In this document: positions 1-64,000 of the stretch, piece after piece
Layout: the number at the start of each line of letters is the position of its first letter
Position numbering within the stretch: position 1 is the first letter of the stretch
DNA from: Bacilli bacterium
GTDB lineage: Bacteria; Bacillota_I; Bacilli_A; RF39; UBA660
Direction: 5' to 3'
Assembly: GCA_028707455.1 (NCBI GenBank)
Contig: JAQWAY010000001.1
Location: 9,764-73,763, forward strand
DNA: 64,000 nt
The notes under the pieces: generated by a model
Database searches by the model: none
What the model was told of the DNA's origin: nothing
What the model saw: only the letters and a program-made list of their open reading frames with translations
Program-made: the position numbers and the translations under genes

Positions 1-303
1 CAAATAAGCTAATTCTTGTTCTAATTGTTTAATTGGACGAGCACTCAACAAGTAATCAAATACAGTCGTATTTTGATCTTCTAAAATTATTTCCTGTGGT
101 AGATAACCAACCCTTTTATTATGATTAATACTAATCTTACCACTATCTAATTCTATTTCTTTAAGAATAACTCTAAAAAGAGTTGTTTTGCCGGCACCAT
201 TTACACCAACTACTCCAACCTTATCGTTATCATTAATCATAAAATTAGCATTCTCATAAATTTTTTCTAAATTAAATGATAAATTGAGATTAGTTCCTTT
301 CAT
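1..303 (-). CDS. ABC-type ATPase, N-terminal portion; the gene continues beyond the window edge
   Basis: Reverse-strand translation begins at the ATG at 301-303 and contains the Walker A motif GAGKTTLF (about 160-185). The minus-strand frame stays open to position 1. Confidence 0.6.
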   Translation of the reverse strand, partial: MKGTNLNLSFNLEKIYENANFMINDNDKVGVVGVNGAGKTTLFRVILKEIELDSGKISINHNKRVGYLPQEIILEDQNTTVFDYLLSARPIKQLEQELAYL

Positions 304-336
304 ATTATCACCACGAGTAATATTTTATCACAAAAA

Positions 337-357
337 AAAGAATAGTTAAACTATTCT
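337..357 (-). terminator. typA terminator
   Basis: AAGAATAGTTaaACTATTCTT is followed by a T run on the minus strand. Confidence 0.55.
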
Positions 358-362
358 TAATA

Positions 363-2174
363 TTAATTATTTCGCCTACTATCAAATTTCTTTCTTTCAA
401 TAGTATTTAAGATCTTTTTTCTTAAACGAATACTATTAGGTGTAACTTCAACTAATTCATCAAAGTTAATATAATCTAAAGCATATTCTAGAGTTATTGG
501 TCTTGGTCTTTTTAAGACAACTGTCTTATCAGAACCTGCAGCACGCATATTGGTTAATTGTTTACCCTTAACTGGATTAACAGCTAAATCACCATCACGA
601 TTAGATTCACCAACAATCATTCCTTCATATACTTCAACACCTGGTTCAACAAACATAACTCCACGGTCTTCTAATTGACCTAATCCATAAGCTGTTGTTT
701 TTCCATTTTCCATTGAAACTAAAACACCTAATTTTCTTTCCCCTATTTCCGTTTTATCATATTTACGATATTCTTTAAAAGCAGAATTCATAATCCCATA
801 ACCTTTAGTCATTGTCATAAAAGCTGTTGAGAATCCAATTAAACCACGAGAAGGTATCGTATAAACTAATCTAACAAAGTTATTATAATTGTTCATACTT
901 TCCATAGTAGCATTTCTTAAACCTAATTGTTCAATAATAGTGCCAACACCATCTTCTGGAACTTCAATTTGTAATTCTTCGTATGGTTCATATAATTCCC
1001 CATCAATTTCTTTTAAGATAACTTCTGGCTTAGATACTTGTAATTCAAATCCTTCACGACGCATATTTTCAATTAAGATTGATAAATGCAGTTCCCCACG
1101 ACCAGAAACAACCCAAGATTCTGCATCATTTTGTTTAACTTTTAAACTGACATCTTTTTCTGTTTCTTTTAATAATCTTTCTTCAATCTTACGAGCCGTT
1201 ACTAATTTACCCTCTCTACCATTCATTGGACTATTATTAACACCAAAAGTCATTTGTAGAGTTGGTTCATCAATATGAATTAATGGTAATGCTTCTTCTT
1301 TACCTACATTACAAATAGTCTCACCAATTGAAATATCCGGTAATCCTGCAATTGCTATGATATCCCCAGCATTGGCTTCTTCTAATTCAATCTTTTTAAG
1401 TCCGTAATATCCAAAAATCTTTTGAATACGGAATTGTTTAATACTTCCATTTGCACGTACACATGAAACGGTTTGATTAACTTTCATTGTTCCTCTTTTA
1501 ATTACTCCAATTCCAATTCTTCCAACATAATCATTATAATCTAATAATGCTGGTTGAAATTGTAATGAACCTTCTTCTACTTTAGGTTCTGGAATATAGC
1601 TAATAATCATATCTAACACATAATTCATTGTTTTTTCTTGAGTTTCTATTTCAGGATGTAAGCTTGATGTACCATTAACTCCTGATGTGTAGACAACTGG
1701 AAAATCTAATTGATCGATATCAGCACCTAATTCGATAAATAAATCAATTACTTCATCTATTACTTCTTTAGGACGAGCACTTGGTTTATCGATTTTATTA
1801 ACAATAACGATTGGAATTACTCCTTTTTCTAAAGCTTTCTTTAGGACAAATCTTGTTTGAGGCATGGTTCCCTCATAAGCATCAACAACCAATAGTACAC
1901 CATCAACCATATTCATAATTCTTTCTACTTCGCCACCAAAATCAGAGTGACCAGGTGTATCTAAAATATTAATATGATATCCTTGGTATTTAATAGCCGT
2001 TGTTTTTGCTAAAATAGTAATGCCTCTTTCTCTTTCAATATCATTAGAGTCCATTACTCTGTCCGCTACTTCTTCATTATCTCTAAATGTCCCTGACATT
2101 TGTAATAATTTATCTACTAAAGTAGTTTTTCCATGATCGACATGCGCAATAATTGCAATATTTCTTGTTTTCAT
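363..2174 (-). CDS. typA: Translational GTPase TypA/BipA
   Basis: The 608-aa ORF has the G1 motif AHVDHGKTTL, DTPGH and NKID GTPase motifs, and EF-G-like domain architecture. The start was moved to the MKTRN methionine (ATG at 2172-2174). Confidence 0.9.
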   Translation of the reverse strand: MKTRNIAIIAHVDHGKTTLVDKLLQMSGTFRDNEEVADRVMDSNDIERERGITILAKTTAIKYQGYHINILDTPGHSDFGGEVERIMNMVDGVLLVVDAYEGTMPQTRFVLKKALEKGVIPIVIVNKIDKPSARPKEVIDEVIDLFIELGADIDQLDFPVVYTSGVNGTSSLHPEIETQEKTMNYVLDMIISYIPEPKVEEGSLQFQPALLDYNDYVGRIGIGVIKRGTMKVNQTVSCVRANGSIKQFRIQKIFGYYGLKKIELEEANAGDIIAIAGLPDISIGETICNVGKEEALPLIHIDEPTLQMTFGVNNSPMNGREGKLVTARKIEERLLKETEKDVSLKVKQNDAESWVVSGRGELHLSILIENMRREGFELQVSKPEVILKEIDGELYEPYEELQIEVPEDGVGTIIEQLGLRNATMESMNNYNNFVRLVYTIPSRGLIGFSTAFMTMTKGYGIMNSAFKEYRKYDKTEIGERKLGVLVSMENGKTTAYGLGQLEDRGVMFVEPGVEVYEGMIVGESNRDGDLAVNPVKGKQLTNMRAAGSDKTVVLKRPRPITLEYALDYINFDELVEVTPNSIRLRKKILNTIERKKFDSRRNN

Positions 2175-2290
2175 AATAACACTTCCCATAACTGCGATAT
2201 TATATCACAAATTTTATAAATAAGTAAAGCCTTTATTTTTATTATCTCCAATATTCACTTTAATATAATATTTCCCAAAGAAAAAGAACA

Positions 2291-2968
2291 CTATAAATTA
2301 GTATACTTTCTTCTTATTTCCCGATAATCTTTTTTATGCTCTTTTATCAACCGTTTATAACTAGATGAACTTTGTTGATAAGCAGAAAAATCATAATATC
2401 CTTTGGATTTAATATGAATACTAATAATAAAGTTATATATATTATCATTTAAATCCTTATATATACATAATATACGATTATGATCTTCTATAATAACACC
2501 ATCAATTTCTTCTACTAAATTAATAATTCTAGCTTGTATATTTTTTGTATCATTAGATGCAATATCAAAGGTTGTAAATAGTCTTTGATTTTTTTCTTTA
2601 TTACTAGCTTGTGTTCCATGAACTTGTTCACCAGTATATAAATCATAAAACTTAATATTTGAAGCAACACCATATCCAATATTATTAATAATTAAGTTAA
2701 CATTAATATCATTACTCGTTTCAGTAATATCAACATTTGTTTCAGGAAATGACTTTTGATAATTTTTCCCAATTGGTGTTAAATGATATTTAAACTTATC
2801 AATAGAATTAATTGCCTCTATTTTATTCAAAATGAGATATGGTTTATGATTTTCCCTATTTTCATTTTTAATTCGATTATTTACGGTATATACAGTCGCA
2901 AATACGGGAATAAAGATTGACAGAATTGGTAATAAGATATTTAACCATAGTAATGATAAATCCCCCAT
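2291..2968 (-). CDS. Hypothetical protein with an N-terminal transmembrane anchor
   Basis: The ORF has a hydrophobic N-terminus (LLWLNILLPILSIFIPVFATVY) and no recognisable catalytic motif. Confidence 0.4.
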   Translation of the reverse strand: MGDLSLLWLNILLPILSIFIPVFATVYTVNNRIKNENRENHKPYLILNKIEAINSIDKFKYHLTPIGKNYQKSFPETNVDITETSNDINVNLIINNIGYGVASNIKFYDLYTGEQVHGTQASNKEKNQRLFTTFDIASNDTKNIQARIINLVEEIDGVIIEDHNRILCIYKDLNDNIYNFIISIHIKSKGYYDFSAYQQSSSSYKRLIKEHKKDYREIRRKYTNL

Positions 2969-2975
2969 AATTCAC

Positions 2976-3419
2976 CTACTTTATATAATTATTTAATATA
3001 TGTTCCATCGTAATTTTAATATCTGGAAACACATTAATATTTTCTAAATCATTTCTTGAAAACCATCCGATTTCTTGACTTTCTTCTGGTCCAAATTCTA
3101 TTTCATCCTGTGTAATTGGTACACCAGCATAAATAATATCAATATGAATATCACCAGCAGCATTACGATTCTTTTGAATACCTAAAGGTTTTATAAAATC
3201 ACTTTCCCTAGGAAAACTTTCGCCTAATAATCTAACTCTAACGCCTGTTTCTTCATATGCTTCTCTTAATGCTGTTTCTTCAGGTGTCTCATCATCTTCA
3301 ATGTGTCCACCTGGTTGTACCCATTTGTTAAACTTTGGATGTTTCACTAATAATATCTTTTTTGTAATTGGATCAACTACAAAAACTGATGCACAAAAAT
3401 GTCTTGTCATACCACTCAC
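2976..3419 (-). CDS. NUDIX hydrolase
   Basis: A Nudix box is present: GGHIEDDETPEETALREAYEETGV (GX5EX7REUXEEXGU). Confidence 0.8.
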   Translation of the reverse strand: MSGMTRHFCASVFVVDPITKKILLVKHPKFNKWVQPGGHIEDDETPEETALREAYEETGVRVRLLGESFPRESDFIKPLGIQKNRNAAGDIHIDIIYAGVPITQDEIEFGPEESQEIGWFSRNDLENINVFPDIKITMEHILNNYIK

Positions 3420-3490
3420 CTAGTATTAGTATAACAAAAAAAAACATAATTAGAAACAACTTATCCTTTTTGGTTGTCTAATTATGTCAA

Positions 3491-5203
3491 TTATCTCTTT
3501 TTAGGTTCATTAGGTAACATCTCATTACGTTTTTGAATTATATTAGATAACAATGATTTTTTGTAATATCCTTCTGAATATTGTTTACTAAAATACTTAT
3601 CACATACTAGCCAATCAGCATTACTAATATAACCATTATACTTATTTTCTAATGCTTGATTATTTTTAGTAATAGAATCTAATATTTTAGCATCCACTGC
3701 GCTTCTTGCTCTTTTAATATCATTAATATATAATTTATTACACATATCAATAATATATTTATCAGACTTATTAGCAACACTAAGATAAATTAATTCATCA
3801 TAAAGTTTAAGACCATCATTTATTGCTTGGTTTAATATTTTTTGAACTAATTTAAATTCATCATCATCGAGTTTTTCAGCATATAGTTCTTTTTGAAAGT
3901 TTTTTATTTCATCATTAAATTTGTGTTCATCATTTATTAACTCCAATAAGTTTTTTCTAGTGCCGTCCATATTGTATTCTCTTTGTAATGCACAGTACTC
4001 ATTTAAACATTCTGGTACTTCTAAAATAATTCTATCAACCATATTTTTTGTCGATTCCTCTAGATGCCTTCTTTTCTCACCATCATAGTGAACTCGTGTG
4101 TTTTTAAGGGCCTTTTCATATTCAAGTTCATCTTTTAATTCTTCTGATTTTAATTTATATAAGGTAGGAGAATACTTTTTCAATGTTTTTAAAGTTTGTT
4201 CTATTTCATATATTTTGGCATCCATTTCAATTGACATTGCAGAATAATTATTTTTATAATAATCGGTCGTAACATTATAAATAAGGTTTTCTCTTGCCCA
4301 TAATAAAACATCAAAACTAGGGTTTCTATTTTCCTCAAACATTTTAGCTTGTAATACATGACGCATTTCATGATGACATGTTTTTATTATTTGTGGTAAA
4401 ATTTTTTCTTTTTTTCCTCTAAAATCAGTTAAATAAATAGCTAATGGGTTAATAGAAACAATATATAAAGTAGTACTACCATCTCTAAAAATAGTTGTCT
4501 CGGTTCCTAAAACCTTAATAAAATTATTGATTTTTATTAAGGATTTGGGTTTTAATAAAGAAATTTTTTCTTTCTTTATATACATTCTTAAATTAACTAT
4601 ATTAAGATTTATCTTTGTATCCATTTTGTAAGCTTTTTTATAAGACAAATATTTCATAATCCAAAGATCTTCAGAAACTGTTAATTCTGTTTTTTCATCA
4701 ACTAAATAACTAAAATAACGTTCACAAAAATTAGCCTCCAAGGGATTACCATAATCGATTATCTTAACATTATCAATAGCATATTTATTTCTTGCTTCTT
4801 TTGCTAAATTACTATATTTAATTTTTGCTAAATATTCCGTATATTCTAAACCTAATAATGGTTTAAATAAAATATCATAATATTTCTCATACAAAGATGA
4901 TTTGATAATTAAAGGATTAAATAAACATTTAATATCATGTGACTTATTGATCAACGGTGCTATAACCTTATCAGTGTATGATACTAAGCTTTTTAAATAT
5001 AATTCTTTTATACTTATTAATTCATGATTACAATAATTACATCCTATTCCATCACATAAAGGGCAAACCTTTACCTCTTCATCATCATTCATATAATTAA
5101 TATAATCCATCAACTTATAACTATAACGCTCAAGTTTTATTTGGTCTACGTTGGATAACTTTTGATAATTATTAATTGAGTTAATAAAATCTTGTAAGTT
5201 CAT
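3491..5203 (-). CDS. Hypothetical cytoplasmic protein with a CxxCxGxG zinc-finger-like motif and an HExxH metallopeptidase-like motif
   Basis: The 570-aa ORF has no TM segments. It carries CPLCDGIGCNYCNH near the N-terminus and CHHEMRHVLQAKMFEENRN, which fits an HExxH(+E/N) motif of the WLM or DUF45 kind. Confidence 0.45.
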   Translation of the reverse strand: MNLQDFINSINNYQKLSNVDQIKLERYSYKLMDYINYMNDDEEVKVCPLCDGIGCNYCNHELISIKELYLKSLVSYTDKVIAPLINKSHDIKCLFNPLIIKSSLYEKYYDILFKPLLGLEYTEYLAKIKYSNLAKEARNKYAIDNVKIIDYGNPLEANFCERYFSYLVDEKTELTVSEDLWIMKYLSYKKAYKMDTKINLNIVNLRMYIKKEKISLLKPKSLIKINNFIKVLGTETTIFRDGSTTLYIVSINPLAIYLTDFRGKKEKILPQIIKTCHHEMRHVLQAKMFEENRNPSFDVLLWARENLIYNVTTDYYKNNYSAMSIEMDAKIYEIEQTLKTLKKYSPTLYKLKSEELKDELEYEKALKNTRVHYDGEKRRHLEESTKNMVDRIILEVPECLNEYCALQREYNMDGTRKNLLELINDEHKFNDEIKNFQKELYAEKLDDDEFKLVQKILNQAINDGLKLYDELIYLSVANKSDKYIIDMCNKLYINDIKRARSAVDAKILDSITKNNQALENKYNGYISNADWLVCDKYFSKQYSEGYYKKSLLSNIIQKRNEMLPNEPKKR

Positions 5204-5251
5204 CCTACCACCTCAACTATATTATAGCAAAAAAAATAACGTTTTAAAATA

Positions 5252-5968
5252 TTATTCTAAAACATTACTTGGACCAACTACATCTTTTTCGAAAACAGTT
5301 AATTTATCATTATTATCAACAATTCCCAATAAAACATTTTCTAGTTTTTCACCTTTAATTTTCAACTCTCTTAATAACCACTTTTTATCCTTATTAATGT
5401 TTCTTAAATTATTGTCCATAATTTTACCATCAATAATCACATTAGCACATAATCCTTGCTTAGTTTCCTTTAATTTCATGTCAGATATAGTTACAGGTAA
5501 TTTCTTTCCTTTTGGTAAAAAACTAATTTCACCACTTGTTTCCATTACTGCGTATTCAATATCACTTATATTAAAGTAACCTGCTAGTCGACTTTCCTCT
5601 AATAAATCATTTATATCAAATTTCAATTTCTTTAAATTTTTCATTATTATTTTTCCGTTTTCAATGACAACAGTTGGTACCCCCATAAAAAAGCGACGTA
5701 AAACAATACTTTTTAAAGTTAAAACAGAAATTAAGTATGACATAAAACCAAAAAGAAGTAAGGCTACTACACCATTTATATATTGGGAATCAATATTAAT
5801 CGTCATTTCGGCAGCAAAATTACCAATTGAAATACCAATGACATAATCAAACAATGATAATTCAGATATTTGCTTTTTTCCAACCATTTTAGTAACCAAA
5901 AATAAAGTAGTTAATGCAATAATACCCCTGATTATTACATCAATTACTTCATTAAAATTAAAATCCAT
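5252..5968 (-). CDS. DUF421/YetF-family membrane protein
   Basis: An N-terminal TM region is followed by a soluble C-terminal domain. The sequence pattern (KKQISELSLFDYVIGISIGNFAA) is typical of DUF421. Confidence 0.55.
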   Translation of the reverse strand: MDFNFNEVIDVIIRGIIALTTLFLVTKMVGKKQISELSLFDYVIGISIGNFAAEMTINIDSQYINGVVALLLFGFMSYLISVLTLKSIVLRRFFMGVPTVVIENGKIIMKNLKKLKFDINDLLEESRLAGYFNISDIEYAVMETSGEISFLPKGKKLPVTISDMKLKETKQGLCANVIIDGKIMDNNLRNINKDKKWLLRELKIKGEKLENVLLGIVDNNDKLTVFEKDVVGPSNVLE

Positions 5969-6006
5969 AATATCACCTATTTATATTATGGATTTTTATA
6001 ATAAAA

Positions 6007-7098
6007 TTATTTCTTTTTAAACATAAATTTTTCTAAAAACTTAGGCTTTTTTGGATGGAATTCATAAACAACATTGGTTTTAGCTACAAAGAATATAACA
6101 ATAATTATTAATATACTATATATTACATAACCTAGTTCTCGGTCTTTTAAGAAAAAAACGATTGATGCTGTTGCAAATAATAAATTAATAAAATAAATAA
6201 TTAAAACTGTTTGTTTTTGAGTAAAATTACGTTTTAATAGTTGATGATGAATATGAAATTTATCTGGGGTGGAAATACTTTCACCTTTCAATAGTCTTCT
6301 TAATATAGCAAACATTGTATCAAGAATTGGAATTGCTAAAATAAGTAATGGAATAATTAAAGAGGTCATCGTTACATTTTTAAATCCTAATAATGCGATA
6401 ACTGCTATTATAAATCCTAAGAACATTGATCCAGAATCCCCCATAAAGATAGATGCTGGTGGAAAATTATGGAGTAAGAATCCTAAAGTAGCACCTAACA
6501 TAACAAAGGTTAAAACTAAATCTAATCCAATATTTCCTTTAAACATTGTAATAATTCCAATTGTTAAAAAGTAAATAGAACTAATACCACCGGCTAATCC
6601 ATCTAGTCCATCAATTAAATTCATACAATTAATACAACCTAGTATAAAGAAAATAGTTAATGGATAACATAAAACTCCAAAATCTAAGTAAATACCAAAA
6701 GCACTAACATCTTTTAATAATATTTGACCATAGAAGACAATTATTAATGCAGATATAAGTTGTCCTAAAAATTTAGTGCTTGGTTTTAAAGGCTTTATAT
6801 CATCTACAACACCAGTAAGAACTATAATAAAACTACCGATCAAGATAGAATTCATTGTTGAACTTGGGGTACCATATACCATATAGCCAAACAAGAAACC
6901 TAAAAAGATTCCTAATCCACCAAGTCTTGGCATAGGTACAGTATGAACCTTTCTTTCGTTTGGTACATCAACAGCACCAATATGAATAGCAACCTTGCGA
7001 ATAAATGGTATCATTGTTGCTACTACAATAAATGTTAATAATACCATTGATAGTATCTTTATTATCTCACTTTGAGTCATTTTTATCACCATTACCAT
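6007..7098 (-). CDS. tagO: Undecaprenyl-phosphate N-acetylhexosamine-1-phosphate transferase (MraY/WecA/TagO family, glycosyltransferase family 4)
   Basis: The protein is polytopic and has VDVPNERKVHTVPMPRLGGLGIF and DDxxD-type motifs characteristic of the family. Confidence 0.7.
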   Translation of the reverse strand: MVMVIKMTQSEIIKILSMVLLTFIVVATMIPFIRKVAIHIGAVDVPNERKVHTVPMPRLGGLGIFLGFLFGYMVYGTPSSTMNSILIGSFIIVLTGVVDDIKPLKPSTKFLGQLISALIIVFYGQILLKDVSAFGIYLDFGVLCYPLTIFFILGCINCMNLIDGLDGLAGGISSIYFLTIGIITMFKGNIGLDLVLTFVMLGATLGFLLHNFPPASIFMGDSGSMFLGFIIAVIALLGFKNVTMTSLIIPLLILAIPILDTMFAILRRLLKGESISTPDKFHIHHQLLKRNFTQKQTVLIIYFINLLFATASIVFFLKDRELGYVIYSILIIIVIFFVAKTNVVYEFHPKKPKFLEKFMFKKK

Positions 7099-7153
7099 TA
7101 TAACATAATTCGACTAATTTTTTATATATAAAAAACTAACTAAAAAGTTAATT

Positions 7154-8143
7154 TTATTTATCAATTAAATGTAAGTTTTCAAGTAATATACCAGTACCTT
7201 CAACTACACAAGTAAGTGGACTTTCAGCAATAAATACTGGCACTTTTAATTCATGTGAAAGCAATTGATCAAATCCATCAATTAGTGCTCCACCACCAGT
7301 TACTACAATACCTTTATCAATAATATCAGCTGATAATTCAGGTGGGGTTTGTTCTAAAACACTTTTAGTATTTTGAACAATAACATAAACGCTTTCTCTT
7401 AATGATTCTTCTACTTCGTCAGAACATATTGTAATTGTATGAGGTAATCCTGTAACTAAATCACGACCTCTAACTTCCATTTTTTCATTTCTTGAACCAG
7501 GGAAAACAGTACCAATAGTAAACTTTATTTCTTCAGCAGTACGATCTCCTATAAGTAATTTATATTTATCCTTAATATATTTCATAATATCGTTATCAAA
7601 GACATTACCTGCTATTTTAATTGAAGTACTAGTTACAATATCACCTAACGATAATATAGCAATATCAGTAGTTCCACCACCAATATCAATAACCATATTA
7701 CCGCTTGGTTTAGAAATATCTAATCCAGCACCAATAGCAGCAATTTTCGGTTCATCTTCTAAGAATACTTTCTTAGCCCCAGTTCTCTCAGCTGCTTCTT
7801 TAATTGCATTCTTTTCAACTTGAGTTATATCTGAAGGGCAACATATTAATATACGAGGACGTGAAAATAATTTTTTTCCGTTTACTTTTCTAATAAAGTG
7901 ATTAAGCATTATCTCAGTTATTTCAAAATCTGCAATAACACCATCTTTCATTGGACGAATAGCTTTAACACGACCAGGCGTTCTACCAAGCATGTCCTTT
8001 GCTTCTGAACCAACTGCTAATGGTTTCTTTGTTTCTGAATCTATTGCTACAACGCTTGGTTCATTTAATACTATTCCTTGACCTTTTATATGAATAAGAA
8101 CGTTGGCTGTACCTAAGTCTATTCCAATATCTTTTGCAAACAC
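7154..8143 (-). CDS. mbl: Rod-shape determining actin homolog MreB/Mbl
   Basis: It has the actin-fold phosphate-binding motifs (IGIDLGTANV, DIGGGTTD). It lies directly downstream of spoIIID, as mbl does in Bacillus. Confidence 0.85.
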   Translation of the reverse strand: MFAKDIGIDLGTANVLIHIKGQGIVLNEPSVVAIDSETKKPLAVGSEAKDMLGRTPGRVKAIRPMKDGVIADFEITEIMLNHFIRKVNGKKLFSRPRILICCPSDITQVEKNAIKEAAERTGAKKVFLEDEPKIAAIGAGLDISKPSGNMVIDIGGGTTDIAILSLGDIVTSTSIKIAGNVFDNDIMKYIKDKYKLLIGDRTAEEIKFTIGTVFPGSRNEKMEVRGRDLVTGLPHTITICSDEVEESLRESVYVIVQNTKSVLEQTPPELSADIIDKGIVVTGGGALIDGFDQLLSHELKVPVFIAESPLTCVVEGTGILLENLHLIDK

Positions 8144-8197
8144 TTTATCACTCTCATTTCTTCATTTATTATATCATATTATTATTTTTATTAATAG

Positions 8198-8452
8198 TTA
8201 GTTAGCCAACTTTAAATACTTTTTTTTCGTTGATTCCCCTCCCCTTATATGTCTTATTTCGATATGATACTTTAATATTTCATCGACACGTAAAAATAAG
8301 TTATAATCAATATAAGATAATCTTTCATGTAAATCTTTATGAACAGTACTTTTTGATACATTAAATACTTTAGCAATTTCTCTAACGGTACTTTGTGTTT
8401 CTATAATGTAATTAGCTTCATCTATAACCCTTTTAATAATCATAGAATTCAT
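8198..8452 (-). CDS. spoIIID: Sporulation transcriptional regulator SpoIIID
   Basis: The 84-aa protein has a helix-turn-helix (TVREIAKVFNVSKSTVHKDLHERL). It sits between a spoIIQ-like gene and mbl. Confidence 0.8.
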   Translation of the reverse strand: MNSMIIKRVIDEANYIIETQSTVREIAKVFNVSKSTVHKDLHERLSYIDYNLFLRVDEILKYHIEIRHIRGGESTKKKYLKLAN

Positions 8453-8510
8453 AGCTCACCTCTTAATTAATTATATAAAACAACAATTTATTTATGATAA
8501 AAAGTAGAGA

Positions 8511-9143
8511 TTATAAATCATCTACTTTTTTATCATAATAATCTTCTGGATTAACTGTTCTTCCATTAATAATTAACTCAAACAATAGATGACTACCTAA
8601 ACTTTTATTTAGATTTGATGTTCCACTTTTGCCAATTACATGGCCTTGTTTAATAGCATCATTTTCTTTAACCGTAACTTCACTTAAACTTTGATATACA
8701 CTAATTACTTCATTACTATGACGAACTTGAATAACATTACCTAAAGTATTATCTTTTTTTACTTGAATGACGGTACCATCTAGAATAGCCACAACATCAA
8801 AGTCTTCTTCTCCACCATAAATGATACCAGAACTTTGTAAATAAGTTCCTTCATGGTAAATAAGAGCATCCTTTTGTGTACTTTCCTCAGCTTTGTAATC
8901 GTAATACTTTTTTAAGACCTTAATCTCTTTATCTATATACGGTTTCACTACTACTTTACTAGTACTAACAACTGGCACATCATCATCAAAAATTGTTTTT
9001 GATACGTAATTATAATCATCCTTATCCTTAAAATCACCTTTAAAAAACATACTTTCGATAAGATAAATCGATGTAAGCAAAATAACAGCAGATATTCCAT
9101 AAATAGTTAAGATGGCTGACTTCTTTAATCTTGTTTTTTTCAT
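8511..9143 (-). CDS. SpoIIQ-like membrane protein with a degenerate M23/LytM domain
   Basis: It has an N-terminal TM segment and a C-terminal LytM fold, but HEGTY replaces HxxxD and SHLLFE replaces HLHxE, so the catalytic residues are lost. Its position, spoIID then M23 then spoIIID then mreB, matches clostridial spoIIQ. Confidence 0.55.
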   Translation of the reverse strand: MKKTRLKKSAILTIYGISAVILLTSIYLIESMFFKGDFKDKDDYNYVSKTIFDDDVPVVSTSKVVVKPYIDKEIKVLKKYYDYKAEESTQKDALIYHEGTYLQSSGIIYGGEEDFDVVAILDGTVIQVKKDNTLGNVIQVRHSNEVISVYQSLSEVTVKENDAIKQGHVIGKSGTSNLNKSLGSHLLFELIINGRTVNPEDYYDKKVDDL

Positions 9144-9196
9144 AATTTCACCTCTATTAAAAGTGTGGACAATTATGAGTTATTTATACAAGATTT

Positions 9197-10108
9197 TTAA
9201 ATTTTTTTAATTTTAGTACCTTGATAATAATGCTTTAATATTTCATCATAACTATAACCCGCTTTAGCCATTCCTAAGGCACCATATTGGCTCATTCCAA
9301 CACCATGACCATATCCTTTAGTAGTTATAGTAACCTTATTATTACTGTTTTTAATAGTAAAATAATTAGACCTTAAACCTAGTTTAGATTGAACAACATT
9401 ACCATCTAGTATAGTTCCATTTATTTTAATTTTTTTAATTCTTCCTGTACTAGTAGTAGTTACATTTTCCACTTTTAAAGCATCACTATAATTTAGATTT
9501 AATTTATTATAAAATTCCTTTAAGCTATAACTACAATAATCAGTATATACAGGAGATACATCACGATCCCATAAAGATGATACACTTCTTAAATATGGTA
9601 ATTTATTATTAAATATTTCCTCACTATTTTCAGTCATACCGGTACTAGTAGAGAAAAAGAAAGCATATACTACCTGACCATTATAATCTAAGTATTCCCC
9701 ATCAGTTTCAATAACTGCTGTTTTTAACTTATTAATATTATCAGTATAATATTTTCCCCAAGCAGTCTTTAAATACTCTAAATCAAAATAAACTTGATTG
9801 GTAACAGTATCAACTAAATCATAATTATTTTTAACATTTTCTTGCATTTTATTCATTGCATAACTACGAGCAGCAACAGCTTGTGCTTTTAATGCTTCTA
9901 AGTCAAAATCAACTGGCATTTCTCCAGCTAATACACCAACAATGTATTGTTCAAAAGGCACTTCTTCTATTGTCCCATTAGTTCTTTTTATTCTAACAAT
10001 CATATTTTCATGATACTCAAATTTTATTTCATCATCACGAATAAAAATATTTACAATTATTGTTGGTATTAGGAAAAAAAGTAAAGAAAAAAGTAGTATT
10101 TTCTTCAT
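9197..10108 (-). CDS. spoIID: Stage II sporulation protein D (SpoIID/LytB lytic transglycosylase family)
   Basis: It has a signal anchor and SpoIID-domain motifs (AQAVAARSYAMNKM, GYGHGVGMSQYGA). Confidence 0.8.
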   Translation of the reverse strand: MKKILLFSLLFFLIPTIIVNIFIRDDEIKFEYHENMIVRIKRTNGTIEEVPFEQYIVGVLAGEMPVDFDLEALKAQAVAARSYAMNKMQENVKNNYDLVDTVTNQVYFDLEYLKTAWGKYYTDNINKLKTAVIETDGEYLDYNGQVVYAFFFSTSTGMTENSEEIFNNKLPYLRSVSSLWDRDVSPVYTDYCSYSLKEFYNKLNLNYSDALKVENVTTTSTGRIKKIKINGTILDGNVVQSKLGLRSNYFTIKNSNNKVTITTKGYGHGVGMSQYGALGMAKAGYSYDEILKHYYQGTKIKKI

Positions 10109-10130
10109 ATCATCATACCTTTCGCTATAA

Positions 10131-10346
10131 TTACATAAAACTACTACTTAAAAAGAAATCATATAGAAAATTCACTAGTAAATAAGATAATACAAGACTT
10201 ATCACTAAATATAATATGCGTGCTTGTAATACTTTATTCTTTTTAAAAAAATTATTAAAATTAATACTATCTAATAACCAAATCATAAAGGGAACAGTTA
10301 TAATATATAGAATTGTCTTAATCATATCAATCTCGGTAATTATCAA
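10131..10346 (-). CDS. Small hypothetical membrane protein
   Basis: The 71-aa ORF has two predicted hydrophobic helices. It overlaps the rpiB stop by 4 bp, which suggests translational coupling. Confidence 0.3.
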   Translation of the reverse strand: MIITEIDMIKTILYIITVPFMIWLLDSINFNNFFKKNKVLQARILYLVISLVLSYLLVNFLYDFFLSSSFM

Positions 10347-10764
10347 TCATATCGTTTCTTAATTGATACTTTTCAAGGTCCTTGAAGCTACTTTTTAAAT
10401 ATGCATCAACCATATCCTTGGCTTTATATAAAGGCATTTTACTACTAAAAGAGATCATATTAGCATTATTGTGTACCTTACACATTCTAGCATCATAGCT
10501 ACTATCTACTTTAGCGCATCTAACACCTTTGACTTTATTAGCCGCTATTGACATTCCAATACCTGTTCCACAAATAAGAATTCCACAATCTAATTCTCCA
10601 TCACGAACTGCTCGACCGACTGCAAATGCATATAATGGATGATCAACTGAATCTTCAGTATTAGTACCATAGTTCATAACCTCATACTTTTTACTTGCTA
10701 AATAATTAATTATTTGCTTTTTTAGTTTAACTCCTCGATGATCACTCGCTATTCCAATTTTCAT
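10327..10764 (-). CDS. rpiB: Ribose-5-phosphate isomerase B / sugar-phosphate isomerase (RpiB/LacA/LacB family)
   Basis: The sequence MKIGIASDHRGVKLK...CGTGIGMSIAANK is the RpiB signature. The start was set to the ATG at 10762-10764, which has an AGGTG RBS 6 nt upstream; the ORF track begins at the upstream GTG. Confidence 0.8.
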   Translation of the reverse strand: MKIGIASDHRGVKLKKQIINYLASKKYEVMNYGTNTEDSVDHPLYAFAVGRAVRDGELDCGILICGTGIGMSIAANKVKGVRCAKVDSSYDARMCKVHNNANMISFSSKMPLYKAKDMVDAYLKSSFKDLEKYQLRNDMIDNYRD

Positions 10765-10773
10765 AACAAACAC

Positions 10774-11985
10774 CTACCATTCTAAATTCTTATATTTTTT
10801 ATGATAATTGATATCCCTTAAAAGTAAATATACTTTTCTTTTAAAACATTTATCGCCTTTATAATGTAGTGGGCGACAAAATTTTCCTTCTTTAATTAAT
10901 CGATTAATCTCTGCTTTTAACTTAGGATTAGTTACATATTTTCTAATAACTCCCTTTGGTACGAAACTAAGAACCATTTTATCCTTCATCAAAACAGGAT
11001 CTTTCTTTTTATTATAAATTAAGTCATCAACTAAATACTTGATTAAATTATGACCACAAGCTGCTAAATAATAACTACTTCGTGCTTGTCTTGGATTAAT
11101 TTCAAATACTTTATACTTACCATCACGGTAATCATATTTTAAATCAAATTCAGCAAAGCCTTGATAACCTATTTTCTCCATAAATTTTTTTAAATTATAA
11201 ATAACTTCTTCTTTATATCCGTTTTCATCGTAACCATTAACTAAAACAGTACAATTTCCTACTCCTGTATGAGTACGTTCTTGTAATCCAATTTGAGCAA
11301 AAGTCATAAGCTGAACTTCTGAATTTTTACTACAATAGAAAATAGAATCAAATAAGGCTGAATCATCACCTGGAATAAACTCTTGAATAATTAAAGTATC
11401 TTCATAACCTGATGCTTCTATTTGTTTAATTACTTCATATAGTTCTTCCTCAGATTTGATTTTATATACCTTACTCATACCTTCAAATTCATGCTTATAA
11501 TATTCTACTCCATTACTTGCTTTTAAAACAAGTGGGTAAGTAAATTCTTCTTTGATTTCATTCTTTTCTTTGCATGAATAAATATATGTCTTAGGCATAT
11601 CTAGTCCACTATCTTTAAATGCTTCATAAAAATTATCTTTAAGTAAAACATTATTAATTATATCTAATCTTGGATAATTAAATAAAAAGTATTTTTTCAA
11701 TAATTCCTCATTTTCCACAATTAATCTAACATAGGCATCATTTGTAGCCACTAAAATAATTTTTTTATCTTTATGTTCCTCTCCGTATTTTTCTAGAACA
11801 TCGATAAATACTTTAGTATCGCCTAAATTTGGAACAATCTTTACATTAATAAAACTACTTAAACTAGTAAAAGACATGGCTTGTTTACCTATCATATCAA
11901 CCTTTTTATGATATAGTTCATGGTAACATCTAGCCATATAATAAGCATTTATATCTGTCCCAATAAATAAAACATCAAAATCCAT
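10774..11985 (-). CDS. ATP-grasp domain carboxylate-amine ligase (function unknown)
   Basis: It has ATP-grasp motifs (LVLKASNGVEY, EINPR). It lies between alr and rpiB with spacings of 7 bp and -3 bp. Confidence 0.55.
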   Translation of the reverse strand: MDFDVLFIGTDINAYYMARCYHELYHKKVDMIGKQAMSFTSLSSFINVKIVPNLGDTKVFIDVLEKYGEEHKDKKIILVATNDAYVRLIVENEELLKKYFLFNYPRLDIINNVLLKDNFYEAFKDSGLDMPKTYIYSCKEKNEIKEEFTYPLVLKASNGVEYYKHEFEGMSKVYKIKSEEELYEVIKQIEASGYEDTLIIQEFIPGDDSALFDSIFYCSKNSEVQLMTFAQIGLQERTHTGVGNCTVLVNGYDENGYKEEVIYNLKKFMEKIGYQGFAEFDLKYDYRDGKYKVFEINPRQARSSYYLAACGHNLIKYLVDDLIYNKKKDPVLMKDKMVLSFVPKGVIRKYVTNPKLKAEINRLIKEGKFCRPLHYKGDKCFKRKVYLLLRDINYHKKYKNLEW

Positions 11986-11992
11986 AATTCAC

Positions 11993-13186
11993 CTACTTTT
12001 CATCAATATCAACTAATTTATTGTTTTTAATTAAAACAATAGGTACACTTCGATCAATCATACATATTACTTCCATTGATGTGGTACCTAAATGATGTGC
12101 TACTTCTTTAACACCAATACCTTCACCAATTAAAGTAACACGATCATAAGTTTTAACAGTTTTATCAACCTTAATAGTTATCATACCCATACAAATATCA
12201 CCTATAACTGGATATTTTTTAGTATTAATAATGACATGGCTATGGCGATTACCTCGACGATATCCATCTGCATATCCAACAGGAACTACCGCAAGATACT
12301 CATCTTCCTTAGCTACATATGTTGCTCCATATCCCACTTTAGAACCTGCTTTAATCTTTTTAACTTGAATAATTTCGCTATAGAAATTGAAAGCTGGCTT
12401 TAAATGAATATGGTTTTCAGTATTAGTAGGACTGATATTTAACTTTTTAACGAAGTAATTACGTCTAACCTCTCTTAATTTGCCTTTAAAACCACTACCA
12501 AGCCTTGGAGTTTGATCATACCCATACATAGCTGCTCCAACTCGTACCGCATTACAGAAAGGCAATTTCTCATGATTTAGAAGGTTAACACTTTTTGCCA
12601 TATGAACCATTGGTACCTTCTTAAGATTAACCAAAGAAGTAAGTTCCAAAAAGTTACTAACTTGATTATCCCATTCCTTATCATTAACCCCTGATGTCGC
12701 AAAATGAGAAAATATTCCCTCTAACTCTAAATATTCATGATCCATTAAAGTATTATAAGCATTCTTAATCTCTTCTTTACTTGTAAAGCCTAAACGACTC
12801 ATACCACTATCAATCTTAAGATGAATCTTTAACTTTTTATTAATATCTTGATCTAAAAGTAACTTAAAATACTCATAACTATGAACTGTAACCGTAATAT
12901 TATACTTAATACATTCATAAATAAATTCAATACTAATAGGCTCTAAGCATAAAATAGGTATGTCTTTAACAACCTTTCTTACCTCAATAGCTTCTTCCAA
13001 AGAAGAAACTGCTAAATAATTAATGCCACAATCAACAATATATTTACTAATCTTGTGACTGTGCCCATAACCATTACTCTTAACAACCCCAATATAATAT
13101 TTATATTCAGGGTAAGTTTTAATAATTTCTTTTATATTATCTTCAATATTATTAACATTCACTTCAACATAAGTGTTTCTATACAT
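11993..13186 (-). CDS. alr: Alanine racemase
   Basis: The PLP-lysine motif VVKSNGYGHS matches the alr signature AVVKANAYGHG. It has a C-terminal beta domain and is 397 aa. Confidence 0.8.
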   Translation of the reverse strand: MYRNTYVEVNVNNIEDNIKEIIKTYPEYKYYIGVVKSNGYGHSHKISKYIVDCGINYLAVSSLEEAIEVRKVVKDIPILCLEPISIEFIYECIKYNITVTVHSYEYFKLLLDQDINKKLKIHLKIDSGMSRLGFTSKEEIKNAYNTLMDHEYLELEGIFSHFATSGVNDKEWDNQVSNFLELTSLVNLKKVPMVHMAKSVNLLNHEKLPFCNAVRVGAAMYGYDQTPRLGSGFKGKLREVRRNYFVKKLNISPTNTENHIHLKPAFNFYSEIIQVKKIKAGSKVGYGATYVAKEDEYLAVVPVGYADGYRRGNRHSHVIINTKKYPVIGDICMGMITIKVDKTVKTYDRVTLIGEGIGVKEVAHHLGTTSMEVICMIDRSVPIVLIKNNKLVDIDEK

Positions 13187-13289
13187 GTTTTAACCTCACT
13201 TTATCATAATTAATTATACCATTATTAGAATAAGATGTAAATTAACAAGTACGACAAATATAAACAAAAAAAGATAATTTACATTATCT

Positions 13290-13679
13290 TTAAATTATTT
13301 CTTCACAAATATTGTTATATAATATTCTTAATCTTCTTTTATCTTCTGGTTTTAACTTAACAAACCTTAATCGCAGAGGGTAACCACTATCTAGATACAT
13401 CAAAATATCAGCAGAGCCAAGAAAAAACTTAATCGAACATGACGAAATTGAACAATAAGGAATAATTGTAATTTCTTTTATATTACCCGTTCCTTTTTGA
13501 TCAAATAAAATAATCTTTTTATTAGTAAAGACACCATGGTCACGATAAGTCTTATAAATAGCTAATGCTTTTTCCTTATCGGTTATATAATCCTTAATAT
13601 AATCAGGAACATCTTTAAATTCTATTTCTTTAAAAAAATTGAAATATTGAGTTAATTCTTTATACTTTAAAAACGCCAT
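13290..13679 (-). CDS. Hypothetical protein
   Basis: A 129-aa ORF with no recognisable motif. Confidence 0.3.
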   Translation of the reverse strand: MAFLKYKELTQYFNFFKEIEFKDVPDYIKDYITDKEKALAIYKTYRDHGVFTNKKIILFDQKGTGNIKEITIIPYCSISSCSIKFFLGSADILMYLDSGYPLRLRFVKLKPEDKRRLRILYNNICEEII

Positions 13680-13881
13680 AATACACCTCTATTATTAATA
13701 TAATATCATATAAAAAATAATTATAAAATAAAAAGACAAGCAATTTGACATTACTTGTCATTAAAAATTTGACATCCTTATTACATTTTCTATATTCTTT
13801 TATAAATTATTAGATTTTACCACTTTAATTATTGTTTGTGTTTATTGGCGAAAAAGTAATATTTTTGTAAATTATAACAAA

Positions 13882-13901
13882 AAAGAGCAAATGCTCTTTT
13901 A
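13882..13901. terminator. Perfect hairpin AAAAGAGCAaatGCTCTTTT at the 3-prime end of the giant gene
   Basis: A palindrome flanked by A and T runs overlaps the stop codon. Confidence 0.5.
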
Positions 13902-16900
13902 ATTATTGTTATGTATTATATCACTTGAAATTATACTTGTGTTTCCAGATATATCTTTTGCATATATCCATAATTTCCAATTAAGAATTCCATCTCCTAA
14001 AAGTCTTCTTTCAAAAATTGTGTTGTTTTCGAAAGTTGATGCAAGATTCTTCCACGCCCATTCTTTAGGCGTCCAATAAGGATTTTCTGACCAAATATAT
14101 TTCAATTCAGAAATTGCATCTTTATCTTCAACATTAACTAAAATATCAACATCCGAAAATGGTATTGTTATACAACCTAGCCATCCACATTTTTTATTAC
14201 TACCTCTAGTATATATTGGATCATTTATTTTTATAGTAGGAACAGTTGTATCCACTACACTAACAATTGTATTCTTTCCTAATGATCTAATTTCACCTTT
14301 TTCAGTACTTAGTACATATTGATATTCTAATTTATAATCTCCCTTTTGATCTTTATTAAATCTATTAGGAAGAGGATTTATAAAAAATTTTTCATCTTCA
14401 CTAATTGTAACTGTAGCTTGTGGTGCAATAAAGTCTTCCCCAAGTTCATGTTCAAAATTTTCAGGAGCAGTTACTAATGGTCTAATAAATACTAATCTTT
14501 CCTTTGTAGCTGTATTACCTGCACGATCAGTAGCTTTATATGTAATAGTGTATACACCTGCTACCTTATCATTAATACTACCTTCAGTAGTTACTTCAAT
14601 TTCACCATCAGCATTATCAGTAGCTGTAGCCCCATGTTCTACATATGTAGATTTTCCATAATCATATGTATAAGACCCATCTGATACTTTTAGATTAATA
14701 ACAGGTAATGTATTATCAATATTAAATGAATTAGTTCTATAATATATGATATTACCAACTTTATCTTCTATCATAAACCACAGATAATATATTCCGTTTG
14801 GATTTGAAATAACTTCTTTTATATTTTTGGGATATTTAACAAAATTTGTTGAACCATCTGTATTAATAATGATAGTAAATTCACTATCTTCAGGTTGTTC
14901 TGCAGAAGTAGTCCATACGTATTTAATACCTGCATTTGCGTTTAATCCTTCTTTTGCATTTACAGTTATTCTCGGACGACCACCTTGACCCGAATCCATT
15001 ACAGGATCAACTTTACCATTATTTAATACTTTAGTTATTTTTATTACATCCCTATCAATTTTGTCAATTATAATTTCTTTTTTATTGATATTTCCTGCGA
15101 AATCTTTAACCCAAATATTTACTGTTTGATTTTCAGTATAGGTTGCTGTTGTTTTTGTTCCCCATGTAGTTCCACCATCAAATGAATATGGTGATTCTGC
15201 AAGCATTTCACTATTATCCGTTGCATTGATAGTTAATACTACATCTTTATTTGTTAAGTTTTCTGGATTTCCACTTATTGTTACATCTGGTAATGTATTA
15301 TCAATATTAAATGAATCAGTTCTATAATATAGTTCATTACCATACGCATCTTCTATTTTATACCATAAGTAATATATTCCAGTGATAGGCCTCTTAAAGA
15401 AATTTCCTGATGTGTTAGCATTTACCCAGTTATATTCTTTATTCATATTTACTGATTTTACAAATTCTTCATCCATTGGTTGTTCTGCAGAAGTAGTCCA
15501 TACATATGAAGTTTTATATCCCGCTGTATATGTCTTCACACGAAGCCTGATATCATTATCAGCACCTTTTATTGGTAGTGTACTTCCATTACCAGTATTT
15601 CCACCAATTTTTATTATTTCTATTACATTTCGATCAATTTTATCAATTACAATTTCCTTTTTACTGATATTTCCCACATAATCCTTGACCCAAATATTTA
15701 CCGTTTGATTATCAGCGTAGCTTGCTGTTTTTTCTGTTCCCCATGTAGTTCCACCATCAAATGAATATGGTGATTCTGAAAGCATTCCGCTATTATCTGT
15801 TGCATTGATAGTTAATACTACATCTTTATTTGTTAAATTAGTAGGATTTCCAATTACATTAACCACTGGCGCTTCATTATCTAAATAAAACTCATATTCA
15901 GTTTCATTGCCAGCTTTATCTCTTAATATTAAGGTATTATTACCAGCTTTTCCAAAATATTTATTTGTAGAAACAGCATTGATATCTCCCCAGCTATTAC
16001 TAGATTTATCTAATAATGTACCATTCAAGTCAGCCTCTTTCAAGTTTTCATCAAATAGTTTAAATGATATATTACTGAAATATGGTTCATTACCTATTGA
16101 TTCCTTTTTAACTGTTATAGTTGGTTTTATACTATCAAATATAATATAATCTCTATTTGATACAGTTGTATATTCTTTTCCTTCATTACCAGCAATATCT
16201 TTATATCCACTAACTTTAAATGGTATATTTTCATTTTGTTTTAAATTGCTAGCAACATCTTCAGTTATAGTTAAATAATATGCATAATAAACATTACCAC
16301 TAGTATCCTTTGATACAGTGTACTCTTTAATGGTGACACCAGCTATTGTAACAACCGGGAATGTAGATAATTGTTCAGTATAACTTAGTTTCAAGTATAG
16401 TCTTGTTCCAATAGTTGCGTAATGATCAGTTGCATTGATTCTAAAAATTCTTTGATTTGCATTAGGAGCTGTTTTATCAATTGTGAAAGTTACTGTTGTA
16501 CTATGATTTGCTTTATCTGTTACAGTTATTGTATGTGATCCTTCTTCTGAAACAACTCCTGTTCTAGGGGTTTTTTCATCATAAGTGACACCATCAATAA
16601 TTATATTTCTTACATTTTTTTCAATGATTTCATACTCAATATCAACATTGTATAAACCATTATTTTCTACCCCGTTAATAACTGGAGCAACTTTATCTAT
16701 TCTTTTAACTTCAAAGTTAATAGTATTTGGATTACCTATTAAATCTTTTATATCAACTGAATATTTACCATTTTCAGCAAATACCCTTGTAAATGTTTTA
16801 CTATTTACTCTATTCCATCCTTCAATATCTTGGATTTCTTCATTTGCCGTTAAAGTTACAATTACGTCATTAGGTGTTACAGCATTACCATTATTATTTG

Positions 16901-18992
16901 AGAATGTTTTTTCAGCCAGTGGAGCTGTTTTATCCACTATAAAATTATATGTGTTTAAATTTCCAGCAGCATCACTAAAATCAATGCTTATATCCTTTGT
17001 TCTATAGTAATAATTGTAATATGTATTATTACCCAATGATCTCCATTCACTCTTACTTTTTGTAAAACCTGTAACATCTTCACTAAATTGAATAGTTACC
17101 TTAATTCTACCCTTTTCTTTAGCTTCGTATGTTTGATTAAAATCAATAACTTCAGGACGTTCATTATCAAATACAAATGGTCCAGCATTACTTACTATTC
17201 CGTTATTAGCGTTATCTTGAGCGTACACCCATAAATAATAAGTTCCATTTAAATTAGATGGTGCCACTGCTATTAATGGATCTTCTTCGTTATTTTCTAA
17301 ATGAGTTTGAATACTTATAGACTCAATACCTTCAGAAGCTTCTAACCATTGATATCTTAATTGTTTGATACCACTTAAATCACTTGCACTTAAAGTTACA
17401 TTATGATTTTGGCTTGATTCACCACTTGTACTTCCAAAATTAATTGTTGCTTTTGTCTTATCAATATTAGTTATTTCATATGTTACTTCATCTGAAATAT
17501 TTCCAGCAACATCTTTTACTCTTACGGTTACTGCTTGATTCTTTTTAAATGTTGCAAAATTTTCAGTTTGCCATTCGCCACTATTAAATTGGTATCCTGC
17601 AATACCACCGTGATCTTCAGCATTAACTGTTAAAATTATATCTTTATTAATTGGATTTTCATTGTTTGAAGTTATAGTTATATTTTTGGGTGCTTCATTA
17701 TCTAAATTAAATCCTTTTGTTCTTACTACTTCTTGATTCCCAGCCTTATCAGTAGCGACTACAACTAAATAATAAGTTCCTGTTTCTCCTTTAGGAGTAT
17801 ATAAATCTTTTGTATTTTCAAAGGTCGCAAATGATGAATCATTTATGTCAATATTTTGATTTTTTGTCCATACATATTTAAGTGAATCTGTATTGAAACC
17901 ACTTAAATCATCAGTAACAGTTGCTGCTCTTGCATGAGCTTTACGATAGTGATTTGAATAATTAACATAATTTAATTTAATTATTGGTGCTAATTTATCA
18001 ATATTATCGATAGAACCTTCTGATAAAGCAACAGTTTTTACTATATCATGATTAAAACTAACACATGCTACATAGTTACCATTTTCAGTAGCTACATATG
18101 AATATTCATCAGTTATTTCTTTAGCAACCATTTCTAGAAGACTAAAAATACTCATTGGTTTAGTATCTTCATCTTCTACTTCACAAGTGTTTCCTTGCTT
18201 AAATTCAATATTTTGAATTAAGTCTTTATCATAATTTGAAACATTTAATTTTAATGTAATATCTTTATTAGTCCATTCTGTAGTGCTTGGATCTAATGTT
18301 AAGATTGCATTATTAATTGCTTCTATTTCTTCTTCTAATTTTGTAATATCATTAAGTAAGTTTTGAATTGAATTTACTGATGTTAATTTATTACTAACAT
18401 TAGCTTTATTAAGTTCATCTTCATTACCAATTATTCCTTGTAATTGATTTAATAAATCTTTTAAATTATTATTAAGATTTTCATCCTCTGAATAATTACC
18501 TAAAAGTTTATTACTATTAGTAATTGCATTACTTAACTTTGTATTAATCTTCTTGTCAATACTGTTGATTAGATTAGAAATTGTAGTAGTTTGTGTATTA
18601 ACATTTGCTTGAGTAGTATTTCTAGTATTTAATAAAGTTTTAGCTTTCTTAATTTCTAGTTCAAGCGAATTTAGTAAACTTACTAATTCTTCATCTTCTG
18701 TTTCTATTTTTTCATAGCTGTCGGTGCTATTTACGGCTGTTTGTAAAGTTCCATAGTTGGTAACTACGTTTTGTTGTACTGGTACAACATTTTTTTCTTC
18801 TTCTGTTTTTTTAGTTTCTTCTTGAGGTGCTTTTTCATCATCTTTTTCCTTTTCACCATTGTTATTGTCTTTTTCATGGCTATCTGGATCTTTGACTTCA
18901 TTTAAATCTTCGTTTGGATTAGCAAACGTAAATACAAACAATCCAATTAATACGAACAACACAATAGCGAAAATTCTTTTCCTGTTTATCAT
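13899..18992 (-). CDS. Giant surface protein of 1697 aa: N-terminal signal anchor, coiled-coil region, and more than 10 cadherin-like/Ig-like beta-sandwich repeats
   Basis: An N-terminal hydrophobic anchor (IFAIVLFVLIGLFVFTF) is followed by a K/E/N-rich coiled-coil segment. Repeated modules then carry YYLxVxAxDxAGN and FN(I/L)DN(E/T)(A/L)P junction motifs reminiscent of cadherin DxNDN linkers. There is no LPXTG motif. RBS: GGAGGAAAATTAT then ATG. Confidence 0.6.
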   Translation of the reverse strand: MINRKRIFAIVLFVLIGLFVFTFANPNEDLNEVKDPDSHEKDNNNGEKEKDDEKAPQEETKKTEEEKNVVPVQQNVVTNYGTLQTAVNSTDSYEKIETEDEELVSLLNSLELEIKKAKTLLNTRNTTQANVNTQTTTISNLINSIDKKINTKLSNAITNSNKLLGNYSEDENLNNNLKDLLNQLQGIIGNEDELNKANVSNKLTSVNSIQNLLNDITKLEEEIEAINNAILTLDPSTTEWTNKDITLKLNVSNYDKDLIQNIEFKQGNTCEVEDEDTKPMSIFSLLEMVAKEITDEYSYVATENGNYVACVSFNHDIVKTVALSEGSIDNIDKLAPIIKLNYVNYSNHYRKAHARAATVTDDLSGFNTDSLKYVWTKNQNIDINDSSFATFENTKDLYTPKGETGTYYLVVVATDKAGNQEVVRTKGFNLDNEAPKNITITSNNENPINKDIILTVNAEDHGGIAGYQFNSGEWQTENFATFKKNQAVTVRVKDVAGNISDEVTYEITNIDKTKATINFGSTSGESSQNHNVTLSASDLSGIKQLRYQWLEASEGIESISIQTHLENNEEDPLIAVAPSNLNGTYYLWVYAQDNANNGIVSNAGPFVFDNERPEVIDFNQTYEAKEKGRIKVTIQFSEDVTGFTKSKSEWRSLGNNTYYNYYYRTKDISIDFSDAAGNLNTYNFIVDKTAPLAEKTFSNNNGNAVTPNDVIVTLTANEEIQDIEGWNRVNSKTFTRVFAENGKYSVDIKDLIGNPNTINFEVKRIDKVAPVINGVENNGLYNVDIEYEIIEKNVRNIIIDGVTYDEKTPRTGVVSEEGSHTITVTDKANHSTTVTFTIDKTAPNANQRIFRINATDHYATIGTRLYLKLSYTEQLSTFPVVTIAGVTIKEYTVSKDTSGNVYYAYYLTITEDVASNLKQNENIPFKVSGYKDIAGNEGKEYTTVSNRDYIIFDSIKPTITVKKESIGNEPYFSNISFKLFDENLKEADLNGTLLDKSSNSWGDINAVSTNKYFGKAGNNTLILRDKAGNETEYEFYLDNEAPVVNVIGNPTNLTNKDVVLTINATDNSGMLSESPYSFDGGTTWGTEKTASYADNQTVNIWVKDYVGNISKKEIVIDKIDRNVIEIIKIGGNTGNGSTLPIKGADNDIRLRVKTYTAGYKTSYVWTTSAEQPMDEEFVKSVNMNKEYNWVNANTSGNFFKRPITGIYYLWYKIEDAYGNELYYRTDSFNIDNTLPDVTISGNPENLTNKDVVLTINATDNSEMLAESPYSFDGGTTWGTKTTATYTENQTVNIWVKDFAGNINKKEIIIDKIDRDVIKITKVLNNGKVDPVMDSGQGGRPRITVNAKEGLNANAGIKYVWTTSAEQPEDSEFTIIINTDGSTNFVKYPKNIKEVISNPNGIYYLWFMIEDKVGNIIYYRTNSFNIDNTLPVINLKVSDGSYTYDYGKSTYVEHGATATDNADGEIEVTTEGSINDKVAGVYTITYKATDRAGNTATKERLVFIRPLVTAPENFEHELGEDFIAPQATVTISEDEKFFINPLPNRFNKDQKGDYKLEYQYVLSTEKGEIRSLGKNTIVSVVDTTVPTIKINDPIYTRGSNKKCGWLGCITIPFSDVDILVNVEDKDAISELKYIWSENPYWTPKEWAWKNLASTFENNTIFERRLLGDGILNWKLWIYAKDISGNTSIISSDIIHNNN
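14700..15880. repeat. Tandem near-identical duplication (2 x ~590 bp) inside the giant surface-protein gene
   Basis: DNA at about 14703-15290 is highly similar to about 15289-15880. For example, ggtaatgtattatcaatattaaatgaat at 14703 matches the run at 15289, and a long near-identical run ...ccccatgtagttccaccatcaaatgaatatggtgattctg... occurs in both copies. The protein copies are NLTNKDVVLTINATDNS...YSFDGGTTWGT...NIWVKD. Confidence 0.8.
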
Positions 18993-19022
18993 ATAATTTT
19001 CCTCCCCTAAAAATATATATAA

Positions 19023-19044
19023 AAGTTACAATTAAAATTGTAAC
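19023..19044. promoter_or_regulatory. Perfect 10-bp-arm inverted repeat AGTTACAATTaaAATTGTAACT in the leader of the giant surface-protein gene (candidate operator)
   Basis: It lies about 30 bp upstream of the start codon at 18992, between the likely promoter and the RBS. Confidence 0.45.
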
Positions 19045-19184
19045 TGCACTACCATTATATTTATTTTAAATATAAATTTTCTTAATCTGTTGACATTTAC
19101 TTGATAAAAAAGGCTTATGCATTTAGATAATAACATAAACCCTACTTCAATTCAACTTTTTTAAAGATATATATTTTAAATTCA

Positions 19185-19210
19185 ATCGACACAATTCGAC
19201 ACGATTCGAC
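19185..19210. repeat. Three tandem copies of (A)TTCGACAC immediately downstream of lepB
   Basis: The sequence atcgacacaattcgacacgattcgac shows a direct repeat with an ~10-bp period. Confidence 0.5.
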
Positions 19211-19738
19211 TTACTTAACAAAAGATATTTTTGTTAGTGGCCAGATTTTTAAAAACGGCTTTCCGATGATGTCTTTTCGCTTAATCAAACCAAAAGTTCT
19301 ACTGTCTAAAGAATTATTTCTATTGTCCCCTAAAACTAAATACATATTCTCAGGAATCGTATTATAACCTATTTCTTCAAGAGAAAAATCTTCAGTCATT
19401 AATCCATCAACTATCTTTTCTTCATAAGCTTTATCATTTATATATAAAATGTTATCTTTATATGTTATTGTCTCTCCTGGTAGTCCTATTACCCTTTTTA
19501 CTAAATACTTTGTATCGCCATAATCAAACGCAATAACTTCGTTACGTTCTGGTTCTCTAAATGTATATATAAACTTATTTAAGATTATAATATCACCATT
19601 ATTTAATGTTGGTTGCATAGAAGGTCCTACTACTTGTTGTAATGAAACGACATAAACTACAACAAATATAATACCTATTGCTACTAATATATATTTTATA
19701 ACGTCTTTGAAAAATTCTTTTATTTCTCTTAAATCCAT
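19211..19738 (-). CDS. lepB: Signal peptidase I (S26 family)
   Basis: It has an N-terminal TM segment, the catalytic Ser box GPSMQPTL, and a later Lys box. Confidence 0.85.
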   Translation of the reverse strand: MDLREIKEFFKDVIKYILVAIGIIFVVVYVVSLQQVVGPSMQPTLNNGDIIILNKFIYTFREPERNEVIAFDYGDTKYLVKRVIGLPGETITYKDNILYINDKAYEEKIVDGLMTEDFSLEEIGYNTIPENMYLVLGDNRNNSLDSRTFGLIKRKDIIGKPFLKIWPLTKISFVK

Positions 19739-19818
19739 ATTCTCATCTCCATATTGTAATTATTTTATCATTTATATTCAAAATATTCTAGTGGGCAAAA
19801 GAAAAAGAGAATACTCTC

Positions 19819-21654
19819 TTATTCATTTCCCAAAAAGTATACTTTATACCATAATAAGAATGCATAAATAGTCCATATTTTGCGACCATTATTTATTTTA
19901 TTGTGGTAATGTTCTTCTAATAATTTTAATACATCGGTTTGATTAAAGAATTCTTTAACATATGATGCACTAAATTCTTTCTTAACTAAATTATAGTATT
20001 TTTCCTCTTTAATCCATTGTGAAAATGGTACTGGGAAACCTACCTTAGGTCGTTTTGCCCATTCTTCTGGAAGCTTTTTATTAGCACATTTTCTAAATAT
20101 ATATTTAGTAGTATTATTACAAATCTTATATTTAGTTGGTATTTTAGATGCTAACGCCATTAACTCCTTGTCTAGAAGAGGTGCTCTAACCTCTACTGAA
20201 TGAGCCATTGTCATTTTATCAGCTTTTAATAAGATATCATGTGGTAACCATAAATGCATATCTAAGTATTGCATTTTAGTTACATCATCTTTATCTTTAA
20301 CTTTATCAAAGTATGGTTTAGTTATTTCTTTGAAATTCATACCATGTTTAAAACGATCAGTAACAATATTCTTTGCTTCTTTATCATTAAAAATGAATGC
20401 TTGACCAATATAATAGTCTTCAACAGGTAATCCATTTTTAATTAAGAAACGTTTACCATGAAATTTAGGTAAAGTACTCGCTAATTTACCTAATGGATAT
20501 CTTATAAACTTAGGTACTTTACGATACATACTATCTTCTTTTACTAATCCATAAGAAGTGTAACCACCAAACAATTCATCAGCACCTTCACCAGATAAAG
20601 CAACTTTTACATGTTTACTTGTCAGTTCAGACAAAAAGAATAAAGGAACTGCCGATAAGTTAGCGTGTGGTTCATCAGAATGATATTGAACTAGTTCTAG
20701 TTTATCAAAAAATTCATCAGCTGTAATAATTTTATTAACATTTTCAATTTTTAAAAGATCAGATAAGTCTTTAGCATAATTAACTTCGCTAAAGCCTTTG
20801 TTTTCAAAACCGACTGAAAAGTTTTTATCAGGCATTAATGTTGAGGTTATATAACTCGAGTCAACACCACCAGAAAGAAATGATCCCACTAAAACATCAC
20901 TGATTTTATGACAGTTCACTGATTCTTTAACTGCTTCTTCAATTTCTTCCATATATTTTTCAATTGGTTTATCTTTAGCATTAAACTTAATTTCATAATA
21001 TTTTTTAATACTCATTTTACCCTTTTTATAAGTAAAATAATGGCCTGGTTCTAACTTATAGACATTCTTAAAGAATGTTTCAAGTAATACAGAATATTGG
21101 AAAGTTAAATAAGGTTTTAATGCATCACTATTTAATTCCTTTTTAAAATCAGGATGTGGTAGAAAACTCTTTATTTCAGAACCGAATATAAATGTACCAT
21201 CCATATTAGCATAATAAAATGGTTTCATTCCAAAATGATCTCTAGCTCCAAATAATTCCTTTTTATTAATATCCCAGATTACAAAAGCAAATTGTCCTCT
21301 TAACTTTTTAACAATATTTACTCCATATTCTTCATAGCCATGTAAAACAACTTCTGTATCTGTATTAGTTATAAATTTATGCTTTTTCTTTTTTAGTTCT
21401 TTTTTTAACTCTTGGAAATTATATACTTCACCATTAAAAATAATAAGTTTATCATTTTTTTCATTATAAATAGGTTGATTACCTGTCTCAACATCAATAA
21501 TACTTAACCTTCGATGTCCTAATGCAATTGTATCATCAGCATAAATACCTTCATTTTCTGGTCCACGATGAATAATCTTTTTAGACATTTCTTTAATAAT
21601 CTTATTTTTTTCTTTGGTGTTTCTTTTATCTATAAATCCTACAATTCCGCACAT
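19819..21654 (-). CDS. asnB: Asparagine synthetase (glutamine-hydrolysing)
   Basis: MCGIVG gives the N-terminal nucleophile Cys, and SGGVDSS is the PP-loop. The protein is 611 aa. Confidence 0.85.
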   Translation of the reverse strand: MCGIVGFIDKRNTKEKNKIIKEMSKKIIHRGPENEGIYADDTIALGHRRLSIIDVETGNQPIYNEKNDKLIIFNGEVYNFQELKKELKKKKHKFITNTDTEVVLHGYEEYGVNIVKKLRGQFAFVIWDINKKELFGARDHFGMKPFYYANMDGTFIFGSEIKSFLPHPDFKKELNSDALKPYLTFQYSVLLETFFKNVYKLEPGHYFTYKKGKMSIKKYYEIKFNAKDKPIEKYMEEIEEAVKESVNCHKISDVLVGSFLSGGVDSSYITSTLMPDKNFSVGFENKGFSEVNYAKDLSDLLKIENVNKIITADEFFDKLELVQYHSDEPHANLSAVPLFFLSELTSKHVKVALSGEGADELFGGYTSYGLVKEDSMYRKVPKFIRYPLGKLASTLPKFHGKRFLIKNGLPVEDYYIGQAFIFNDKEAKNIVTDRFKHGMNFKEITKPYFDKVKDKDDVTKMQYLDMHLWLPHDILLKADKMTMAHSVEVRAPLLDKELMALASKIPTKYKICNNTTKYIFRKCANKKLPEEWAKRPKVGFPVPFSQWIKEEKYYNLVKKEFSASYVKEFFNQTDVLKLLEEHYHNKINNGRKIWTIYAFLLWYKVYFLGNE

Positions 21655-21723
21655 ATATATTGCCCTCTTTCAAATATACAATTATTATACCATTGTATGT
21701 TTATTTTTTGCAAAAAAAAAGAA

Positions 21724-21936
21724 TTATTTTTCTTCTTTTTGTAAACCATATTTACGATTGAACTTTTCAACTTTTCCAGCCTTCATAGTTGTTCCTTGGA
21801 CTCCTGTGAAGAAAGGATGACATTTATCACAAACTTCGATATGTAATTCTTCTTTATTTGATTGTACTGTAAATGTATTCCCACATGCACAAGATACTTT
21901 TGTTTCAACGTAATTTGGGTGTGTTCCTTTTTTCAT
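21724..21936 (-). CDS. rpmE: 50S ribosomal protein L31
   Basis: The sequence MKKGTHPNY...CxxC...[10 protein letters not shown] is a zinc-ribbon type L31. Confidence 0.85.
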
Positions 21937-22021
21937 ATAAATCTCCTTCCTCCGTATTAAGATTAATCCATATTAATCAAAAGCGTTATTATTATAGCAA
22001 GTATTAAATGAAATTGCAAGA

Positions 22022-22663
22022 TTAATCTCTTGTTTTTCCAAACAAACTTAATAATCTAATAAAAATATTAATAAAATCAAGGTATAATTGTAAAGCACCA
22101 ACGATAGCAATACTATTTTGATTTTGTATCAAAGGTATCATTCTCTTAATTTTTTGAATATCATAAGCAATAAAACCTATAAAAACAATAATACCAAACC
22201 AACTTAGAATGATATCAAACATTTCATTATTTAAAAACATATTTACTACGGTTGCAAGTACTAATCCAATCAACCCCATAAATAATATAGTTGATATTTT
22301 GGATAAATCAAGATTCGTAGTAAAGCCTATTAAGGCAAATAAAGCAAATACACCAGCTGTGATAGCAAAAATTAAAATAATTGAACTTATTTCAAATGCT
22401 ACAAATATTATTGAGAATGTTAATCCTGAAACAATTGAATAAATAACAAACATAACTGAAGCAGTGAAGAAATTCATTTTAGGGGCCCTAGCCGATAAAA
22501 TAAAGACTAATGCTAACTCAGTAATAATAATAAACCAATAAGTTCCAGTACTAAAGATATTATACAACATGTTTTCTTGGGTTGATACATACAGTGCTGT
22601 TCCAAATGTAAATAATAATCCTATAAACATCCAACTAAAAATTTTAGGAAAAACTTTATTCAT
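22022..22663 (-). CDS. Bax-inhibitor-1/YccA (TMBIM) family membrane protein
   Basis: It has seven hydrophobic helices. The C-terminal signature ALQLYLDFINIFIRLL is present. Confidence 0.65.
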   Translation of the reverse strand: MNKVFPKIFSWMFIGLLFTFGTALYVSTQENMLYNIFSTGTYWFIIITELALVFILSARAPKMNFFTASVMFVIYSIVSGLTFSIIFVAFEISSIILIFAITAGVFALFALIGFTTNLDLSKISTILFMGLIGLVLATVVNMFLNNEMFDIILSWFGIIVFIGFIAYDIQKIKRMIPLIQNQNSIAIVGALQLYLDFINIFIRLLSLFGKTRD

Positions 22664-22694
22664 TTAATTACCTCCAAATATATTATAACATTTT

Positions 22695-23396
22695 TTATTT
22701 AATTAAAGCAATTATTTTGTCAGCTATTGCTCGATAGCCCTCATTAGAAGGATGAATATTATTAGGATTAACTAAATAATCATTATCTTCAAATAGATAA
22801 TATAAATCCACATATCCAACATTATAATCATTACATAATATTTTTAATTTTTGATTAGCATAGATAATGATATCTTCTATTTCCTCTTTGTTTTGATGAT
22901 TTGGTAACGGATTATAATACCCTAAAACAATAATTTGTTCCTTAGAGTATTCTTTTAATAATTCAAGTAATACTTTCATATCACCCATTATTTCATTAAC
23001 CTTATTATATGGGTGATCGTAATCGATTGTTAAATAATATAATAAATCATTTAAACCAATTGATACCGTCGTTATATCAGTTTTAATTAAAGCATTTTGA
23101 AGAGTTTTTGGCTTATCATCAATCATTATTTCCCGATTGTTTTTTATGTCATTAATTAAATCAGTTGTTCGATATCCTTCTTTAGCAAAATCAGGAACGT
23201 AAGTTTCCAAATCTTTTTTTTCTTTCAAATAATCTCTTACTTGATTGGCATATCCATAAGACTTTTCCCCATAAGCATTAATACCTACCGCAATTGAATC
23301 TCCTAAAGATAAATAATATGTTTTTTTATTAGTTGTTGTTAAATAAATCAAGAAGATACTTACTACAATAATAAGACCTATAATTAGTTTTTTCAT
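22695..23396 (-). CDS. Secreted SGNH/GDSL hydrolase
   Basis: It has a signal peptide, a GDSIAVG block I, and a C-terminal DxxH-type block (NIHPSNEGY). Confidence 0.65.
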   Translation of the reverse strand: MKKLIIGLIIVVSIFLIYLTTTNKKTYYLSLGDSIAVGINAYGEKSYGYANQVRDYLKEKKDLETYVPDFAKEGYRTTDLINDIKNNREIMIDDKPKTLQNALIKTDITTVSIGLNDLLYYLTIDYDHPYNKVNEIMGDMKVLLELLKEYSKEQIIVLGYYNPLPNHQNKEEIEDIIIYANQKLKILCNDYNVGYVDLYYLFEDNDYLVNPNNIHPSNEGYRAIADKIIALIK

Positions 23397-23433
23397 AAAA
23401 ACCCCCTAAAAAAAGTAGATTTACTCTACTTAA

Positions 23434-24687
23434 TTATATTTCTTCTAATTTAATTTTAGCACCAACAGTACTTAATTTTTCAATTATATTTTCATATCCA
23501 CGTAAAATATGTTCTACTTCCTCAACAATTGTTTCTCCTTCAGCTACTAATCCCGCTAGTATTAGACAAGCACCTGCTCTTAAATCAGTTGCTTTTACAG
23601 TAGTACCAACTAATTTAGATGGTCCTACAATAATTATTGATTGATTATCAATTGTTATATCAGCGCCCATTTTATTTAAATATTCAACATTTTGAAATCT
23701 ATTTTCATAAATTGTCTCTTCTAAATGACAAGTACCATTAGCAAGAGTTAATAAAGTGGTCATTGGTTGTTGTAAATCGGTTGCAAATCCTGGGAAAACT
23801 TGAGTTTTGATATTGACTGGGATTAAATTGTCAGTTGCTGAAATAATTAAATAGTCATCATAAACTTCTAATTTCACACCCATTTCCTTTAATTTAATTA
23901 AAAGGGCTTCGATATGTTCTGGTATGATATTCTCTATTTTTAAATTATTTCCCACTAATGCACCCGCAATAACATAAGTTCCAGCTTCAATTCGGTCAGG
24001 AATAACTTCCATATAGCAACTACCTAATTTATCAACGCCTATGATTCTAATTTCACTAGTACCTGCACCCGTTATTTTAGCACCCATTTGATTTAAGAAA
24101 GTTGCTACATTAACTATTTCTGGTTCTTTTGCTGCATTTTCAATAATAGTTAAACCATTTGCTTTAACCGCTGCTAACATAATATTGATTGTAGCTCCTA
24201 CACTAGCCATATCCAAGTAGATATGACTGCCTTTTAATTCTTCAGCAATAATTGTATATTTATTGCCATCTTCAATAACTTTAGCACCTAAAGCTTCAAA
24301 TCCTTTTAAATGTAAATTAATTGGTCTAGCTCCAATTGAACAACCTCCTGGAAAATACATTTCCACTTTTTTATATTTTCCTAACAAAGCACCCATAAAA
24401 TAATATGAGGCCCTTAATTTCTTTGATATGTGTTCGGGAATACTTTTATTCTCGACTTCACTAGAATCAATTTCCATTATTTCTCCATTACGCTTTACTT
24501 TAGCACCTAAGAACGTTAGGATTTCATTTAAAGCATCAATATCAGATATATTAGGAACATTATCTAATTTAACTAATTCATCAGATAATAATGAAGCAGG
24601 TACTAGGGCAACAGCACTATTCTTTGCTCCACTTATTCTAATTGTTCCTTCTAGAAAATTTCCACCTGTAATTTTTATTCGTTTCAT
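23434..24687 (-). CDS. murA: UDP-N-acetylglucosamine 1-carboxyvinyltransferase
   Basis: It has EPSP-synthase-fold motifs (ISGAKNSAV and the catalytic Cys in GGCSIGARPI). The start was chosen at the ATG at 24685-24687, which has a GGAGGT RBS; the upstream ATG of the ORF track lies inside that RBS. Confidence 0.85.
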   Translation of the reverse strand: MKRIKITGGNFLEGTIRISGAKNSAVALVPASLLSDELVKLDNVPNISDIDALNEILTFLGAKVKRNGEIMEIDSSEVENKSIPEHISKKLRASYYFMGALLGKYKKVEMYFPGGCSIGARPINLHLKGFEALGAKVIEDGNKYTIIAEELKGSHIYLDMASVGATINIMLAAVKANGLTIIENAAKEPEIVNVATFLNQMGAKITGAGTSEIRIIGVDKLGSCYMEVIPDRIEAGTYVIAGALVGNNLKIENIIPEHIEALLIKLKEMGVKLEVYDDYLIISATDNLIPVNIKTQVFPGFATDLQQPMTTLLTLANGTCHLEETIYENRFQNVEYLNKMGADITIDNQSIIIVGPSKLVGTTVKATDLRAGACLILAGLVAEGETIVEEVEHILRGYENIIEKLSTVGAKIKLEEI

Positions 24688-24707
24688 ATATACCTCCATT
24701 TGATATA

Positions 24708-25559
24708 TTATGCTTGGTTTTGACTACCAAGTAAAATAATTTTTTGTTTAATAGCTTCTTTCATTGCTAATTCACCTGAACCAATAATCTTTCTCGGATC
24801 ATAAACAGTCGGATTTTTACTTAAATACATCTTAACTGCATTTGACCAAACAATTTGTAATTCAGTATTGATATTAATTTTAACAATACCACAACCAATA
24901 GCTTCTTTAATCTTATCATCCGATATACCTGTTCCACCATGTAAAACTAATGGTGTACCTGTTTTTATACTTATTTCGATCATTCTTTTAAAATCTAAAT
25001 TTGGTTCACCTTTATAAAGACCATGCACACTACCAAGAGCCGGAGCTAAAAAATCAACTTTTGTTTCTCTAGTAAATCTTATGCTTTCATCTACTTTAGC
25101 AAACATAATACTACTAGTTATATCATCTTCAGTTCCACCAATATGACCTAATTCTGCTTCAACTGTCGCTTTAAATTTTGATGCATATTTCATTACTTCC
25201 TTAGTCATTTTAATATTTTCATCTAATACTTCTTTAGATGCATCTAACATAACAGATGTAAAACCTGCATTAATAGCACTAATACAAGAGTTAATACTAG
25301 TTCCATGATCTAAGTGAATAGCTACTGGGACCGTTATTTTCAAATCATGTACCAAACTTTTAATAATATGGACAACAACATTATAACCACCCATATATCT
25401 AATAGCACCTTCACTAACTCCTAAGATAACCGGACTATTATTAGTTTGACTTTCTTCTAATACATATCTAGCCCATTCTAAGTTGTTAATATTGAATTGT
25501 GGTACTGCATATTTTCCTTTTTTAGCTTTAATAAGCATATCCTTCATATTTACAATCAT
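24708..25559 (-). CDS. fba: Class II fructose-bisphosphate aldolase
   Basis: It has the KYAVPQFN and HLDHG metal-binding signatures. The start is ambiguous among three in-frame ATGs; 25557-25559 has a GGTGA RBS. Confidence 0.8.
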   Translation of the reverse strand: MIVNMKDMLIKAKKGKYAVPQFNINNLEWARYVLEESQTNNSPVILGVSEGAIRYMGGYNVVVHIIKSLVHDLKITVPVAIHLDHGTSINSCISAINAGFTSVMLDASKEVLDENIKMTKEVMKYASKFKATVEAELGHIGGTEDDITSSIMFAKVDESIRFTRETKVDFLAPALGSVHGLYKGEPNLDFKRMIEISIKTGTPLVLHGGTGISDDKIKEAIGCGIVKININTELQIVWSNAVKMYLSKNPTVYDPRKIIGSGELAMKEAIKQKIILLGSQNQA

Positions 25560-25644
25560 CTTTATCACCAATTTAATTATATATTTTTTTAAGTATTAAA
25601 GCAATTGAATTATTTGAGCACTTGTCAATATAAGTAAAGTATTT

Positions 25645-26172
25645 TCAAAATAAATAGAAAAATCCGATAACGATTAAGATAAAGCCACCCATTATAGTTG
25701 CAACTGACCCTATTAACTTATTAATTTTATTCCCTAACATTAAACCTAAATAAGTGAATAAAGCACTAGCGACCGAAAAGAATGATGCTGCTAATAAATA
25801 ATTAGAAGTAATCGAATTCAAGCCAATTCCCACTGAAAAACTATCAATACTAACAGCAAATCCAAATAATATTGATTGAAATCCATTCATTTTTTTCACT
25901 TCTTTTTTCTTAAATGAATCAATAATCATTTCAATTCCAATAAAAGTTAAGATAATAAAAACAATTATGTAAGGTTTAATTGGGATATATTTTAAAATTT
26001 CATTTCCCAAAAACAAACCTATAATAGGCATTAAAAAGTGGAAGATGCCAATCATAATTGTTAGTGTAATTATATCTTTTTTATTATTTTTTAAAGTGCC
26101 ATATGCGAGGGAAAGAGAAAATGCATCCATACTTAAACTGATCGCTATTAACATTAAGGAAAACAAACTCAT
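25645..26172 (-). CDS. mntP: Manganese efflux pump MntP (DUF204)
   Basis: It has two DUF204 half-repeats, each containing SxDAF/SxDSF (SMDAFS and SIDSFS). Confidence 0.7.
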   Translation of the reverse strand: MSLFSLMLIAISLSMDAFSLSLAYGTLKNNKKDIITLTIMIGIFHFLMPIIGLFLGNEILKYIPIKPYIIVFIILTFIGIEMIIDSFKKKEVKKMNGFQSILFGFAVSIDSFSVGIGLNSITSNYLLAASFFSVASALFTYLGLMLGNKINKLIGSVATIMGGFILIVIGFFYLF

Positions 26173-26215
26173 AACATCCTCCTATAAAATTCTATTTTAC
26201 AATTATTAATTTATA

Positions 26216-26749
26216 CTACAAATATTTTTCAATTAGTTCTTTAATAAAAAACTTATATTCAACTTTATCATTTTCCGTTCCTTCTAATAAACATAATGGT
26301 GGAAAAAGAACACACCACCAGTTATCACCTTCACCTTTTCCTAAGGTTACTAGTAGTGATTCATAGTATCCCTCACTATAGACTACATCGTTGAATTCCT
26401 TTTCCGGAAAGTAATTATATCCAAAATTAACTTGATATTTTAATGGGTAATTTTCACGCGTTAATAAACTGTTAATTGACATATCGATTTTTTCTAAATT
26501 ATCATGAATAATACCTCTTGCATCAGCTATTCCTTTGGTATTTTTAAGTAAATGATACATTTCATCTTGTAGTAAAATCGATACTTTTTGTTTGATCGTT
26601 TGATCTTTCTTACTATTACTATTAGGAACTACTCTAAGCCTAATAGCTTCATCTGGAATAACTATTTTATTTGCATAAACATTACCTATAAGTAAATAGA
26701 AAGATAAAATACCTAATAAAATAATGAGCGTTTTATTCATCAATATCAT
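26216..26749 (-). CDS. spoIIR: Stage II sporulation protein R
   Basis: It has a signal peptide and the IRLRVVPNSNS and NWWCVLFPPLC motifs conserved in SpoIIR. Confidence 0.7.
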   Translation of the reverse strand: MILMNKTLIILLGILSFYLLIGNVYANKIVIPDEAIRLRVVPNSNSKKDQTIKQKVSILLQDEMYHLLKNTKGIADARGIIHDNLEKIDMSINSLLTRENYPLKYQVNFGYNYFPEKEFNDVVYSEGYYESLLVTLGKGEGDNWWCVLFPPLCLLEGTENDKVEYKFFIKELIEKYL

Positions 26750-26790
26750 CTCCTAATAAATAGTGAGTAATATTGATTTGTTTTATACAA

Positions 26791-27246
26791 TTATTTATGA
26801 TAACTTTCATTTTTTAGAATTTTAAATGAACGATATATTTGTTCTAAAAGAATGATTCTAAATAACTGATGAGGAAAAGTTAATTTAGAAAAAGATAATT
26901 GATAATCACTTCTTTTTTTTATATCACCATGTAATCCATAAGAACCACCGATAATAAAAGTAATATTAGGATTATTCATTAAAATGTTATCAATTTTTTT
27001 AGATAAAGCAGGAGAATCTAATATTTTGCCTTCTATTTCTAAAGTAATAACATAATCTTTTTCATTAATATATTTTAGAATACTATCTCTTTCTTTTTCT
27101 AAATTAATATTAACGTTTGAAACATCAACATCTTCTACCTCTATAATATTTATTTTTGTATATCGGGTTAACCTTTTTAAGTATTCATCGATAGCTTCTT
27201 TAAAAAACTTTTCTTTTATTTTACCAACACAAATTATTTTTATCAT
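26791..27246 (-). CDS. rlmH: 23S rRNA (pseudouridine1915-N3)-methyltransferase RlmH
   Basis: The SPOUT-fold protein is 151 aa and begins MIKIICVGKIKEKF. Confidence 0.8.
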   Translation of the reverse strand: MIKIICVGKIKEKFFKEAIDEYLKRLTRYTKINIIEVEDVDVSNVNINLEKERDSILKYINEKDYVITLEIEGKILDSPALSKKIDNILMNNPNITFIIGGSYGLHGDIKKRSDYQLSFSKLTFPHQLFRIILLEQIYRSFKILKNESYHK

Positions 27247-28001
27247 ATTTCTATTAACTCAATTCTTTTTTCTTGTTTTGCTACCGTAATATTATCAAAA
27301 TCAATCCGTTTTTTCCTTAAAGCATCTTGTAAGGTTGTAAGTGCTAATTCTTGAGTGTTATTATCAGCACTTAAATGAGCTAAAATAACGTTTTTAGTAC
27401 TTTCACCAATAAATTTTGATAAGTATTTAGCTGAATCTTTATTAGATAAGTGACCTTTATCGCTAATAATACGCATTTTAGTAAAATGGGGGCGACTACA
27501 GTTCATTACCATCTCGACATCATGGTTACTTTCCATAATATAAATATTTTTGTTTTTTAATTTAGAATGATACTTTTGGTTTATATACCCAGTATCAGTA
27601 ATATAAACTAGGTTCTTTCCTTCACTTTCAATAATATAGCCATTAATATCATTCTTATCATGAGATAACTTAATAACTTCAATTATAGTATCATCAAGAA
27701 CAAGAATGTCTTCTAAATAATAATAGTTTTTTAATTTTATTTTTAATTCTTCATGCATTTTTTCACTTAAATAAATAGTAGGATTATATTTTCGAATAAA
27801 TGGGGAAAGACCATTTACATGGTCTCCGTGCGTATGTGTTATTAAAATTGTATCAATTTCTTTTGGATCAATTCCAATTGAATTTAATTGGCTGGTTGTA
27901 TAAGTTAAATTAGTACCTAAATCAATTAAAATTTTATGATTCATAGTTTCGATATAAGTACAATTACCTTGGCTACCACTAGCAAGAACACATATTTTCA
28001 T
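27243..28001 (-). CDS. MBL-fold metallo-hydrolase of the YycJ/WalJ type
   Basis: It has the HTHGDHVNGL motif. Its position upstream of rlmH matches Bacillus yycJ. The start was set to the MKICVL methionine to avoid overlap with the upstream gene. Confidence 0.65.
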   Translation of the reverse strand: MKICVLASGSQGNCTYIETMNHKILIDLGTNLTYTTSQLNSIGIDPKEIDTILITHTHGDHVNGLSPFIRKYNPTIYLSEKMHEELKIKLKNYYYLEDILVLDDTIIEVIKLSHDKNDINGYIIESEGKNLVYITDTGYINQKYHSKLKNKNIYIMESNHDVEMVMNCSRPHFTKMRIISDKGHLSNKDSAKYLSKFIGESTKNVILAHLSADNNTQELALTTLQDALRKKRIDFDNITVAKQEKRIELIEI

Positions 28002-29455
28002 TAGTAATAATATAGTGGATTTGTTTGATATCCACCCCTCCATGGTGTTCCTACCCATAATTCATAGTGAAGATGTGGTCCGGTTGCATCACCGGTCATC
28101 CCCATATAACCAATTACTTCACCACGTCCAACAACTGACCCTACTTTACTTTTTCTAATACCAGACATATGAGCATATAGAGTATAGTATCCATTATTAT
28201 GATTAATAATGACGTAATATCCAAAACTATTATGCCATTCAGCACGCCAAATAGTACCATTATTAGCTGCATAAATTTTAGACCCATATCCAGGACCTGC
28301 AATATCTAAAGCTGCATGTAACTCACGACGACCAGTAAATGGATTATGTCGATATTGATAAGAGGAAGTAATCATCCAACCACCTTGAGTTGGCCATCCC
28401 CATGAATATAAGCTACCAACACTTGGTTGATACTTAGTACCAACTAAGACTACTTCTGTTACAGAAGGTTTTATTTCTAATGTTCCTTCAGGTTCAACAA
28501 TAACAACGTTACCATTAATTGATTTAACTCTAGTAGTCACACGGTCCATTCCGTTAACCCCTTCTTGAACAATTTCATCTTCACCAATAATACGACTAGT
28601 GTCTTTACGATATTCTGTTTGAAATTTACTTTCAACATCTTCTACTTTAGTTTCTTCAACAACAACACTTAATACCGGATCAATAATTCCTACATATACC
28701 TCTTGTCCTGGAAACAATAAATTATCTACACTATTAAACTCAGGATTACTAATAAAAAACTCTTCAACGTTAATCTTGTTAGTAAAAGCTACTTTATCAA
28801 TAGTATCACCTAATTTAACCTTATATGTTTGAGTTCTCTCTGTTGTTCCAAATAATAAGTATTGTGATAAAGTATCAACATCAGTGTATATATCTTCTTC
28901 AACTGATATTTTTGTTTTTTTAATTGTTATATCTTCTTCAATATATATATTATCAAAAATATTACCTGTCGTTTCTATCTTTTTTTGCTCATCATTTAAA
29001 TATAAATTATACTTATTTTCACCAATAAAAGCTGTTACTGTATTTTTAACAGCACCTTCAAATATTTTTTCTTCTGTTACATATATTGTTTCTATTTTAT
29101 CTTCTTTATTGATGGTTAATTGATATCCTTCAATGGTAAAAGGTTTTAAGGCTGCTATTTTATTATAAACATCACTAACTTTATCAACCTTTTCTTTATA
29201 TGTAGTTACTTTTTTAACTTCTAATCCATTAGGTGGATAAACATTATCAACACCTAATTCTTTTTTGAAATAATTACCTTTATTATTAATATATTTATAT
29301 AATTTTTCCTTTGATTCAATTACTCCCAATACTTGATCATCAAGATAAACTTGATAATATGTTTTAGGTGCTATAGGTGTTTTATAATCAAAACCTAACC
29401 AAAAGGTTGCAATACTAATTAGTACTACTATAACTCCTGTTGAAAACTTTTTCAT
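28001..29455 (-). CDS. Membrane-anchored M23 (LytM) metallopeptidase with intact catalytic motifs
   Basis: It has an N-terminal TM segment, and its C-terminal HAALDIA (HxxxD) and HLHYE (HxH) motifs are intact. Confidence 0.75.
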   Translation of the reverse strand: MKKFSTGVIVVLISIATFWLGFDYKTPIAPKTYYQVYLDDQVLGVIESKEKLYKYINNKGNYFKKELGVDNVYPPNGLEVKKVTTYKEKVDKVSDVYNKIAALKPFTIEGYQLTINKEDKIETIYVTEEKIFEGAVKNTVTAFIGENKYNLYLNDEQKKIETTGNIFDNIYIEEDITIKKTKISVEEDIYTDVDTLSQYLLFGTTERTQTYKVKLGDTIDKVAFTNKINVEEFFISNPEFNSVDNLLFPGQEVYVGIIDPVLSVVVEETKVEDVESKFQTEYRKDTSRIIGEDEIVQEGVNGMDRVTTRVKSINGNVVIVEPEGTLEIKPSVTEVVLVGTKYQPSVGSLYSWGWPTQGGWMITSSYQYRHNPFTGRRELHAALDIAGPGYGSKIYAANNGTIWRAEWHNSFGYYVIINHNNGYYTLYAHMSGIRKSKVGSVVGRGEVIGYMGMTGDATGPHLHYELWVGTPWRGGYQTNPLYYY

Positions 29456-29459
29456 CCAA

Positions 29460-30800
29460 TCACCTATCTTCTTCTTTATTAATTACATTAATAAAAGTAT
29501 TAGTGTTTTTTTGAAATAATAATTTTATATCTTTAGTTGGTCCATTACGATGTTTTGCAACTATTAATTCAATTTCGCTTGTTGGATCATCACTACTTCC
29601 TTCATAATAATCAGGTCTGTGTAGGAAAGACACAATATCAGCATCTTGTTCAATTGCACCAGATTCCCTTAAATCACTTAGCAGTGGTCTCTTACTTTCC
29701 CTTCCTTCAACATTTCTAGAAAGTTGAGCTAATGAAATAACTGGTACTCCAAGTTCCATAGCCATTGTCTTTAGACCACGAGATATTTCAGATACTTCTT
29801 GTTGTCTATTTCCAGCATAACGACTACTCCCTTGAATAAGTGTTAAGTAGTCAATTATAACTATTCCAAGTCCATCTTCAGAAGATGCTAGACGACGACA
29901 TTTAGCTCTTATTTCACTAATCGTCATTCCTGGAGTATCATCAATATACATTTTAGTATCAGCTAAACGACTAATAGCTTCATTTACTCTTTTCCAATCA
30001 TTATGTTCTAACCAACCATTTTTTAATTTATGTCCATCAATTTGACCAACTTGAGCTAACATACGCATTACTAATTGTTCAGCAGCCATTTCCATATTAA
30101 ATATAGCAACTGTTTTATCAGTATTCATTGCTACATTAGTTGCAATATTCAAAGCAAAAGCTGTTTTACCAACCCCTGGACGAGCAGCTATAATAATTAA
30201 CTCATTTGGATGAAAACCAGACGTAAGATTATCTAAATCATAAAAACCACTAGTTATACCAGTTATTTTACCTTTGTTTTGAGCTAATTTTTCTAAATCT
30301 GATTGTGCTTTAAAAAGTACTTCTTGAATAGTTTTAAATTCAGTACCTTTTCTTGTTCTAACAACATTTAATATTTTCATTTCAGCACTATCTAAAACTT
30401 CATTTATTGAATCAGTTGAATTATAACCCGAAGTAACAATATTGGTAGCTTCTTCAATTAATCGTCTTAATACAGCCTTTTCATTAACAATACGAATATA
30501 TTCATCTGCATTAGCAGCACTAGGTAACATATTAACTAATTGAGTTAAATATTCAACTCCACCTACTTGTTTTAACCATTTTCTCTTATCTAAATCAGCT
30601 GTTACTGTTGTTATGTCAACTGGTGTACCCTTTTCTGCTAAATCACTTATAACCGTAAATATTTTAGCATGAGCATCTAAGTAAAATAGTTCACTCGATA
30701 AGTTTTCTATCCCTCTTTGAAGAGCATAATTTGATAAAAATAATGAGCCTAATACTGATTGCTCTGCTTCTATACTATGAGGCATTACTCTTTCTGCCAT
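29460..30800 (-). CDS. dnaB: Replicative DNA helicase (DnaB family; called DnaC in Bacillus)
   Basis: It has the N-terminal MPHSIEAEQSVLGS, Walker A GARPGVGKTAF, and RecA-like C-terminal domain. Confidence 0.9.
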   Translation of the reverse strand: MAERVMPHSIEAEQSVLGSLFLSNYALQRGIENLSSELFYLDAHAKIFTVISDLAEKGTPVDITTVTADLDKRKWLKQVGGVEYLTQLVNMLPSAANADEYIRIVNEKAVLRRLIEEATNIVTSGYNSTDSINEVLDSAEMKILNVVRTRKGTEFKTIQEVLFKAQSDLEKLAQNKGKITGITSGFYDLDNLTSGFHPNELIIIAARPGVGKTAFALNIATNVAMNTDKTVAIFNMEMAAEQLVMRMLAQVGQIDGHKLKNGWLEHNDWKRVNEAISRLADTKMYIDDTPGMTISEIRAKCRRLASSEDGLGIVIIDYLTLIQGSSRYAGNRQQEVSEISRGLKTMAMELGVPVISLAQLSRNVEGRESKRPLLSDLRESGAIEQDADIVSFLHRPDYYEGSSDDPTSEIELIVAKHRNGPTKDIKLLFQKNTNTFINVINKEEDR

Positions 30801-30808
30801 AATTTCAC

Positions 30809-31252
30809 CTACTCTTTTATTAATTCTACTCGTAACGTAGTTTTTATTTGTTTATGTAATTTTATTTCAACATTATGAAACCCTAAGCTACTTAAAGGTT
30901 CTTTTAAATTAATCATTTTCTTATCAAGTTCAATTCCCTTGTTTTTTAACTCATTAAGTATTTGTTTAACACTAACACTTCCAAAAACACGATCTTTTTC
31001 TCCTGTTTTAACTTTAAACTTAAGTGTTATACTTTCTAATGCTTTCTTAATTTTTTCACTTTCCTTGATATCTTCCTTTTCTTCTAAGGCTTTCTTTTGT
31101 TGATTACTTTGAAGAGTTTTTAAGTTAATTTCATTAGCAATTACAGCATAACCTTTTTTAATTAAAAAGTTCATACCGTAACCATCCTTTACCTCTTTTA
31201 TTTCTCCCTTTTTTCCTTGACCTCTAAGATCTTTAATAAATATAACTTTCAT
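30809..31252 (-). CDS. rplI: 50S ribosomal protein L9
   Basis: The sequence [25 protein letters not shown] matches L9. Confidence 0.85.
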
Positions 31253-31340
31253 AACTCACCTCTTTATAAATAATTACATCATTATTATACTATAAATTAA
31301 GCAATATGTCTTAATTATAAAAAAAGAAAATGAGAAAAAT

Positions 31341-32270
31341 TCATTTTTTCTCATTGTTTCTTATTCGTTCAGCAAGAGTTTCAATTTTCTTCATTCGATG
31401 ATTAATTCCTGATTTAGTAATGGCTTTACCTGTTTCAATGGTAATAATCTCACTTAACTCTTGTAATGAAACTTCTGGATACTTTAATCTATAAGTAGCT
31501 ACTATTTGCTCTCTTTCATCAAGTAATTCGAGTCCTACTATATTGATAATAGTTTGAATATCGTTTACTTGTTTGGTCGCAGCTAAAATCATTTTATCAA
31601 CATTCGCTTGTTCACAATTATTTAAACGATTGGTCATATTTTTATGATCACGATAAATTCTAATATCTTCGTAATATAATACAGCATTACTTGCTTTAAT
31701 TAATCGTAAAAAGTCACCTATTTTTTCGGCTTCTTTTATATAAACCATATACTTATTTTCTCTTCTTATTACTTTACTGTTTAAATCAAAATAATTTAAC
31801 ATCTCAGAGATAAATTCAGCATATTTTTCATTATCAATTATAAATTCTAAATGGTATCGTGATTTTTTAGGATCATTAACACTACCTGTTATTAAAAACA
31901 GCCCTTTTAGGTAGGCTCTTTTTAATTCCTCATCATCAATAATATAGTCTTTAGGGATATTATTTTCATTGGTGTTATCAATACACAAATCATTTAAAAT
32001 CATTGATTTCCTTTGTTTTATCTCTAAAATGTATATGAACTTTTTCTGATAATTATATCCCTTTCTAGCAGTAATAATAGGAGTAATATCATAAGTATCT
32101 TTTATCAATGTATATATATGCCTAGCTACACTAGAATTTTCAGTGGTAATCCTAATATTGTTTTCACTATAATTACTGTTACGAATAATGGCAGATAATT
32201 CAGATATGTTTTCTGTTTCAAATAATTCTAATTTACTTACTTCATTTTTAACGATACTCGTAAATGACAT
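31341..32270 (-). CDS. whiA: DNA-binding protein WhiA
   Basis: At 309 aa it has a LAGLIDADG-like N-terminus and a C-terminal HTH. It lies downstream of yvcK as in other Firmicutes. Confidence 0.75.
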   Translation of the reverse strand: MSFTSIVKNEVSKLELFETENISELSAIIRNSNYSENNIRITTENSSVARHIYTLIKDTYDITPIITARKGYNYQKKFIYILEIKQRKSMILNDLCIDNTNENNIPKDYIIDDEELKRAYLKGLFLITGSVNDPKKSRYHLEFIIDNEKYAEFISEMLNYFDLNSKVIRRENKYMVYIKEAEKIGDFLRLIKASNAVLYYEDIRIYRDHKNMTNRLNNCEQANVDKMILAATKQVNDIQTIINIVGLELLDEREQIVATYRLKYPEVSLQELSEIITIETGKAITKSGINHRMKKIETLAERIRNNEKK

Positions 32271-32271
32271 T

Positions 32272-33234
32272 TTAACCTCTTATCAAAACAGAATAAATAT
32301 AAAACGATAATTTTATACGATCATGCCTAATCATTTCATCTTCAACAATAACAAAATCATCAGCTATAACTTGAAGATTCAAATCCTTTAAATTATCACT
32401 ATCATAAAGAACGGGATCTTTTTGTTCTAATGTTTCATATTTTTTAATTAATTCTTGATCTATATCACCATTATTTGTAACTACTATATCAATTTTTCTT
32501 TTACCTAAATATTTATTTAATATCTTAACATGATGACTTACATTACAATTATCAGTTTCACCTGGCTGTGTCATCATATTGCATGTATACATAATTGGAG
32601 CTTTACTTTGATCAATCTCTTTTATTAGTTCTTTACAAAGTAAAGTGGGAACAATACTAGTGAAAACACTACCCATACTTAATATTATTAAGTCTGCCTC
32701 TCTTATAGCATTAATTGCTTTGGGATTTATAATTGGTTTTTCTTTATAATAGACTTCACTAATTCCTTTATTAGAAAGGGTTATATTGTGTTCACCTTCT
32801 ATTATACTACCATCATCCATTTTACCCATTAAAATAACATTATCTTCAGTTAATGGAAGCACTTTTCCCTTTAAATTTAATACTTTACCTAATGACTCTA
32901 TCCCATCAGACATATTTCCTGTTATATTAGTCATAGCTGTTAATAGTAAATTGCCTACTGTATGACCATTTAAATCACTTGTTGTTTTAAATCTATAATT
33001 AAATAGTTCTTCAAATAGTGGTTCTGTTTCTGCTAATGAGATTAATACTCTTCTTACATCCCCTACTGCTGGTGTTTTAAATTCTTCTCTTAATCTTCCT
33101 GTACTTCTACCATCATCACTTACAGACACGATGGCTGAAATATCAATTGGATATTCTTTTAAACCTCTAAGTAAGAAAGATAATCCAGTTCCCCCTCCGA
33201 GAACGGCTACTTTTTTATGCATATTATCACCCAC
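32272..33234 (-). CDS. yvcK: Gluconeogenesis factor YvcK (UPF0052/CofD-like)
   Basis: It carries VAVLGGGTGLSFLLRGLK and SVSDDGRSTGRLR. Confidence 0.8.
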   Translation of the reverse strand: MGDNMHKKVAVLGGGTGLSFLLRGLKEYPIDISAIVSVSDDGRSTGRLREEFKTPAVGDVRRVLISLAETEPLFEELFNYRFKTTSDLNGHTVGNLLLTAMTNITGNMSDGIESLGKVLNLKGKVLPLTEDNVILMGKMDDGSIIEGEHNITLSNKGISEVYYKEKPIINPKAINAIREADLIILSMGSVFTSIVPTLLCKELIKEIDQSKAPIMYTCNMMTQPGETDNCNVSHHVKILNKYLGKRKIDIVVTNNGDIDQELIKKYETLEQKDPVLYDSDNLKDLNLQVIADDFVIVEDEMIRHDRIKLSFYIYSVLIRG

Positions 33235-33276
33235 TTAATTATACTATATTTTAACTATTTTTTATACCTAAACAAA

Positions 33277-33303
33277 AAAATACTCGGTTTTTTGAGTATT
33301 TTA
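33277..33303 (-). terminator. Rho-independent terminator downstream of trxB
   Basis: A hairpin AAAATACTC-ggtttttt-GAGTATTTT is followed by a T run on the minus strand. Confidence 0.55.
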
Positions 33304-33318
33304 AAACTTTAATTTACA

Positions 33319-34218
33319 TCATTTTAGGTTCTTCTTTACATTAATTGCCGCTATTGTTCCATCACTCGCAGCCGTTGTTAATTGGTAGACACTTTTCTTT
33401 ACAATATCACCACACGCATATATTTTTTCGATACTTGTCTGCATGTTTTCATCAACAACAATGTATTGTTTTTCAAATTTGATAGGTAACTTTTTCAAAA
33501 AATCATTAGTTGGTTCTAACCCTGTGTATATGAATACTCCTGAAACGTCAAGTTTATCTTTATCATTAATAATTATTGATTCTAAAATATCATCTTTACT
33601 ATTAAATTGTGTAACATTGCTATTATAAATAATTTTAATATTCTTAATATTTTTAACTTTTTCGATTATTGATTCATCACCATCAAAAGTATCCTTTTTA
33701 TTAATCATAATTACTTCTTTACAAATATCAGATAAATATATTGCTTCATTTAAAGCTCCATTTCCACTACCAACAGTAGCAACTATTTTATCTTTAAAAA
33801 ACATTCCATCACAAAGAGCACAATAACTAATTCCACGGCTTACTAATTCTTCTTCCTTTTTAAGACCTAATTTTTTAGGTTGACGACCTGTTGCAATAAT
33901 AACTGAGGATGTAGTAATTCTTTCTGTTTCAGTAGTTACTATTTTATAGTCATCATTATTTTCAACATCAATAACATTACCGTAGCGATATTCAATATTT
34001 AAACTATTAATTTGTTCAAAAAGGTTAGTGGCTAAATCCGGTCCACTAATAGTTGAAAAACCAGGATAGTTGTCAATTCTACTTATTTTATTAAGTTGGC
34101 CACCAGGTGCACTTTTATCAAGTAATAATACATTAACATTAGCTCTTTTAAGATAAATAGCAGCAGTCATCCCTGCTATACCAGCACCAATAACAACGCA
34201 ATCAATATTTGATTTCAT
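33319..34218 (-). CDS. trxB: Thioredoxin-disulfide reductase
   Basis: It has FAD-binding VVIGAGIAG, the redox CxxC motif CALCDG, and an NAD(P)H-binding GSGNGA. Confidence 0.75.
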   Translation of the reverse strand: MKSNIDCVVIGAGIAGMTAAIYLKRANVNVLLLDKSAPGGQLNKISRIDNYPGFSTISGPDLATNLFEQINSLNIEYRYGNVIDVENNDDYKIVTTETERITTSSVIIATGRQPKKLGLKKEEELVSRGISYCALCDGMFFKDKIVATVGSGNGALNEAIYLSDICKEVIMINKKDTFDGDESIIEKVKNIKNIKIIYNSNVTQFNSKDDILESIIINDKDKLDVSGVFIYTGLEPTNDFLKKLPIKFEKQYIVVDENMQTSIEKIYACGDIVKKSVYQLTTAASDGTIAAINVKKNLK

Positions 34219-35017
34219 TTATATCACTCATTTCATTATATTGATTTTTAAAACGTGACCCTCTATTTAAAAATATCATCATAATAAAACCAAACACGAT
34301 CATAACTAATGAAACAATTTGAGCTATTTTAAAGTCTCCTATCATTAAACTATCTGTTCTAAGCCATTCTATTAAAAATCTACCTATGCCATACCATATG
34401 AAGTATATACTAGTAAGTTGACCTATTTTTAGATATTTATATCTTTTAATTATAAGTAATAGTATAAAACCAATTAAACACCAGATTGATTCATATAAGA
34501 ACGTTGGATGATAATAAACTCCACCAATATTCATTCCTTCAATTATAAATTCTGGTAGATGAAATTTTTGTAATGTCTCTAAAGCTATTTCAGGGCCATG
34601 TGCTTCACCATTAAAGAAGTTGCCCCATCTCCCTATTGCTTGACCAATAATTAGCCCTAAAGCCATAAAATCTAATATTCTAAGGGTTCTAACTTTATAT
34701 CGTTTTGTATAAAATATAACCCATATTAATCCAACAATAATGGCTCCGTGAATAGCAAGTCCACCTTCCCACAATTTAACAATATCTATTAAATTGTTAC
34801 TATAATAACTCCAATTAAAAGCAACATAATATAATCTTGCTCCTATTATTGCTAAAGGAATCATAAAGAAAAATAAATTAATCATAAAATTTTCAGGAAC
34901 ATTAAATCTTTTGGATTCACGAAGAGTAAACGATCCTCCTAGTAAAATAGCTATAAACATTATTGCTGAATACCAATAAATTCTAATAACACCTAAGTCA
35001 AGTAAAACTGCTTTCAT
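34202..35017 (-). CDS. lgt: Prolipoprotein diacylglyceryl transferase
   Basis: It is a polytopic protein with Lgt signature regions (YWYSAIMFIAILLG, the G-rich GRWGNFFNGE). Confidence 0.8.
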   Translation of the reverse strand: MKAVLLDLGVIRIYWYSAIMFIAILLGGSFTLRESKRFNVPENFMINLFFFMIPLAIIGARLYYVAFNWSYYSNNLIDIVKLWEGGLAIHGAIIVGLIWVIFYTKRYKVRTLRILDFMALGLIIGQAIGRWGNFFNGEAHGPEIALETLQKFHLPEFIIEGMNIGGVYYHPTFLYESIWCLIGFILLLIIKRYKYLKIGQLTSIYFIWYGIGRFLIEWLRTDSLMIGDFKIAQIVSLVMIVFGFIMMIFLNRGSRFKNQYNEMSDINEIKY

Positions 35018-35018
35018 A

Positions 35019-35462
35019 TTATCTTCCCCTTCTTAATATAGGTTCAATCACTAATTTATCCATTAATATATTCATGATGGAAATAAAAATAGCAACTATA
35101 AATGACATGAATATTCCTTCTATAGTAAAATGATCTCCTAAAATAAAATCAACAATATTTAATATAATAACATTTATAAAAGGATAAAATAGTCCTAAAG
35201 TTAAACCTGTAATTGGTAATGTAAAAAAGATTAAAATCGGTTTTATAGTTTTATTTAATACATATATAACAATAGCGGCAAGTAATCCCCATAAACCAAA
35301 ATAAGCATTATCTATTTGAACTGTATCATTGAATAATACAGCTACCATGATCAATACTAATGCATAACCAATCATATTTATTAACCAATCAATAAAACGA
35401 TTTAGCCTTACTTTATGTAAACTACTTTTTTCATCAATTATGACTACTTTCATCTTCATCAT
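35019..35462 (-). CDS. DUF360/YvlD-like (phage-holin-4 superfamily) small membrane protein
   Basis: It has four TM helices and 147 aa. It lies adjacent to lgt, as the yvl/yvo genes do in Bacillus. Confidence 0.45.
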   Translation of the reverse strand: MMKMKVVIIDEKSSLHKVRLNRFIDWLINMIGYALVLIMVAVLFNDTVQIDNAYFGLWGLLAAIVIYVLNKTIKPILIFFTLPITGLTLGLFYPFINVIILNIVDFILGDHFTIEGIFMSFIVAIFISIMNILMDKLVIEPILRRGR

Positions 35463-35563
35463 CTCCTTGGTACATTATACCATATTTTATATATTTTTTA
35501 ATAATTATAAAATTAAAAATATTTTGTGTTTATATAACACTATTACTCAAAACCCTTGTTTTA

Positions 35564-37519
35564 CTATTTGTTTTCACTTTTGAGTTCAAATAAAATATCA
35601 CGTAATTCGGTTGCTCTTTCAAAATCTAATTCTTTAGCTGCTTCCTTCATCGCTTTTTCAACTTTAATCATTAACTTTTGTCTATCTTGTTTTGACATCT
35701 TAATTTCTTGTTCTGGAACATCTTCCTTATTATTACTTATAATTTCCTTTATTTCTTTAATAATTGATTTAGGCACAATATTATGTTTTTTATTATATTC
35801 ATCTTGAATAATACGACGTCTCTTAGTTTCCTTTATGGCTATTTCCATTGCTTCACTAATTGTATCTGCATACATAATGACTCTTCCTTCTTCATTTCTT
35901 GCTGCCCTTCCAATTGTTTGAATTAGACTCTTAGAACTTCTTAAAAAACCTTGTTTATTGGCATCCATAATAGCAATCAAACTAACCTCTGGTATATCTA
36001 ATCCTTCTCTTAATAAATTTATTCCAACTAAGACATCATATTTCCCCAATCTTAAATCTCTAATTATTTTTAAACGCTCTAAAGTTTTTACCTCGCTGTG
36101 AAGATATGCCACTTTAATATTAATCTTCTTTAGATATGTTGTTAGTTCTTCTGCCATTCGAATAGTTAAAGTTGTTATTAAAGTTCTTTGATTCTTTTCC
36201 GTTTGTTTATTAATTTCATCTATTAAGTTATCAATTTGATTATTAGTTTCTCTGACTTCAATAAGTGGATCCAATAATCCCGTTGGTCTTATAATTTGTT
36301 CTGTAATTTCATTATTTGTTTTTTCCAATTCATAATCACCAGGTGTTGCTGAAACATAAATAACCTGGTTAATTTTAGATTCAAATTCAGTAAACTTTAA
36401 TGGTCTATTATCCTTTGCACTAGGTAATCTAAAACCATAATCTACCAAGACTGATTTACGTGCTTGGTCTCCATTATACATTCCTCTAACTTGAGGTATT
36501 GTAACATGTGATTCATCAACCACTAATAAAAAATCATCACCAAAAAAATCGATTAAAGTAGTGGGAGTTTCTCCGGGTTGTTTTAAAGCAAGATGTCTTG
36601 AATAATTTTCCACTCCGCGACAAGATCCGGTTTCCTCTAACATTTCTAAATCATAATTAGTTCTTTCTTTTAATCGTTGATATTCTAATAATTTATTTTG
36701 ACTTTTAAAATACTCTAGTTGCTCTTCTAATTCCTTTTTAATATTAGAAAGAGCTAATTTTATTTTTTCATCGCTTGTTACAAAGTGACTAGCAGGGAAA
36801 ATAGAAACACTTTTCTTATTATTTATAACAACACCAGTTAAAGTATCAAATTCACTTATTTTTTCAACTATATCACCAAAAAATTCGATTCTAATTCCTT
36901 TACCATGTTGATTAGCTGGGATAATTTCTAAAACATCTCCTCTGATTCGGAAACTACCTCTCTTTAAATCAAAATTATTACGTTCATAAAACATTTCAAT
37001 TAATTTTTCCATTATATCTTTAGGTTCATATTGATCATTTTCATTAATGACTAACATTTTTTTGCGATATTCTTCTATTTCACCAATTCCATAAATACAA
37101 GACACTGATGCTACTACAATAACATCTTTATGATTTAATAAGGATGCCGTCGCAGCATGACGTAGTTCATCTATTTCATCATTAATTGATGCATCTTTTT
37201 CAATATATGTATCTGTTTTTGCAACATATGCTTCCGGTTGATAATAATCGTAATACGATACAAAATACTCCACCTTATTATTGGGAAATAATTCTTTTAA
37301 TTCACTATATAGTTGTCCTGCTAATGTTTTATTATGAGCTAAAACCAACGTTGGTTTATTAATTTTTTCAATAACATTTGCAATCGTAAATGTTTTACCA
37401 GAACCCGTAACACCAAGTAAAACTTGATGCTTTTCTCCCTTTTCAATTCCTTTGACTAATTTATTAATTGCATCTGGTTGATCACCACTTGGCTTATATT
37501 TTGATACTAATTGAAACAT
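35564..37519 (-). CDS. uvrB: Excinuclease ABC subunit B
   Basis: It has Walker [11 protein letters not shown], a helicase fold, and a C-terminal UVR domain ([12 protein letters not shown]). Confidence 0.9.
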
Positions 37520-37716
37520 AGAATCCTCCTTTTTAGGATATTATATTTAAATATTATTTAAAAAAATCAGTGAAATTATATCCACGCTTCACTAAATTTA
37601 TTTAATAACAATATGTTTTCAGTAATATATTTTATCATTTATTGTATATTAAAACAAGAAAGAACTAATAAGTAACTATTAATTGAATAATAATAATATT
37701 AAATTAGATATTGGTA

Positions 37717-37745
37717 TAAAAAAAAGTAATTAAATTACTTTTTTA
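37717..37745 (-). terminator. Hairpin AAAAAAAGTAATTaaATTACTTTTTT overlapping the noc-like stop codon
   Basis: A perfect 11-bp stem is followed by a T run in minus-strand orientation. Confidence 0.5.
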
Positions 37746-39417
37746 TTTTAAATATTACTTGATATATATCTTCAAAATCTATTTCTTCAATTTCAACATC
37801 AAATCCAATACCTTCTACCTTAGTACCACATTCTCTAATAATATCTATAGCATCCTTTAATACTTTACCTTCTTGAAGTATTGGTTCAACTATTTTTTCC
37901 TCTTCAATATCTTGATTTATATTATTAACTGGTTCAATTGCCTCATCAGTAGTTGATGCAATTGGCTCAAAAGGATTATTGAAAATTGGGTTTAGTGTCT
38001 CAACCTCAGTAGTTATTTGTGGTTGATCTTGTTCTTTTGGTTGCATTGGAATATCTATAGGTTGAACTGGAACTTCCACTGGTTGTGCTTGTTCTAAAGG
38101 TTGTACTAATGCTTCCGCTGGCTGAAAAGGTACATCACTTGGAAGTGGTGTTTCTATAATAGGCGAATCATTATTAACTGATTCTGCTGGTTCTGTTTCT
38201 GGTTCTTCATTTAAAATATCAAAGAACTTTCCTGGAGTTAATATGTTTTCTGGTTGTTCTACTTCAAAATCAAAACCAACATTATTATTATTATTATTAT
38301 TATTATTTTGAGCTGCAAAAGCTGAATCTGGCTCTAATAATGAGTTAACGTCAGCTAAAGGTTTATCTTCATTTATATTTTTAGCTTCCGTTGCAATTTT
38401 TTCTATATTCATAAAACCAGGATTAATTTCATTATCTATTTGTTCTTCAATAAAAATAGGTTCTTCTGATTTAGTTTCCTCTACTTTTTCTTCTGGTTGT
38501 TCTACAATAGGAGTACTTGGTAGATTAATTGATTCTTCAATATTCTCATTTATTATAGGTGAAGATGGAAGATTAACTGATTCTTCAACTTTATCATCTA
38601 TTATTGAAGAAGTTGGTAAATTTAAATTAGATGGAGTATTAAAAATATCAACTGTTGGTTGTTCAATATTATTATTCATTGAGTTATTCCTTTCTTCAAT
38701 TGGTCGTATTCCTAAAATGGAATCAACCGTTGGTGAAAACGTATTTTCTTCTGTTGGTTGTTCAAAAGCACTTACATCTAACACTTCAACTTCATCGGAA
38801 GAAACAACATCATTTTGATTCAATATTTTATCAATTTCGTCATCTGTTTTTCTAACTGTTAGTCTATTATCTATTATTTTATTTAATATTTCTATTTGTT
38901 GACTACTCTTATTAAGTCTTAAAATAGATCGTGCATGTCTTTCTGATATTTTTCCTTCTAATAATGCTTCTTGGACATCTTCATGTAAATTTAATAATCT
39001 TAATTTATTAGCTATTGTTGATTGCTTATTTCCTAACTTGCTAGCTAATTGTTCTTGAGTAAACCCCATATCTAAAATCTTTTTATATGATATAGCTTCT
39101 TCAATTGGTGTTAAATCTTGTCTTTGAACATTTTCAATTAAGGCTACTTCAGCACTATCTTTATCATTTAAATCAGTTATAATAGCAGGTATACTATTTT
39201 TACCAGCTAAAACACTAGCTTTATATCTTCTTTCTCCAGCTATTATTTCATATTTATCACCAATTGCTCTAACCACAATAGGTTGAATTACTCCATGTTC
39301 TTTTATTGATTCAGATAATTCATTTATTGCTTCTTCGCTAAACTTAATTCTTGGTTGAAAACGATTTGGTAAAATATCCGCAAGATTTAATTCAGTTATT
39401 CTTTTCTCAATATCCAC
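37735..39417 (-). CDS. noc: Noc-type ParB-family nucleoid occlusion protein homolog with an atypical ~370-aa acidic low-complexity C-terminal extension
   Basis: Residues 1-190 form a ParB N-domain plus HTH: PNRFQPRIKF, GERRYKA, and GNKQSTIANKLRLLNL...ISERHAR. From memory these match B. subtilis Noc (PNRFQPRTIF; QSTIANKLRLLKL) better than Spo0J (PNPYQPRKHF). The gene lies directly downstream of rsmG, as noc does. The rest of the protein is a P/E/Q/N-rich disordered region with a poly-Asn run. Confidence 0.7.
   Translation of the reverse strand: MDIEKRITELNLADILPNRFQPRIKFSEEAINELSESIKEHGVIQPIVVRAIGDKYEIIAGERRYKASVLAGKNSIPAIITDLNDKDSAEVALIENVQRQDLTPIEEAISYKKILDMGFTQEQLASKLGNKQSTIANKLRLLNLHEDVQEALLEGKISERHARSILRLNKSSQQIEILNKIIDNRLTVRKTDDEIDKILNQNDVVSSDEVEVLDVSAFEQPTEENTFSPTVDSILGIRPIEERNNSMNNNIEQPTVDIFNTPSNLNLPTSSIIDDKVEESVNLPSSPIINENIEESINLPSTPIVEQPEEKVEETKSEEPIFIEEQIDNEINPGFMNIEKIATEAKNINEDKPLADVNSLLEPDSAFAAQNNNNNNNNNVGFDFEVEQPENILTPGKFFDILNEEPETEPAESVNNDSPIIETPLPSDVPFQPAEALVQPLEQAQPVEVPVQPIDIPMQPKEQDQPQITTEVETLNPIFNNPFEPIASTTDEAIEPVNNINQDIEEEKIVEPILQEGKVLKDAIDIIRECGTKVEGIGFDVEIEEIDFEDIYQVIFKIKK
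38281..38307. repeat. (ATT)9 microsatellite, which is (AAT)n on the coding strand, encoding the poly-Asn run inside noc-like
   Basis: The run attattattattattattattattatt is in frame, so slippage would change only the Asn count. Confidence 0.8.
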
Positions 39418-39452
39418 ACTATACAGCCCCTTTTTATTCTTTCAAATATATA

Positions 39453-39508
39453 ATACTATATATTGGGAAATATTACAATAGTTTTGGGAAATATTCTGTT
39501 TCTTTTTT
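39453..39508. promoter_or_regulatory. Three direct repeats TTGGGAAAT(A/G)TT, which are NBS half-sites GGGAAAT, in the noc-like promoter region
   Basis: Copies lie at 39453-39464, 39474-39485 and 39497-39508, spaced 21-23 bp apart, between the noc-like start codon at 39417 and the rsmG terminator. Confidence 0.6.
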
Positions 39509-39527
39509 GGGAAATGTTTTTTCTATT

Positions 39528-39558
39528 AAAAAGACCACTTGATTTAAAGTGGTCTTTT
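39528..39558 (-). terminator. rsmG terminator hairpin
   Basis: AAAAGACCACTTgatttaAAGTGGTCTTTT overlaps the rsmG stop codon and is followed by a T run on the minus strand. Confidence 0.6.
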
Positions 39559-40248
39559 CTTCATCTCACTATATTTTCTTGGATACTTATTACTAGTTTT
39601 ACTAAGTTTTTTAAACTTAATTAAAGTCCTATTACTTTTTTCAATTGGTAGTAAAAACTTCTTAATTTCAATTTCTTCTATCTTTAACAATTCAATAGCA
39701 TTATTATAAGTATTTTCTTCTTTTTCAATATTTCCCTTCATAGCAATAAAATATTTATTTACTTTTACCATGGGAATGGCATACTCTAATAAAATATTTA
39801 AAGGTGCAACTGCACGAGCAGTTACCACATCAAATTTTTCTCGATTTTTTAAAGCATATTCTTCACATCGATAATGAATTGCTGTAATATTCTTTAATTT
39901 TAATTTTTCAATTACTAAATTAAGAAAATCTATTCTCTTTCTTAAAGAATCAACTAAAGTAATTTCTAGATTTGGAAATAATATTTTTAATACAATACCA
40001 GGAAAACCTGCTCCCGTACCTATATCACATAAACTGCTTTCTTCTTTTAAATTTATTATTTTATTAAGGGTTAAAGAATCATAAAAATGTTTTAAATATA
40101 CTTGTTCCTTATCAACAATAGCTGTTAAATTTATTTTCTCATTCCATTCAATTAATAATTCATAATAAAGTTCTAGTTGTTCTAATTGATGACTATTAAT
40201 CTCAATATTTATTTGTTTTAAACTTTCAATAAATTTATCTACGATCAT
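39544..40248 (-). CDS. rsmG: 16S rRNA (guanine527-N7)-methyltransferase RsmG (GidB)
   Basis: It has a SAM-MTase fold and GidB-like N-terminal region (LELYYELLIEWNEKINLTAI, DIGTGAGFPG). Confidence 0.85.
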   Translation of the reverse strand: MIVDKFIESLKQINIEINSHQLEQLELYYELLIEWNEKINLTAIVDKEQVYLKHFYDSLTLNKIINLKEESSLCDIGTGAGFPGIVLKILFPNLEITLVDSLRKRIDFLNLVIEKLKLKNITAIHYRCEEYALKNREKFDVVTARAVAPLNILLEYAIPMVKVNKYFIAMKGNIEKEENTYNNAIELLKIEEIEIKKFLLPIEKSNRTLIKFKKLSKTSNKYPRKYSEMKKRPL

Positions 40249-42109
40249 TATTATATTCCTTCTTTAAATATATCATTAATATCGATATATCACTTGGATT
40301 TATACCGCTTATTCTTAGTGCTTGACCAATTGAACTTGGTCTTACCTCTTGAAGTTTTTGTTTTGCTTCACTTGCTAAATTATGAATTTTATTATAATCA
40401 ATATCCTCTGGAATAAACTTATTATCTAAATTATTCATTTTTTGTGCTTCTTTTTTAACTTTTGCAATATATCCTTCATACTTATTATTTATTTCCACTT
40501 GTTCTATTATTTCTAAATCATAATCAATCTCAATAAACCTTTTAAAATGTTCGATACTAATTTCTGGCCTTTTTAATAAATCATATAGTGATACACTATC
40601 TTTTAGTTGGGTGCTATTTATTTCTTTTAAATATTCATTTACTTCTTTAGTAGGAGTAATTCTATGATGCTTTAGCTTAGTTTCTAAATCAGTTATATTT
40701 TTCTTTTTTGTTTTAAATATATTATATCTTTCTTCATCAATAAGACCAATTTGATATCCGTATTCAGTTAATCTTAAATCTGCATTATCATGTCTTAATA
40801 ATAAACGATACTCTGCCCTTGAAGTTAATAAACGATATGGATCTCTAACTCCTTTAGTTACTAAGTCATCTATTAAAACACCGGTATATGCTTCATCTCT
40901 TTTTAAAATAAGTGGGTCTTTTCCTTCTAATTTTAATGAAGCATTTATACCTGCGATTAAACCTTGACATGCTGCTTCTTCATAACCACTAGTACCATTA
41001 ATTTGTCCTGCAGTAAATAAATTAGTTATTTTTTTTGTTTCTAATGATTGTTTTAACTGAGTCGGATAAATAGCATCATATTCAATAGCATAAGCATATT
41101 TTAATATCTTAGCATTTTCCAAACCTGGTAAACTATGAACTAATTTATCTTGAATATCATATGGCATACTTGTAGAAAAACCTTGTATATATATTGAATC
41201 AGTATGTTTACTTTCTGGTTCTAAAAATAATTGATGTTTTTCTTTATCACTAAAGCGAACAATCTTATCTTCAATTGATGGACAATATCTAGGTCCTACA
41301 CCTTCTATATCATCTAATCCACCATACATACTTGATTTATTTAAATTTTCTTGAATAATCTTATGTGTTTCTTCCGTTGTATAAATTAAATGACATGGTA
41401 CTTGTTCTTCAATTTTATATTGAGGTTGATGATAATAACTAAACGTATGATAACAATCATCACCTTTTTCAATTTTTGCTTTACTAAAATCAATACTATC
41501 CTTTTGAATTCTTTGAGGGGTTCCTGTTTTTAGTCTAACAATATCAAAACCAAGTTTTGCTAAATTACTACTTAAATATAAACTAGGCTTTTCTCCATCT
41601 GGTCCAGAAGTACGACGAGTATCTCCTACCATAATTGATGGTCTTAAATATGTTCCTGTTGTTAATATAACTATTTTGCTTGTAATTTTTTTATCATTTT
41701 CTAAAACTACTCCGCCTACTACATCATTTTCAATAATTAAATCTTCTACAATTGTCTCTAATATTTCTAAGTTTATTTGGTTTTCTAATACTTTTAACAT
41801 TTCTTGTGGATATATTAATTTATCGGCTTGGGCTCTCAATGCTCGAACGGCTGGACCTTTACCACTATTAAGCATCTTTATTTGGATCAATGATCGATCA
41901 GCAATTTTACCCATTTCACCACCTAATGCATCTATTTCGCGAACTACAATTCCTTTTGCACTTCCTCCAATAGACGGATTACAAGGCATATCAGCAATAT
42001 TTTTAATATTTCCAGTAATTAAAAGTGTTTTATGCCCTTTTCTAGCACATGCTAAAGCGGCCTCACAACCAGCATGACCTCCACCAACAACTATTACCTC
42101 ATATTCCAT
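40235..42109 (-). CDS. mnmG: tRNA uridine-5-carboxymethylaminomethyl modification enzyme MnmG (GidA)
   Basis: It has FAD-binding YEVIVVGGGHAGCEAA and is 624 aa. Confidence 0.9.
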   Translation of the reverse strand: MEYEVIVVGGGHAGCEAALACARKGHKTLLITGNIKNIADMPCNPSIGGSAKGIVVREIDALGGEMGKIADRSLIQIKMLNSGKGPAVRALRAQADKLIYPQEMLKVLENQINLEILETIVEDLIIENDVVGGVVLENDKKITSKIVILTTGTYLRPSIMVGDTRRTSGPDGEKPSLYLSSNLAKLGFDIVRLKTGTPQRIQKDSIDFSKAKIEKGDDCYHTFSYYHQPQYKIEEQVPCHLIYTTEETHKIIQENLNKSSMYGGLDDIEGVGPRYCPSIEDKIVRFSDKEKHQLFLEPESKHTDSIYIQGFSTSMPYDIQDKLVHSLPGLENAKILKYAYAIEYDAIYPTQLKQSLETKKITNLFTAGQINGTSGYEEAACQGLIAGINASLKLEGKDPLILKRDEAYTGVLIDDLVTKGVRDPYRLLTSRAEYRLLLRHDNADLRLTEYGYQIGLIDEERYNIFKTKKKNITDLETKLKHHRITPTKEVNEYLKEINSTQLKDSVSLYDLLKRPEISIEHFKRFIEIDYDLEIIEQVEINNKYEGYIAKVKKEAQKMNNLDNKFIPEDIDYNKIHNLASEAKQKLQEVRPSSIGQALRISGINPSDISILMIYLKKEYNNDRR

Positions 42110-42124
42110 CTATTCACCTTCTTC

Positions 42125-43480
42125 CTATTTTCCTAAACAAAATTGACTAAATAATTGATCTAATAATTCTTCTTGATAAGTTTCACCAATTATTTCACCT
42201 AATAAATTCCATATTTCTTTAATATTAATTTCAATCATATCGATTGGTAAATTATTAGATAATCCTTTTTTAACTTCTTCAACGCTATCTAATGTATGTT
42301 TTAAAATTGCTATGCTTCGAGCATTTGTTAAATAACTCATATCGTCAGTTTCTATTTGCTCTAGATTAAATATTTCCTTGATTTTGTCTTTTAATTCTTC
42401 TATTCCTTTGTCTGTAACAGCACTGGTTTTAATAATATAGTCTGAGTTTAATTTTGAAACATCCAACTTATTTTCCAAATCATTCTTATTTATAATAATG
42501 ATGTGGTTTTTATCTTCTAATTTACTTAATATTTCTAAATCATCTTTCGATATTTCTTCATTATTATTTAATACATATAAGATTAAATCTGATTTATCAA
42601 TTAACTCTAAACTTTTTTTAACTCCAATACTTTCCACAATATCATCAGTTTTTCTTATTCCAGCAGTATCAACAATATTTAATATTATTCCATCAATACT
42701 TATTGTTCCTTCGACGATATCTCTAGTAGTTCCTTCTATTTCGGTAACGATAGCTTTATCTTCACCTATTAATTTATTTAATAAACTACTTTTACCAACA
42801 TTTGGTCTACCTATAATAGATGTTGAAATACCTTCTTTAATTAATTTACTGTTTTCACTTTCTTTTAAAATAGTTCTAATTTTACTTTCAATATTAGAGA
42901 TTTTATCTAATATGTGTTTATTAGTTATTTCTTCTATATCTTCATATTCTGGGTAATCAATATTTACTTCAATATTAGCTAGTATTTCAATTATTTCCTG
43001 ACGTAAACCTCTGATGAGATTAGACACCTTGCCATTTACTTGATTAATTGCTAATGTTCTAGCTTTCTCTGTTTTAGAATTAATTAAATCGATAACCCCT
43101 TCAGCTTGTGTTAAATCAATTCTTCCATTTAAAAAAGCCCTTTTGGTGAACTCACCGGGTTCTGCTAAACGACAACCACTATGTAATAATAGTTCTAAAA
43201 TCCTATTAGTAGTTGCAATTCCACCATGAGCATTAATTTCAACCACATCTTCACGTGTAAAAGTTTTAGGAGTACGCATTACTGAAATTAATACTTCATC
43301 AATAACTTTTTCTCCATCAATAATATGATCATAATGAATAGTATGACTTAATGAATTTTCTATTTTTTTTGTTTTAGTAATGCTATTTACTATACTTATA
43401 GCTTCGTTACCGCTAACACGAATAATTGATATTGCACCAACACCTAAGGCAGTTGATATTGCTGTAATTGTATCATCCAT
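42125..43480 (-). CDS. mnmE: tRNA modification GTPase MnmE (TrmE)
   Basis: It has a G-domain (GRPNVGKSSLLN, DTAGIR) and a C-terminal CxGK ending CLGK. Confidence 0.9.
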   Translation of the reverse strand: MDDTITAISTALGVGAISIIRVSGNEAISIVNSITKTKKIENSLSHTIHYDHIIDGEKVIDEVLISVMRTPKTFTREDVVEINAHGGIATTNRILELLLHSGCRLAEPGEFTKRAFLNGRIDLTQAEGVIDLINSKTEKARTLAINQVNGKVSNLIRGLRQEIIEILANIEVNIDYPEYEDIEEITNKHILDKISNIESKIRTILKESENSKLIKEGISTSIIGRPNVGKSSLLNKLIGEDKAIVTEIEGTTRDIVEGTISIDGIILNIVDTAGIRKTDDIVESIGVKKSLELIDKSDLILYVLNNNEEISKDDLEILSKLEDKNHIIIINKNDLENKLDVSKLNSDYIIKTSAVTDKGIEELKDKIKEIFNLEQIETDDMSYLTNARSIAILKHTLDSVEEVKKGLSNNLPIDMIEINIKEIWNLLGEIIGETYQEELLDQLFSQFCLGK

Positions 43481-43485
43481 AATAT

Positions 43486-44010
43486 TTACTCCTTTCTTCT
43501 TATTCCAATATACTTTGGTAATTCTTTTGGGCTTTTAAATATTTCAATTGAAACATATTTATCCACAATTGTAACTATCCAACTTTCTATATAACGTGGT
43601 GGAATCGGTGTTAGTGGAAACATATGTCTAACAATAATATTGCTTGTCTTTTTATCTATCAATGTTGGAAAATATTTTTTTGCATTTATGAGAGCTTCTT
43701 TCGAATGAACAAAACCATGTAATTGAAAAAACGATTTCTTGACCTTTATATTTTGTTGCCAATCCATATAATAAAAATCATGTAACAAACCACCAATAGC
43801 TGCCCTTTTTTTATCAAGATGAAAAGTTCTAGCTAGTTTATATGCTTTTATTGACACACTTAAAGAATGAACATAAACTGATCTATTTTCATGATGATGA
43901 TAGTTTTTTCTTTTAAGAAATTCTTCATGATTTAATATATCTTTAACTATTTCTTTATACTCTTCATCAACATTAGTTAACAATTTCTTTATTAATTTTT
44001 CTTCATTCAT
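43486..44010 (-). CDS. HD-domain phosphohydrolase-like protein
   Basis: The motif H...HD (YVHSLSV...GGLLHDF) is present in a 174-aa protein. Confidence 0.45.
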   Translation of the reverse strand: MNEEKLIKKLLTNVDEEYKEIVKDILNHEEFLKRKNYHHHENRSVYVHSLSVSIKAYKLARTFHLDKKRAAIGGLLHDFYYMDWQQNIKVKKSFFQLHGFVHSKEALINAKKYFPTLIDKKTSNIIVRHMFPLTPIPPRYIESWIVTIVDKYVSIEIFKSPKELPKYIGIRRKE

Positions 44011-44104
44011 ACTTTTTCCCTCTGTGGTTATTTTACATTAATTGTTTTCTATAGTCAATTAAAAAAAGACTATGTTGAAGTGAACCTCAAATAGTCTCTT
44101 TATG

Positions 44105-44716
44105 TTAGTCTTCTTTATATTTTATAATTACATATCTTTCTGGTGCTTCCCCAACACTAACTGTTTCAAGATCATTATAATTAGAAACAATAGTATGAAC
44201 AATCCTTCTCTTATATGAATTCATCGGATCTAATTTTACTTCTATTTTTGATTTTAAAACTTCTTTTACTATTTTTTTAATCTCATATTCAAAGTTTCTT
44301 TCTTTATTCCTTCTATAATTTGAAGAATCAACATTAACTTTTACATTGAAATTTGTCACACTACTAATTGATTGTCTTAACAACAATTGAATAGCTTCTA
44401 AAGTACGACCATCTTTTCCTATTATAATAGCTGTTTGATCTGTTACTAATATTACTTGAATAATATCTTCTACTTCTCTAACCTCACTATTTAGTTGTAT
44501 TCCCATTAAAGTTCCTAAATCTCTAATAAAACTTTTTATGTAATTAATAACTTCTTCTTTTAATAAAACTTCAATAATAATTTTTTTTCCTTTAAAAAGT
44601 CCGCCCTCTTGTTCCTTATCTATTATATATAAATCAGATAATTCTTTATTTAGTTCCGTTAGGCATTTACTTATTGCATCTTCTTTAGTTTTTCCTTCAT
44701 ACTTAAGCACTTTCAT
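44105..44716 (-). CDS. jag: Jag/KhpB RNA-binding protein (KH + R3H domains)
   Basis: It has a C-terminal R3H domain and lies downstream of yidC. Confidence 0.75.
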   Translation of the reverse strand: MKVLKYEGKTKEDAISKCLTELNKELSDLYIIDKEQEGGLFKGKKIIIEVLLKEEVINYIKSFIRDLGTLMGIQLNSEVREVEDIIQVILVTDQTAIIIGKDGRTLEAIQLLLRQSISSVTNFNVKVNVDSSNYRRNKERNFEYEIKKIVKEVLKSKIEVKLDPMNSYKRRIVHTIVSNYNDLETVSVGEAPERYVIIKYKED

Positions 44717-45635
44717 TTTCTTTACTCCTTTTTATATACATATTTTGGAATATTGTAAAACTACTATTTACTATCCAATATAATGCAATACCTGATGGAA
44801 TACTAAATGAAATCATAAGGATGAATGCTAACATGAATTTCATCATAAATTTCATTTGACTTTCTTGTTCCTTACTCATAGTAGCTCCACTATTTAACTT
44901 AAATGAAAAATATGTTGTTATAAATACTAATACAATTATAATTATATATTGAAATTGATTAGTTTTAAAAGCTGAAGCTGGACTTGTACCTAATTGAAAA
45001 GATAAAAATTCTTCTTCGAAAAGTACTGGTAAACGATTCATGGCTTCAAAGAAAGCAAAGAATAGTGGAATTTGAATTAATGAAAATAAACAACCTGACA
45101 TTGGGCTTATATTATATTTTTTATAAATCAATAACATTTCTTGACCCTTTTGCATAGAACTTTCTTGATCCTTACGATCTTTATATTTCTTTTCTAAATT
45201 ATCAAGTTCTGGTTTAGCCTTTTTCATATTTTCTGATTGAACAGCTGTTTTCTTTGTAACTGGGATTAAAACCGATCTTATCAATATAGTAATAATTATA
45301 ATTGATATACCATAATTATTAAATAATTTGGTTAGATTAACTAATACCCAGACTAGTGGTTTAACAAAAATAGTTGTCCATACACCTTCATACTTTCCGG
45401 TACTAAGGTTGAATTCATCACACTTTTGTAACTTACTGATATCAATTTTATTTTCTTTATATATTTTAATTATATTTTGATCCTCTGGTTGACACAATAT
45501 ATTAGCTGTTAAATTTTGTCCCGTTTCAGGGTTAACAACTGGTTTTTTGTCTTTAGTTTGAAGTGTTTTAGTACATCCACTTACAGAAAATACCATTACC
45601 ATCAATACTATAACTAATAACATCTTCTTTTTCAT
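44703..45635 (-). CDS. yidC: Membrane protein insertase YidC/OxaA (SpoIIIJ-type lipoprotein)
   Basis: It has a lipobox VFSVSGC and the five-TM YidC core. Confidence 0.85.
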   Translation of the reverse strand: MKKKMLLVIVLMVMVFSVSGCTKTLQTKDKKPVVNPETGQNLTANILCQPEDQNIIKIYKENKIDISKLQKCDEFNLSTGKYEGVWTTIFVKPLVWVLVNLTKLFNNYGISIIIITILIRSVLIPVTKKTAVQSENMKKAKPELDNLEKKYKDRKDQESSMQKGQEMLLIYKKYNISPMSGCLFSLIQIPLFFAFFEAMNRLPVLFEEEFLSFQLGTSPASAFKTNQFQYIIIIVLVFITTYFSFKLNSGATMSKEQESQMKFMMKFMLAFILMISFSIPSGIALYWIVNSSFTIFQNMYIKRSKENESA

Positions 45636-45973
45636 TAAACGTTCTCCTTTAATACTTTTATCTTGGTAAGAATTTCAAATAATTCTTTTTTCATATCGGC
45701 AAATGTTTTATTTAAAATATCTTTCTTTACTATTATAATACAATTAAAACCTTTTTGGTAGTTTTTTTGATCAATAATATTTTTTAATTGCCTTTTTATT
45801 TTATTTCTAACAACTGCATTACCAATTCTAGTACCTACTGAAATACCAAAGCGATATATTTCTTCATCGTGATGTTCTAAATAAATAATATAACTCTTAA
45901 ATTTATATGGTTTATAGTTTTTAATTATTCTTTGAAACTCACGATTTTCTCTTAGAATATTTATCTTTTTCAT
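45635..45973 (-). CDS. rnpA: Ribonuclease P protein component
   Basis: It is 112 aa and basic. It lies downstream of rpmH. Confidence 0.85.
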   Translation of the reverse strand: MKKINILRENREFQRIIKNYKPYKFKSYIIYLEHHDEEIYRFGISVGTRIGNAVVRNKIKRQLKNIIDQKNYQKGFNCIIIVKKDILNKTFADMKKELFEILTKIKVLKENV

Positions 45974-45998
45974 ATTTCACCTCTTAATAGTAAAAAAC

Positions 45999-46018
45999 CA
46001 CTGAAAAAACAGTGGTAG
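45999..46018 (-). terminator. Hairpin between rpmH and rnpA (attenuator/terminator)
   Basis: ACCACTG-aaaaaa-CAGTGGT is followed by a T run in minus-strand orientation. Confidence 0.5.
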
Positions 46019-46021
46019 TTG

Positions 46022-46144
46022 TTAATGGGATAATACTTTACGTCCTTTTTTTCTTCTTCTTTTTATAATTGATGTTTTCATACGAGCAAAGAATCCCATT
46101 TTTTTACTTCTTTTTCTTGTATTTGGTTGAAAAGTTCTTTTCAT
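46022..46144 (-). CDS. rpmH: 50S ribosomal protein L34
   Basis: Hand translation of the minus strand gives [40 protein letters not shown] followed by a stop. It is too short for the ORF track. Confidence 0.9.
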
Positions 46145-46255
46145 ACGTATACACCTCCTGAAATTTAATTTTTTGTGTGTTGCTAATTCATTATATATAT
46201 AAAAGCGGCTTTTGTCAAACTTTTTTTTCTTTATTTATAATACAAATATATAGTT

Positions 46256-46448
46256 TAGTGGAAAAAAATACTCACAAATATGTTTTCCACAGTATTTTGT
46301 TTTTTTATTTATATATATTTAATATCTTTTAACTAGTTTTCCACAAATGTGTGGAAAAGTTATGAACTTTTATATGTTAATAACTTTTTTTCCACTTTGT
46401 ATGTGGAAAAGTGTCTTTTATGAATGTTTTTAATAACTTTTTTCCACA
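46256..46448. promoter_or_regulatory. oriC, the DnaA-box cluster upstream of dnaA
   Basis: At least seven TTTTCCACA, TTTTCCACT or inverse TGTGGAAAA boxes lie at 46256, 46284, 46337, 46349, 46387, 46402 and 46440, in both orientations. An AT-rich tract sits at 46300-46326. Confidence 0.75.
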
Positions 46449-46515
46449 TTTTAATTGTTATTTATGAAAAAATAAGGTAAAATGTTAATTAGATGGTGAA
46501 TTGAGGTGGTTTGGT

Positions 46516-47868
46516 ATGAAAATAGAAGTTATTTGGGATTCTTTTTTAAATAAAATTAAAGAAGAGTTAAAACAACCATTACTATATGATGCTTGGTTTG
46601 CTGAAACTAAATTAATCGAATTAAAAGATGATTATGCTAAAATATTAGTTCCAATGCCTATCCATAAAAAACATTTAAAAAGTAATTACAATGATTTAAT
46701 TGAAAAAACATTTAATGAAATTACTGGTTCTAATTTTAAAATTGAGTATATTACAGAAGAAGAGTTAGAACAAAATATTGTTATTGATACTGATAATATG
46801 GGGGTCCCTGCTGATGTATTTGTATCTAATCTAGATCCTAAACATACATTTGATAATTTTATAGTTGGGGAAAGTAATAAATTTGCTAAATATAATGCTC
46901 TTGCTGTAGCAGAAAAACCAGGACAGATTTATAATCCTTTATTTATATATGGGTCAAGTGGTCTTGGGAAAACCCATTTAATGCACGCAATTGGAAATTA
47001 TATTGTGGAAAATAGTAATAAAAAGGTATTATATACGACAAGTGATTACTTTGTTAATGATTTTGTTGAACTATATAAACATAAAAGCAGTAAGAATAAC
47101 TTTGATATTGTTGATAAATTTAAAGAAAAGTATAGAAGTTTAGATGTTCTAATTATAGATGATATTCAATACTTAGAAATTGCACCTACATCACAACAAG
47201 AATTCTTTAATACATTCAATGATTTACATAATAATAAAAAGCAAATTATTATTGCTTCAGATCGTTCACCAGATGATTTAAGAAAATTGGAAGATAATCT
47301 TCGTACAAGATTCAATTGGGGACTTACAGTTAATATTTTTCCACCGGATTTTGAATTAAGAATGAATATTATCGATACTAAAATTAAATCGTATGAAATG
47401 ATGTTTGATTTTCCACAGGATGTTAAAGAATATATTGCTAGTAATTGTACTAGTGATATAAGGAAACTTGAAGGTGCTATTAATCGTGTATATGCTTACG
47501 CAACTATAATGAATGGTTCTAATATAACTTTAGAATTAGCTATTGAAGCTTTAAAAGATTATTTTGTAAAAAGTATTATATCAAAAAATAAAATTGAACA
47601 AGTACAGCAATTGGTTGCTAATCGATATAATATTACTGTGGAAGATTTAAAAAGTAAAAGGAGAAGTGCAAACATTGGAGTTCCGCGACAAATTGCTATG
47701 TATATATGTCGCATATACCTAGAAGAACCTTTTGCTAGAATCGGTAGTGATTTTGGTGGTAAGGATCATACAACAGTAATGCACTCTGTTGATAAAATAA
47801 CTAAAGAATTACAAAAGGATCCACAGTTAGCTACAGAAATAGAAAATATTGTTAACAACATGAAATAG
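46516..47868 (+). CDS. dnaA: Chromosomal replication initiator DnaA
   Basis: It has AAA+ Walker A GSSGLGKTHL and a C-terminal DnaA-box-binding HTH. The start was set to the ATG at 46516 (MKIEVIW), which has a GAGGTGG RBS. Confidence 0.9.
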   Translation: MKIEVIWDSFLNKIKEELKQPLLYDAWFAETKLIELKDDYAKILVPMPIHKKHLKSNYNDLIEKTFNEITGSNFKIEYITEEELEQNIVIDTDNMGVPADVFVSNLDPKHTFDNFIVGESNKFAKYNALAVAEKPGQIYNPLFIYGSSGLGKTHLMHAIGNYIVENSNKKVLYTTSDYFVNDFVELYKHKSSKNNFDIVDKFKEKYRSLDVLIIDDIQYLEIAPTSQQEFFNTFNDLHNNKKQIIIASDRSPDDLRKLEDNLRTRFNWGLTVNIFPPDFELRMNIIDTKIKSYEMMFDFPQDVKEYIASNCTSDIRKLEGAINRVYAYATIMNGSNITLELAIEALKDYFVKSIISKNKIEQVQQLVANRYNITVEDLKSKRRSANIGVPRQIAMYICRIYLEEPFARIGSDFGGKDHTTVMHSVDKITKELQKDPQLATEIENIVNNMK

Positions 47869-47946
47869 TGGAAAACAATTGTCGTAAATTAATTATATTT
47901 GTATGGTTTAATTACCAAAAAAGAATTTTCCACCATTTCCACCACA
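47867..47946. promoter_or_regulatory. Second DnaA-box cluster, between dnaA and dnaN, with a following AT-rich tract that is a candidate DUE
   Basis: AGTGGAAAA lies at 47867, and TTTTCCACC and TTTCCACCA at 47926-47946. A nearly pure A/T stretch runs 47950-48010. Confidence 0.55.
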
Positions 47947-48025
47947 ATAATAATAATACTTAATATAAAAAATATATAATATTATTTTGAAAAAAAGTCT
48001 TAATTAATAATTAAAGGAGGATATT

Positions 48026-49147
48026 ATGAAAATATCAATTAAAAAAAATATTTTAATGGAACATTTAAATTATGTTATTAAAGGAATTTCAAGTAAAAAC
48101 TTAATACCTATATTAAATTGTATTAAATTTGAATTAACAAGTGAAGGATTATATCTATTAAGTACAGATAATGAAATAGCTATTAAAACTTTTATCAATA
48201 AAAGTGAAATAGAAAATATTGAAGAAAAGGGAGATTTAGTAATTTCTGGAAGGTATATTTATGATATTATTAGAAAATTACCAAATGAAGTTATTCATAT
48301 TGAAGAATTAATTGATTCAAAAGTTAAAATATATACTTCTAACTCATCATTTAATTTAAATTGTAATAATCCATCTGAATTTCCTCAACTAGAATTAGAA
48401 GAACATAAAAATCCTATCAATATTAATAAAAAAGTATTTAAAAACATAGTTCAACAAACTATTTTTGCTACATCAAATCAAGAATCAAGACCAGTTTTAA
48501 CAGGTTTAAATTTTGTTATTAAAGATGATTTAGTAGAATGTACAGCAACAGATTCATATCGCCTTGCTAAAAAAAATGTAAAATTGCAAGATAATGTGGG
48601 GGAAAATATCAATATAATTATTCCTACTAAAAACTTAAATGAAATTAATAAATTATTAAATGATGAAGAAGAAAATATTCAATTACATATTTTCTCAAAT
48701 AAAATAATATTCAAATTTAGTACTATTACTTTTATGTCTAGATTAATAAATGGTACATATCCTGATACTAAAGCATTAATACCAACTGATTTCTTATTAA
48801 CAATAAAAGTAAAATTAGCGGATTTTTATGATTCTATTGATCGTGCTTCATTATTAACTAGTGAAAGTGATAAAAATACTATTAAACTCGAAAGTAAAAA
48901 TAATATCCTAGTTATTTCTTCAAATATTCCTGAAATAGGTAATGTTGAGGAAAAAATCGAGGGAATCAAAAATAATGATGAAGAAATAAAAATAGCTTTT
49001 AGTTCTAAATATATGATGGAAGCTTTAAAGTCATTAGAATGTGAAGAAATATTATTAATGTTTAATGGGGAAATTAAACCAATCATTGTGAAAAATCCTG
49101 AAAGCGATGATTTAATTCAATTAATTTTACCAATTAGAACATATTAA
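48026..49147 (+). CDS. dnaN: DNA polymerase III beta sliding clamp
   Basis: At 373 aa it has three-domain clamp architecture. The RBS is AAGGAGG. Confidence 0.9.
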   Translation: MKISIKKNILMEHLNYVIKGISSKNLIPILNCIKFELTSEGLYLLSTDNEIAIKTFINKSEIENIEEKGDLVISGRYIYDIIRKLPNEVIHIEELIDSKVKIYTSNSSFNLNCNNPSEFPQLELEEHKNPININKKVFKNIVQQTIFATSNQESRPVLTGLNFVIKDDLVECTATDSYRLAKKNVKLQDNVGENINIIIPTKNLNEINKLLNDEEENIQLHIFSNKIIFKFSTITFMSRLINGTYPDTKALIPTDFLLTIKVKLADFYDSIDRASLLTSESDKNTIKLESKNNILVISSNIPEIGNVEEKIEGIKNNDEEIKIAFSSKYMMEALKSLECEEILLMFNGEIKPIIVKNPESDDLIQLILPIRTY

Positions 49148-49175
49148 AATGAAGTTTTGCTTCATTTTTTTATTT
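49148..49175 (+). terminator. dnaN rho-independent terminator
   Basis: AATGAAGttttgCTTCATT is followed by TTTTTTATTTT. Confidence 0.65.
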
Positions 49176-49266
49176 TCCACCTTTTTCGACAATATACGAC
49201 AAAAAGAAGGTGTATAAGGATATTGATTCCTTTTGAGGAAAATATTAGTAGGGGGGAAGTGAGGAT

Positions 49267-49725
49267 ATGAGAGATAGTTACGAAATCAACAGAGGTACTT
49301 TAGCAATAATTCCAGTTACAGATAAAATTTCGCAAGTTATTGAGGATGAAAATCAATTTTTAGTAAGAAAATCAACCACTAAAATAATTGATGAGAGTTG
49401 TAAGTTTTTTGGAAGTTCGTATTTAGGCAGGAAAGATGGTACAAAAAGATTAATTGGTGTAACATATAAAGCACCAATTATTGTTTGTGAATCTAGTGGC
49501 ATAATCTTTTTTCCAACAAGCTCACCACGTTTTGATAATTGTCATTGGATATCATTAAATAACTTAAAAGATTACACGAAACATAAAACAGATATTAATA
49601 AATGTATTGTAACATTTAAAAATGACAAAGAAATACAATTAAATTTATCATTTTTTATCTTAGAAAATCAAATATATCGTGCAACTATGTTGGAATCTAA
49701 ATTAATGAAGCTAAAAACAGCCTAA
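49267..49725 (+). CDS. comK: ComK-family transcription factor homolog, short form lacking the C-terminal ~40 aa of B. subtilis ComK
   Basis: Conserved ComK blocks are present: YEINRGTLAIIPV, SCKFFGSSYLGRKDGT, FFPTSSPRFDNCHWIS and ENQIYRATMLESK. The comparison to the B. subtilis ComK blocks YEVNGATIAVLPE, SCRFFGSSYAGRKAGT and ENQVYRTAWLRTK is from memory. Confidence 0.65.
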   Translation: MRDSYEINRGTLAIIPVTDKISQVIEDENQFLVRKSTTKIIDESCKFFGSSYLGRKDGTKRLIGVTYKAPIIVCESSGIIFFPTSSPRFDNCHWISLNNLKDYTKHKTDINKCIVTFKNDKEIQLNLSFFILENQIYRATMLESKLMKLKTA

Positions 49726-49750
49726 AATAAGCAATATTGCTTATTTTTTC
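49726..49750 (+). terminator. Terminator after the comK-like gene
   Basis: AATAAGCAATATTGCTTATT is followed by TTTTCTTTTTTT. Confidence 0.6.
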
Positions 49751-49854
49751 TTTTTTTAATATAAATAATGTGATATAATATTTATGTGTATAGGACTACT
49801 AATAAGTACTAAAAAAATCTAAAAAGGGCAAAAAAATGGAAATGAGGCAATAAT

Positions 49855-50985
49855 ATGATTCTAAAGAGTATAAAAATTGAGAACTTTAGAAATTATGAAG
49901 CTTTAGAATTATTATTTGATAAAAAAATAAATATTATATATGGAAATAATGCCCAAGGTAAAACAAATATATTGGAGAGTATTTATGTATTAGGTTTAAC
50001 TAAATCACATCGATCATTCATAGATAATAATTTAATAAAAAATGGATTTAATAGAGCAAAAATTAGTGGAGTTGTTTTTAATAATAGACTTAACACTAAT
50101 ATGGAAGTGACTATTGAAAATAAAACAAAACATTTAAAAATTGATAATAGTGATATAAAAAAAACAAGTGATTATATTTCTAAATTAAATATTATTATCT
50201 TTTATCCAGAGGATTTAGAATTAATAAAGGGTTCTCCTAGCATAAGAAGGAAATATTTTAATTTAGAACTAAGTCAATTATATAGTCAATATTTTAAGGT
50301 TTTAAATGATTATAAGAAAATATTAAAAATAAGAAATGAATATTTAAAGCAAATGCAAAAAAATATTAAAGTAGATCAAACTTATTTTGATATATTGACT
50401 GAATATTTAATAGATAAAGCTATTTTTATATATAAAGCACGTGATAAGTTTCTTTTACGAATAAATGAATCATGTGAAAAGATTTATGAAAAGGTTTCAG
50501 GTAGCAAAGGATTAAATATTAAATATAGTCCTTATTTTAACTTTGAAAGTTTTGAAACAGATTATTTAAAACAATTTTTAAAGGATAAATGCTTAAAAAT
50601 GTATAATACCGAAATTAAATTAGGTATGACTTTAGTAGGACCACATCGAGATGATTTTATTTTTTATTTAAAGGATAAAAACTTAAAAGAATATGGTTCA
50701 CAAGGTCAACAAAGGTTAGCTGTTATTGCTTTAAAATTAGCAGAGGTTGAAGTTTTTAAAAATTATAATAAAATAAATCCTATTTTATTATTAGATGATG
50801 TCTTTAGCGAGTTAGATGATACTAAAAAAAATAAACTACTAAGATATATATCAAAAAATACCCAAACTTTTATAACAACAACCGATTTAAATAATATAAA
50901 TCAAAAGACATTAAGTAAAGCTAAAATATTTAAAATTAAAGAAGGCAAAGTAATAAAAACAAAAGAGGTGGAAAAAAATGGGTAA
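49855..50985 (+). CDS. recF: DNA replication and repair protein RecF
   Basis: It has Walker [10 protein letters not shown] and an SMC-like C-terminal signature. Confidence 0.9.
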
Positions 50986-52903
50986 TGAACAACATTATGA
51001 TGCATCAGATATTCAAGTATTAGAAGGATTAGAGGCAGTTAGAAAAAGACCTGGTATGTATATTGGAACAACAAGTTCAAGAGGATTACATCATTTAGTA
51101 TGGGAAATAGTTGATAATGCTATTGACGAGGCTTTAGCAGGTTATTGTGATGATATAGAAGTTATTATTAATAAAGATAATTCTATTACTGTTAAGGATG
51201 ATGGTAGGGGAATTCCTGTTGGTATTCATAAAAAAACAGGGATATCAACTGTTGAAACAGTATTTACAATACTACATGCAGGAGGAAAATTTGGTGGTGG
51301 AGGCTATAAAGTATCCGGTGGACTTCATGGAGTTGGTGGAAGTGTTGTTAATGCACTTAGTAGTTGGTTAGAAGCTACAATTTATCAAGGTGGAAAAGTT
51401 CACCATATTCGTTTTGAAAATGGAGGTAAACCAGTAAAATCACTAGAAGTAATTGACACATGTTCTTTAGAAAGAACAGGAACTACTATTACTTTTAAAC
51501 CAGATCCTACTATATTTACTGAAACTCAATTATTTGATTATGAGTTATTAAGAACAAGAATAAGAGAATTAGCATTCTTAAATAAAAATTTAAGAATTAT
51601 TTTGTGTGATGAAAGAGATAATAATGAACTTAAAAAGGAAGAATTTGTATATGAAGGTGGAATAAGTGCTTATGTTGAATTATTAAATAAAAGTAAATCA
51701 CCTATTCATGAAAATATTATCCATTTTGAAGGTGAAGTTGATAATGTTTCCCTTGAAGTGGCGTTTCAATATAATTCTAGTTATACAACAAATGTATATT
51801 CATTTACTAATAATATTCACACTCACGAGGGTGGTACCCATGAAGATGGTGTAAAAAACTCATTAACTAGAATTGTTAATAATTATGCTCGTAATAATAA
51901 GATTATAAAAGATAATGAAGAATCTTTAACTGGGGATGATGTTAGGGAAGGTTTAACAATGATTATATCTTGTAAACATCCTGATCCTCAATTTGAAGGT
52001 CAAACTAAAACAAAATTAGGAAATAGTGAAGTTAGAAAGATAGCATCTGATGTATTTAGTGAAGGATTTGAAAGATTTTTATTAGAAAATCCAGATCAAG
52101 CTAAAATAATCATTGAAAAAGCAATAACTGCATCTCGTGCAAGAATAGCCGCTAAAAAGGCACGTGAATTAACTCGTCGAAAAGGTGGACTTGAATTAAC
52201 AAATCAATGGGGAAAATTAACTGATTGTTCTTCAAAGGATGCATCAATTTCTGAAGTTTTTATAGTTGAAGGGGATAGTGCTGCAGGACCAGCAAAGCAA
52301 GGTAGAAATTCTGAAACACAAGCAGTATTACCAATTCGTGGTAAAATTTTAAATGTTGAAAAAGCTAGATTAGATAGAATCTTTAGTAATGAAGAAATAA
52401 GAAGTATGATAACAGCTTTTGGAACAGGTATTGGTGAAGATTTTGATATTACTAAATTAAGATATCACAAAATAATTATTATGACAGATGCTGATGTTGA
52501 TGGTGCACATATTAGAACGTTGTTGTTAACCTTCTTCTATAGGTACTTTAAACCGTTAGTTGAAGCAGGACATATTTATGCCGCTCAACCACCTTTATAT
52601 AAAATTAGTCATGGCAAAACAAATAAATATGTTTTAAATGAAGAAGAACGTGATGAATATATAGCTACATTACCAGAAAATACCAATTATGATATAACCC
52701 GTATGAAAGGGTTAGGTGAAATGGACGCTATAGAATTAAGAGAAACAACAATGCATATAGATTCACGAGTATTAGTAAGAATCGAATTAGACGATGCTAT
52801 ACAAGCAGACGAAATATTCCAAGTTTTAATGGGTGAAGAAGTTGAGCCTAGAAGAAAATTTATCGAAGATAATGCATTAAATGTTAAGAATCTTGATGTG
52901 TAA
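50978..52903 (+). CDS. gyrB: DNA gyrase subunit B
   Basis: It has a GHKL ATPase N-domain, a TOPRIM domain (EGDSAGG), and a tail. It is 641 aa. Confidence 0.95.
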
Positions 52904-52914
52904 GGGGTGATAGT

Positions 52915-55413
52915 ATGCAAGATAAGATGATAAATGTAAATATTACAACAGAAATGAAAACATCATTTTTAGATTATTCTATGAGTGTTATTGTATCAAG
53001 AGCAATTCCTGATGTTCGAGACGGTTTAAAACCAGTTCATCGAAGAATTTTATATACTATGTATGAAGAAGGAATGACTCCTGATAAAAAACATCAAAAA
53101 AGTGCAAATGCTGTAGGGGCAGTAATGGGGCATTATCACCCACATGGTGATTCAGCTATTTACGATACTATGGTTAGAATGGCTCAAGATTTTACTTACC
53201 GTCATGTTTTAGTAGATGGTCATGGTAACTTTGGATCTATTGATGGAGATGGTGCAGCAGCTTCTCGTTATACTGAAGCAAAACTATCTAAGATATCAAT
53301 GGAAATTTTAAGGGATTTAAATAAAAATACAGTTGATTTTTCTACAAACTATGATGGACAACGAAAAGAACCAACCGTATTACCATGTAGATTTCCTAAT
53401 ATTTTAGTTAATGGGAATATGGGAATTGCAGTTGGTATGGCAACTAATATTCCTCCTCATAATCTTGGTGAAGTAATTGATGGGTGTATTGCTTATATTG
53501 ATAATAGAGATATTACGATATTAGAATTAATGCAATATATAAAAGGTCCAGATTTTCCGACAGCAGGAACGATTTTAGGGAATAGTGGTATTAAAAAAGC
53601 GTTTGAAACAGGTCGTGGATCAATAACTATAAGAGGAAAAGTTAATATTGAAGAAAGTAATGGTAAAAATAGAATTATTATTACTGAGTTACCATATGAA
53701 GTTAATAAAAAGAATTTAATCACAAGAATTGCTGAATTAGTTAGAGATAAAGCTATAGATGGTATTTCTAATTTAAATGATGAATCAGCACTTGAAGGTA
53801 TTAGAATTGTAATTGATGTAAAAAAAGAATCAAATGCTAATGTAGTTTTAAATAACTTATATAAGCATACTCAATTACAAACATCATATGGAATAAACTT
53901 TTTAATGTTAGTTGATGGTAGGCCAAGAACACTTGATTTAAAAACAATTCTAGAAAAATATCTAGATCATCAAAAACAAGTAATCTATCGTAGATGTCAG
54001 TTTGATTTGAAAAAATGTCAAAATAGATTGCATATTTTAGAAGGTTTAAAGATAGCACTAGATAATATTGATGAAGTTATTAAATTAATAAGAGCATCAA
54101 AAAATGATGAAGAAGCCATCAATGGTTTAATTGAAAAATTCAACCTAACTAGAACACAATCAGAAGCTATCCTTGAAATGAAATTGCGTCGTTTAACAGG
54201 CTTAGAAAAGAGCAAGATTGAATTAGAAATCGAAGAATTGTTGAAGGAAATTCAAAAACTAGAAGAAATTATCTCTAGTGAAGAAAATATTTTAGCTGTT
54301 ATTAAAGAGGAATTATTAGAAATTAAAAATCGATATAATGATGAGAGAAGAACTATTATTGATATGACTTCTATAGAATATATAGAAGATGAATCATTGA
54401 TCCCCGTTGAGGATATTGTTTTAACTCTTACAAGTAAAGACTACATTAAAAGAATGAATAGTGAAGTTTATCGCACCCAAAATCGTGGTGGTGTTGGAAT
54501 CAAAGGAATGAGTACTAACGAAGAGGATTTTGTCGAAAATGTTATTTCTATGACAACTCATGATTATCTGTTATTCTTTACTAATAGAGGAAAAGTTTAT
54601 CGTATTAAAGGATATGAAGTCCCTGCATTTAATAGACAATCTAAGGGAATTCCTATAATTAATTTACTTCCATTAAGTGAAGGTGAAGTAGTAAATGTTA
54701 TGCTAAAATATGAAGAAAATGAAAATGTCGATAACATTGTATTTTGTACACAAAAAGGTTTAGTTAAGAGAACAAATATAAGTGAATTTGAAAGTATTAG
54801 AAATAACGGTAAAATAGCTATATCATTAAAAGATGACGATGAATTAATCTCTGTGAGAAAAACCACAGGTAATAGTGAAATATTAATTGGTACATCTGAC
54901 GGAAGAATGATTAGATTCGATGAAAATGAAATTAGAATAATGGGAAGAACAGCTTCTGGGGTTAAGGGAATAGATATTGGTGATGGTATCTGTGTTGGCT
55001 GTGAAGTTGTTAATGAAGGCCAAGAAGTATTAGTAGTCACTAAAAATGGTTATGGGAAAAGAACACCAGTTGAACAATATAGAATTACACATCGTGGTGG
55101 TAAAGGTGTTAAAGCATTAAATGTAACTGAAAAGAATGGTGATATCGTATCATTTAAAACTGTTGATGGATCAGAAGATTTAATGATAATTACTGATAGT
55201 GGTATTATTATTAGATTACCACTTGAACAAGTATCTACAACCGGTAGGGTTGCTCAAGGCGTTAAATTGATTAATTTAAAAGATGATCAAAAGGTAACTA
55301 CTATTGCAATTATTAAAGAAGATGAAGAATTAGATGAAGATGTTTCAAAAGAAGATAAAGATATAGAAGAATCTTTAAACGAAGTAACTGAAAATAATTC
55401 GACTGAAAAATAA
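52915..55413 (+). CDS. gyrA: DNA gyrase subunit A
   Basis: It has the active-site Tyr region AAASRYTEAKL and a C-terminal beta-pinwheel. It is 832 aa. Confidence 0.95.
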   Translation: MQDKMINVNITTEMKTSFLDYSMSVIVSRAIPDVRDGLKPVHRRILYTMYEEGMTPDKKHQKSANAVGAVMGHYHPHGDSAIYDTMVRMAQDFTYRHVLVDGHGNFGSIDGDGAAASRYTEAKLSKISMEILRDLNKNTVDFSTNYDGQRKEPTVLPCRFPNILVNGNMGIAVGMATNIPPHNLGEVIDGCIAYIDNRDITILELMQYIKGPDFPTAGTILGNSGIKKAFETGRGSITIRGKVNIEESNGKNRIIITELPYEVNKKNLITRIAELVRDKAIDGISNLNDESALEGIRIVIDVKKESNANVVLNNLYKHTQLQTSYGINFLMLVDGRPRTLDLKTILEKYLDHQKQVIYRRCQFDLKKCQNRLHILEGLKIALDNIDEVIKLIRASKNDEEAINGLIEKFNLTRTQSEAILEMKLRRLTGLEKSKIELEIEELLKEIQKLEEIISSEENILAVIKEELLEIKNRYNDERRTIIDMTSIEYIEDESLIPVEDIVLTLTSKDYIKRMNSEVYRTQNRGGVGIKGMSTNEEDFVENVISMTTHDYLLFFTNRGKVYRIKGYEVPAFNRQSKGIPIINLLPLSEGEVVNVMLKYEENENVDNIVFCTQKGLVKRTNISEFESIRNNGKIAISLKDDDELISVRKTTGNSEILIGTSDGRMIRFDENEIRIMGRTASGVKGIDIGDGICVGCEVVNEGQEVLVVTKNGYGKRTPVEQYRITHRGGKGVKALNVTEKNGDIVSFKTVDGSEDLMIITDSGIIIRLPLEQVSTTGRVAQGVKLINLKDDQKVTTIAIIKEDEELDEDVSKEDKDIEESLNEVTENNSTEK

Positions 55414-55417
55414 TATA

Positions 55418-55576
55418 TGTTTCACGTGAAACAAAATAATACATACAATGTTCCACGTGAAACTTTAATTAGTGAATCATTAATTATAAAAATTGTTTCA
55501 AAATTCAACGTTCCACGTGAAACAATTACAATTAGATATAAAATAACTAAAAAAAAGTAATGTTCCACGTGAAACG
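55418..55576. promoter_or_regulatory. Cluster of four parS centromere-like sites
   Basis: TGTTTCACGTGAAACA lies at 55418-55433, TGTTCCACGTGAAACT at 55449-55464, CGTTCCACGTGAAACA at 55509-55524, and TGTTCCACGTGAAACG at 55561-55576. All match the Firmicute parS consensus tGTTNCACGTGAAACa with 0-1 mismatches. Confidence 0.8.
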
Positions 55577-55619
55577 TTACTTTTTTATATACATTTATAT
55601 TCAAAAAACTAAAATTAAC

Positions 55620-55633
55620 ATTTCCCGGGAAAT
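55620..55633. promoter_or_regulatory. Noc-binding-site (NBS) palindrome ATTTCCCGGGAAAT
   Basis: It is a perfect 14-bp palindrome identical to the B. subtilis NBS consensus. It is a rare GC-rich word in this AT-rich DNA. Confidence 0.7.
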
Positions 55634-55680
55634 ATAATAAAAAATTTGATTTATAATTAGAAATAGTGTATCTTATATAA

Positions 55681-55753
55681 GACACAACATTTATGTTCGA
55701 ATCAGGTCAGAATCGGAAGATAGCAGCCTTAAGGACCTCTAAATGTGTGTGTC
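55681..55753 (+). ncRNA. ffs: Small (4.5S-type, minimal) SRP RNA
   Basis: It contains the SRP domain IV signature CAGGUCAG...AAUCGGAAGAUAGCAGCC...UUAAGG, which compares to E. coli GGUCAGGUCCGGAAGGAAGCAGCCAAGG. The terminal helix GACACAACAUUU/AAAUGUGUGUGUC is followed by CCUUUUUU. Its position next to tadA and dnaX matches Bacillus scr. Confidence 0.6.
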
Positions 55754-55767
55754 CTTTTTTATTGTAG

Positions 55768-56220
55768 GTGATGTTAGTGGATATATATATGAAAGAAGCT
55801 TTAAAAGAAGCTAGAAAAAGTTATAAGAATGATGATGTTCCAGTCGGTGCGGTTATAGTTAGAAATGATAAAATAATAGCTAAAGCTCATAATCAAAAAG
55901 AAAAAAATAAGATAGCAACGCAACATGCAGAAATATTAGTAATAGAAAAGGCATGTAAAAAGATAAACAGTTGGCATCTAGATGAATGTACATTATATGT
56001 TACATTAGAACCTTGTTTAATGTGTTTCGGCGCAATTTTAGAATCAAGAATAAAAAAAATAGTATATGCAACAAGTTCTGAAAAATTTGGTTTTGATTCT
56101 AGTACTGGTAATATACTATACGAGAAAATAAATAATAAAAATATTGAAATAATAAACGGAATTTGTAAAGAAGAATCTCAAAAATTATTGGTTGATTTTT
56201 TTAAAAGTAAAAGGAAATAA
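55768..56220 (+). CDS. tadA: tRNA-specific adenosine-34 deaminase
   Basis: It has CDA-fold zinc motifs HAEILVIEKA and PCLMCFGA. The start is ambiguous between 55768 and 55789. Confidence 0.85.
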   Translation: MMLVDIYMKEALKEARKSYKNDDVPVGAVIVRNDKIIAKAHNQKEKNKIATQHAEILVIEKACKKINSWHLDECTLYVTLEPCLMCFGAILESRIKKIVYATSSEKFGFDSSTGNILYEKINNKNIEIINGICKEESQKLLVDFFKSKRK

Positions 56221-56237
56221 TAAAATTATTTCCTTTT
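56206..56237 (+). terminator. tadA terminator
   Basis: AAAGGAAATAATaaaATTATTTCCTTT is followed by TATT and overlaps the stop codon. Confidence 0.55.
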
Positions 56238-56283
56238 ATTATAACCTTAAAAATGTTATAATATATGAGTGGAGGTGGTTTAG

Positions 56284-58050
56284 TTGTATCAAGCTTTATA
56301 TAGAAAATATCGCCCCTTAACTTTCGATGAAGTTTATGGACAAGATGTAATTGTTAAGACGTTAAAAAATTCAATTTTGAATAATAGATTAAATCATGCC
56401 TATTTATTTACTGGTCCTAGGGGTACTGGTAAAACCAGTGTAGCCAAAATTTTAGGTAAAACTATTAATTGCGAACAATTAAATGGTATTGAACCATGTA
56501 ATAAGTGTGTAAATTGTACACAAATAAATTTAAAACAGTCTGTTGATATAATTGAAATAGATGCAGCATCAAATAATGGAGTAGAGGAAATTAGAGAATT
56601 AAAAAGTAAAATTAATTTAGTTCCATCAATAGGAAAATATAAAGTTTATATTATTGATGAGGTCCATATGATGACAACGAGTGCTTTTAATGCCTTATTG
56701 AAAACATTGGAAGAACCTCCGGCTCATGTTGTATTTGTATTAGCAACAACAGAACCACATAAAATACCTGCAACTATTTTATCAAGATGCCAACGATTCG
56801 ACTTTAAAAAAATTGGTATTAATAAAATTGTAGAAAGACTCGATTATATTGCATCAAATGAGAAAATTGAAATAGATGAAAATGCATTAAAAGAAATAGC
56901 ACGACTATCTGATGGTGGAATGCGTGATGCTATTAGTATGTTTGATCAAGTATTATCATTTGCGGATAATAATATTACGACAAATGATATTCACGAAATA
57001 AACGGAACAATTACTCAACAGGAAATAAAAGTTTTTGTCGATGCATTATTGGAAGGAAATATTGAATATTTATTAAATTTAATTGATAATTATAATGAGT
57101 CAGGTAAGAATTTTGTGAAATTAGCAGAAGAAATAATTTATTATTTAAAAAATGTTTTATTATATATGACGGTTCCAAATTATTTTAAGAATAATAAAAT
57201 AAACATTAAAGAATATGAGGATTCTACAACTAAAATGAATGAAGATAAATTATTGGTAGTAATTAAGGAATTTAATAAATTGATTTTAGATATAAAAAAT
57301 ACTAATAATCCTAAATTGATGTTGGAATTAATAATAATAAATTTAGTAAATAGTAACTATGGGGTAAAAAACTCTGAAACTATTAAAGGAAAAGAAACAT
57401 TCTTTGATTCTAAAAAAACAGAGAATGAACAAAAAAATAAAAAAGAGCCAGTAATTAAATTGAAAGAAAAACCAAATATTGAAGAAAATATAATTAAAAC
57501 AAAAAAAAGTGAAAAGGAAGCTGATCAATCAACAATTGAGTGTGCTAAGGAAAATATAAACGATAGAGTGATTGATGAAAGTTTAAAATTACAATTAGAA
57601 AAAGTAAAAGAAGTAAGAATAAACAATGCGTTAGCTAACTTTGATAAAAAACAATTATTGAAGTTTCAAAAAGAATTAGATTTATTAAGAGGATTGATAC
57701 TAGATCCCAATTATTGTCAAATGGTTTCAATTATTTTAGATGGTAAACTTAAAGCACTTGGTGGAAATAATTTAATTTTTGTTTATGACAATGAAAAATT
57801 ATCTAATTATTTTAATGAAAATATTATGAATATTGAAAAAATATTTAGGAAAACTTATAAAATTGATTATAAAGTTATTTCTACTCATGCAAAGGAATGG
57901 GAAAAAATTAAGAAAGTATTTAATTCAAAGTTAAAGGAATTCAAATATGTTGAAGAGAGCAAGGAAATTGAGTCTATTTTAAAAAGTACCAAAAAGGATA
58001 ATAAAGATGATTTGAAAAAAATATTTGGGGATATAATAGAGTATAAATAG
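56284..58050 (+). CDS. dnaX: DNA polymerase III subunits gamma/tau
   Basis: It has AAA+ Walker A GPRGTGKTS and a zinc module CxxC...CxxC. It has an apparent TTG start with a GGAGGTGG RBS. Confidence 0.9.
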   Translation: MYQALYRKYRPLTFDEVYGQDVIVKTLKNSILNNRLNHAYLFTGPRGTGKTSVAKILGKTINCEQLNGIEPCNKCVNCTQINLKQSVDIIEIDAASNNGVEEIRELKSKINLVPSIGKYKVYIIDEVHMMTTSAFNALLKTLEEPPAHVVFVLATTEPHKIPATILSRCQRFDFKKIGINKIVERLDYIASNEKIEIDENALKEIARLSDGGMRDAISMFDQVLSFADNNITTNDIHEINGTITQQEIKVFVDALLEGNIEYLLNLIDNYNESGKNFVKLAEEIIYYLKNVLLYMTVPNYFKNNKINIKEYEDSTTKMNEDKLLVVIKEFNKLILDIKNTNNPKLMLELIIINLVNSNYGVKNSETIKGKETFFDSKKTENEQKNKKEPVIKLKEKPNIEENIIKTKKSEKEADQSTIECAKENINDRVIDESLKLQLEKVKEVRINNALANFDKKQLLKFQKELDLLRGLILDPNYCQMVSIILDGKLKALGGNNLIFVYDNEKLSNYFNENIMNIEKIFRKTYKIDYKVISTHAKEWEKIKKVFNSKLKEFKYVEESKEIESILKSTKKDNKDDLKKIFGDIIEYK

Positions 58051-58064
58051 AAAGAGGGAATATT

Positions 58065-58361
58065 ATGAATATTCAAGCGATGATGAAACAAGCGCAAAAA
58101 TTACAAAAGGATATGATGGAAGCAAAAGAAGAAATTGATAAGATGGAATTTAATGGTGTAGCTTCTTTTGTTACAGTAACAATGCTGGGAAGTAAGGAAG
58201 TTACAAACGTTAAAATAGATAATAAAAATATTGAGAGTGACGAAATTGAATTGTTGGAGGATATGATTGTCGTTGCTACTAATGATGCGATAAAACAAAT
58301 TGATGCTATAACTGAAGAAAAGATGGGCAAATATACACAAGGAATGCCAGGGTTATTTTAA
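58065..58361 (+). CDS. ybaB: Nucleoid-associated protein YbaB/EbfC
   Basis: The 98-aa protein begins MNIQAMMKQAQKLQKDMMEAKEE. It lies between dnaX and recR. Confidence 0.85.
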   Translation: MNIQAMMKQAQKLQKDMMEAKEEIDKMEFNGVASFVTVTMLGSKEVTNVKIDNKNIESDEIELLEDMIVVATNDAIKQIDAITEEKMGKYTQGMPGLF

Positions 58362-58969
58362 TGAATTATCCATCAACAATTAGAAATCTAATTGAGTGTT
58401 ATAAGAAACTACCTGGAGTTGGTGAGAAAACAGCAGAAAGATATTCATTAGCTTCATTAGAATTGGATCAAGAAGTAATTGATTTGTTTGCTAAGTCTTT
58501 AAAAAATATAAAAACTAAAATAAGAAGATGTGAAAAGTGTAACAATTTATCCGAGAATGAATTATGTGATATTTGTTGTGATGATAGTCGTGAACAAAAA
58601 ATTATATGTGTTGTTGAGCAACCTAAGAATGTTATTTTATTTGAAAAAGTTGGAAGTTATAATGGAAAGTATCATGTTTTAGATGGTTTAATTTCCCCAC
58701 TTGATGGTATTAATCCAGAACAAATTAAATTAAACGCATTAATTGAACGTATTAAAAAAGAAAAGATAGAAGAAGTTATTATAGCCGTTAAACCGAGTAT
58801 AGAGGGAGAAACAACGGCTTTATATATTACAAAGTTATTAGAAGGGTTAGATGTTACTGTTTCTAAAATAGCCCACGGAGTGCCAATTGGGGCTGAAATG
58901 GACTATATTGATTCTCTAACTTTAGAAATGGCTTTAGAAGACCGAAAAAAGATTTCGAATAATTCATAA
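58361..58969 (+). CDS. recR: Recombination protein RecR
   Basis: It has an HhH domain, a C4 zinc finger (CEKCNNLSENELCDIC), and a Toprim domain. Confidence 0.9.
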   Translation: MNYPSTIRNLIECYKKLPGVGEKTAERYSLASLELDQEVIDLFAKSLKNIKTKIRRCEKCNNLSENELCDICCDDSREQKIICVVEQPKNVILFEKVGSYNGKYHVLDGLISPLDGINPEQIKLNALIERIKKEKIEEVIIAVKPSIEGETTALYITKLLEGLDVTVSKIAHGVPIGAEMDYIDSLTLEMALEDRKKISNNS

Positions 58970-59000
58970 ATAATTAACATGCCTCATAATCTTTACTGAG

Positions 59001-59198
59001 GTGGACAAAATGTTGAAAAAAATATTGAAATTAGCTAAAAAGATAATTGTAAGTGCCTTTTTTATATATGGATATAATATAATTATGGCACCTCTTAATT
59101 TAATAATTCCAATTAATATCATAACGGTTTTAGCTGTTACTTTATTTGGTTTTCCAATGTTGTTATCTTTAATTGTAATATTATTAATAGTTTTTTAA
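59001..59198 (+). CDS. bofA: BofA-like small membrane protein (pro-sigma-K processing inhibitor family)
   Basis: The 65-aa protein has two TM helices. Its PLNLIIPINIITVLAVTLFGFP resembles the BofA core. It lies after recR, as in Bacillus. Confidence 0.4.
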   Translation: MDKMLKKILKLAKKIIVSAFFIYGYNIIMAPLNLIIPINIITVLAVTLFGFPMLLSLIVILLIVF

Positions 59199-59212
59199 AG
59201 AAGAGGTGAAGT

Positions 59213-60157
59213 ATGCTAGATGAGTATAAAACAGTCCAACCAATAGTTTATAAAATATTGAAAAATTCTTTAATTAATAATCGTAATTCGCATGCTTACC
59301 TTTTTGAAACAAAAGAGTATGATAAAGGTTTAGAACTAGCAATTGCTTTTTCTAAATATTTATTGTGTCCTTTTTCATATACTAATATTAATAATTGTGG
59401 AGAATGTACACAATGTCAAATAATAGATAATAATAATTTCACCGAAATAAAAATTATTGAACCAGATGGTATGTGGATTAAAAAAGAACAATTAATTGAA
59501 TTGCAAAAAGAATTTAGTACCAAAGCTGTAGCAAGTGATAAAAAAATATATATAATTAATAACGCGGAAAGATTAAATTCTTCATCAGCTAACTCCATTT
59601 TGAAATTTTTAGAAGAGCCTGAAGATAATATAATTGCTATTCTAATAACAAGTAATCGATATCAATTATTAGATACAATTGTTTCTAGATGTCAAATCAT
59701 ATCATTTATTGATTATATTAAATTTGATGGTAATGACACCTTTCAAAAAATAAGTAAATTAGTACTTCAAAAAGAAGAATTAGATATATTTAGTATTGAA
59801 CAATTAGATCATATAATTAATTTTGTGGATTTTTACGAAAAAAATGGGAAAGACACATTATTACACACTAATAAATTATGGCATAAGAATGTATCAAATA
59901 GACGAATGATGGAAATTTATTTTGAAGTAATGGCCCTTTTTTATAAAGATATATTAAATTATATGTGTCGAGGAAATATTGAAAACTTTGATGATTATCT
60001 AGAACAAATAAAAGCTATTGTTTCAAAAAATAATATAAGTAGTATTTGTGATAAAATTAAAAAAATTATAGAACTAAAAGATCATATAAAGTATAATGTC
60101 AATAATAATTTATTAGTGGACAAGCTAATTATTATGTTAGAAGGAGGTATAAAATGA
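59213..60157 (+). CDS. holB: DNA polymerase III delta-prime subunit
   Basis: It is AAA+-like with a degenerate Walker A, a zinc module CGECTQCQ, and the SRCQ motif. Confidence 0.8.
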   Translation: MLDEYKTVQPIVYKILKNSLINNRNSHAYLFETKEYDKGLELAIAFSKYLLCPFSYTNINNCGECTQCQIIDNNNFTEIKIIEPDGMWIKKEQLIELQKEFSTKAVASDKKIYIINNAERLNSSSANSILKFLEEPEDNIIAILITSNRYQLLDTIVSRCQIISFIDYIKFDGNDTFQKISKLVLQKEELDIFSIEQLDHIINFVDFYEKNGKDTLLHTNKLWHKNVSNRRMMEIYFEVMALFYKDILNYMCRGNIENFDDYLEQIKAIVSKNNISSICDKIKKIIELKDHIKYNVNNNLLVDKLIIMLEGGIK

Positions 60158-60933
60158 TTGATGTAGTTGGAGTATCTTTTAAAGAAAAAGGACGTATTTA
60201 TTATTTTTTACCAAATAATTTAAAACTAAAGAAAAATTTAACCGTTATTGTACAAACAGAAAAAGGTATTCAATTTGGTCGTGTAGAAACAGAGGTAATA
60301 AAAAAAGATTCTAATTTTTTTCATACCCAATTAAAAAAGGTTATTCGAATTGCTTCTAAACAAGATTATGATAAACATAAAAGTAATCTTCATGATGCTA
60401 AGAATGCTTTAAAAAGATGTCGTGAAATAGTAAGCCGAAAAGATTTGAAAATGCAAATAATTGATGCAACATATACATTCGATCGTGATCAATTAATATT
60501 TCGTTTTTTAGCTGATAACCGAATCGATTTTAGAGAATTAGCCAAAGAATTAGCATCTATCTATCGTACAAGAATTGAATTAAGGCAAATAGGTGTTCGT
60601 GATAAAGCTAAGGAAGTTAGTGGATGTGGTATCTGTGGACATGAATTTTGTTGTAGTCGCTTTTTAAATGAATTTGCACCTGTCTCTATCAATATGGCTA
60701 AAAATCAAAACTTAGCTTTAAATCCAAATAATATTAATGGTACATGTGGACGACTATTATGTTGTTTAAATTATGAGAATGAATGTTATCAACAATGTCA
60801 AAAAGGATTACCTAATATTGGAAAAATAGTTAAGACATCAAAAGGCGAAGGAAGAGTAGTAAGTGTTAATATATTAGAACGTAGTTATCGTGTTGATATT
60901 CCTAATGAAGGAATTGTAGAGGAAAAAATGTAA
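60154..60933 (+). CDS. ricT: PSP1-domain protein YaaT/RicT (stage 0 sporulation)
   Basis: It has a PSP1 C-terminal domain with Cys-rich clusters (CGICGHEFCCSRF, CGRLLCCLNYE). Confidence 0.75.
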   Translation: MIDVVGVSFKEKGRIYYFLPNNLKLKKNLTVIVQTEKGIQFGRVETEVIKKDSNFFHTQLKKVIRIASKQDYDKHKSNLHDAKNALKRCREIVSRKDLKMQIIDATYTFDRDQLIFRFLADNRIDFRELAKELASIYRTRIELRQIGVRDKAKEVSGCGICGHEFCCSRFLNEFAPVSINMAKNQNLALNPNNINGTCGRLLCCLNYENECYQQCQKGLPNIGKIVKTSKGEGRVVSVNILERSYRVDIPNEGIVEEKM

Positions 60934-61653
60934 ATGGAAGTTAAAAATTATCTATATGGATATGAACATTTATGTATTATCCAAAACGAAGAAATGTTTA
61001 ATGTTTCAATAGATTCCTTATTATTACCTAACTTTATTACTATTAATAAAAAGATAGATAAGATATTAGATATTGGTTGTGGGAATGCACCAATACCTAT
61101 TATTTTATCTACTAAAACATCTGCTCCTATAATTGGAGTTGAAATTCAAGAAGATGTTGCTGCGTTAGCAATTAAATCAGTTGAGTCTAATAATTTATCA
61201 GAACAAATCAAAATTATTAACGCAGATATTAATGAATTAGTTTTATCGTTAGAAACGGATTCGTTTGATATAATAACGTGTAATCCTCCTTTTTTTAAAT
61301 ATAGTGAGGGTTCTAATTTAAATAATAGTGATTATAAAACCATTGCTAGGCATGAAGTTAAGTTGAATTTAGAACAAATTTTTAAAATTTGTAAAAAATT
61401 ACTTAAAAATAATGGTATAATTGGATTAGTTCATCGACCAGAACGTTTAATAGATATTATTGAGTGTATGAGAAAGAATAATATTGAGCCTAAAAAGATT
61501 CAGTTAGTTTACCCACGTAAAGGTGATGAAGCTAATATTTTATTAATTGAAGGACGAAAAAATGGAAACTCTGGACTTAAGATATTAGATTCAATATACT
61601 TGAATGAAACAAATGGTGAATACACAGAACAATTAAAAAATATGATGAAATAA
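60934..61653 (+). CDS. tRNA (adenine37-N6)-methyltransferase YabB/TrmN6-like
   Basis: It has a SAM-binding DIGCGNAPIPI and the catalytic motif NPPFF. Confidence 0.7.
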   Translation: MEVKNYLYGYEHLCIIQNEEMFNVSIDSLLLPNFITINKKIDKILDIGCGNAPIPIILSTKTSAPIIGVEIQEDVAALAIKSVESNNLSEQIKIINADINELVLSLETDSFDIITCNPPFFKYSEGSNLNNSDYKTIARHEVKLNLEQIFKICKKLLKNNGIIGLVHRPERLIDIIECMRKNNIEPKKIQLVYPRKGDEANILLIEGRKNGNSGLKILDSIYLNETNGEYTEQLKNMMK

Positions 61654-61662
61654 GGTGATATA

Positions 61663-62508
61663 ATGTCACAAAAAAGTTACGATAATAGTCCAACTTTATA
61701 TTTAATACCTACTCCAATTGGTAATATGGATGATATTACTCTAAGAGCAATTAATATATTAAAAGAAGTAAAAGTAATATTTTCGGAAGACACAAGAGTA
61801 ACTGGATTATTATTAAGTAAATTAGGTATTAAAAAAAAGACAATTGCTAATCATGAATATAATGAGAAAAAAAATATGGAATTAGCTATTAAATATTTAA
61901 ATAATGGTGATAGTATTGGTCTAGTTAGTGATCGAGGAACCCCCATTATTAGTGATCCTGGTTATGAAATAACTAAATATGTTATTGAACAGGGGTATAA
62001 TGTTGTTTCACTACCTGGAGCAACAGCATTAATCCCAGCTTTAACAGTTTCTGGAATCAGTCCGATGCCTTTTCTATTTTATGGTTTTTTAAATAGTAAT
62101 GAAAATAAAAGAATAAAAGAATTAGAAAATTTAAAAAATGTAAAGGCAACTATAATCTTTTATGAAGCACCTCATCGTATTCATAAAACGTTGGGAAATG
62201 TTTTAAATGTTTTTGGAAATAGGGAAATTTGTATTTCCCGGGAAATAACTAAAAAGCACGAAGAGGTTTATCGTGGAACTGTCAAAGATGTTTTAGAACA
62301 AATTGTTGACATTAAAGGTGAAATTGTTTTAGTTGTATCTGGTAATAATAAAGGGGAAAACTATGACAACTGTACACTTATTGAACATATTGAACAATAT
62401 ATTGCCGATGGTTACAAAGTTATGGATGCAATTAAGGCAGTGAGTAAGGATCGTAATCTTAAAAAAAGCGATGTCTATAATGAATATTTAAAATATAAAG
62501 GTAGATGA
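61663..62508 (+). CDS. rsmI: 16S rRNA (cytidine1402-2-prime-O)-methyltransferase RsmI
   Basis: It has the tetrapyrrole-methylase fold and LYLIPTPIGNMDDITLRA. Confidence 0.85.
   Translation: MSQKSYDNSPTLYLIPTPIGNMDDITLRAINILKEVKVIFSEDTRVTGLLLSKLGIKKKTIANHEYNEKKNMELAIKYLNNGDSIGLVSDRGTPIISDPGYEITKYVIEQGYNVVSLPGATALIPALTVSGISPMPFLFYGFLNSNENKRIKELENLKNVKATIIFYEAPHRIHKTLGNVLNVFGNREICISREITKKHEEVYRGTVKDVLEQIVDIKGEIVLVVSGNNKGENYDNCTLIEHIEQYIADGYKVMDAIKAVSKDRNLKKSDVYNEYLKYKGR
62233..62246. promoter_or_regulatory. Second NBS palindrome ATTTCCCGGGAAAT, inside the rsmI coding sequence
   Basis: It is identical to the 14-mer at 55620. Confidence 0.65.
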
Positions 62509-62512
62509 TATT

Positions 62513-63070
62513 ATGAAATTAATTGTTGGTTTAGGAAATCCAGGTAAAGAGTATCAAAAAACTCGTCATAATATGGGATTTTTAATGATTGATAAGATGG
62601 TGGAAAATCTTAATGCTGATTTTAAAAATAAAAATGGTGGATTATATTTTGATACCCTTCTTTATGGAGAAAAAATAATTTTTTTAAAACCACAACAATA
62701 TATTAATCTATCAGGACAAGTTATTAAAAAGTATATTGATTATTATAAAATTGATATTGAGGATATTTTTATTATTCATGATGATTTAGATTTAGAAGTT
62801 GGTACTTTTAAATTAAGAACAGCTGGTAGTAGTGCTGGCCATAATGGTTTAAAAGATATTGAACGTTGTCTTAACACTCAAGAGTATAAAAGAATGAAAA
62901 TTGGGATATCAAATAATAAGAATATGGATACTAAGGATTATGTAATAGGAAATTTTTCTAAAGAAGATCAAAAAAAATTTGAGGAAGTTTTTAAACTTGG
63001 TCCAGAATTACTTAAAGACTATATTGAATTATCATTTTCTAATTTAATGAATAAATATAATAAAAGATAG
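62513..63070 (+). CDS. pth: Peptidyl-tRNA hydrolase
   Basis: It begins MKLIVGLGNPGKEYQKTRHNMGF, with the catalytic His in HN.G. Confidence 0.9.
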   Translation: MKLIVGLGNPGKEYQKTRHNMGFLMIDKMVENLNADFKNKNGGLYFDTLLYGEKIIFLKPQQYINLSGQVIKKYIDYYKIDIEDIFIIHDDLDLEVGTFKLRTAGSSAGHNGLKDIERCLNTQEYKRMKIGISNNKNMDTKDYVIGNFSKEDQKKFEEVFKLGPELLKDYIELSFSNLMNKYNKR

Positions 63071-63112
63071 TGATACTAAAAGTATCATTTTTGAATTGAA
63101 GGGAGGAATAAT

Positions 63113-64000
63113 ATGTCAATATTTAATAAACTATTTGATGACAATAATAAGTCATCACAGATTATTGGTTTAACAGATGAATTAAAGTGTTTATATGCAT
63201 ACAATTTATTTAATAAAACTAATAAAGGAGTTTTATTAGTTACTAGTTCTTTATATGAAGCTAGTAATTATTATCAATCGCTTCTAAATTATACTGATGA
63301 TGTATTATTTTTCCCAATGGATGACTTTTTAACTAGCGAAGCCTTAGCTATTAGTCCGGAATTTAAAATTACTAGGTTAGAAACCTTAAAGATGTTAGCG
63401 GAAAACAATAATAAAATTGTGATTACTAATTTAATGGGTTATTTGCGTTATTTACCAACCAAGAATAAATTTAAGACGAGTAAGATCACTTTAAAAGTGA
63501 ATGATACTTATAAGATAGATGATTTAATTAGTGAACTATATAATTATGGTTATACTAAAGAAGTGGTTGTTAATAAAACTGGTGAAATAGCAGTTCGAGG
63601 CTTTGTTGTTGATATTTTCCCGATTAGTGATACTAATCCAATTCGAATTGAATACTGGGGAGATCAAATTGATTCAATTCGTATTTTTGATATTAATAGT
63701 CAATTAACGATTAAAAGTATTAATGAAGTTGAGATAAATGCGAATACTGAGTTTTTAATTGATAAAGATATTGATACTTTTGACTTGAAGCAGCGTGATT
63801 TACCAAAATATACGACAGTTACTAATATTAGTGATTATGTGGGGAATATTACTATTTTTGATGATTATCGTCAATTGGAGGTAAGTTATAAATTATTATT
63901 GGATGAAATGTTAAATTATAACATAAGTCTAAATATTGATGGTAATACATCATATATGAATGATTTTTATAATATTAAAAATAATGAAGAAGTTTATTTT
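63113..64000 (+). CDS. mfd: Transcription-repair coupling factor Mfd, N-terminal part; the gene continues past the window end
   Basis: It has the UvrB-homology N-domain layout, an open frame to the window edge, and a GGGAGG RBS. Its position follows pth as in Bacillus. Confidence 0.7.
   Translation, partial: MSIFNKLFDDNNKSSQIIGLTDELKCLYAYNLFNKTNKGVLLVTSSLYEASNYYQSLLNYTDDVLFFPMDDFLTSEALAISPEFKITRLETLKMLAENNNKIVITNLMGYLRYLPTKNKFKTSKITLKVNDTYKIDDLISELYNYGYTKEVVVNKTGEIAVRGFVVDIFPISDTNPIRIEYWGDQIDSIRIFDINSQLTIKSINEVEINANTEFLIDKDIDTFDLKQRDLPKYTTVTNISDYVGNITIFDDYRQLEVSYKLLLDEMLNYNISLNIDGNTSYMNDFYNIKNNEEVYF

What the first reader, a model, noticed from the sequence alone, without database searches (positions are those of the whole stretch)
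49148..49854. ComK-family regulator inserted as a stand-alone transcription unit between dnaN and recF
The slot between dnaN and recF is normally occupied by the small S4-like yaaA gene in Firmicutes. Here a ComK homolog sits between the dnaN terminator and its own terminator. All four conserved ComK blocks are present, but the protein is about 40 aa shorter at the C-terminus than B. subtilis ComK. A competence-type regulator embedded in the core replication operon of a spore former is unusual. It could couple a ComK regulon, or a different function of this short paralog, to origin-proximal gene dosage.
Basis: partly seen in the sequence, partly recalled or inferred. Interest (0 to 1): 0.6.

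Follow-up and report, generated by a model that had tools for sequence, protein, structure and literature searches.

The report
Origin-linked short ComK with Spo0A-type promoter
A real but shortened ComK-type regulator gene sits between dnaN and recF. This position is fixed across a whole lineage of uncultured small-genome Bacilli, and its conserved promoter looks like one switched on by the sporulation master regulator Spo0A.

Summary
ORF 49267-49725 (152 aa) matches Pfam ComK at 155 bits over the whole model. It lies between a dnaN terminator and its own terminator, and recF has a separate promoter.

The word "inserted" is misleading. Of 80 species-level genomes with a relative, 75 show dnaN-comK-recF. 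Four more are cut by contig ends but fit the pattern, and one has the gene elsewhere. No S4/yaaA gene occupies the slot in any of them. The lineage includes Ca. Fimihabitans (GTDB order RF39).

The gene is under purifying selection (dN/dS 0.02-0.21, like DnaN and RecF). It lacks the C-terminal tail that in B. subtilis ComK carries the MecA/ClpCP degron.

The new result is the promoter. Two or three TTCGACA boxes sit 10 bp apart and end 11, 21 and 31 nt before a TATAAG -10. TTCGACA is the exact reverse complement of the Spo0A box TGTCGAA. The exact box is about 70-fold enriched in this spacer. No B. subtilis-type K-boxes are present. The window also carries spoIID, spoIIQ-like, spoIIR and bofA.

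Best reading: a short ComK controlled at transcription by Spo0A~P. Its targets, competence genes or otherwise, and any gene-dosage role remain untested.

The parts
48026..49147 (+). dnaN (DNA polymerase III beta clamp), the upstream neighbour
   Evidence: ORF of 373 aa. Pfam DNA_pol3_beta domains 1-3 on the identical gene in L001-L005.
49146..49176 (+). dnaN intrinsic terminator: a 10-bp A+T-rich hairpin followed by a T-run
   Evidence: Fold energy -7.5 kcal/mol, z = -4.8, and 0 of 200 shuffles fold as well. A hairpin plus T-run is visible at this position in most of the aligned spacers of relatives, by eye; it was not counted.
49175..49181 (+). Distal box 3, degenerate (TTCCACC), ending 31 nt before the -10
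   Evidence: Position matches the third phased box seen in relatives. It matches 5 of 7 positions.
49185..49191 (+). Box 2, TTCGACA: the exact reverse complement of the Spo0A 0A box TGTCGAA, ending 21 nt before the -10
   Evidence: One search gives the site. Across 70 spacers (69 loci plus the window), 26 have a box (at most 1 mismatch) at this offset. The 0A-box consensus is from PMC3485338.
49195..49201 (+). Box 1, TACGACA (6 of 7), ending 11 nt before the -10
   Evidence: 45 of 70 spacers have a box at this offset. Box starts are 10 bp apart in 36 cases and 20 bp apart in 15.
49213..49218 (+). -10 hexamer TATAAG, preceded by GTG
   Evidence: TATAAG is the best -10 in 42 of 70 spacers, found without using the boxes. 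T, A, T, A, A are 96-100% conserved in the anchored set of 52.
49219..49246 (+). 5' leader inverted repeat (GATATTGATTCC...GGAAAATATT). It is weak in this genome.
   Evidence: Fold energy -5.4 kcal/mol, z = -1.1 here. A hairpin was folded at this position in the 41 of 52 relatives whose leaders are long enough, with different sequences; mean z = -2.5 and 33 of 41 have z below -1.5. Its function is unknown.
49250..49264 (+). Ribosome-binding region (AGGGGGGAAGTGAGG)
   Evidence: Read from the sequence. Relatives have GGAGG or GGGGG at the same place.
49267..49725 (+). Short-form ComK-family gene (152 aa; the stop codon is included in the coordinates)
   Evidence: Pfam ComK at 155.4 bits. 40% identity to B. 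subtilis ComK residues 10-154. dN/dS 0.02-0.21. AlphaFold2 model with mean pLDDT 81.
49724..49757 (+). comK intrinsic terminator (AAAATAAGCAATATTGCTTATTTT followed by a T-run)
   Evidence: Fold energy -8.1 kcal/mol, z = -3.7. A comparable hairpin (often aataagc...gcttatttttt) is visible in many relatives by eye; it was not counted.
49771..49779 (+). recF promoter with an extended -10 (TGaTATAAT)
   Evidence: Read from the sequence. TGnTATAAT recurs at this position in most of the 78 comK-recF spacers, by eye.
49788..49799 (+). Conserved recF leader motif GTATAGGACTAC (consensus GTATAGGAGTAC)
   Evidence: Recurs in most relatives at the same distance from the recF -10, by eye. No Rfam match. 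Its function is unknown.
49855..50985 (+). recF, the downstream neighbour. It overlaps gyrB (50978-52903).
   Evidence: ORF of 376 aa. Pfam SMC_N.

Best explanation
ORF 49267-49725 encodes a functional short-form ComK-family DNA-binding protein. It is transcribed on its own, between the dnaN terminator and its own terminator. The dnaA-dnaN-comK-recF-gyrB-gyrA order is ancestral and fixed in a lineage of uncultured, low-GC, small-genome Bacilli that carry sporulation genes. The lineage includes the RF39 genus Ca. Fimihabitans. All of this is shown.

The protein keeps the whole ComK core but ends before the C-terminal tail. In B. subtilis that tail is the MecA/ClpCP degron and is needed for activation at comG. 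I infer that this protein is not controlled by MecA/ComS proteolysis.

Control appears to be transcriptional instead. The promoter has two or three head-to-tail boxes of consensus TTCGACA(aaa), exactly 10 bp apart, ending 11, 21 and 31 nt before a TATAAG -10. It has no -35 element at 17 bp. Box 2 offers a -35-like TCGACA at about 21 bp. This matches what I recall of Spo0A~P-activated sigma-A promoters such as spoIIG and spoIIE. I infer that Spo0A~P, the starvation and sporulation master regulator, occupies the phased boxes and switches comK on at entry into stationary phase or sporulation. That would be a stripped-down, stronger version of the direct Spo0A~P input known at the B. subtilis comK promoter.

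What the protein then regulates is not shown. It could be DNA-uptake genes or something else. The origin-proximal position adds maximal gene dosage and early presence on both sides of a sporulation septum. Whether selection acts on that position is unknown.
For: Family identity:
- Pfam ComK at 155 bits over the full model.
- 40% identity to the B. subtilis ComK core.
- 1065 related cluster representatives, with about 150 aa the commonest length among the best hits.

Function retained:
- dN/dS of 0.02-0.21 in 12 pairs, similar to DnaN and RecF.

Synteny:
- 75 of 80 species-level loci show dnaN-comK-recF, 4 are cut by contig ends but consistent, and 1 is an exception.
- The same order recurs in divergent metagenome contigs L088, L093, L127 and L165, where ComK is 34-45% and DnaA 45% identical.

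Stand-alone unit:
- Two terminators and a recurring recF TGnTATAAT promoter.

Missing tail:
- The alignment ends at B. subtilis residue 154 of 192.
- The degron FMLYPKEERT...GERY is the ComK C-terminus (PMC8138137).
- Deleting 25 C-terminal residues abolishes activation but not DNA binding (PMC3128618).

Boxes:
- Exact TTCGACA occurs at 4.4 per kb in 9.4 kb of dnaN-comK spacers against 0.06 per kb in 921 kb of surrounding DNA. 41 of the 57 forward-strand exact sites lie in the spacer.
- Offsets to an independently located -10 are 11 nt (45 times), 21 nt (26) and 31 nt (28).
- 52 of 63 tandem sites lie in this promoter.
- The position weights are TT[C/T]GACA.
- The 0A box is TGTCGAA, conserved between Bacillus and Clostridioides Spo0A (PMC3485338).
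- Spo0A~P binds the B. subtilis comK promoter directly (PMC3297582).

Evidence that a general regulator binds the boxes, not a comK-specific one:
- A second triple cluster lies at window 19185-19211.
- Perfect triple boxes, with a -10-like hexamer about 11-13 nt after the last box in L124 and L140, lie upstream of spoVS, soj/parA, an orphan histidine kinase and other genes. Some of these contigs are about 60% GC.

Sporulation context:
- spoIID, spoIIQ-like, spoIIR, bofA and spoVT.
- RF39 is predicted to form spores (PMC10868615).
Against: - No spo0A gene was seen, because only about 74 kb of this genome could be read. Its presence rests on the sporulation genes nearby and on a paper about RF39. 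The window's membership of RF39 is inferred from similarity to one named genus.
- No binding or expression data exist.
- In this genome only two good boxes are present, and the exact heptamer is not enriched in the window taken alone (3 found, 3.4 expected). The case rests on cross-species conservation.
- Box 1 ends only 11 nt from the -10, closer than the sites I recall for the classic activated promoters. Occupancy there could repress as well as activate.
- The spoIIG/spoIIE spacer lengths are from memory; I found no open paper to cite.
- Lack of the tail that B. subtilis ComK needs for activation leaves open whether this protein activates anything.
- No late competence gene or K-box was found near it.
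Confidence: 0.6

Rival explanations
1. The phased boxes are binding sites for the short ComK itself. This would be positive or negative autoregulation by a ComK whose specificity differs from the A/T-box specificity of B. subtilis ComK. Spo0A would not be involved.
For: - B. subtilis ComK activates its own promoter (PMC3297582).
- The boxes travel with the gene in the one genome where comK has moved (L023).
- The predicted fold's best PDB matches are LytTR domains (ComE, AgrA), a class I recall as binding direct repeats. The match is weak, E about 0.03.
Against: - The box matches the Spo0A consensus at 7 of 7 positions.
- The same triple boxes occur upstream of spoVS, soj, a histidine kinase and other genes, including on roughly 60% GC contigs, and at a second site in the window.
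- Known ComK sites are AAAA-N5-TTTT pairs, and these are absent here.
Confidence: 0.13
2. The boxes are weak DnaA boxes. On this view DnaA acts as a transcription factor and ties comK expression to the state of the replication initiator, which would explain why the gene sits 1.2 kb from oriC.
For: - The local DnaA box is TTTTCCACA. Its core TTCCACA differs from TTCGACA at one base.
- The window's distal box is TTCCACC.
- Most of the few tandem sites outside the comK promoter lie upstream of dnaA.
Against: - The discriminating position is G in 77% and C in 3% of 156 aligned boxes. The consensus is therefore the Spo0A box, not the DnaA box.
- The flanks are A-rich on the 3' side, not the TTAT/TTTT prefix of DnaA boxes.
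- The same motif occurs upstream of spoVS and other genes far from any origin.
Confidence: 0.06
3. Some other response regulator that binds 10-bp-phased direct repeats (OmpR/PhoB type) controls the gene. The identity to the 0A box would then be coincidental.
For: From memory, direct repeats one helical turn apart are typical of winged-helix response regulators such as PhoP and WalR. No spo0A gene was seen in the DNA available.
Against: - The consensus matches TGTCGAA exactly, including the C, G and C positions that correspond to the bases Spo0A contacts (G2, C4, G5; PMC3485338).
- The motif is found across divergent Firmicutes-like contigs next to sporulation genes.
- Sporulation genes are present in the window.
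Confidence: 0.08
4. The position between dnaN and recF has no regulatory meaning. On this view comK landed there once, perhaps when yaaA was lost, and has been kept only because the dnaA-gyrA block is rarely rearranged. Gene dosage or replication coupling would play no part.
For: - The whole rnpA-dnaA-dnaN-recF-gyrB-gyrA block is collinear in all loci.
- comK is insulated by terminators on both sides.
- In L023 the gene works from another locus with the same promoter.
- Other genes (prepilins, a transposase) have been inserted into the same spacer in a few genomes.
Against: 75 of 80 retention over divergence down to 48% ComK identity, and in lineages with DnaA only 45% identical, is at least compatible with selection on position. 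From memory, chromosomal position matters for early sporulation genes (spoIIR) and for streptococcal competence genes near oriC.
Confidence: 0.45

Closest known systems
Bacillus subtilis ComK (192 aa), master regulator of competence and the K-state
   Same: Same Pfam family over its full length. 40% identity over the core, including the SC(K/R)FFGSSY and FPT motifs. Its promoter also receives direct Spo0A~P input (PMC3297582).
   Different: About 32 C-terminal and 7 N-terminal residues are missing, including the MecA/ClpCP degron. No K-boxes in its own promoter. It sits at oriC between dnaN and recF instead of about 1.1 Mb away (the B. subtilis position is from memory). The Spo0A-type boxes are near-consensus, tandem and abut the -10, whereas the B. 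subtilis sites are described as five sequences each with one or two mismatches to the consensus. Targets are unknown.
Bacillus cereus ComK2, a C-terminally truncated ComK paralogue
   Same: A naturally short ComK lacking the C-terminal region (22 aa there). ComK2 lowers instead of raising comG expression, showing that short forms can behave differently (PMC3128618).
   Different: ComK2 coexists with a full-length ComK1. No second ComK was seen here, though whole genomes were not scanned. ComK2 is not known to me to be origin-linked or to have phased 0A boxes.
Spo0A~P-activated sigma-A promoters of early sporulation genes (spoIIG, spoIIE)
   Same: 0A boxes overlap the -35 region, and a -35-like element sits at a non-optimal spacing of 21-22 bp (box 2 here is 21 bp from the -10). 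Tandem head-to-tail 0A boxes 10 bp apart are the arrangement crystallised with the Spo0A DNA-binding domain. These points are from memory. The box consensus and contacts are from PMC3485338.
   Different: There are three phased boxes, and the proximal one ends only 11 nt from the -10. The regulated gene is a ComK homologue, not a sporulation sigma-factor operon or phosphatase. According to PMC10868615, RF39 largely lacks spoIIE.
yaaA (BSU00030), the small S4-like RNA-binding gene between dnaN and recF in B. subtilis
   Same: Same chromosomal slot (PMC3814617; the locus-tag order is from memory).
   Different: No sequence relationship. No small S4-type ORF lies in this spacer in the window or in any of the 80 loci.
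Origin-proximal competence control genes comCDE of Streptococcus pneumoniae (from memory: Slager et al. 2014)
   Same: A competence-type regulator placed next to oriC, where replication stress raises its copy number relative to the terminus.
   Different: A different protein family (ComE is a LytTR response regulator) in an organism that does not sporulate. A dosage effect has not been tested here.

Membership tests
ComK family (Pfam PF06338) | Significant full-length match to the family HMM | tested here: met
   155.4 bits against a cutoff of 22.3, E = 1.2e-45, profile positions 2-149 of 152.
ComK family (Pfam PF06338) | Pairwise similarity to the founding member, B. subtilis ComK | tested here: met
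   40% identity and 61% positives over 147 residues, E = 2e-35. Its C-terminus matches the published degron string except for one extra residue.
B. subtilis-type ComK circuit | C-terminal tail carrying the MecA/ClpCP recognition sequence FMLYPK... | tested here: not met
   The alignment ends at B. subtilis residue 154 and the protein stops 6 residues later. The degron is defined in PMC8138137.
B. subtilis-type ComK circuit | K-boxes (paired AAAA-N5-TTTT with 8, 18 or 31 bp between them) in its own promoter for autoactivation | tested here: not met
   None in window 49101-49900 and no exact K-box anywhere in the window. Only 6 of 70 spacers have one, all 120-150 nt upstream of the comK ATG, outside the box/-10 core.
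B. subtilis-type ComK circuit | Controls late competence operons (comG, comE, comF, dprA, ssbB) | not testable with these tools
   None of these genes lies in the window or the fetched loci. The only hint is that prepilin-type genes lie between dnaN and comK in L056 and L063.
Spo0A-dependent promoter | One or more 0A boxes matching TGTCGAA | tested here: met
   TTCGACA at 49185-49191 and TACGACA at 49195-49201. Enrichment is 4.4 per kb against 0.06 per kb across relatives. Consensus from PMC3485338.
Spo0A-dependent promoter | Fixed, helically phased position of the boxes relative to the core promoter, conserved across species | tested here: met
   Box starts are 10 bp apart (36 cases) or 20 bp (15). 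Offsets to the -10 are 11, 21 and 31 nt in 45, 26 and 28 spacers.
Spo0A-dependent promoter | spo0A present in the same genome | not testable with these tools
   Only about 74 kb of the genome could be read. Indirect support comes from spoIID, spoIIR, spoIIQ-like, bofA and spoVT, and from the prediction that RF39 forms spores (PMC10868615).
Spo0A-dependent promoter | Binding by Spo0A~P and Spo0A-dependent transcription | not testable with these tools
   This needs a gel shift, footprint or reporter assay.
yaaA (S4-like) occupant of the dnaN-recF slot | A small S4-domain ORF between dnaN and recF | tested here: not met
   The only ORF in the spacer is ComK. ORFs in the enlarged spacers of 8 loci are prepilins, a transposase-like ORF (judged by eye) or unknowns; none is an S4 protein.
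LytTR-type DNA-binding fold | Structural match to solved LytTR domains | tested here: inconclusive

The most novel reading that the evidence does not exclude
The short ComK may not be a competence regulator at all. It may be a lineage-specific early developmental factor that Spo0A~P switches on and that acts on the chromosome origin region next to which it is encoded. For example, it could bind A+T-rich oriC or dnaA-dnaN DNA to stop new rounds of replication or to set chromosome state at entry into sporulation. That would make it a functional analogue of the Spo0A-induced replication inhibitor SirA, built from a ComK DNA-binding core that has lost its activation and degradation tail.
Probability: 0.15. 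Interest if true: 0.75.

Novelty: new variant of a known kind. Interest (0 to 1): 0.5.

Why it matters
ComK is the textbook example of a bistable competence switch, and its control has been worked out almost entirely in B. subtilis. Here, an entire uncultured branch of gut and fermenter Bacilli with genomes of about 1.2-1.8 Mb keeps only the ComK core. This branch has fixed the gene beside the replication origin and appears to have replaced the MecA/ComS/Rok/K-box circuitry with a simple array of Spo0A boxes.

If that is correct, it gives three things:
- a minimal, testable form of the Spo0A-to-ComK link;
- a way to predict Spo0A regulons in organisms that cannot be cultured, since the same box-to-(-10) layout was found upstream of spoVS and other genes;
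- a natural experiment on whether ComK without its tail activates, represses or does something unrelated to DNA uptake.

It also warns against reading 'competence protein ComK' annotations in these genomes as evidence of transformability.

Tried and rejected
- **K-boxes.** The window has none, and no site is positionally conserved. The few hits lie 120-150 nt upstream of the comK ATG, outside the core promoter.
- **Generic scan.** The promoter/terminator scan found no terminators and no convincing promoter. It requires G+C-rich stems and a -35, so I replaced it with direct folding and cross-species alignment.
- **Rfam.** Nothing credible in 46000-50200 at E up to 1.
- **NCBIfam.** No ComK model hit. 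The 'ComK' name rests on Pfam.
- **Wasted look-ups.** Five exact-protein look-ups found nothing. Two used wrong minus-strand coordinates; three probably used different start codons from the gene caller.
- **Literature.** I found nothing on comK next to dnaN and recF, on RF39 competence, or an open source for the spoIIG 22-bp spacer.
- **DnaA-box reading.** Considered and rejected on the G-versus-C position.
- **Metagenome scan.** Many of the perfect-triple-box hits are simple satellite repeats and say nothing.
- **Further sites.** A scan of two more loci from this genome found no further tandem boxes.
- **Not possible.** I could not look for spo0A, comG/E/F, mecA, yaaA or a second comK elsewhere in the genome.
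Full report
**1. What is at the coordinates**

The interval 49148-49854 is the whole spacer between dnaN (48026-49147) and recF (49855-50985). It contains one ORF, 49267-49725 on the + strand, 152 aa. This ORF matches Pfam ComK (PF06338) at 155.4 bits against a cutoff of 22.3, covering positions 2-149 of the 152-position model. NCBIfam has no model that hits it, and no ComK structure has been solved.

The exact protein is on record in several assemblies. These include a 'Bacilli bacterium' genome assembled from a metagenome (GCA_028684055.1) and a fermentation metagenome, always in the same context.

BLASTP against B. subtilis ComK gives 40% identity over residues 10-154 of 192. Its C-terminus matches the degron string printed in PMC8138137 except for one extra residue. 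The protein is therefore 40 aa shorter overall: about 32 residues at the C-terminus and 7 at the N-terminus.

**2. It is a stand-alone transcription unit**

- Directly after the dnaN stop there is a 10-bp hairpin and a T-run (-7.5 kcal/mol, z = -4.8).
- Directly after the comK stop there is another (-8.1 kcal/mol, z = -3.7).
- The consensus scan missed both because it requires G+C-rich stems.
- recF has its own extended -10 promoter, TGaTATAAT at 49771-49779, which recurs at this position in most relatives by eye.

**3. It is not a one-off insertion**

A scan of one genome per species found 175 genomes with a relative. The best 80 loci were kept. I then ran tblastn with the window's own DnaA, DnaN, RecF, GyrB, GyrA, RnpA and YidC.

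| Result | Loci |
|---|---|
| Full dnaA-dnaN-comK-recF-gyrB-gyrA order | 75 |
| Cut by a contig end but consistent on the side present (L030, L034, L051, L071) | 4 |
| comK elsewhere, next to a polysaccharide deacetylase and valyl-tRNA synthetase, with its promoter (L023) | 1 |

Other features of these loci:
- ComK length is 148-155 aa in all but one locus. L052 was called at 167 aa, probably from an upstream start.
- The spacers are about 86-193 nt (dnaN to comK) and about 104-195 nt (comK to recF).
- A few genomes have something extra between dnaN and comK: prepilin-type proteins in L056 and L063, a transposase-like ORF (judged by eye) in L082, and unknowns in L052 and L073. None is an S4/yaaA-type ORF.
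- ComK identity to the window protein runs from 83% down to 48%, much like RecF, YidC and RnpA.
- dN/dS in 12 closer pairs is 0.02-0.21, comparable to DnaN and RecF.

One locus (L080) is Candidatus Fimihabitans. Its describers place this genus in GTDB order RF39, family CAG-822 (PMC8035907). I therefore call the lineage RF39-type, but I did not classify the window formally. Four further metagenome contigs keep the same order with ComK only 34-45% identical; in the two that include dnaA (L088, L165), DnaA is 45% identical. The trait therefore reaches beyond the 80 loci.

**4. The short form is common**

An exhaustive profile-free search of 1.84 billion cluster representatives found 1065 relatives at E up to 0.001. 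Among the best 150 there are two length classes. Most are about 145-157 aa and a minority are about 185-205 aa.

The tail that is missing here is the part of B. subtilis ComK listed as the MecA/ClpC degron (PMC8138137). Removing 25 C-terminal residues from B. subtilis ComK abolishes activation at comGA but not DNA binding. B. cereus ComK2, which naturally lacks 22 C-terminal residues, lowers comG expression (PMC3128618). I infer two things. This protein escapes MecA/ComS-type proteolytic control. And it cannot be assumed to activate transcription as B. subtilis ComK does.

**5. The promoter is the main new finding**

Lining up 70 dnaN-comK spacers shows a fixed layout:
- terminator;
- two or three direct repeats of tTCGACAaaa;
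- about 11 nt;
- TATAAG;
- usually a hairpin;
- GGAGG;
- ATG.

The counts used a -10 located without reference to the boxes:
- Exact TTCGACA occurs 41 times in 9.4 kb of spacers (4.4 per kb), against 0.06 per kb in the 921 kb of loci.
- Box starts are 10 bp apart 36 times and 20 bp apart 15 times.
- The gap from box end to -10 start is 11 nt (45 times), 21 nt (26) or 31 nt (28).
- TATAAG is the -10 in 42 of 70 spacers.

Of 63 tandem sites (at most 2 mismatches) in all loci, 52 are in this promoter. Most of the rest lie upstream of dnaA.

In the window the elements are:

| Element | Coordinates |
|---|---|
| Degenerate box TTCCACC | 49175-49181 |
| TTCGACA | 49185-49191 |
| TACGACA | 49195-49201 |
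| TATAAG (-10) | 49213-49218 |

The heptamer alone is not enriched in the window (3 found, 3.4 expected). The argument therefore rests on conservation across species.

**6. What binds the boxes**

TTCGACA is the reverse complement of the Spo0A '0A box' TGTCGAA. Spo0A makes base contacts at G2, C4 and G5, and the box is shared by Bacillus and Clostridioides Spo0A (PMC3485338). In the pooled boxes the corresponding positions are C 60% (T 37%), G 77% and C 85%.

The local DnaA box is TTTTCCACA. Its core differs from the repeat at one base. At that base the repeats have G in 77% and C in 3%, so they are 0A boxes and not DnaA boxes.

From memory, tandem head-to-tail 0A boxes 10 bp apart are the arrangement bound by two Spo0A effector domains. 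Also from memory, spoIIG and spoIIE are sigma-A promoters with -35-like elements 22 and 21 bp from the -10 that need Spo0A~P. Here box 2 places TCGACA 21 bp from the -10, and there is no -35 at 17 bp.

Spo0A~P is known to bind the B. subtilis comK promoter directly, at three activating and two repressing sites (PMC3297582).

Two further observations point to a general regulator, not a comK-specific one:
- The window has a second cluster of three phased boxes at 19185-19211. On the minus strand it reads AGTCGAA-TGTCGAA-TGTCGAT. It lies about 190 nt upstream of a gene for a 1697-aa surface protein.
- A metagenome scan for three perfect boxes found them upstream of spoVS (L124), soj/parA (L094), an orphan histidine kinase (L114) and an Rpn-like nuclease (L140). 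In L124 and L140 a -10-like hexamer follows the last box by about 11-13 nt. Triple boxes also occur on contigs of about 60% GC. Many other hits in that scan are satellites and carry no information.

**7. Is the host a spore former?**

The window encodes:
- SpoIID (9197-10108, passing the NCBIfam equivalog cutoff);
- an adjacent SpoIIQ-like M23 protein (8511-9143);
- SpoIIR (26216-26749);
- BofA (59010-59198).

SpoVT lies just past the window. A comparative study predicts that RF39 forms spores, with an unusual gene set that has spoIIGA, IIM, IIP and IIQ but largely lacks spoIIE and spoIIAB (PMC10868615). I could not read spo0A itself.

**8. What I did not find**

- No late competence genes in the window or the flanks.
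- No B. subtilis-type K-boxes.
- No known RNA family in the spacers.
- No literature on this arrangement.

**9. Interpretation**

Shown:
- family membership;
- purifying selection;
- a monocistronic unit;
- lineage-wide synteny;
- loss of the tail;
- phased 0A-type boxes at fixed positions;
- sporulation genes nearby.

Inferred:
- Spo0A~P occupies the boxes and turns the gene on;
- regulation has shifted from proteolysis to transcription.

Open:
- the targets;
- whether the protein activates or represses;
- whether the origin-proximal position is selected, for dosage or for early presence in both sporulation compartments, or is only inherited.

The rivals are ComK autoregulation through the boxes, DnaA, and another response regulator. 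The 0A-box identity and the occurrence of the motif elsewhere make each of them less likely, but none is excluded without binding data.

**10. Verdict**

The gene belongs to a known family, already annotated as ComK, but has three new and consistent features: a short form, a fixed origin-proximal slot and a Spo0A-type promoter. I rate it a new variant of a known kind, of moderate interest.

Noticed in passing
window 19185-19211 (boxes on + strand; the regulated gene is probably 13899-18992 on - strand): A second cluster of three 10-bp-phased Spo0A-type boxes (ATCGACA caa TTCGACA cga TTCGACT). It lies just after the signal-peptidase gene and about 190 nt upstream of the start of a 1697-aa Ig-like surface protein gene. 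Relative to that gene the boxes are in the TGTCGAA orientation.
   Followed up: partly
window 49219-49246; same position in L006-L085: A hairpin in the comK 5' leader starts a few nt after the -10. It was folded in the 41 of 52 relatives whose leaders are long enough, and the sequences are quite different (mean z = -2.5, 33 of 41 below -1.5). This suggests selection on the structure, not the sequence. In some genomes the stem is itself TTCGAC...GTCGAA. Eleven relatives have a short leader with no hairpin. It might stabilise the 5' end of the mRNA; its function is unknown.
   Followed up: partly
window 49771-49799; comK-recF spacers of L006-L085: recF has a TGnTATAAT promoter that recurs in most relatives by eye. 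About 8-10 nt downstream is a conserved motif, GTATAGGAGTAC (GTATAGGACTAC in the window), containing a Shine-Dalgarno-like AGGAG far from the start codon. No Rfam family matches. It might be a 5' stabiliser or a regulatory element of the recF-gyrB-gyrA transcript.
   Followed up: no
window 55418-55576: Four parS sites (TGTTNCACGTGAAACA, with 0 or 1 mismatch) are packed into 160 bp between gyrA and the SRP RNA gene; 0.09 are expected by chance. The ParB-domain protein in the window (37735-39417, - strand) is 560 aa, about twice the usual ParB length as I recall it.
   Followed up: partly
window 55676-55761 (+): Bacterial small SRP RNA (Rfam RF00169, 57.5 bits). It is the only Rfam family above its gathering score in the whole window.
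   Followed up: yes
model of window 49267-49722: The AlphaFold2 model of the short ComK (mean pLDDT 81, pTM 0.78) has LytTR DNA-binding domains as its best solved-structure matches: S. pneumoniae ComE, S. aureus AgrA and a B. cereus LytTR domain. The scores are weak (E 0.025-0.045, TM-score 0.35-0.57). If the similarity is real, the ComK and ComE competence regulators would share a DNA-binding fold.
   Followed up: partly
L056 4914-5399; L063 5791-6864: In two relatives, genes with a prepilin N-terminal methylation motif have been inserted between dnaN and comK. They match ComGC/ComGD models only weakly, in the N-terminal part. One of them also carries a laminin-G-like domain.
   Followed up: partly
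L023 480-1024: This is the only genome of the 80 in which comK is not next to dnaN and recF. Degenerate phased boxes (TTTGACA, ATAAACA, GCTGACA), a -10 and the leader hairpin moved with the gene, so promoter and gene behave as one cassette.
   Followed up: partly
L124 (boxes about 51 nt upstream of the spoVS start at 8549, - strand); L140, L104, L154: Three perfect boxes precede spoVS, an Rpn-family nuclease-like gene and unannotated ORFs in low-GC metagenome contigs, with a -10-like hexamer about 11-13 nt after the last box. This suggests a promoter class usable for predicting a regulon.
   Followed up: partly
window 46250-46450 and 47869-48025: Both halves of oriC are recognisable. Several TTTTCCACA DnaA boxes, some as inverted pairs, lie upstream of dnaA. 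Two more boxes plus an A+T-rich stretch lie between dnaA and dnaN, 1.2 kb upstream of comK.
   Followed up: no
L007, L008, L011, L012, L047, L060, L075, L085 (record titles): Several public genome bins carrying this clearly Bacilli-type origin region are labelled Ignavibacteriales, Muribaculaceae or Actinomycetes. This is probably mislabelling or mis-binning in the source records.
   Followed up: no
window 8511-10108 (-), 26216-26749 (-), 59010-59198 (+); L207 13959-14489: Sporulation genes cluster around the origin: spoIID next to a spoIIQ-like gene, and spoIIR, bofA and spoVT. From memory, this matches the origin-proximal placement of early forespore signalling genes in B. subtilis.
   Followed up: partly

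What the first reader, a model, noticed from the sequence alone, without database searches (positions are those of the whole stretch)
55418..55634. Four consensus parS sites packed into 160 bp of intergenic DNA next to a Noc-binding palindrome, just past gyrA
Firmicute origin regions usually have isolated parS sites scattered over many tens of kb, and many of those sit inside genes. Here four near-perfect parS 16-mers (tGTTNCACGTGAAACa) lie within 160 bp in the gyrA to SRP-RNA spacer. A perfect NBS (ATTTCCCGGGAAAT) follows 44 bp later. This looks like a compact ParB loading or nucleation platform about 9 kb from dnaA. No Spo0J/ParB-ParA pair is encoded anywhere in this window.
Basis: partly seen in the sequence, partly recalled or inferred. 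Interest (0 to 1): 0.75.

Follow-up and report, generated by a model that had tools for sequence, protein, structure and literature searches.

The report
Conserved chromosomal parS array after gyrA
Four ParB-binding (parS) sites and one Noc-binding site sit just after gyrA, 9 kb from the replication origin; this is one copy of a centromere-like array kept at that spot across a large group of uncultured gut Bacilli, a more compact layout than the scattered sites of Bacillus subtilis.

Summary
Four parS 16-mers (one perfect, three with one outer-base mismatch) and a perfect NBS lie in 217 bp between gyrA and the SRP RNA gene. No other parS occurs in the 64 kb window (0.09 expected by chance).

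1. The window does encode a ParB-family protein (37735-39417, minus strand, next to rsmG). It is Noc-type (Q/K/N/R specificity residues), 560 aa, lacks Noc's N-terminal membrane helix, and carries a long disordered insert.
2. The cluster is not peculiar to this genome. In 79 related MAG loci, 307 parS sites lie within 3.5 kb after gyrA and none lie in the other 1.12 Mb. Loci carry 2-18 copies. Many are regular tandem arrays, and several alternate strictly between parS and NBS.

Best reading: a lineage-conserved ParB loading platform, presumably the Smc entry site, with co-located loading sites for the Noc-like clamp. The cognate Spo0J-type ParB was not found between -7.7 kb and +73 kb (window coordinates), nor in 90 origin loci. 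No soj (ParA) was found there either. The ParB is inferred to lie elsewhere in the genome, and I could not test that.

Verdict: a new variant of a known kind, of moderate to high interest.

The parts
55418..55433 (.). parS1, TGTTTCACGTGAAACA (perfect 16-mer), 4 bp after the gyrA stop codon
   Evidence: The G at position 2 is A in the ENA and JGI copies.
55449..55464 (.). parS2, TGTTCCACGTGAAACT (exact 14-bp core, 1 outer mismatch)
55509..55524 (.). parS3, CGTTCCACGTGAAACA (exact core, 1 outer mismatch). Aligns with a parS in sister species L003 although the flanks have diverged.
55561..55576 (.). parS4, TGTTCCACGTGAAACG (exact core, 1 outer mismatch). Aligns with a parS in L003.
55551..55586 (+). 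A/U-rich 14-bp-stem hairpin that embeds parS4 (A-run ... U-run). Possible weak gyrA terminator.
   Evidence: dG -12.1 kcal/mol, z = -3.9. The consensus terminator scan did not call it, because it has too few G-C pairs.
55619..55634 (.). NBS, CATTTCCCGGGAAATA (perfect 14-bp core 55620-55633). Its centre is 58 bp from the parS4 centre and it ends 12 bp before the TTGATT hexamer upstream of the SRP RNA gene.
   Evidence: The same 57-58 bp parS-to-NBS spacing recurs in L076, L064 and L062.
52915..55413 (+). gyrA, left boundary of the array. The array position is defined relative to its stop codon throughout the lineage.
55676..55761 (+). small SRP RNA (ffs), right boundary of the array
37735..39417 (-). 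Noc-type ParB-family gene (560 aa): ParB_N + HTH_ParB, specificity residues Q/K/N/R, no N-terminal amphipathic helix, roughly 300-aa disordered insert with two conserved short motifs, small Noc-like C-terminal domain. Predicted binder of the NBS, not of parS.
62232..62247 (.). second NBS, TATTTCCCGGGAAATA, inside rsmI. Encoded as I-S-R-E-I with the rare codons TCC and CGG; conserved at DNA level in relatives.
46283..46448 (.). cluster of five TTTTCCACA DnaA boxes upstream of dnaA, taken as oriC. This is the reference point for 'origin-proximal'.

Best explanation
The 217-bp spacer is this organism's chromosomal centromere: a compact array of four loading sites for a canonical Spo0J/ParB CTP-clamp, joined to one loading site (NBS) for the Noc-type paralogue encoded next to rsmG.

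Shown:
- The sites are real, non-random, and the only parS within at least 80 kb around oriC.
- The same array position (starting a median 29 bp after the gyrA stop, before ffs/tadA) holds 2-18 parS in most relatives.
- The arrays grow by tandem duplication of whole units.
- NBS are co-enriched there.
- The lineage's rsmG-linked ParB paralogue has NBS-type specificity residues.
- NBS is under selection at synonymous sites in rsmI.

Inferred:
- ParB dimers load at each parS, slide a short way and build one dense ParB focus 9 kb from oriC.
- That focus serves as the single Smc-ScpAB entry point and the origin-segregation handle. No Soj/ParA was seen near the origin, as in Staphylococcus and Streptococcus.
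- Packing all sites into less than 3 kb gives high loading flux from one position and avoids the Smc collisions that scattered sites cause.
- The Noc-like clamp loads at the adjacent NBS, so the two paralogues occupy the same origin-proximal stretch.
- The ParB itself is encoded elsewhere in the genome.
For: - Statistics in the window.
- Lineage survey: 307 parS in 181 kb after gyrA against 0 in 1.12 Mb of flanks. 70 of 79 loci have >=1 site, 64 have >=2 and 38 have >=4.
- Arrays are present in two closed long-read genomes, L017 and L076.
- Unit-level tandem repeats.
- parS cores are kept while flanks diverge in a sister species.
- Departures from palindromy are uncompensated T/C changes at consensus position 5, the one position ParB tolerates. 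This points to protein recognition, not hairpin formation.
- NBS density is 0.33/kb inside the arrays and 0.023/kb outside.
- Noc-type residues Q173/K179/R201 occur in every one of the 120 homologues whose recognition helix my pattern could read (about 100); none read as parS-type. They are interpreted with PMC7383237.
- The rsmI NBS uses TCC (1.7% of Ser codons) and CGG (0.5% of Arg codons). The DNA is identical in 11 of 17 relatives that encode ISREI.
- Literature: ParB loads Smc at parS, most bacteria cluster parS, and scattered sites provoke Smc collisions (PMC8357415; PMC7333895).
Against: - No Spo0J-type (R173) ParB and no ParA were found in the window, in its extensions (-7.7 kb to +73 kb), or in 90 origin loci of the lineage. 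Every attempt to find it elsewhere failed, so the binder of parS is inferred, not seen.
- No binding, ChIP or Hi-C data exist for any member of the lineage.
- Whole-genome parS and NBS counts are unknown.
- The Noc-like protein lacks the membrane helix that defines Noc function, so what it does at the NBS is unclear.
- Nine of 79 relatives show no parS. Six of those contigs end within 420 bp of the gyrA stop, but L042, L058 and L073 have 1.9-10 kb of downstream sequence and still show none at <=1 mismatch (L042 has five sites at 2 mismatches).
Confidence: 0.78

Rival explanations
1. One protein does both jobs. The lineage has lost Spo0J, and the long Noc-like protein (or a variant of it) binds both parS and NBS. 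The mixed array would then be a single-protein centromere or origin tether.
For: - It is the only ParB-family gene seen in about 80 kb around oriC and in 90 origin loci.
- parS and NBS alternate strictly in some arrays.
- Dual-specificity variants exist in mutational scans (PMC7383237).
Against: - Every readable helix among the 120 homologues has Q at position 173 and R at 201. In the published scan, parS binders have an invariant R173, and Q173/R201 select the NBS bases.
- Two distinct, sharply conserved palindromes are kept rather than intermediates.
- Relatives such as Thomasclavelia keep soj-spo0J away from oriC. Relocation of the genes is therefore a simpler explanation than loss.
Confidence: 0.1
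2. The palindromes act as nucleic-acid hairpins: gyrA 3'-UTR stabilisers or terminators, or DNA cruciforms. They are not protein sites.
For: - The sites lie between the gyrA stop and the next promoter.
- parS4 sits in a 14-bp-stem hairpin with a U-run.
Against: - The sequence is invariant and equals the ParB consensus in more than 70 genomes. There is no covariation.
- The common variant (C at position 5 on one arm, 90 of 307 sites) breaks the pairing without compensation.
- The perfect palindrome has no loop.
- The terminator scan finds nothing.
- The arrays reach 3 kb.
Confidence: 0.04
3. A selfish or accidental satellite: a tandem repeat that happens to contain a parS-like word and expands by slippage, or a remnant of an integrated plasmid or phage centromere, with no chromosomal role.
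For: - Whole-unit tandem duplications with variable copy number.
- Assemblies break there: 30 of 79 contigs end within 1 kb of the gyrA stop.
Against: - The position is fixed across genomes whose GyrA identity falls to 62%, while unit length and spacer sequence differ completely. Only the 16-mers are shared.
- The window's four sites are not a tandem repeat.
- No plasmid or phage counterpart was found.
- No mobile-element genes lie nearby.
Confidence: 0.05

Closest known systems
Bacillus subtilis parS / Spo0J (ParB) / Smc-ScpAB loading system
   Same: Identical 16-bp consensus tGTTNCACGTGAAACa, origin-proximal, in a Bacilli genome with B. subtilis-like origin synteny (rnpA...rsmG-noc on one side; dnaA-dnaN-recF-gyrB-gyrA-ffs-tadA-dnaX-recR on the other).
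   Different: - B. subtilis has eight sites scattered over about 0.75 Mb, many inside genes (PMC8357415). Here all detected sites sit in one intergenic spacer of 0.16-3 kb, often as tandem units.
- soj-spo0J are absent from the canonical locus beside noc.
ParA-less ParB-parS-SMC systems of Staphylococcus aureus and Streptococcus pneumoniae
   Same: No ParA/Soj near the origin. ParB-parS is presumed to work with Smc only (PMC7333895).
   Different: - Published descriptions of those species give a few separate parS sites, not an array (my knowledge, not tested here).
- Absence of ParA from the whole genome is not shown here.
Clustered chromosomal parS of Caulobacter, Pseudomonas aeruginosa, Corynebacterium and Streptomyces
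   Same: Several parS close together near oriC, forming one ParB focus.
   Different: - Those clusters span 5-40 kb or more, next to parAB, and are not tandem repeats (PMC8357415, PMC4368675).
- Here the spacing is 22-130 bp, the site is gyrA-ffs, and NBS are interleaved.
Iterated plasmid centromeres such as F sopC (12 x 43-bp units, each with one SopB site)
   Same: In relatives, head-to-tail units of 28-126 bp each carry one 16-bp ParB-type palindrome.
   Different: - These arrays are chromosomal, use the chromosomal parS consensus and have no adjacent parAB genes.
- The window's own copy is irregular.
- The sopC comparison rests on my knowledge.
Noc-NBS nucleoid occlusion system of B. subtilis and S. 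aureus
   Same: Exact NBS palindrome. A ParB paralogue next to rsmG scores higher against solved Noc than against Spo0J structures (209.8 against 168.8 bits) and has Q/K/-/R specificity residues and the GERR and ENxQR boxes.
   Different: - The protein lacks the N-terminal amphipathic helix that is 'extremely conserved' and required in Noc (PMC4331003).
- It has a 200-500-aa disordered insert with two conserved short motifs.
- It scores below the NCBIfam Noc cut-off (277.7 < 315).
- NBS are concentrated beside parS instead of only being dispersed.

Membership tests
chromosomal parS centromere (ParB/Spo0J site) | 16-bp palindrome matching tGTTNCACGTGAAACa | tested here: met
   Four sites, all with exact 14-bp cores; 0 expected by chance.
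chromosomal parS centromere (ParB/Spo0J site) | origin-proximal position | tested here: met
   9 kb from the DnaA-box cluster and the GC-skew switch.
chromosomal parS centromere (ParB/Spo0J site) | conserved under selection in related genomes | tested here: met
   307 sites after gyrA against 0 in 1.12 Mb of flanks in 79 loci. Cores are kept while spacers diverge.
chromosomal parS centromere (ParB/Spo0J site) | cognate ParB with parS-type recognition helix (Arg at position 173, small residue at 201) encoded in the genome | tested here: inconclusive
   None from -7.7 kb to +73 kb or in 90 origin loci.
chromosomal parS centromere (ParB/Spo0J site) | ParB binding, CTP-dependent loading and spreading; Smc recruitment | not testable with these tools
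   Needs ChIP-seq, biochemistry or Hi-C.
Noc-NBS nucleoid occlusion system | NBS palindrome ATTTCCCGGGAAAT | tested here: met
   Two perfect copies in the window, 0 expected. Synonymous-site selection in rsmI.
Noc-NBS nucleoid occlusion system | ParB paralogue with Noc specificity residues (QKKR), encoded beside rsmG | tested here: met
   Q/K/N/R. Best PDB hits are Noc structures 7NG0 and 7NFU. The gene is adjacent to rsmG.
Noc-NBS nucleoid occlusion system | N-terminal amphipathic membrane-targeting helix (aa 1-14) | tested here: not met
   Only 16 residues precede PNRFQPR in the window protein, and a stop codon lies 8 codons upstream of the start. 117 of 120 homologues have 14-17 residues there. 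The requirement comes from PMC4331003.
Noc-NBS nucleoid occlusion system | full-length match to the curated Noc model (TIGR04285) | tested here: not met
   277.7 bits against a cut-off of 315. Model positions 2-210 match; the C-terminal domain matches only weakly (E = 0.1).
Noc-NBS nucleoid occlusion system | NBS spread over the chromosome but absent near the terminus | not testable with these tools
   Only origin-proximal DNA is held.
iterated (sopC-like) centromere | head-to-tail repeat units each holding one ParB site | tested here: not met
   In the window the spacings are 31, 60 and 52 bp, the spacers are unlike each other, and TRF finds no array. The feature is met in relatives L009, L015, L029, L030, L053, L064, L065 and L076.

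The most novel reading that the evidence does not exclude
This clade of spore-forming, small-genome Bacilli has replaced the dispersed parS, dispersed NBS and Soj arrangement with one composite array in which ParB and a remodelled Noc load side by side. This Noc has no membrane helix; it has a long disordered tail with two conserved docking motifs. Together the two proteins would form a single origin-organising body that takes over ParA-like or RacA-like anchoring. In the extreme version, the Noc-like protein is the only ParB-family protein and reads both palindromes.
Probability: 0.12. Interest if true: 0.85.

Novelty: new variant of a known kind. Interest (0 to 1): 0.6.

Why it matters
Reviews list two open questions: why parS sites cluster, and why their number varies (PMC7333895). 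Bacilli are cited as the lineage with scattered sites (PMC8357415).

This clade is a natural counter-example within Bacilli. One fixed locus holds a copy number that ranges from 2 to 18 and evolves by tandem duplication. That makes the dose and spacing of ParB loading sites directly comparable between close relatives.

The regular interleaving with NBS, together with a Noc that has lost its defining membrane helix, suggests that the two ParB-family CTP clamps can be made to work on the same DNA. As far as I could find, this has not been described, and it could be tested in vitro with a 125-bp unit.

There is also a practical consequence. The arrays break short-read assemblies just after gyrA (30 of 79 contigs).

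Tried and rejected
1. **Search for the lineage's Spo0J-type ParB.** None of these routes linked a ParB to the lineage.
   - tblastn and a Walker-A motif scan of the window and all loci found only the Noc-like gene and no ParA.
   - Contig extensions left and right of the window showed neither. One look-up failed because my start codon differed from the gene call.
   - The neighbourhood of a 41%-identical Noc-like orthologue has the same synteny and no soj-spo0J.
   - A metagenome scan used an AT-rich codon pattern for an R173 recognition helix. Its 120 loci all came from other lineages. Those that include the origin genes have mnmG-rsmG-(noc)-parA-parB, with MnmG about 53% identical to the window's, against 76% within the lineage.
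   - The best tetranucleotide match (L170) proved to be Thomasclavelia/Coprobacillaceae.
   - A search of 50%-identity representatives, followed by cluster and context look-ups, gave a phage- or plasmid-like element (P0245), a 641-kb Mollicutes-like genome (P0256) and a canonical locus (P0243).
   - A concatenated eight-protein query returned nothing useful.
2. **CRISPR-like array: rejected.** The spacers are near-identical copies of each other.
3. **Plasmid or phage origin: rejected**.
4. **Intrinsic terminator: not called** by the consensus scan.
5. **Orientation bias** of the asymmetric parS variant is only weak (62 against 28) and can be explained by duplication.
6. **Relocated membrane helix in the Noc-like disordered region: not supported.** The conserved motifs sit in acidic surroundings and do not look like a basic amphipathic helix; this was judged by eye plus a hydrophobic-moment scan.
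7. **Livny et al. 2007** is not in the held library.
8. **NCBI taxonomy for 'Candidatus Scybalousia'** was unhelpful.

Full report
**1.

Reading 55100-56100 and scanning the window gives four parS sites:
- 55418: TGTTTCACGTGAAACA, perfect.
- 55449: TGTTCCACGTGAAACT.
- 55509: CGTTCCACGTGAAACA.
- 55561: TGTTCCACGTGAAACG.

All four 14-bp cores are exact, and the only mismatches are at the outermost bases. No other site with up to two mismatches exists in the 64 kb window. Shuffles give 0.09 such sites and 0.00 exact cores.

The NBS core ATTTCCCGGGAAAT is at 55620-55633. A second perfect copy lies at 62233-62246. None is expected by chance.

The spacer is bounded by gyrA (52915-55413) and the small SRP RNA (55676-55761). 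Five DnaA boxes at 46283-46448 and the GC-skew switch near 46 kb place oriC about 9 kb to the left.

Independent assemblies from ENA, Logan and JGI carry the same four sites. The ENA and JGI copies have one G-to-A polymorphism in parS1.

**2. What the window is.**

It is the origin region of an uncultured, about 27% G+C, spore-forming member of the Bacilli. The source records are the fermentation metagenome SRR1562008 and the NCBI MAG GCA_028684055.1.

- On the minus strand: rpmH-rnpA-yidC-jag-HD-mnmE-mnmG-rsmG.
- On the plus strand: dnaA-dnaN-comK-recF-gyrB-gyrA, then the array, then ffs-tadA-dnaX-ybaB-recR-bofA-holB...rsmI-pth.

**3.

Directly after rsmG lies a 560-aa ORF (37735-39417, minus strand) with ParB_N and HTH_ParB domains.

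- Its first 200 residues match solved Noc structures better than Spo0J: 7NG0 at 3.7e-61 and 209.8 bits, against 6SDK at 1.4e-48 and 168.8 bits.
- Its recognition helix reads NKQSTIANKLRLLN...SERHAR. The four specificity positions are therefore Q, K, N, R.
- Jalal et al. (PMC7383237) showed that ParB is RTAG and Noc is QKKR. They also showed that parS binders keep an invariant R173, and that Q173 and R201 read the two NBS-specific bases. By that rule this protein is an NBS binder, not a parS binder.

It is not an ordinary Noc, for four reasons.
- It starts only 16 residues before the PNRFQPR motif, and a stop codon lies 8 codons upstream of the start. It therefore lacks the N-terminal amphipathic helix that Adams et al. 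found 'extremely' conserved and necessary (PMC4331003).
- It has a roughly 300-aa low-complexity insert.
- It ends in a 45-aa domain that aligns only weakly (E = 0.1) with the last 41 positions of the Noc model.
- It scores below the curated Noc cut-off, 277.7 against 315.

The 120 best homologues are all 407-824 aa, and 117 of them have the same short N-terminus. In every one whose recognition helix my pattern could read (about 100), the helix is Q...K/T...R. Two short motifs are conserved inside the disordered part: NPGF[MV][ND][IV] in 98 of 120 and G[KR]FF in 87 of 120.

No ParA Walker-A motif and no second ParB paralogue exist in the window.

**4. The cluster is a lineage-wide feature.**

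A GyrA-based scan of one genome per species returned 80 loci. Nearly all are labelled as uncultured Bacilli, Bacillota or Tenericutes MAGs (a few carry evidently wrong labels), with GyrA identity of 62-90%. Two are closed genomes of about 1.52 Mb. One contig ends inside gyrA, which leaves 79 loci that reach the gyrA stop.

I counted parS sites with at most one mismatch.
- 307 sites lie between -100 and +3500 bp of the gyrA stop, in 181 kb (1.7 per kb).
- None lie in the remaining 1.12 Mb of flanks.
- 70 of 79 loci have at least one site, 64 have at least two, 38 have at least four, and the maximum is 18.
- The first site starts a median 29 bp after the stop codon.
- Where the contig continues, the array usually ends before ffs/tadA.
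- Of the nine loci without a site, six are contigs that end within 420 bp of the gyrA stop. L042, L058 and L073 have 1.9-10 kb of downstream sequence and still show none at this threshold.

Many arrays are regular.

| Locus | Unit | Copies |
|---|---|---|
| L029 | 28 bp | 4 |
| L053 | 36 bp | 6 |
| L015 | 37 bp | 7 |
| L065 | 53 bp | 11 |
| L030 | 74 bp | 7 |

The spacers within an array are near-identical copies of each other. These are tandem duplications of whole units, as in the plasmid sopC centromere, and are not CRISPR-like.

Thirty of 79 contigs stop within 1 kb of gyrA. This is what repeats do to short-read assemblies. The closed long-read genomes L017 and L076 show that the arrays are real.

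Between arrays, only the 16-mers are shared. In the sister species L003 (GyrA 90% identical) the spacer has five parS and the flanks are unalignable, yet two parS cores align with parS3 and parS4 of the window.

Ninety of the 307 sites carry C instead of T at position 5 on one arm only, which is the N of the consensus. This breaks the palindrome without compensation and speaks for protein recognition rather than a hairpin.

**5. The NBS belongs to the array.**

- Perfect NBS occur at 0.33 per kb inside the array zone and 0.023 per kb outside it.
- In L076, L064, L062, L052 and L078, parS and NBS alternate. L076, a closed genome, has six 125-bp units, each with one perfect parS and one perfect 16-bp NBS.
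- The parS-to-NBS centre distance of 57-58 bp seen in the window recurs in L076, L064 and L062.

That NBS is itself under selection in this lineage is shown by the second copy in the window. It lies in rsmI and encodes I-S-R-E-I with TCC (15 of 892 Ser codons) and CGG (3 of 549 Arg codons). The identical DNA is present in 11 of 17 relatives that have the same peptide.

**6. Where is the parS binder?**

I could not find it.
- The window, its extensions from -7.7 kb to +73 kb, and 90 origin loci of the lineage hold no R173-type ParB and no ParA.
- rsmG-noc_like-uvrB synteny is kept in an orthologue only 41% identical, so soj-spo0J left the canonical locus early in the clade.
- In Thomasclavelia (Coprobacillaceae) the soj-spo0J pair sits far from the origin genes, beside nrdDG-pssA-psd. 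Relocation therefore has precedent, although I did not establish how closely that family is related to this lineage.
- A metagenome pattern scan, a search of 50%-identity representatives, several cluster and context look-ups, and a concatenated query all failed to tie a Spo0J-type protein to this lineage.

The existence of such a protein is therefore an inference. It rests on the exact, multi-copy conservation of the canonical parS in more than 70 genomes. I give it about 85%.

**7. Mechanism proposed.**

Shown: the anatomy, the conservation and the predicted specificities.

Inferred:
- ParB-CTP clamps load at each parS and slide. Four to eighteen loading sites within 0.16-3 kb give one dense focus 9 kb from oriC. 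This focus is the sole Smc-ScpAB entry point and the segregation handle, with no ParA seen near the origin.
- Anchimiuk et al. (PMC8357415) argue that scattered sites cause Smc collisions and that tight clustering relaxes this. They also note that scattering is a peculiarity of Bacilli. This clade is the opposite extreme within Bacilli.
- The Noc-like clamp loads at the neighbouring NBS. Because it has no membrane helix, it probably does not tether DNA to the membrane in the known way. Its conserved motifs in the disordered tail look like docking sites for partners still unknown.
- parS4 lies in an A/U-rich hairpin (dG -12.1 kcal/mol, z = -3.9) that may double as a weak gyrA terminator. This is a minor point held with low confidence.

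**8. Rivals.**

- A single dual-specificity protein: about 10%, argued against by Q173 and R201.
- Hairpin function: about 4%, argued against by sequence invariance and uncompensated changes.
- A selfish satellite or plasmid remnant: about 5%, argued against by the fixed position, the shared 16-mers only, and no plasmid or phage match.

**9. Comparison and novelty.**

The elements themselves (parS, NBS, ParB-family clamps) are known. What I did not find in the literature searched:
- a chromosomal tandem parS array at a fixed gyrA-ffs position across a clade;
- its regular interleaving with NBS;
- its association with a Noc paralogue that fails two defining tests of Noc.

I rate it a new variant of a known kind, with interest 0.6.

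Noticed in passing
window 39465-39515 (between rsmG and the Noc-like gene); L089 9905-9960: There are three direct copies of the NBS half-site ATTTCCC (read on the minus strand), spaced 21-23 bp apart, just upstream of the Noc-like gene's start. An orthologue only 41% identical (L089) has GGGAAAT...ATTTCCC half-sites at the same place, ending in the shared ATTTCCCAAWATATAGTA. This may be an autoregulatory operator.
   Followed up: partly
window 62232-62247 (inside rsmI, 61663-62508): A perfect 16-bp NBS is encoded by the rare codons TCC and CGG in the conserved ISREITK motif of RsmI. It is conserved at DNA level in 11 of 17 relatives with the same peptide, about 6.7-7.1 kb after gyrA.
   Followed up: yes
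window 37735-39417 (minus strand): The Noc-like protein has a long disordered insert with a run of nine Asn and two conserved short motifs: NPGF[MV][ND][IV] at about aa 331 and G[KR]FF at about aa 395. Their partners are unknown.
   Followed up: partly
window 49267-49725: A ComK-family gene lies between dnaN and recF. It is conserved there in relatives (L089, L035). ComK is the competence regulator in B. subtilis, and this origin-proximal position is unusual.
   Followed up: no
window 55419 (parS1 position 2): There is a strain polymorphism: G in the window and one Logan assembly, A in the ENA and JGI assemblies. The A is the base that distinguishes NBS from parS at that position.
   Followed up: partly
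L035 447-5061: In the outgroup MAG SVAH01000003.1, rsmG, a 491-aa Noc-like gene, an SDR gene and dnaA are all co-oriented on one strand. The origin neighbourhood is therefore rearranged there, and soj-spo0J are again absent.
   Followed up: partly
L213 / L214 (gut metagenome contigs of 120 kb and 65 kb): An R173-type ParB (P0245) is carried by a phage- or plasmid-like element (RtcB, ligase, primase, many small ORFs) found in 168 blocks of the collection, including the BRZ gut samples that yielded many MAGs of this lineage.
   Followed up: no
phage records OP894055.1, NC_017980.1 and relatives: Small Clostridium perfringens phages (about 18 kb) give weak matches (E = 6e-3) to the parS1-parS2 stretch, so they may carry parS-like words.
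   Followed up: no
window 13899-18992 (minus strand): A 1697-aa ORF has Ig-like surface-protein domains. The NCBI assembly of the same organism breaks inside it.
   Followed up: no
window 26216-26749, 8511-10108, and flanks (L083, L087): The organism has a set of sporulation genes (spoIIR, spoIID, spoIIID, spoVT, bofA, cotJB/cotJC) despite the small genomes (about 1.5 Mb) of its relatives.
   Followed up: no
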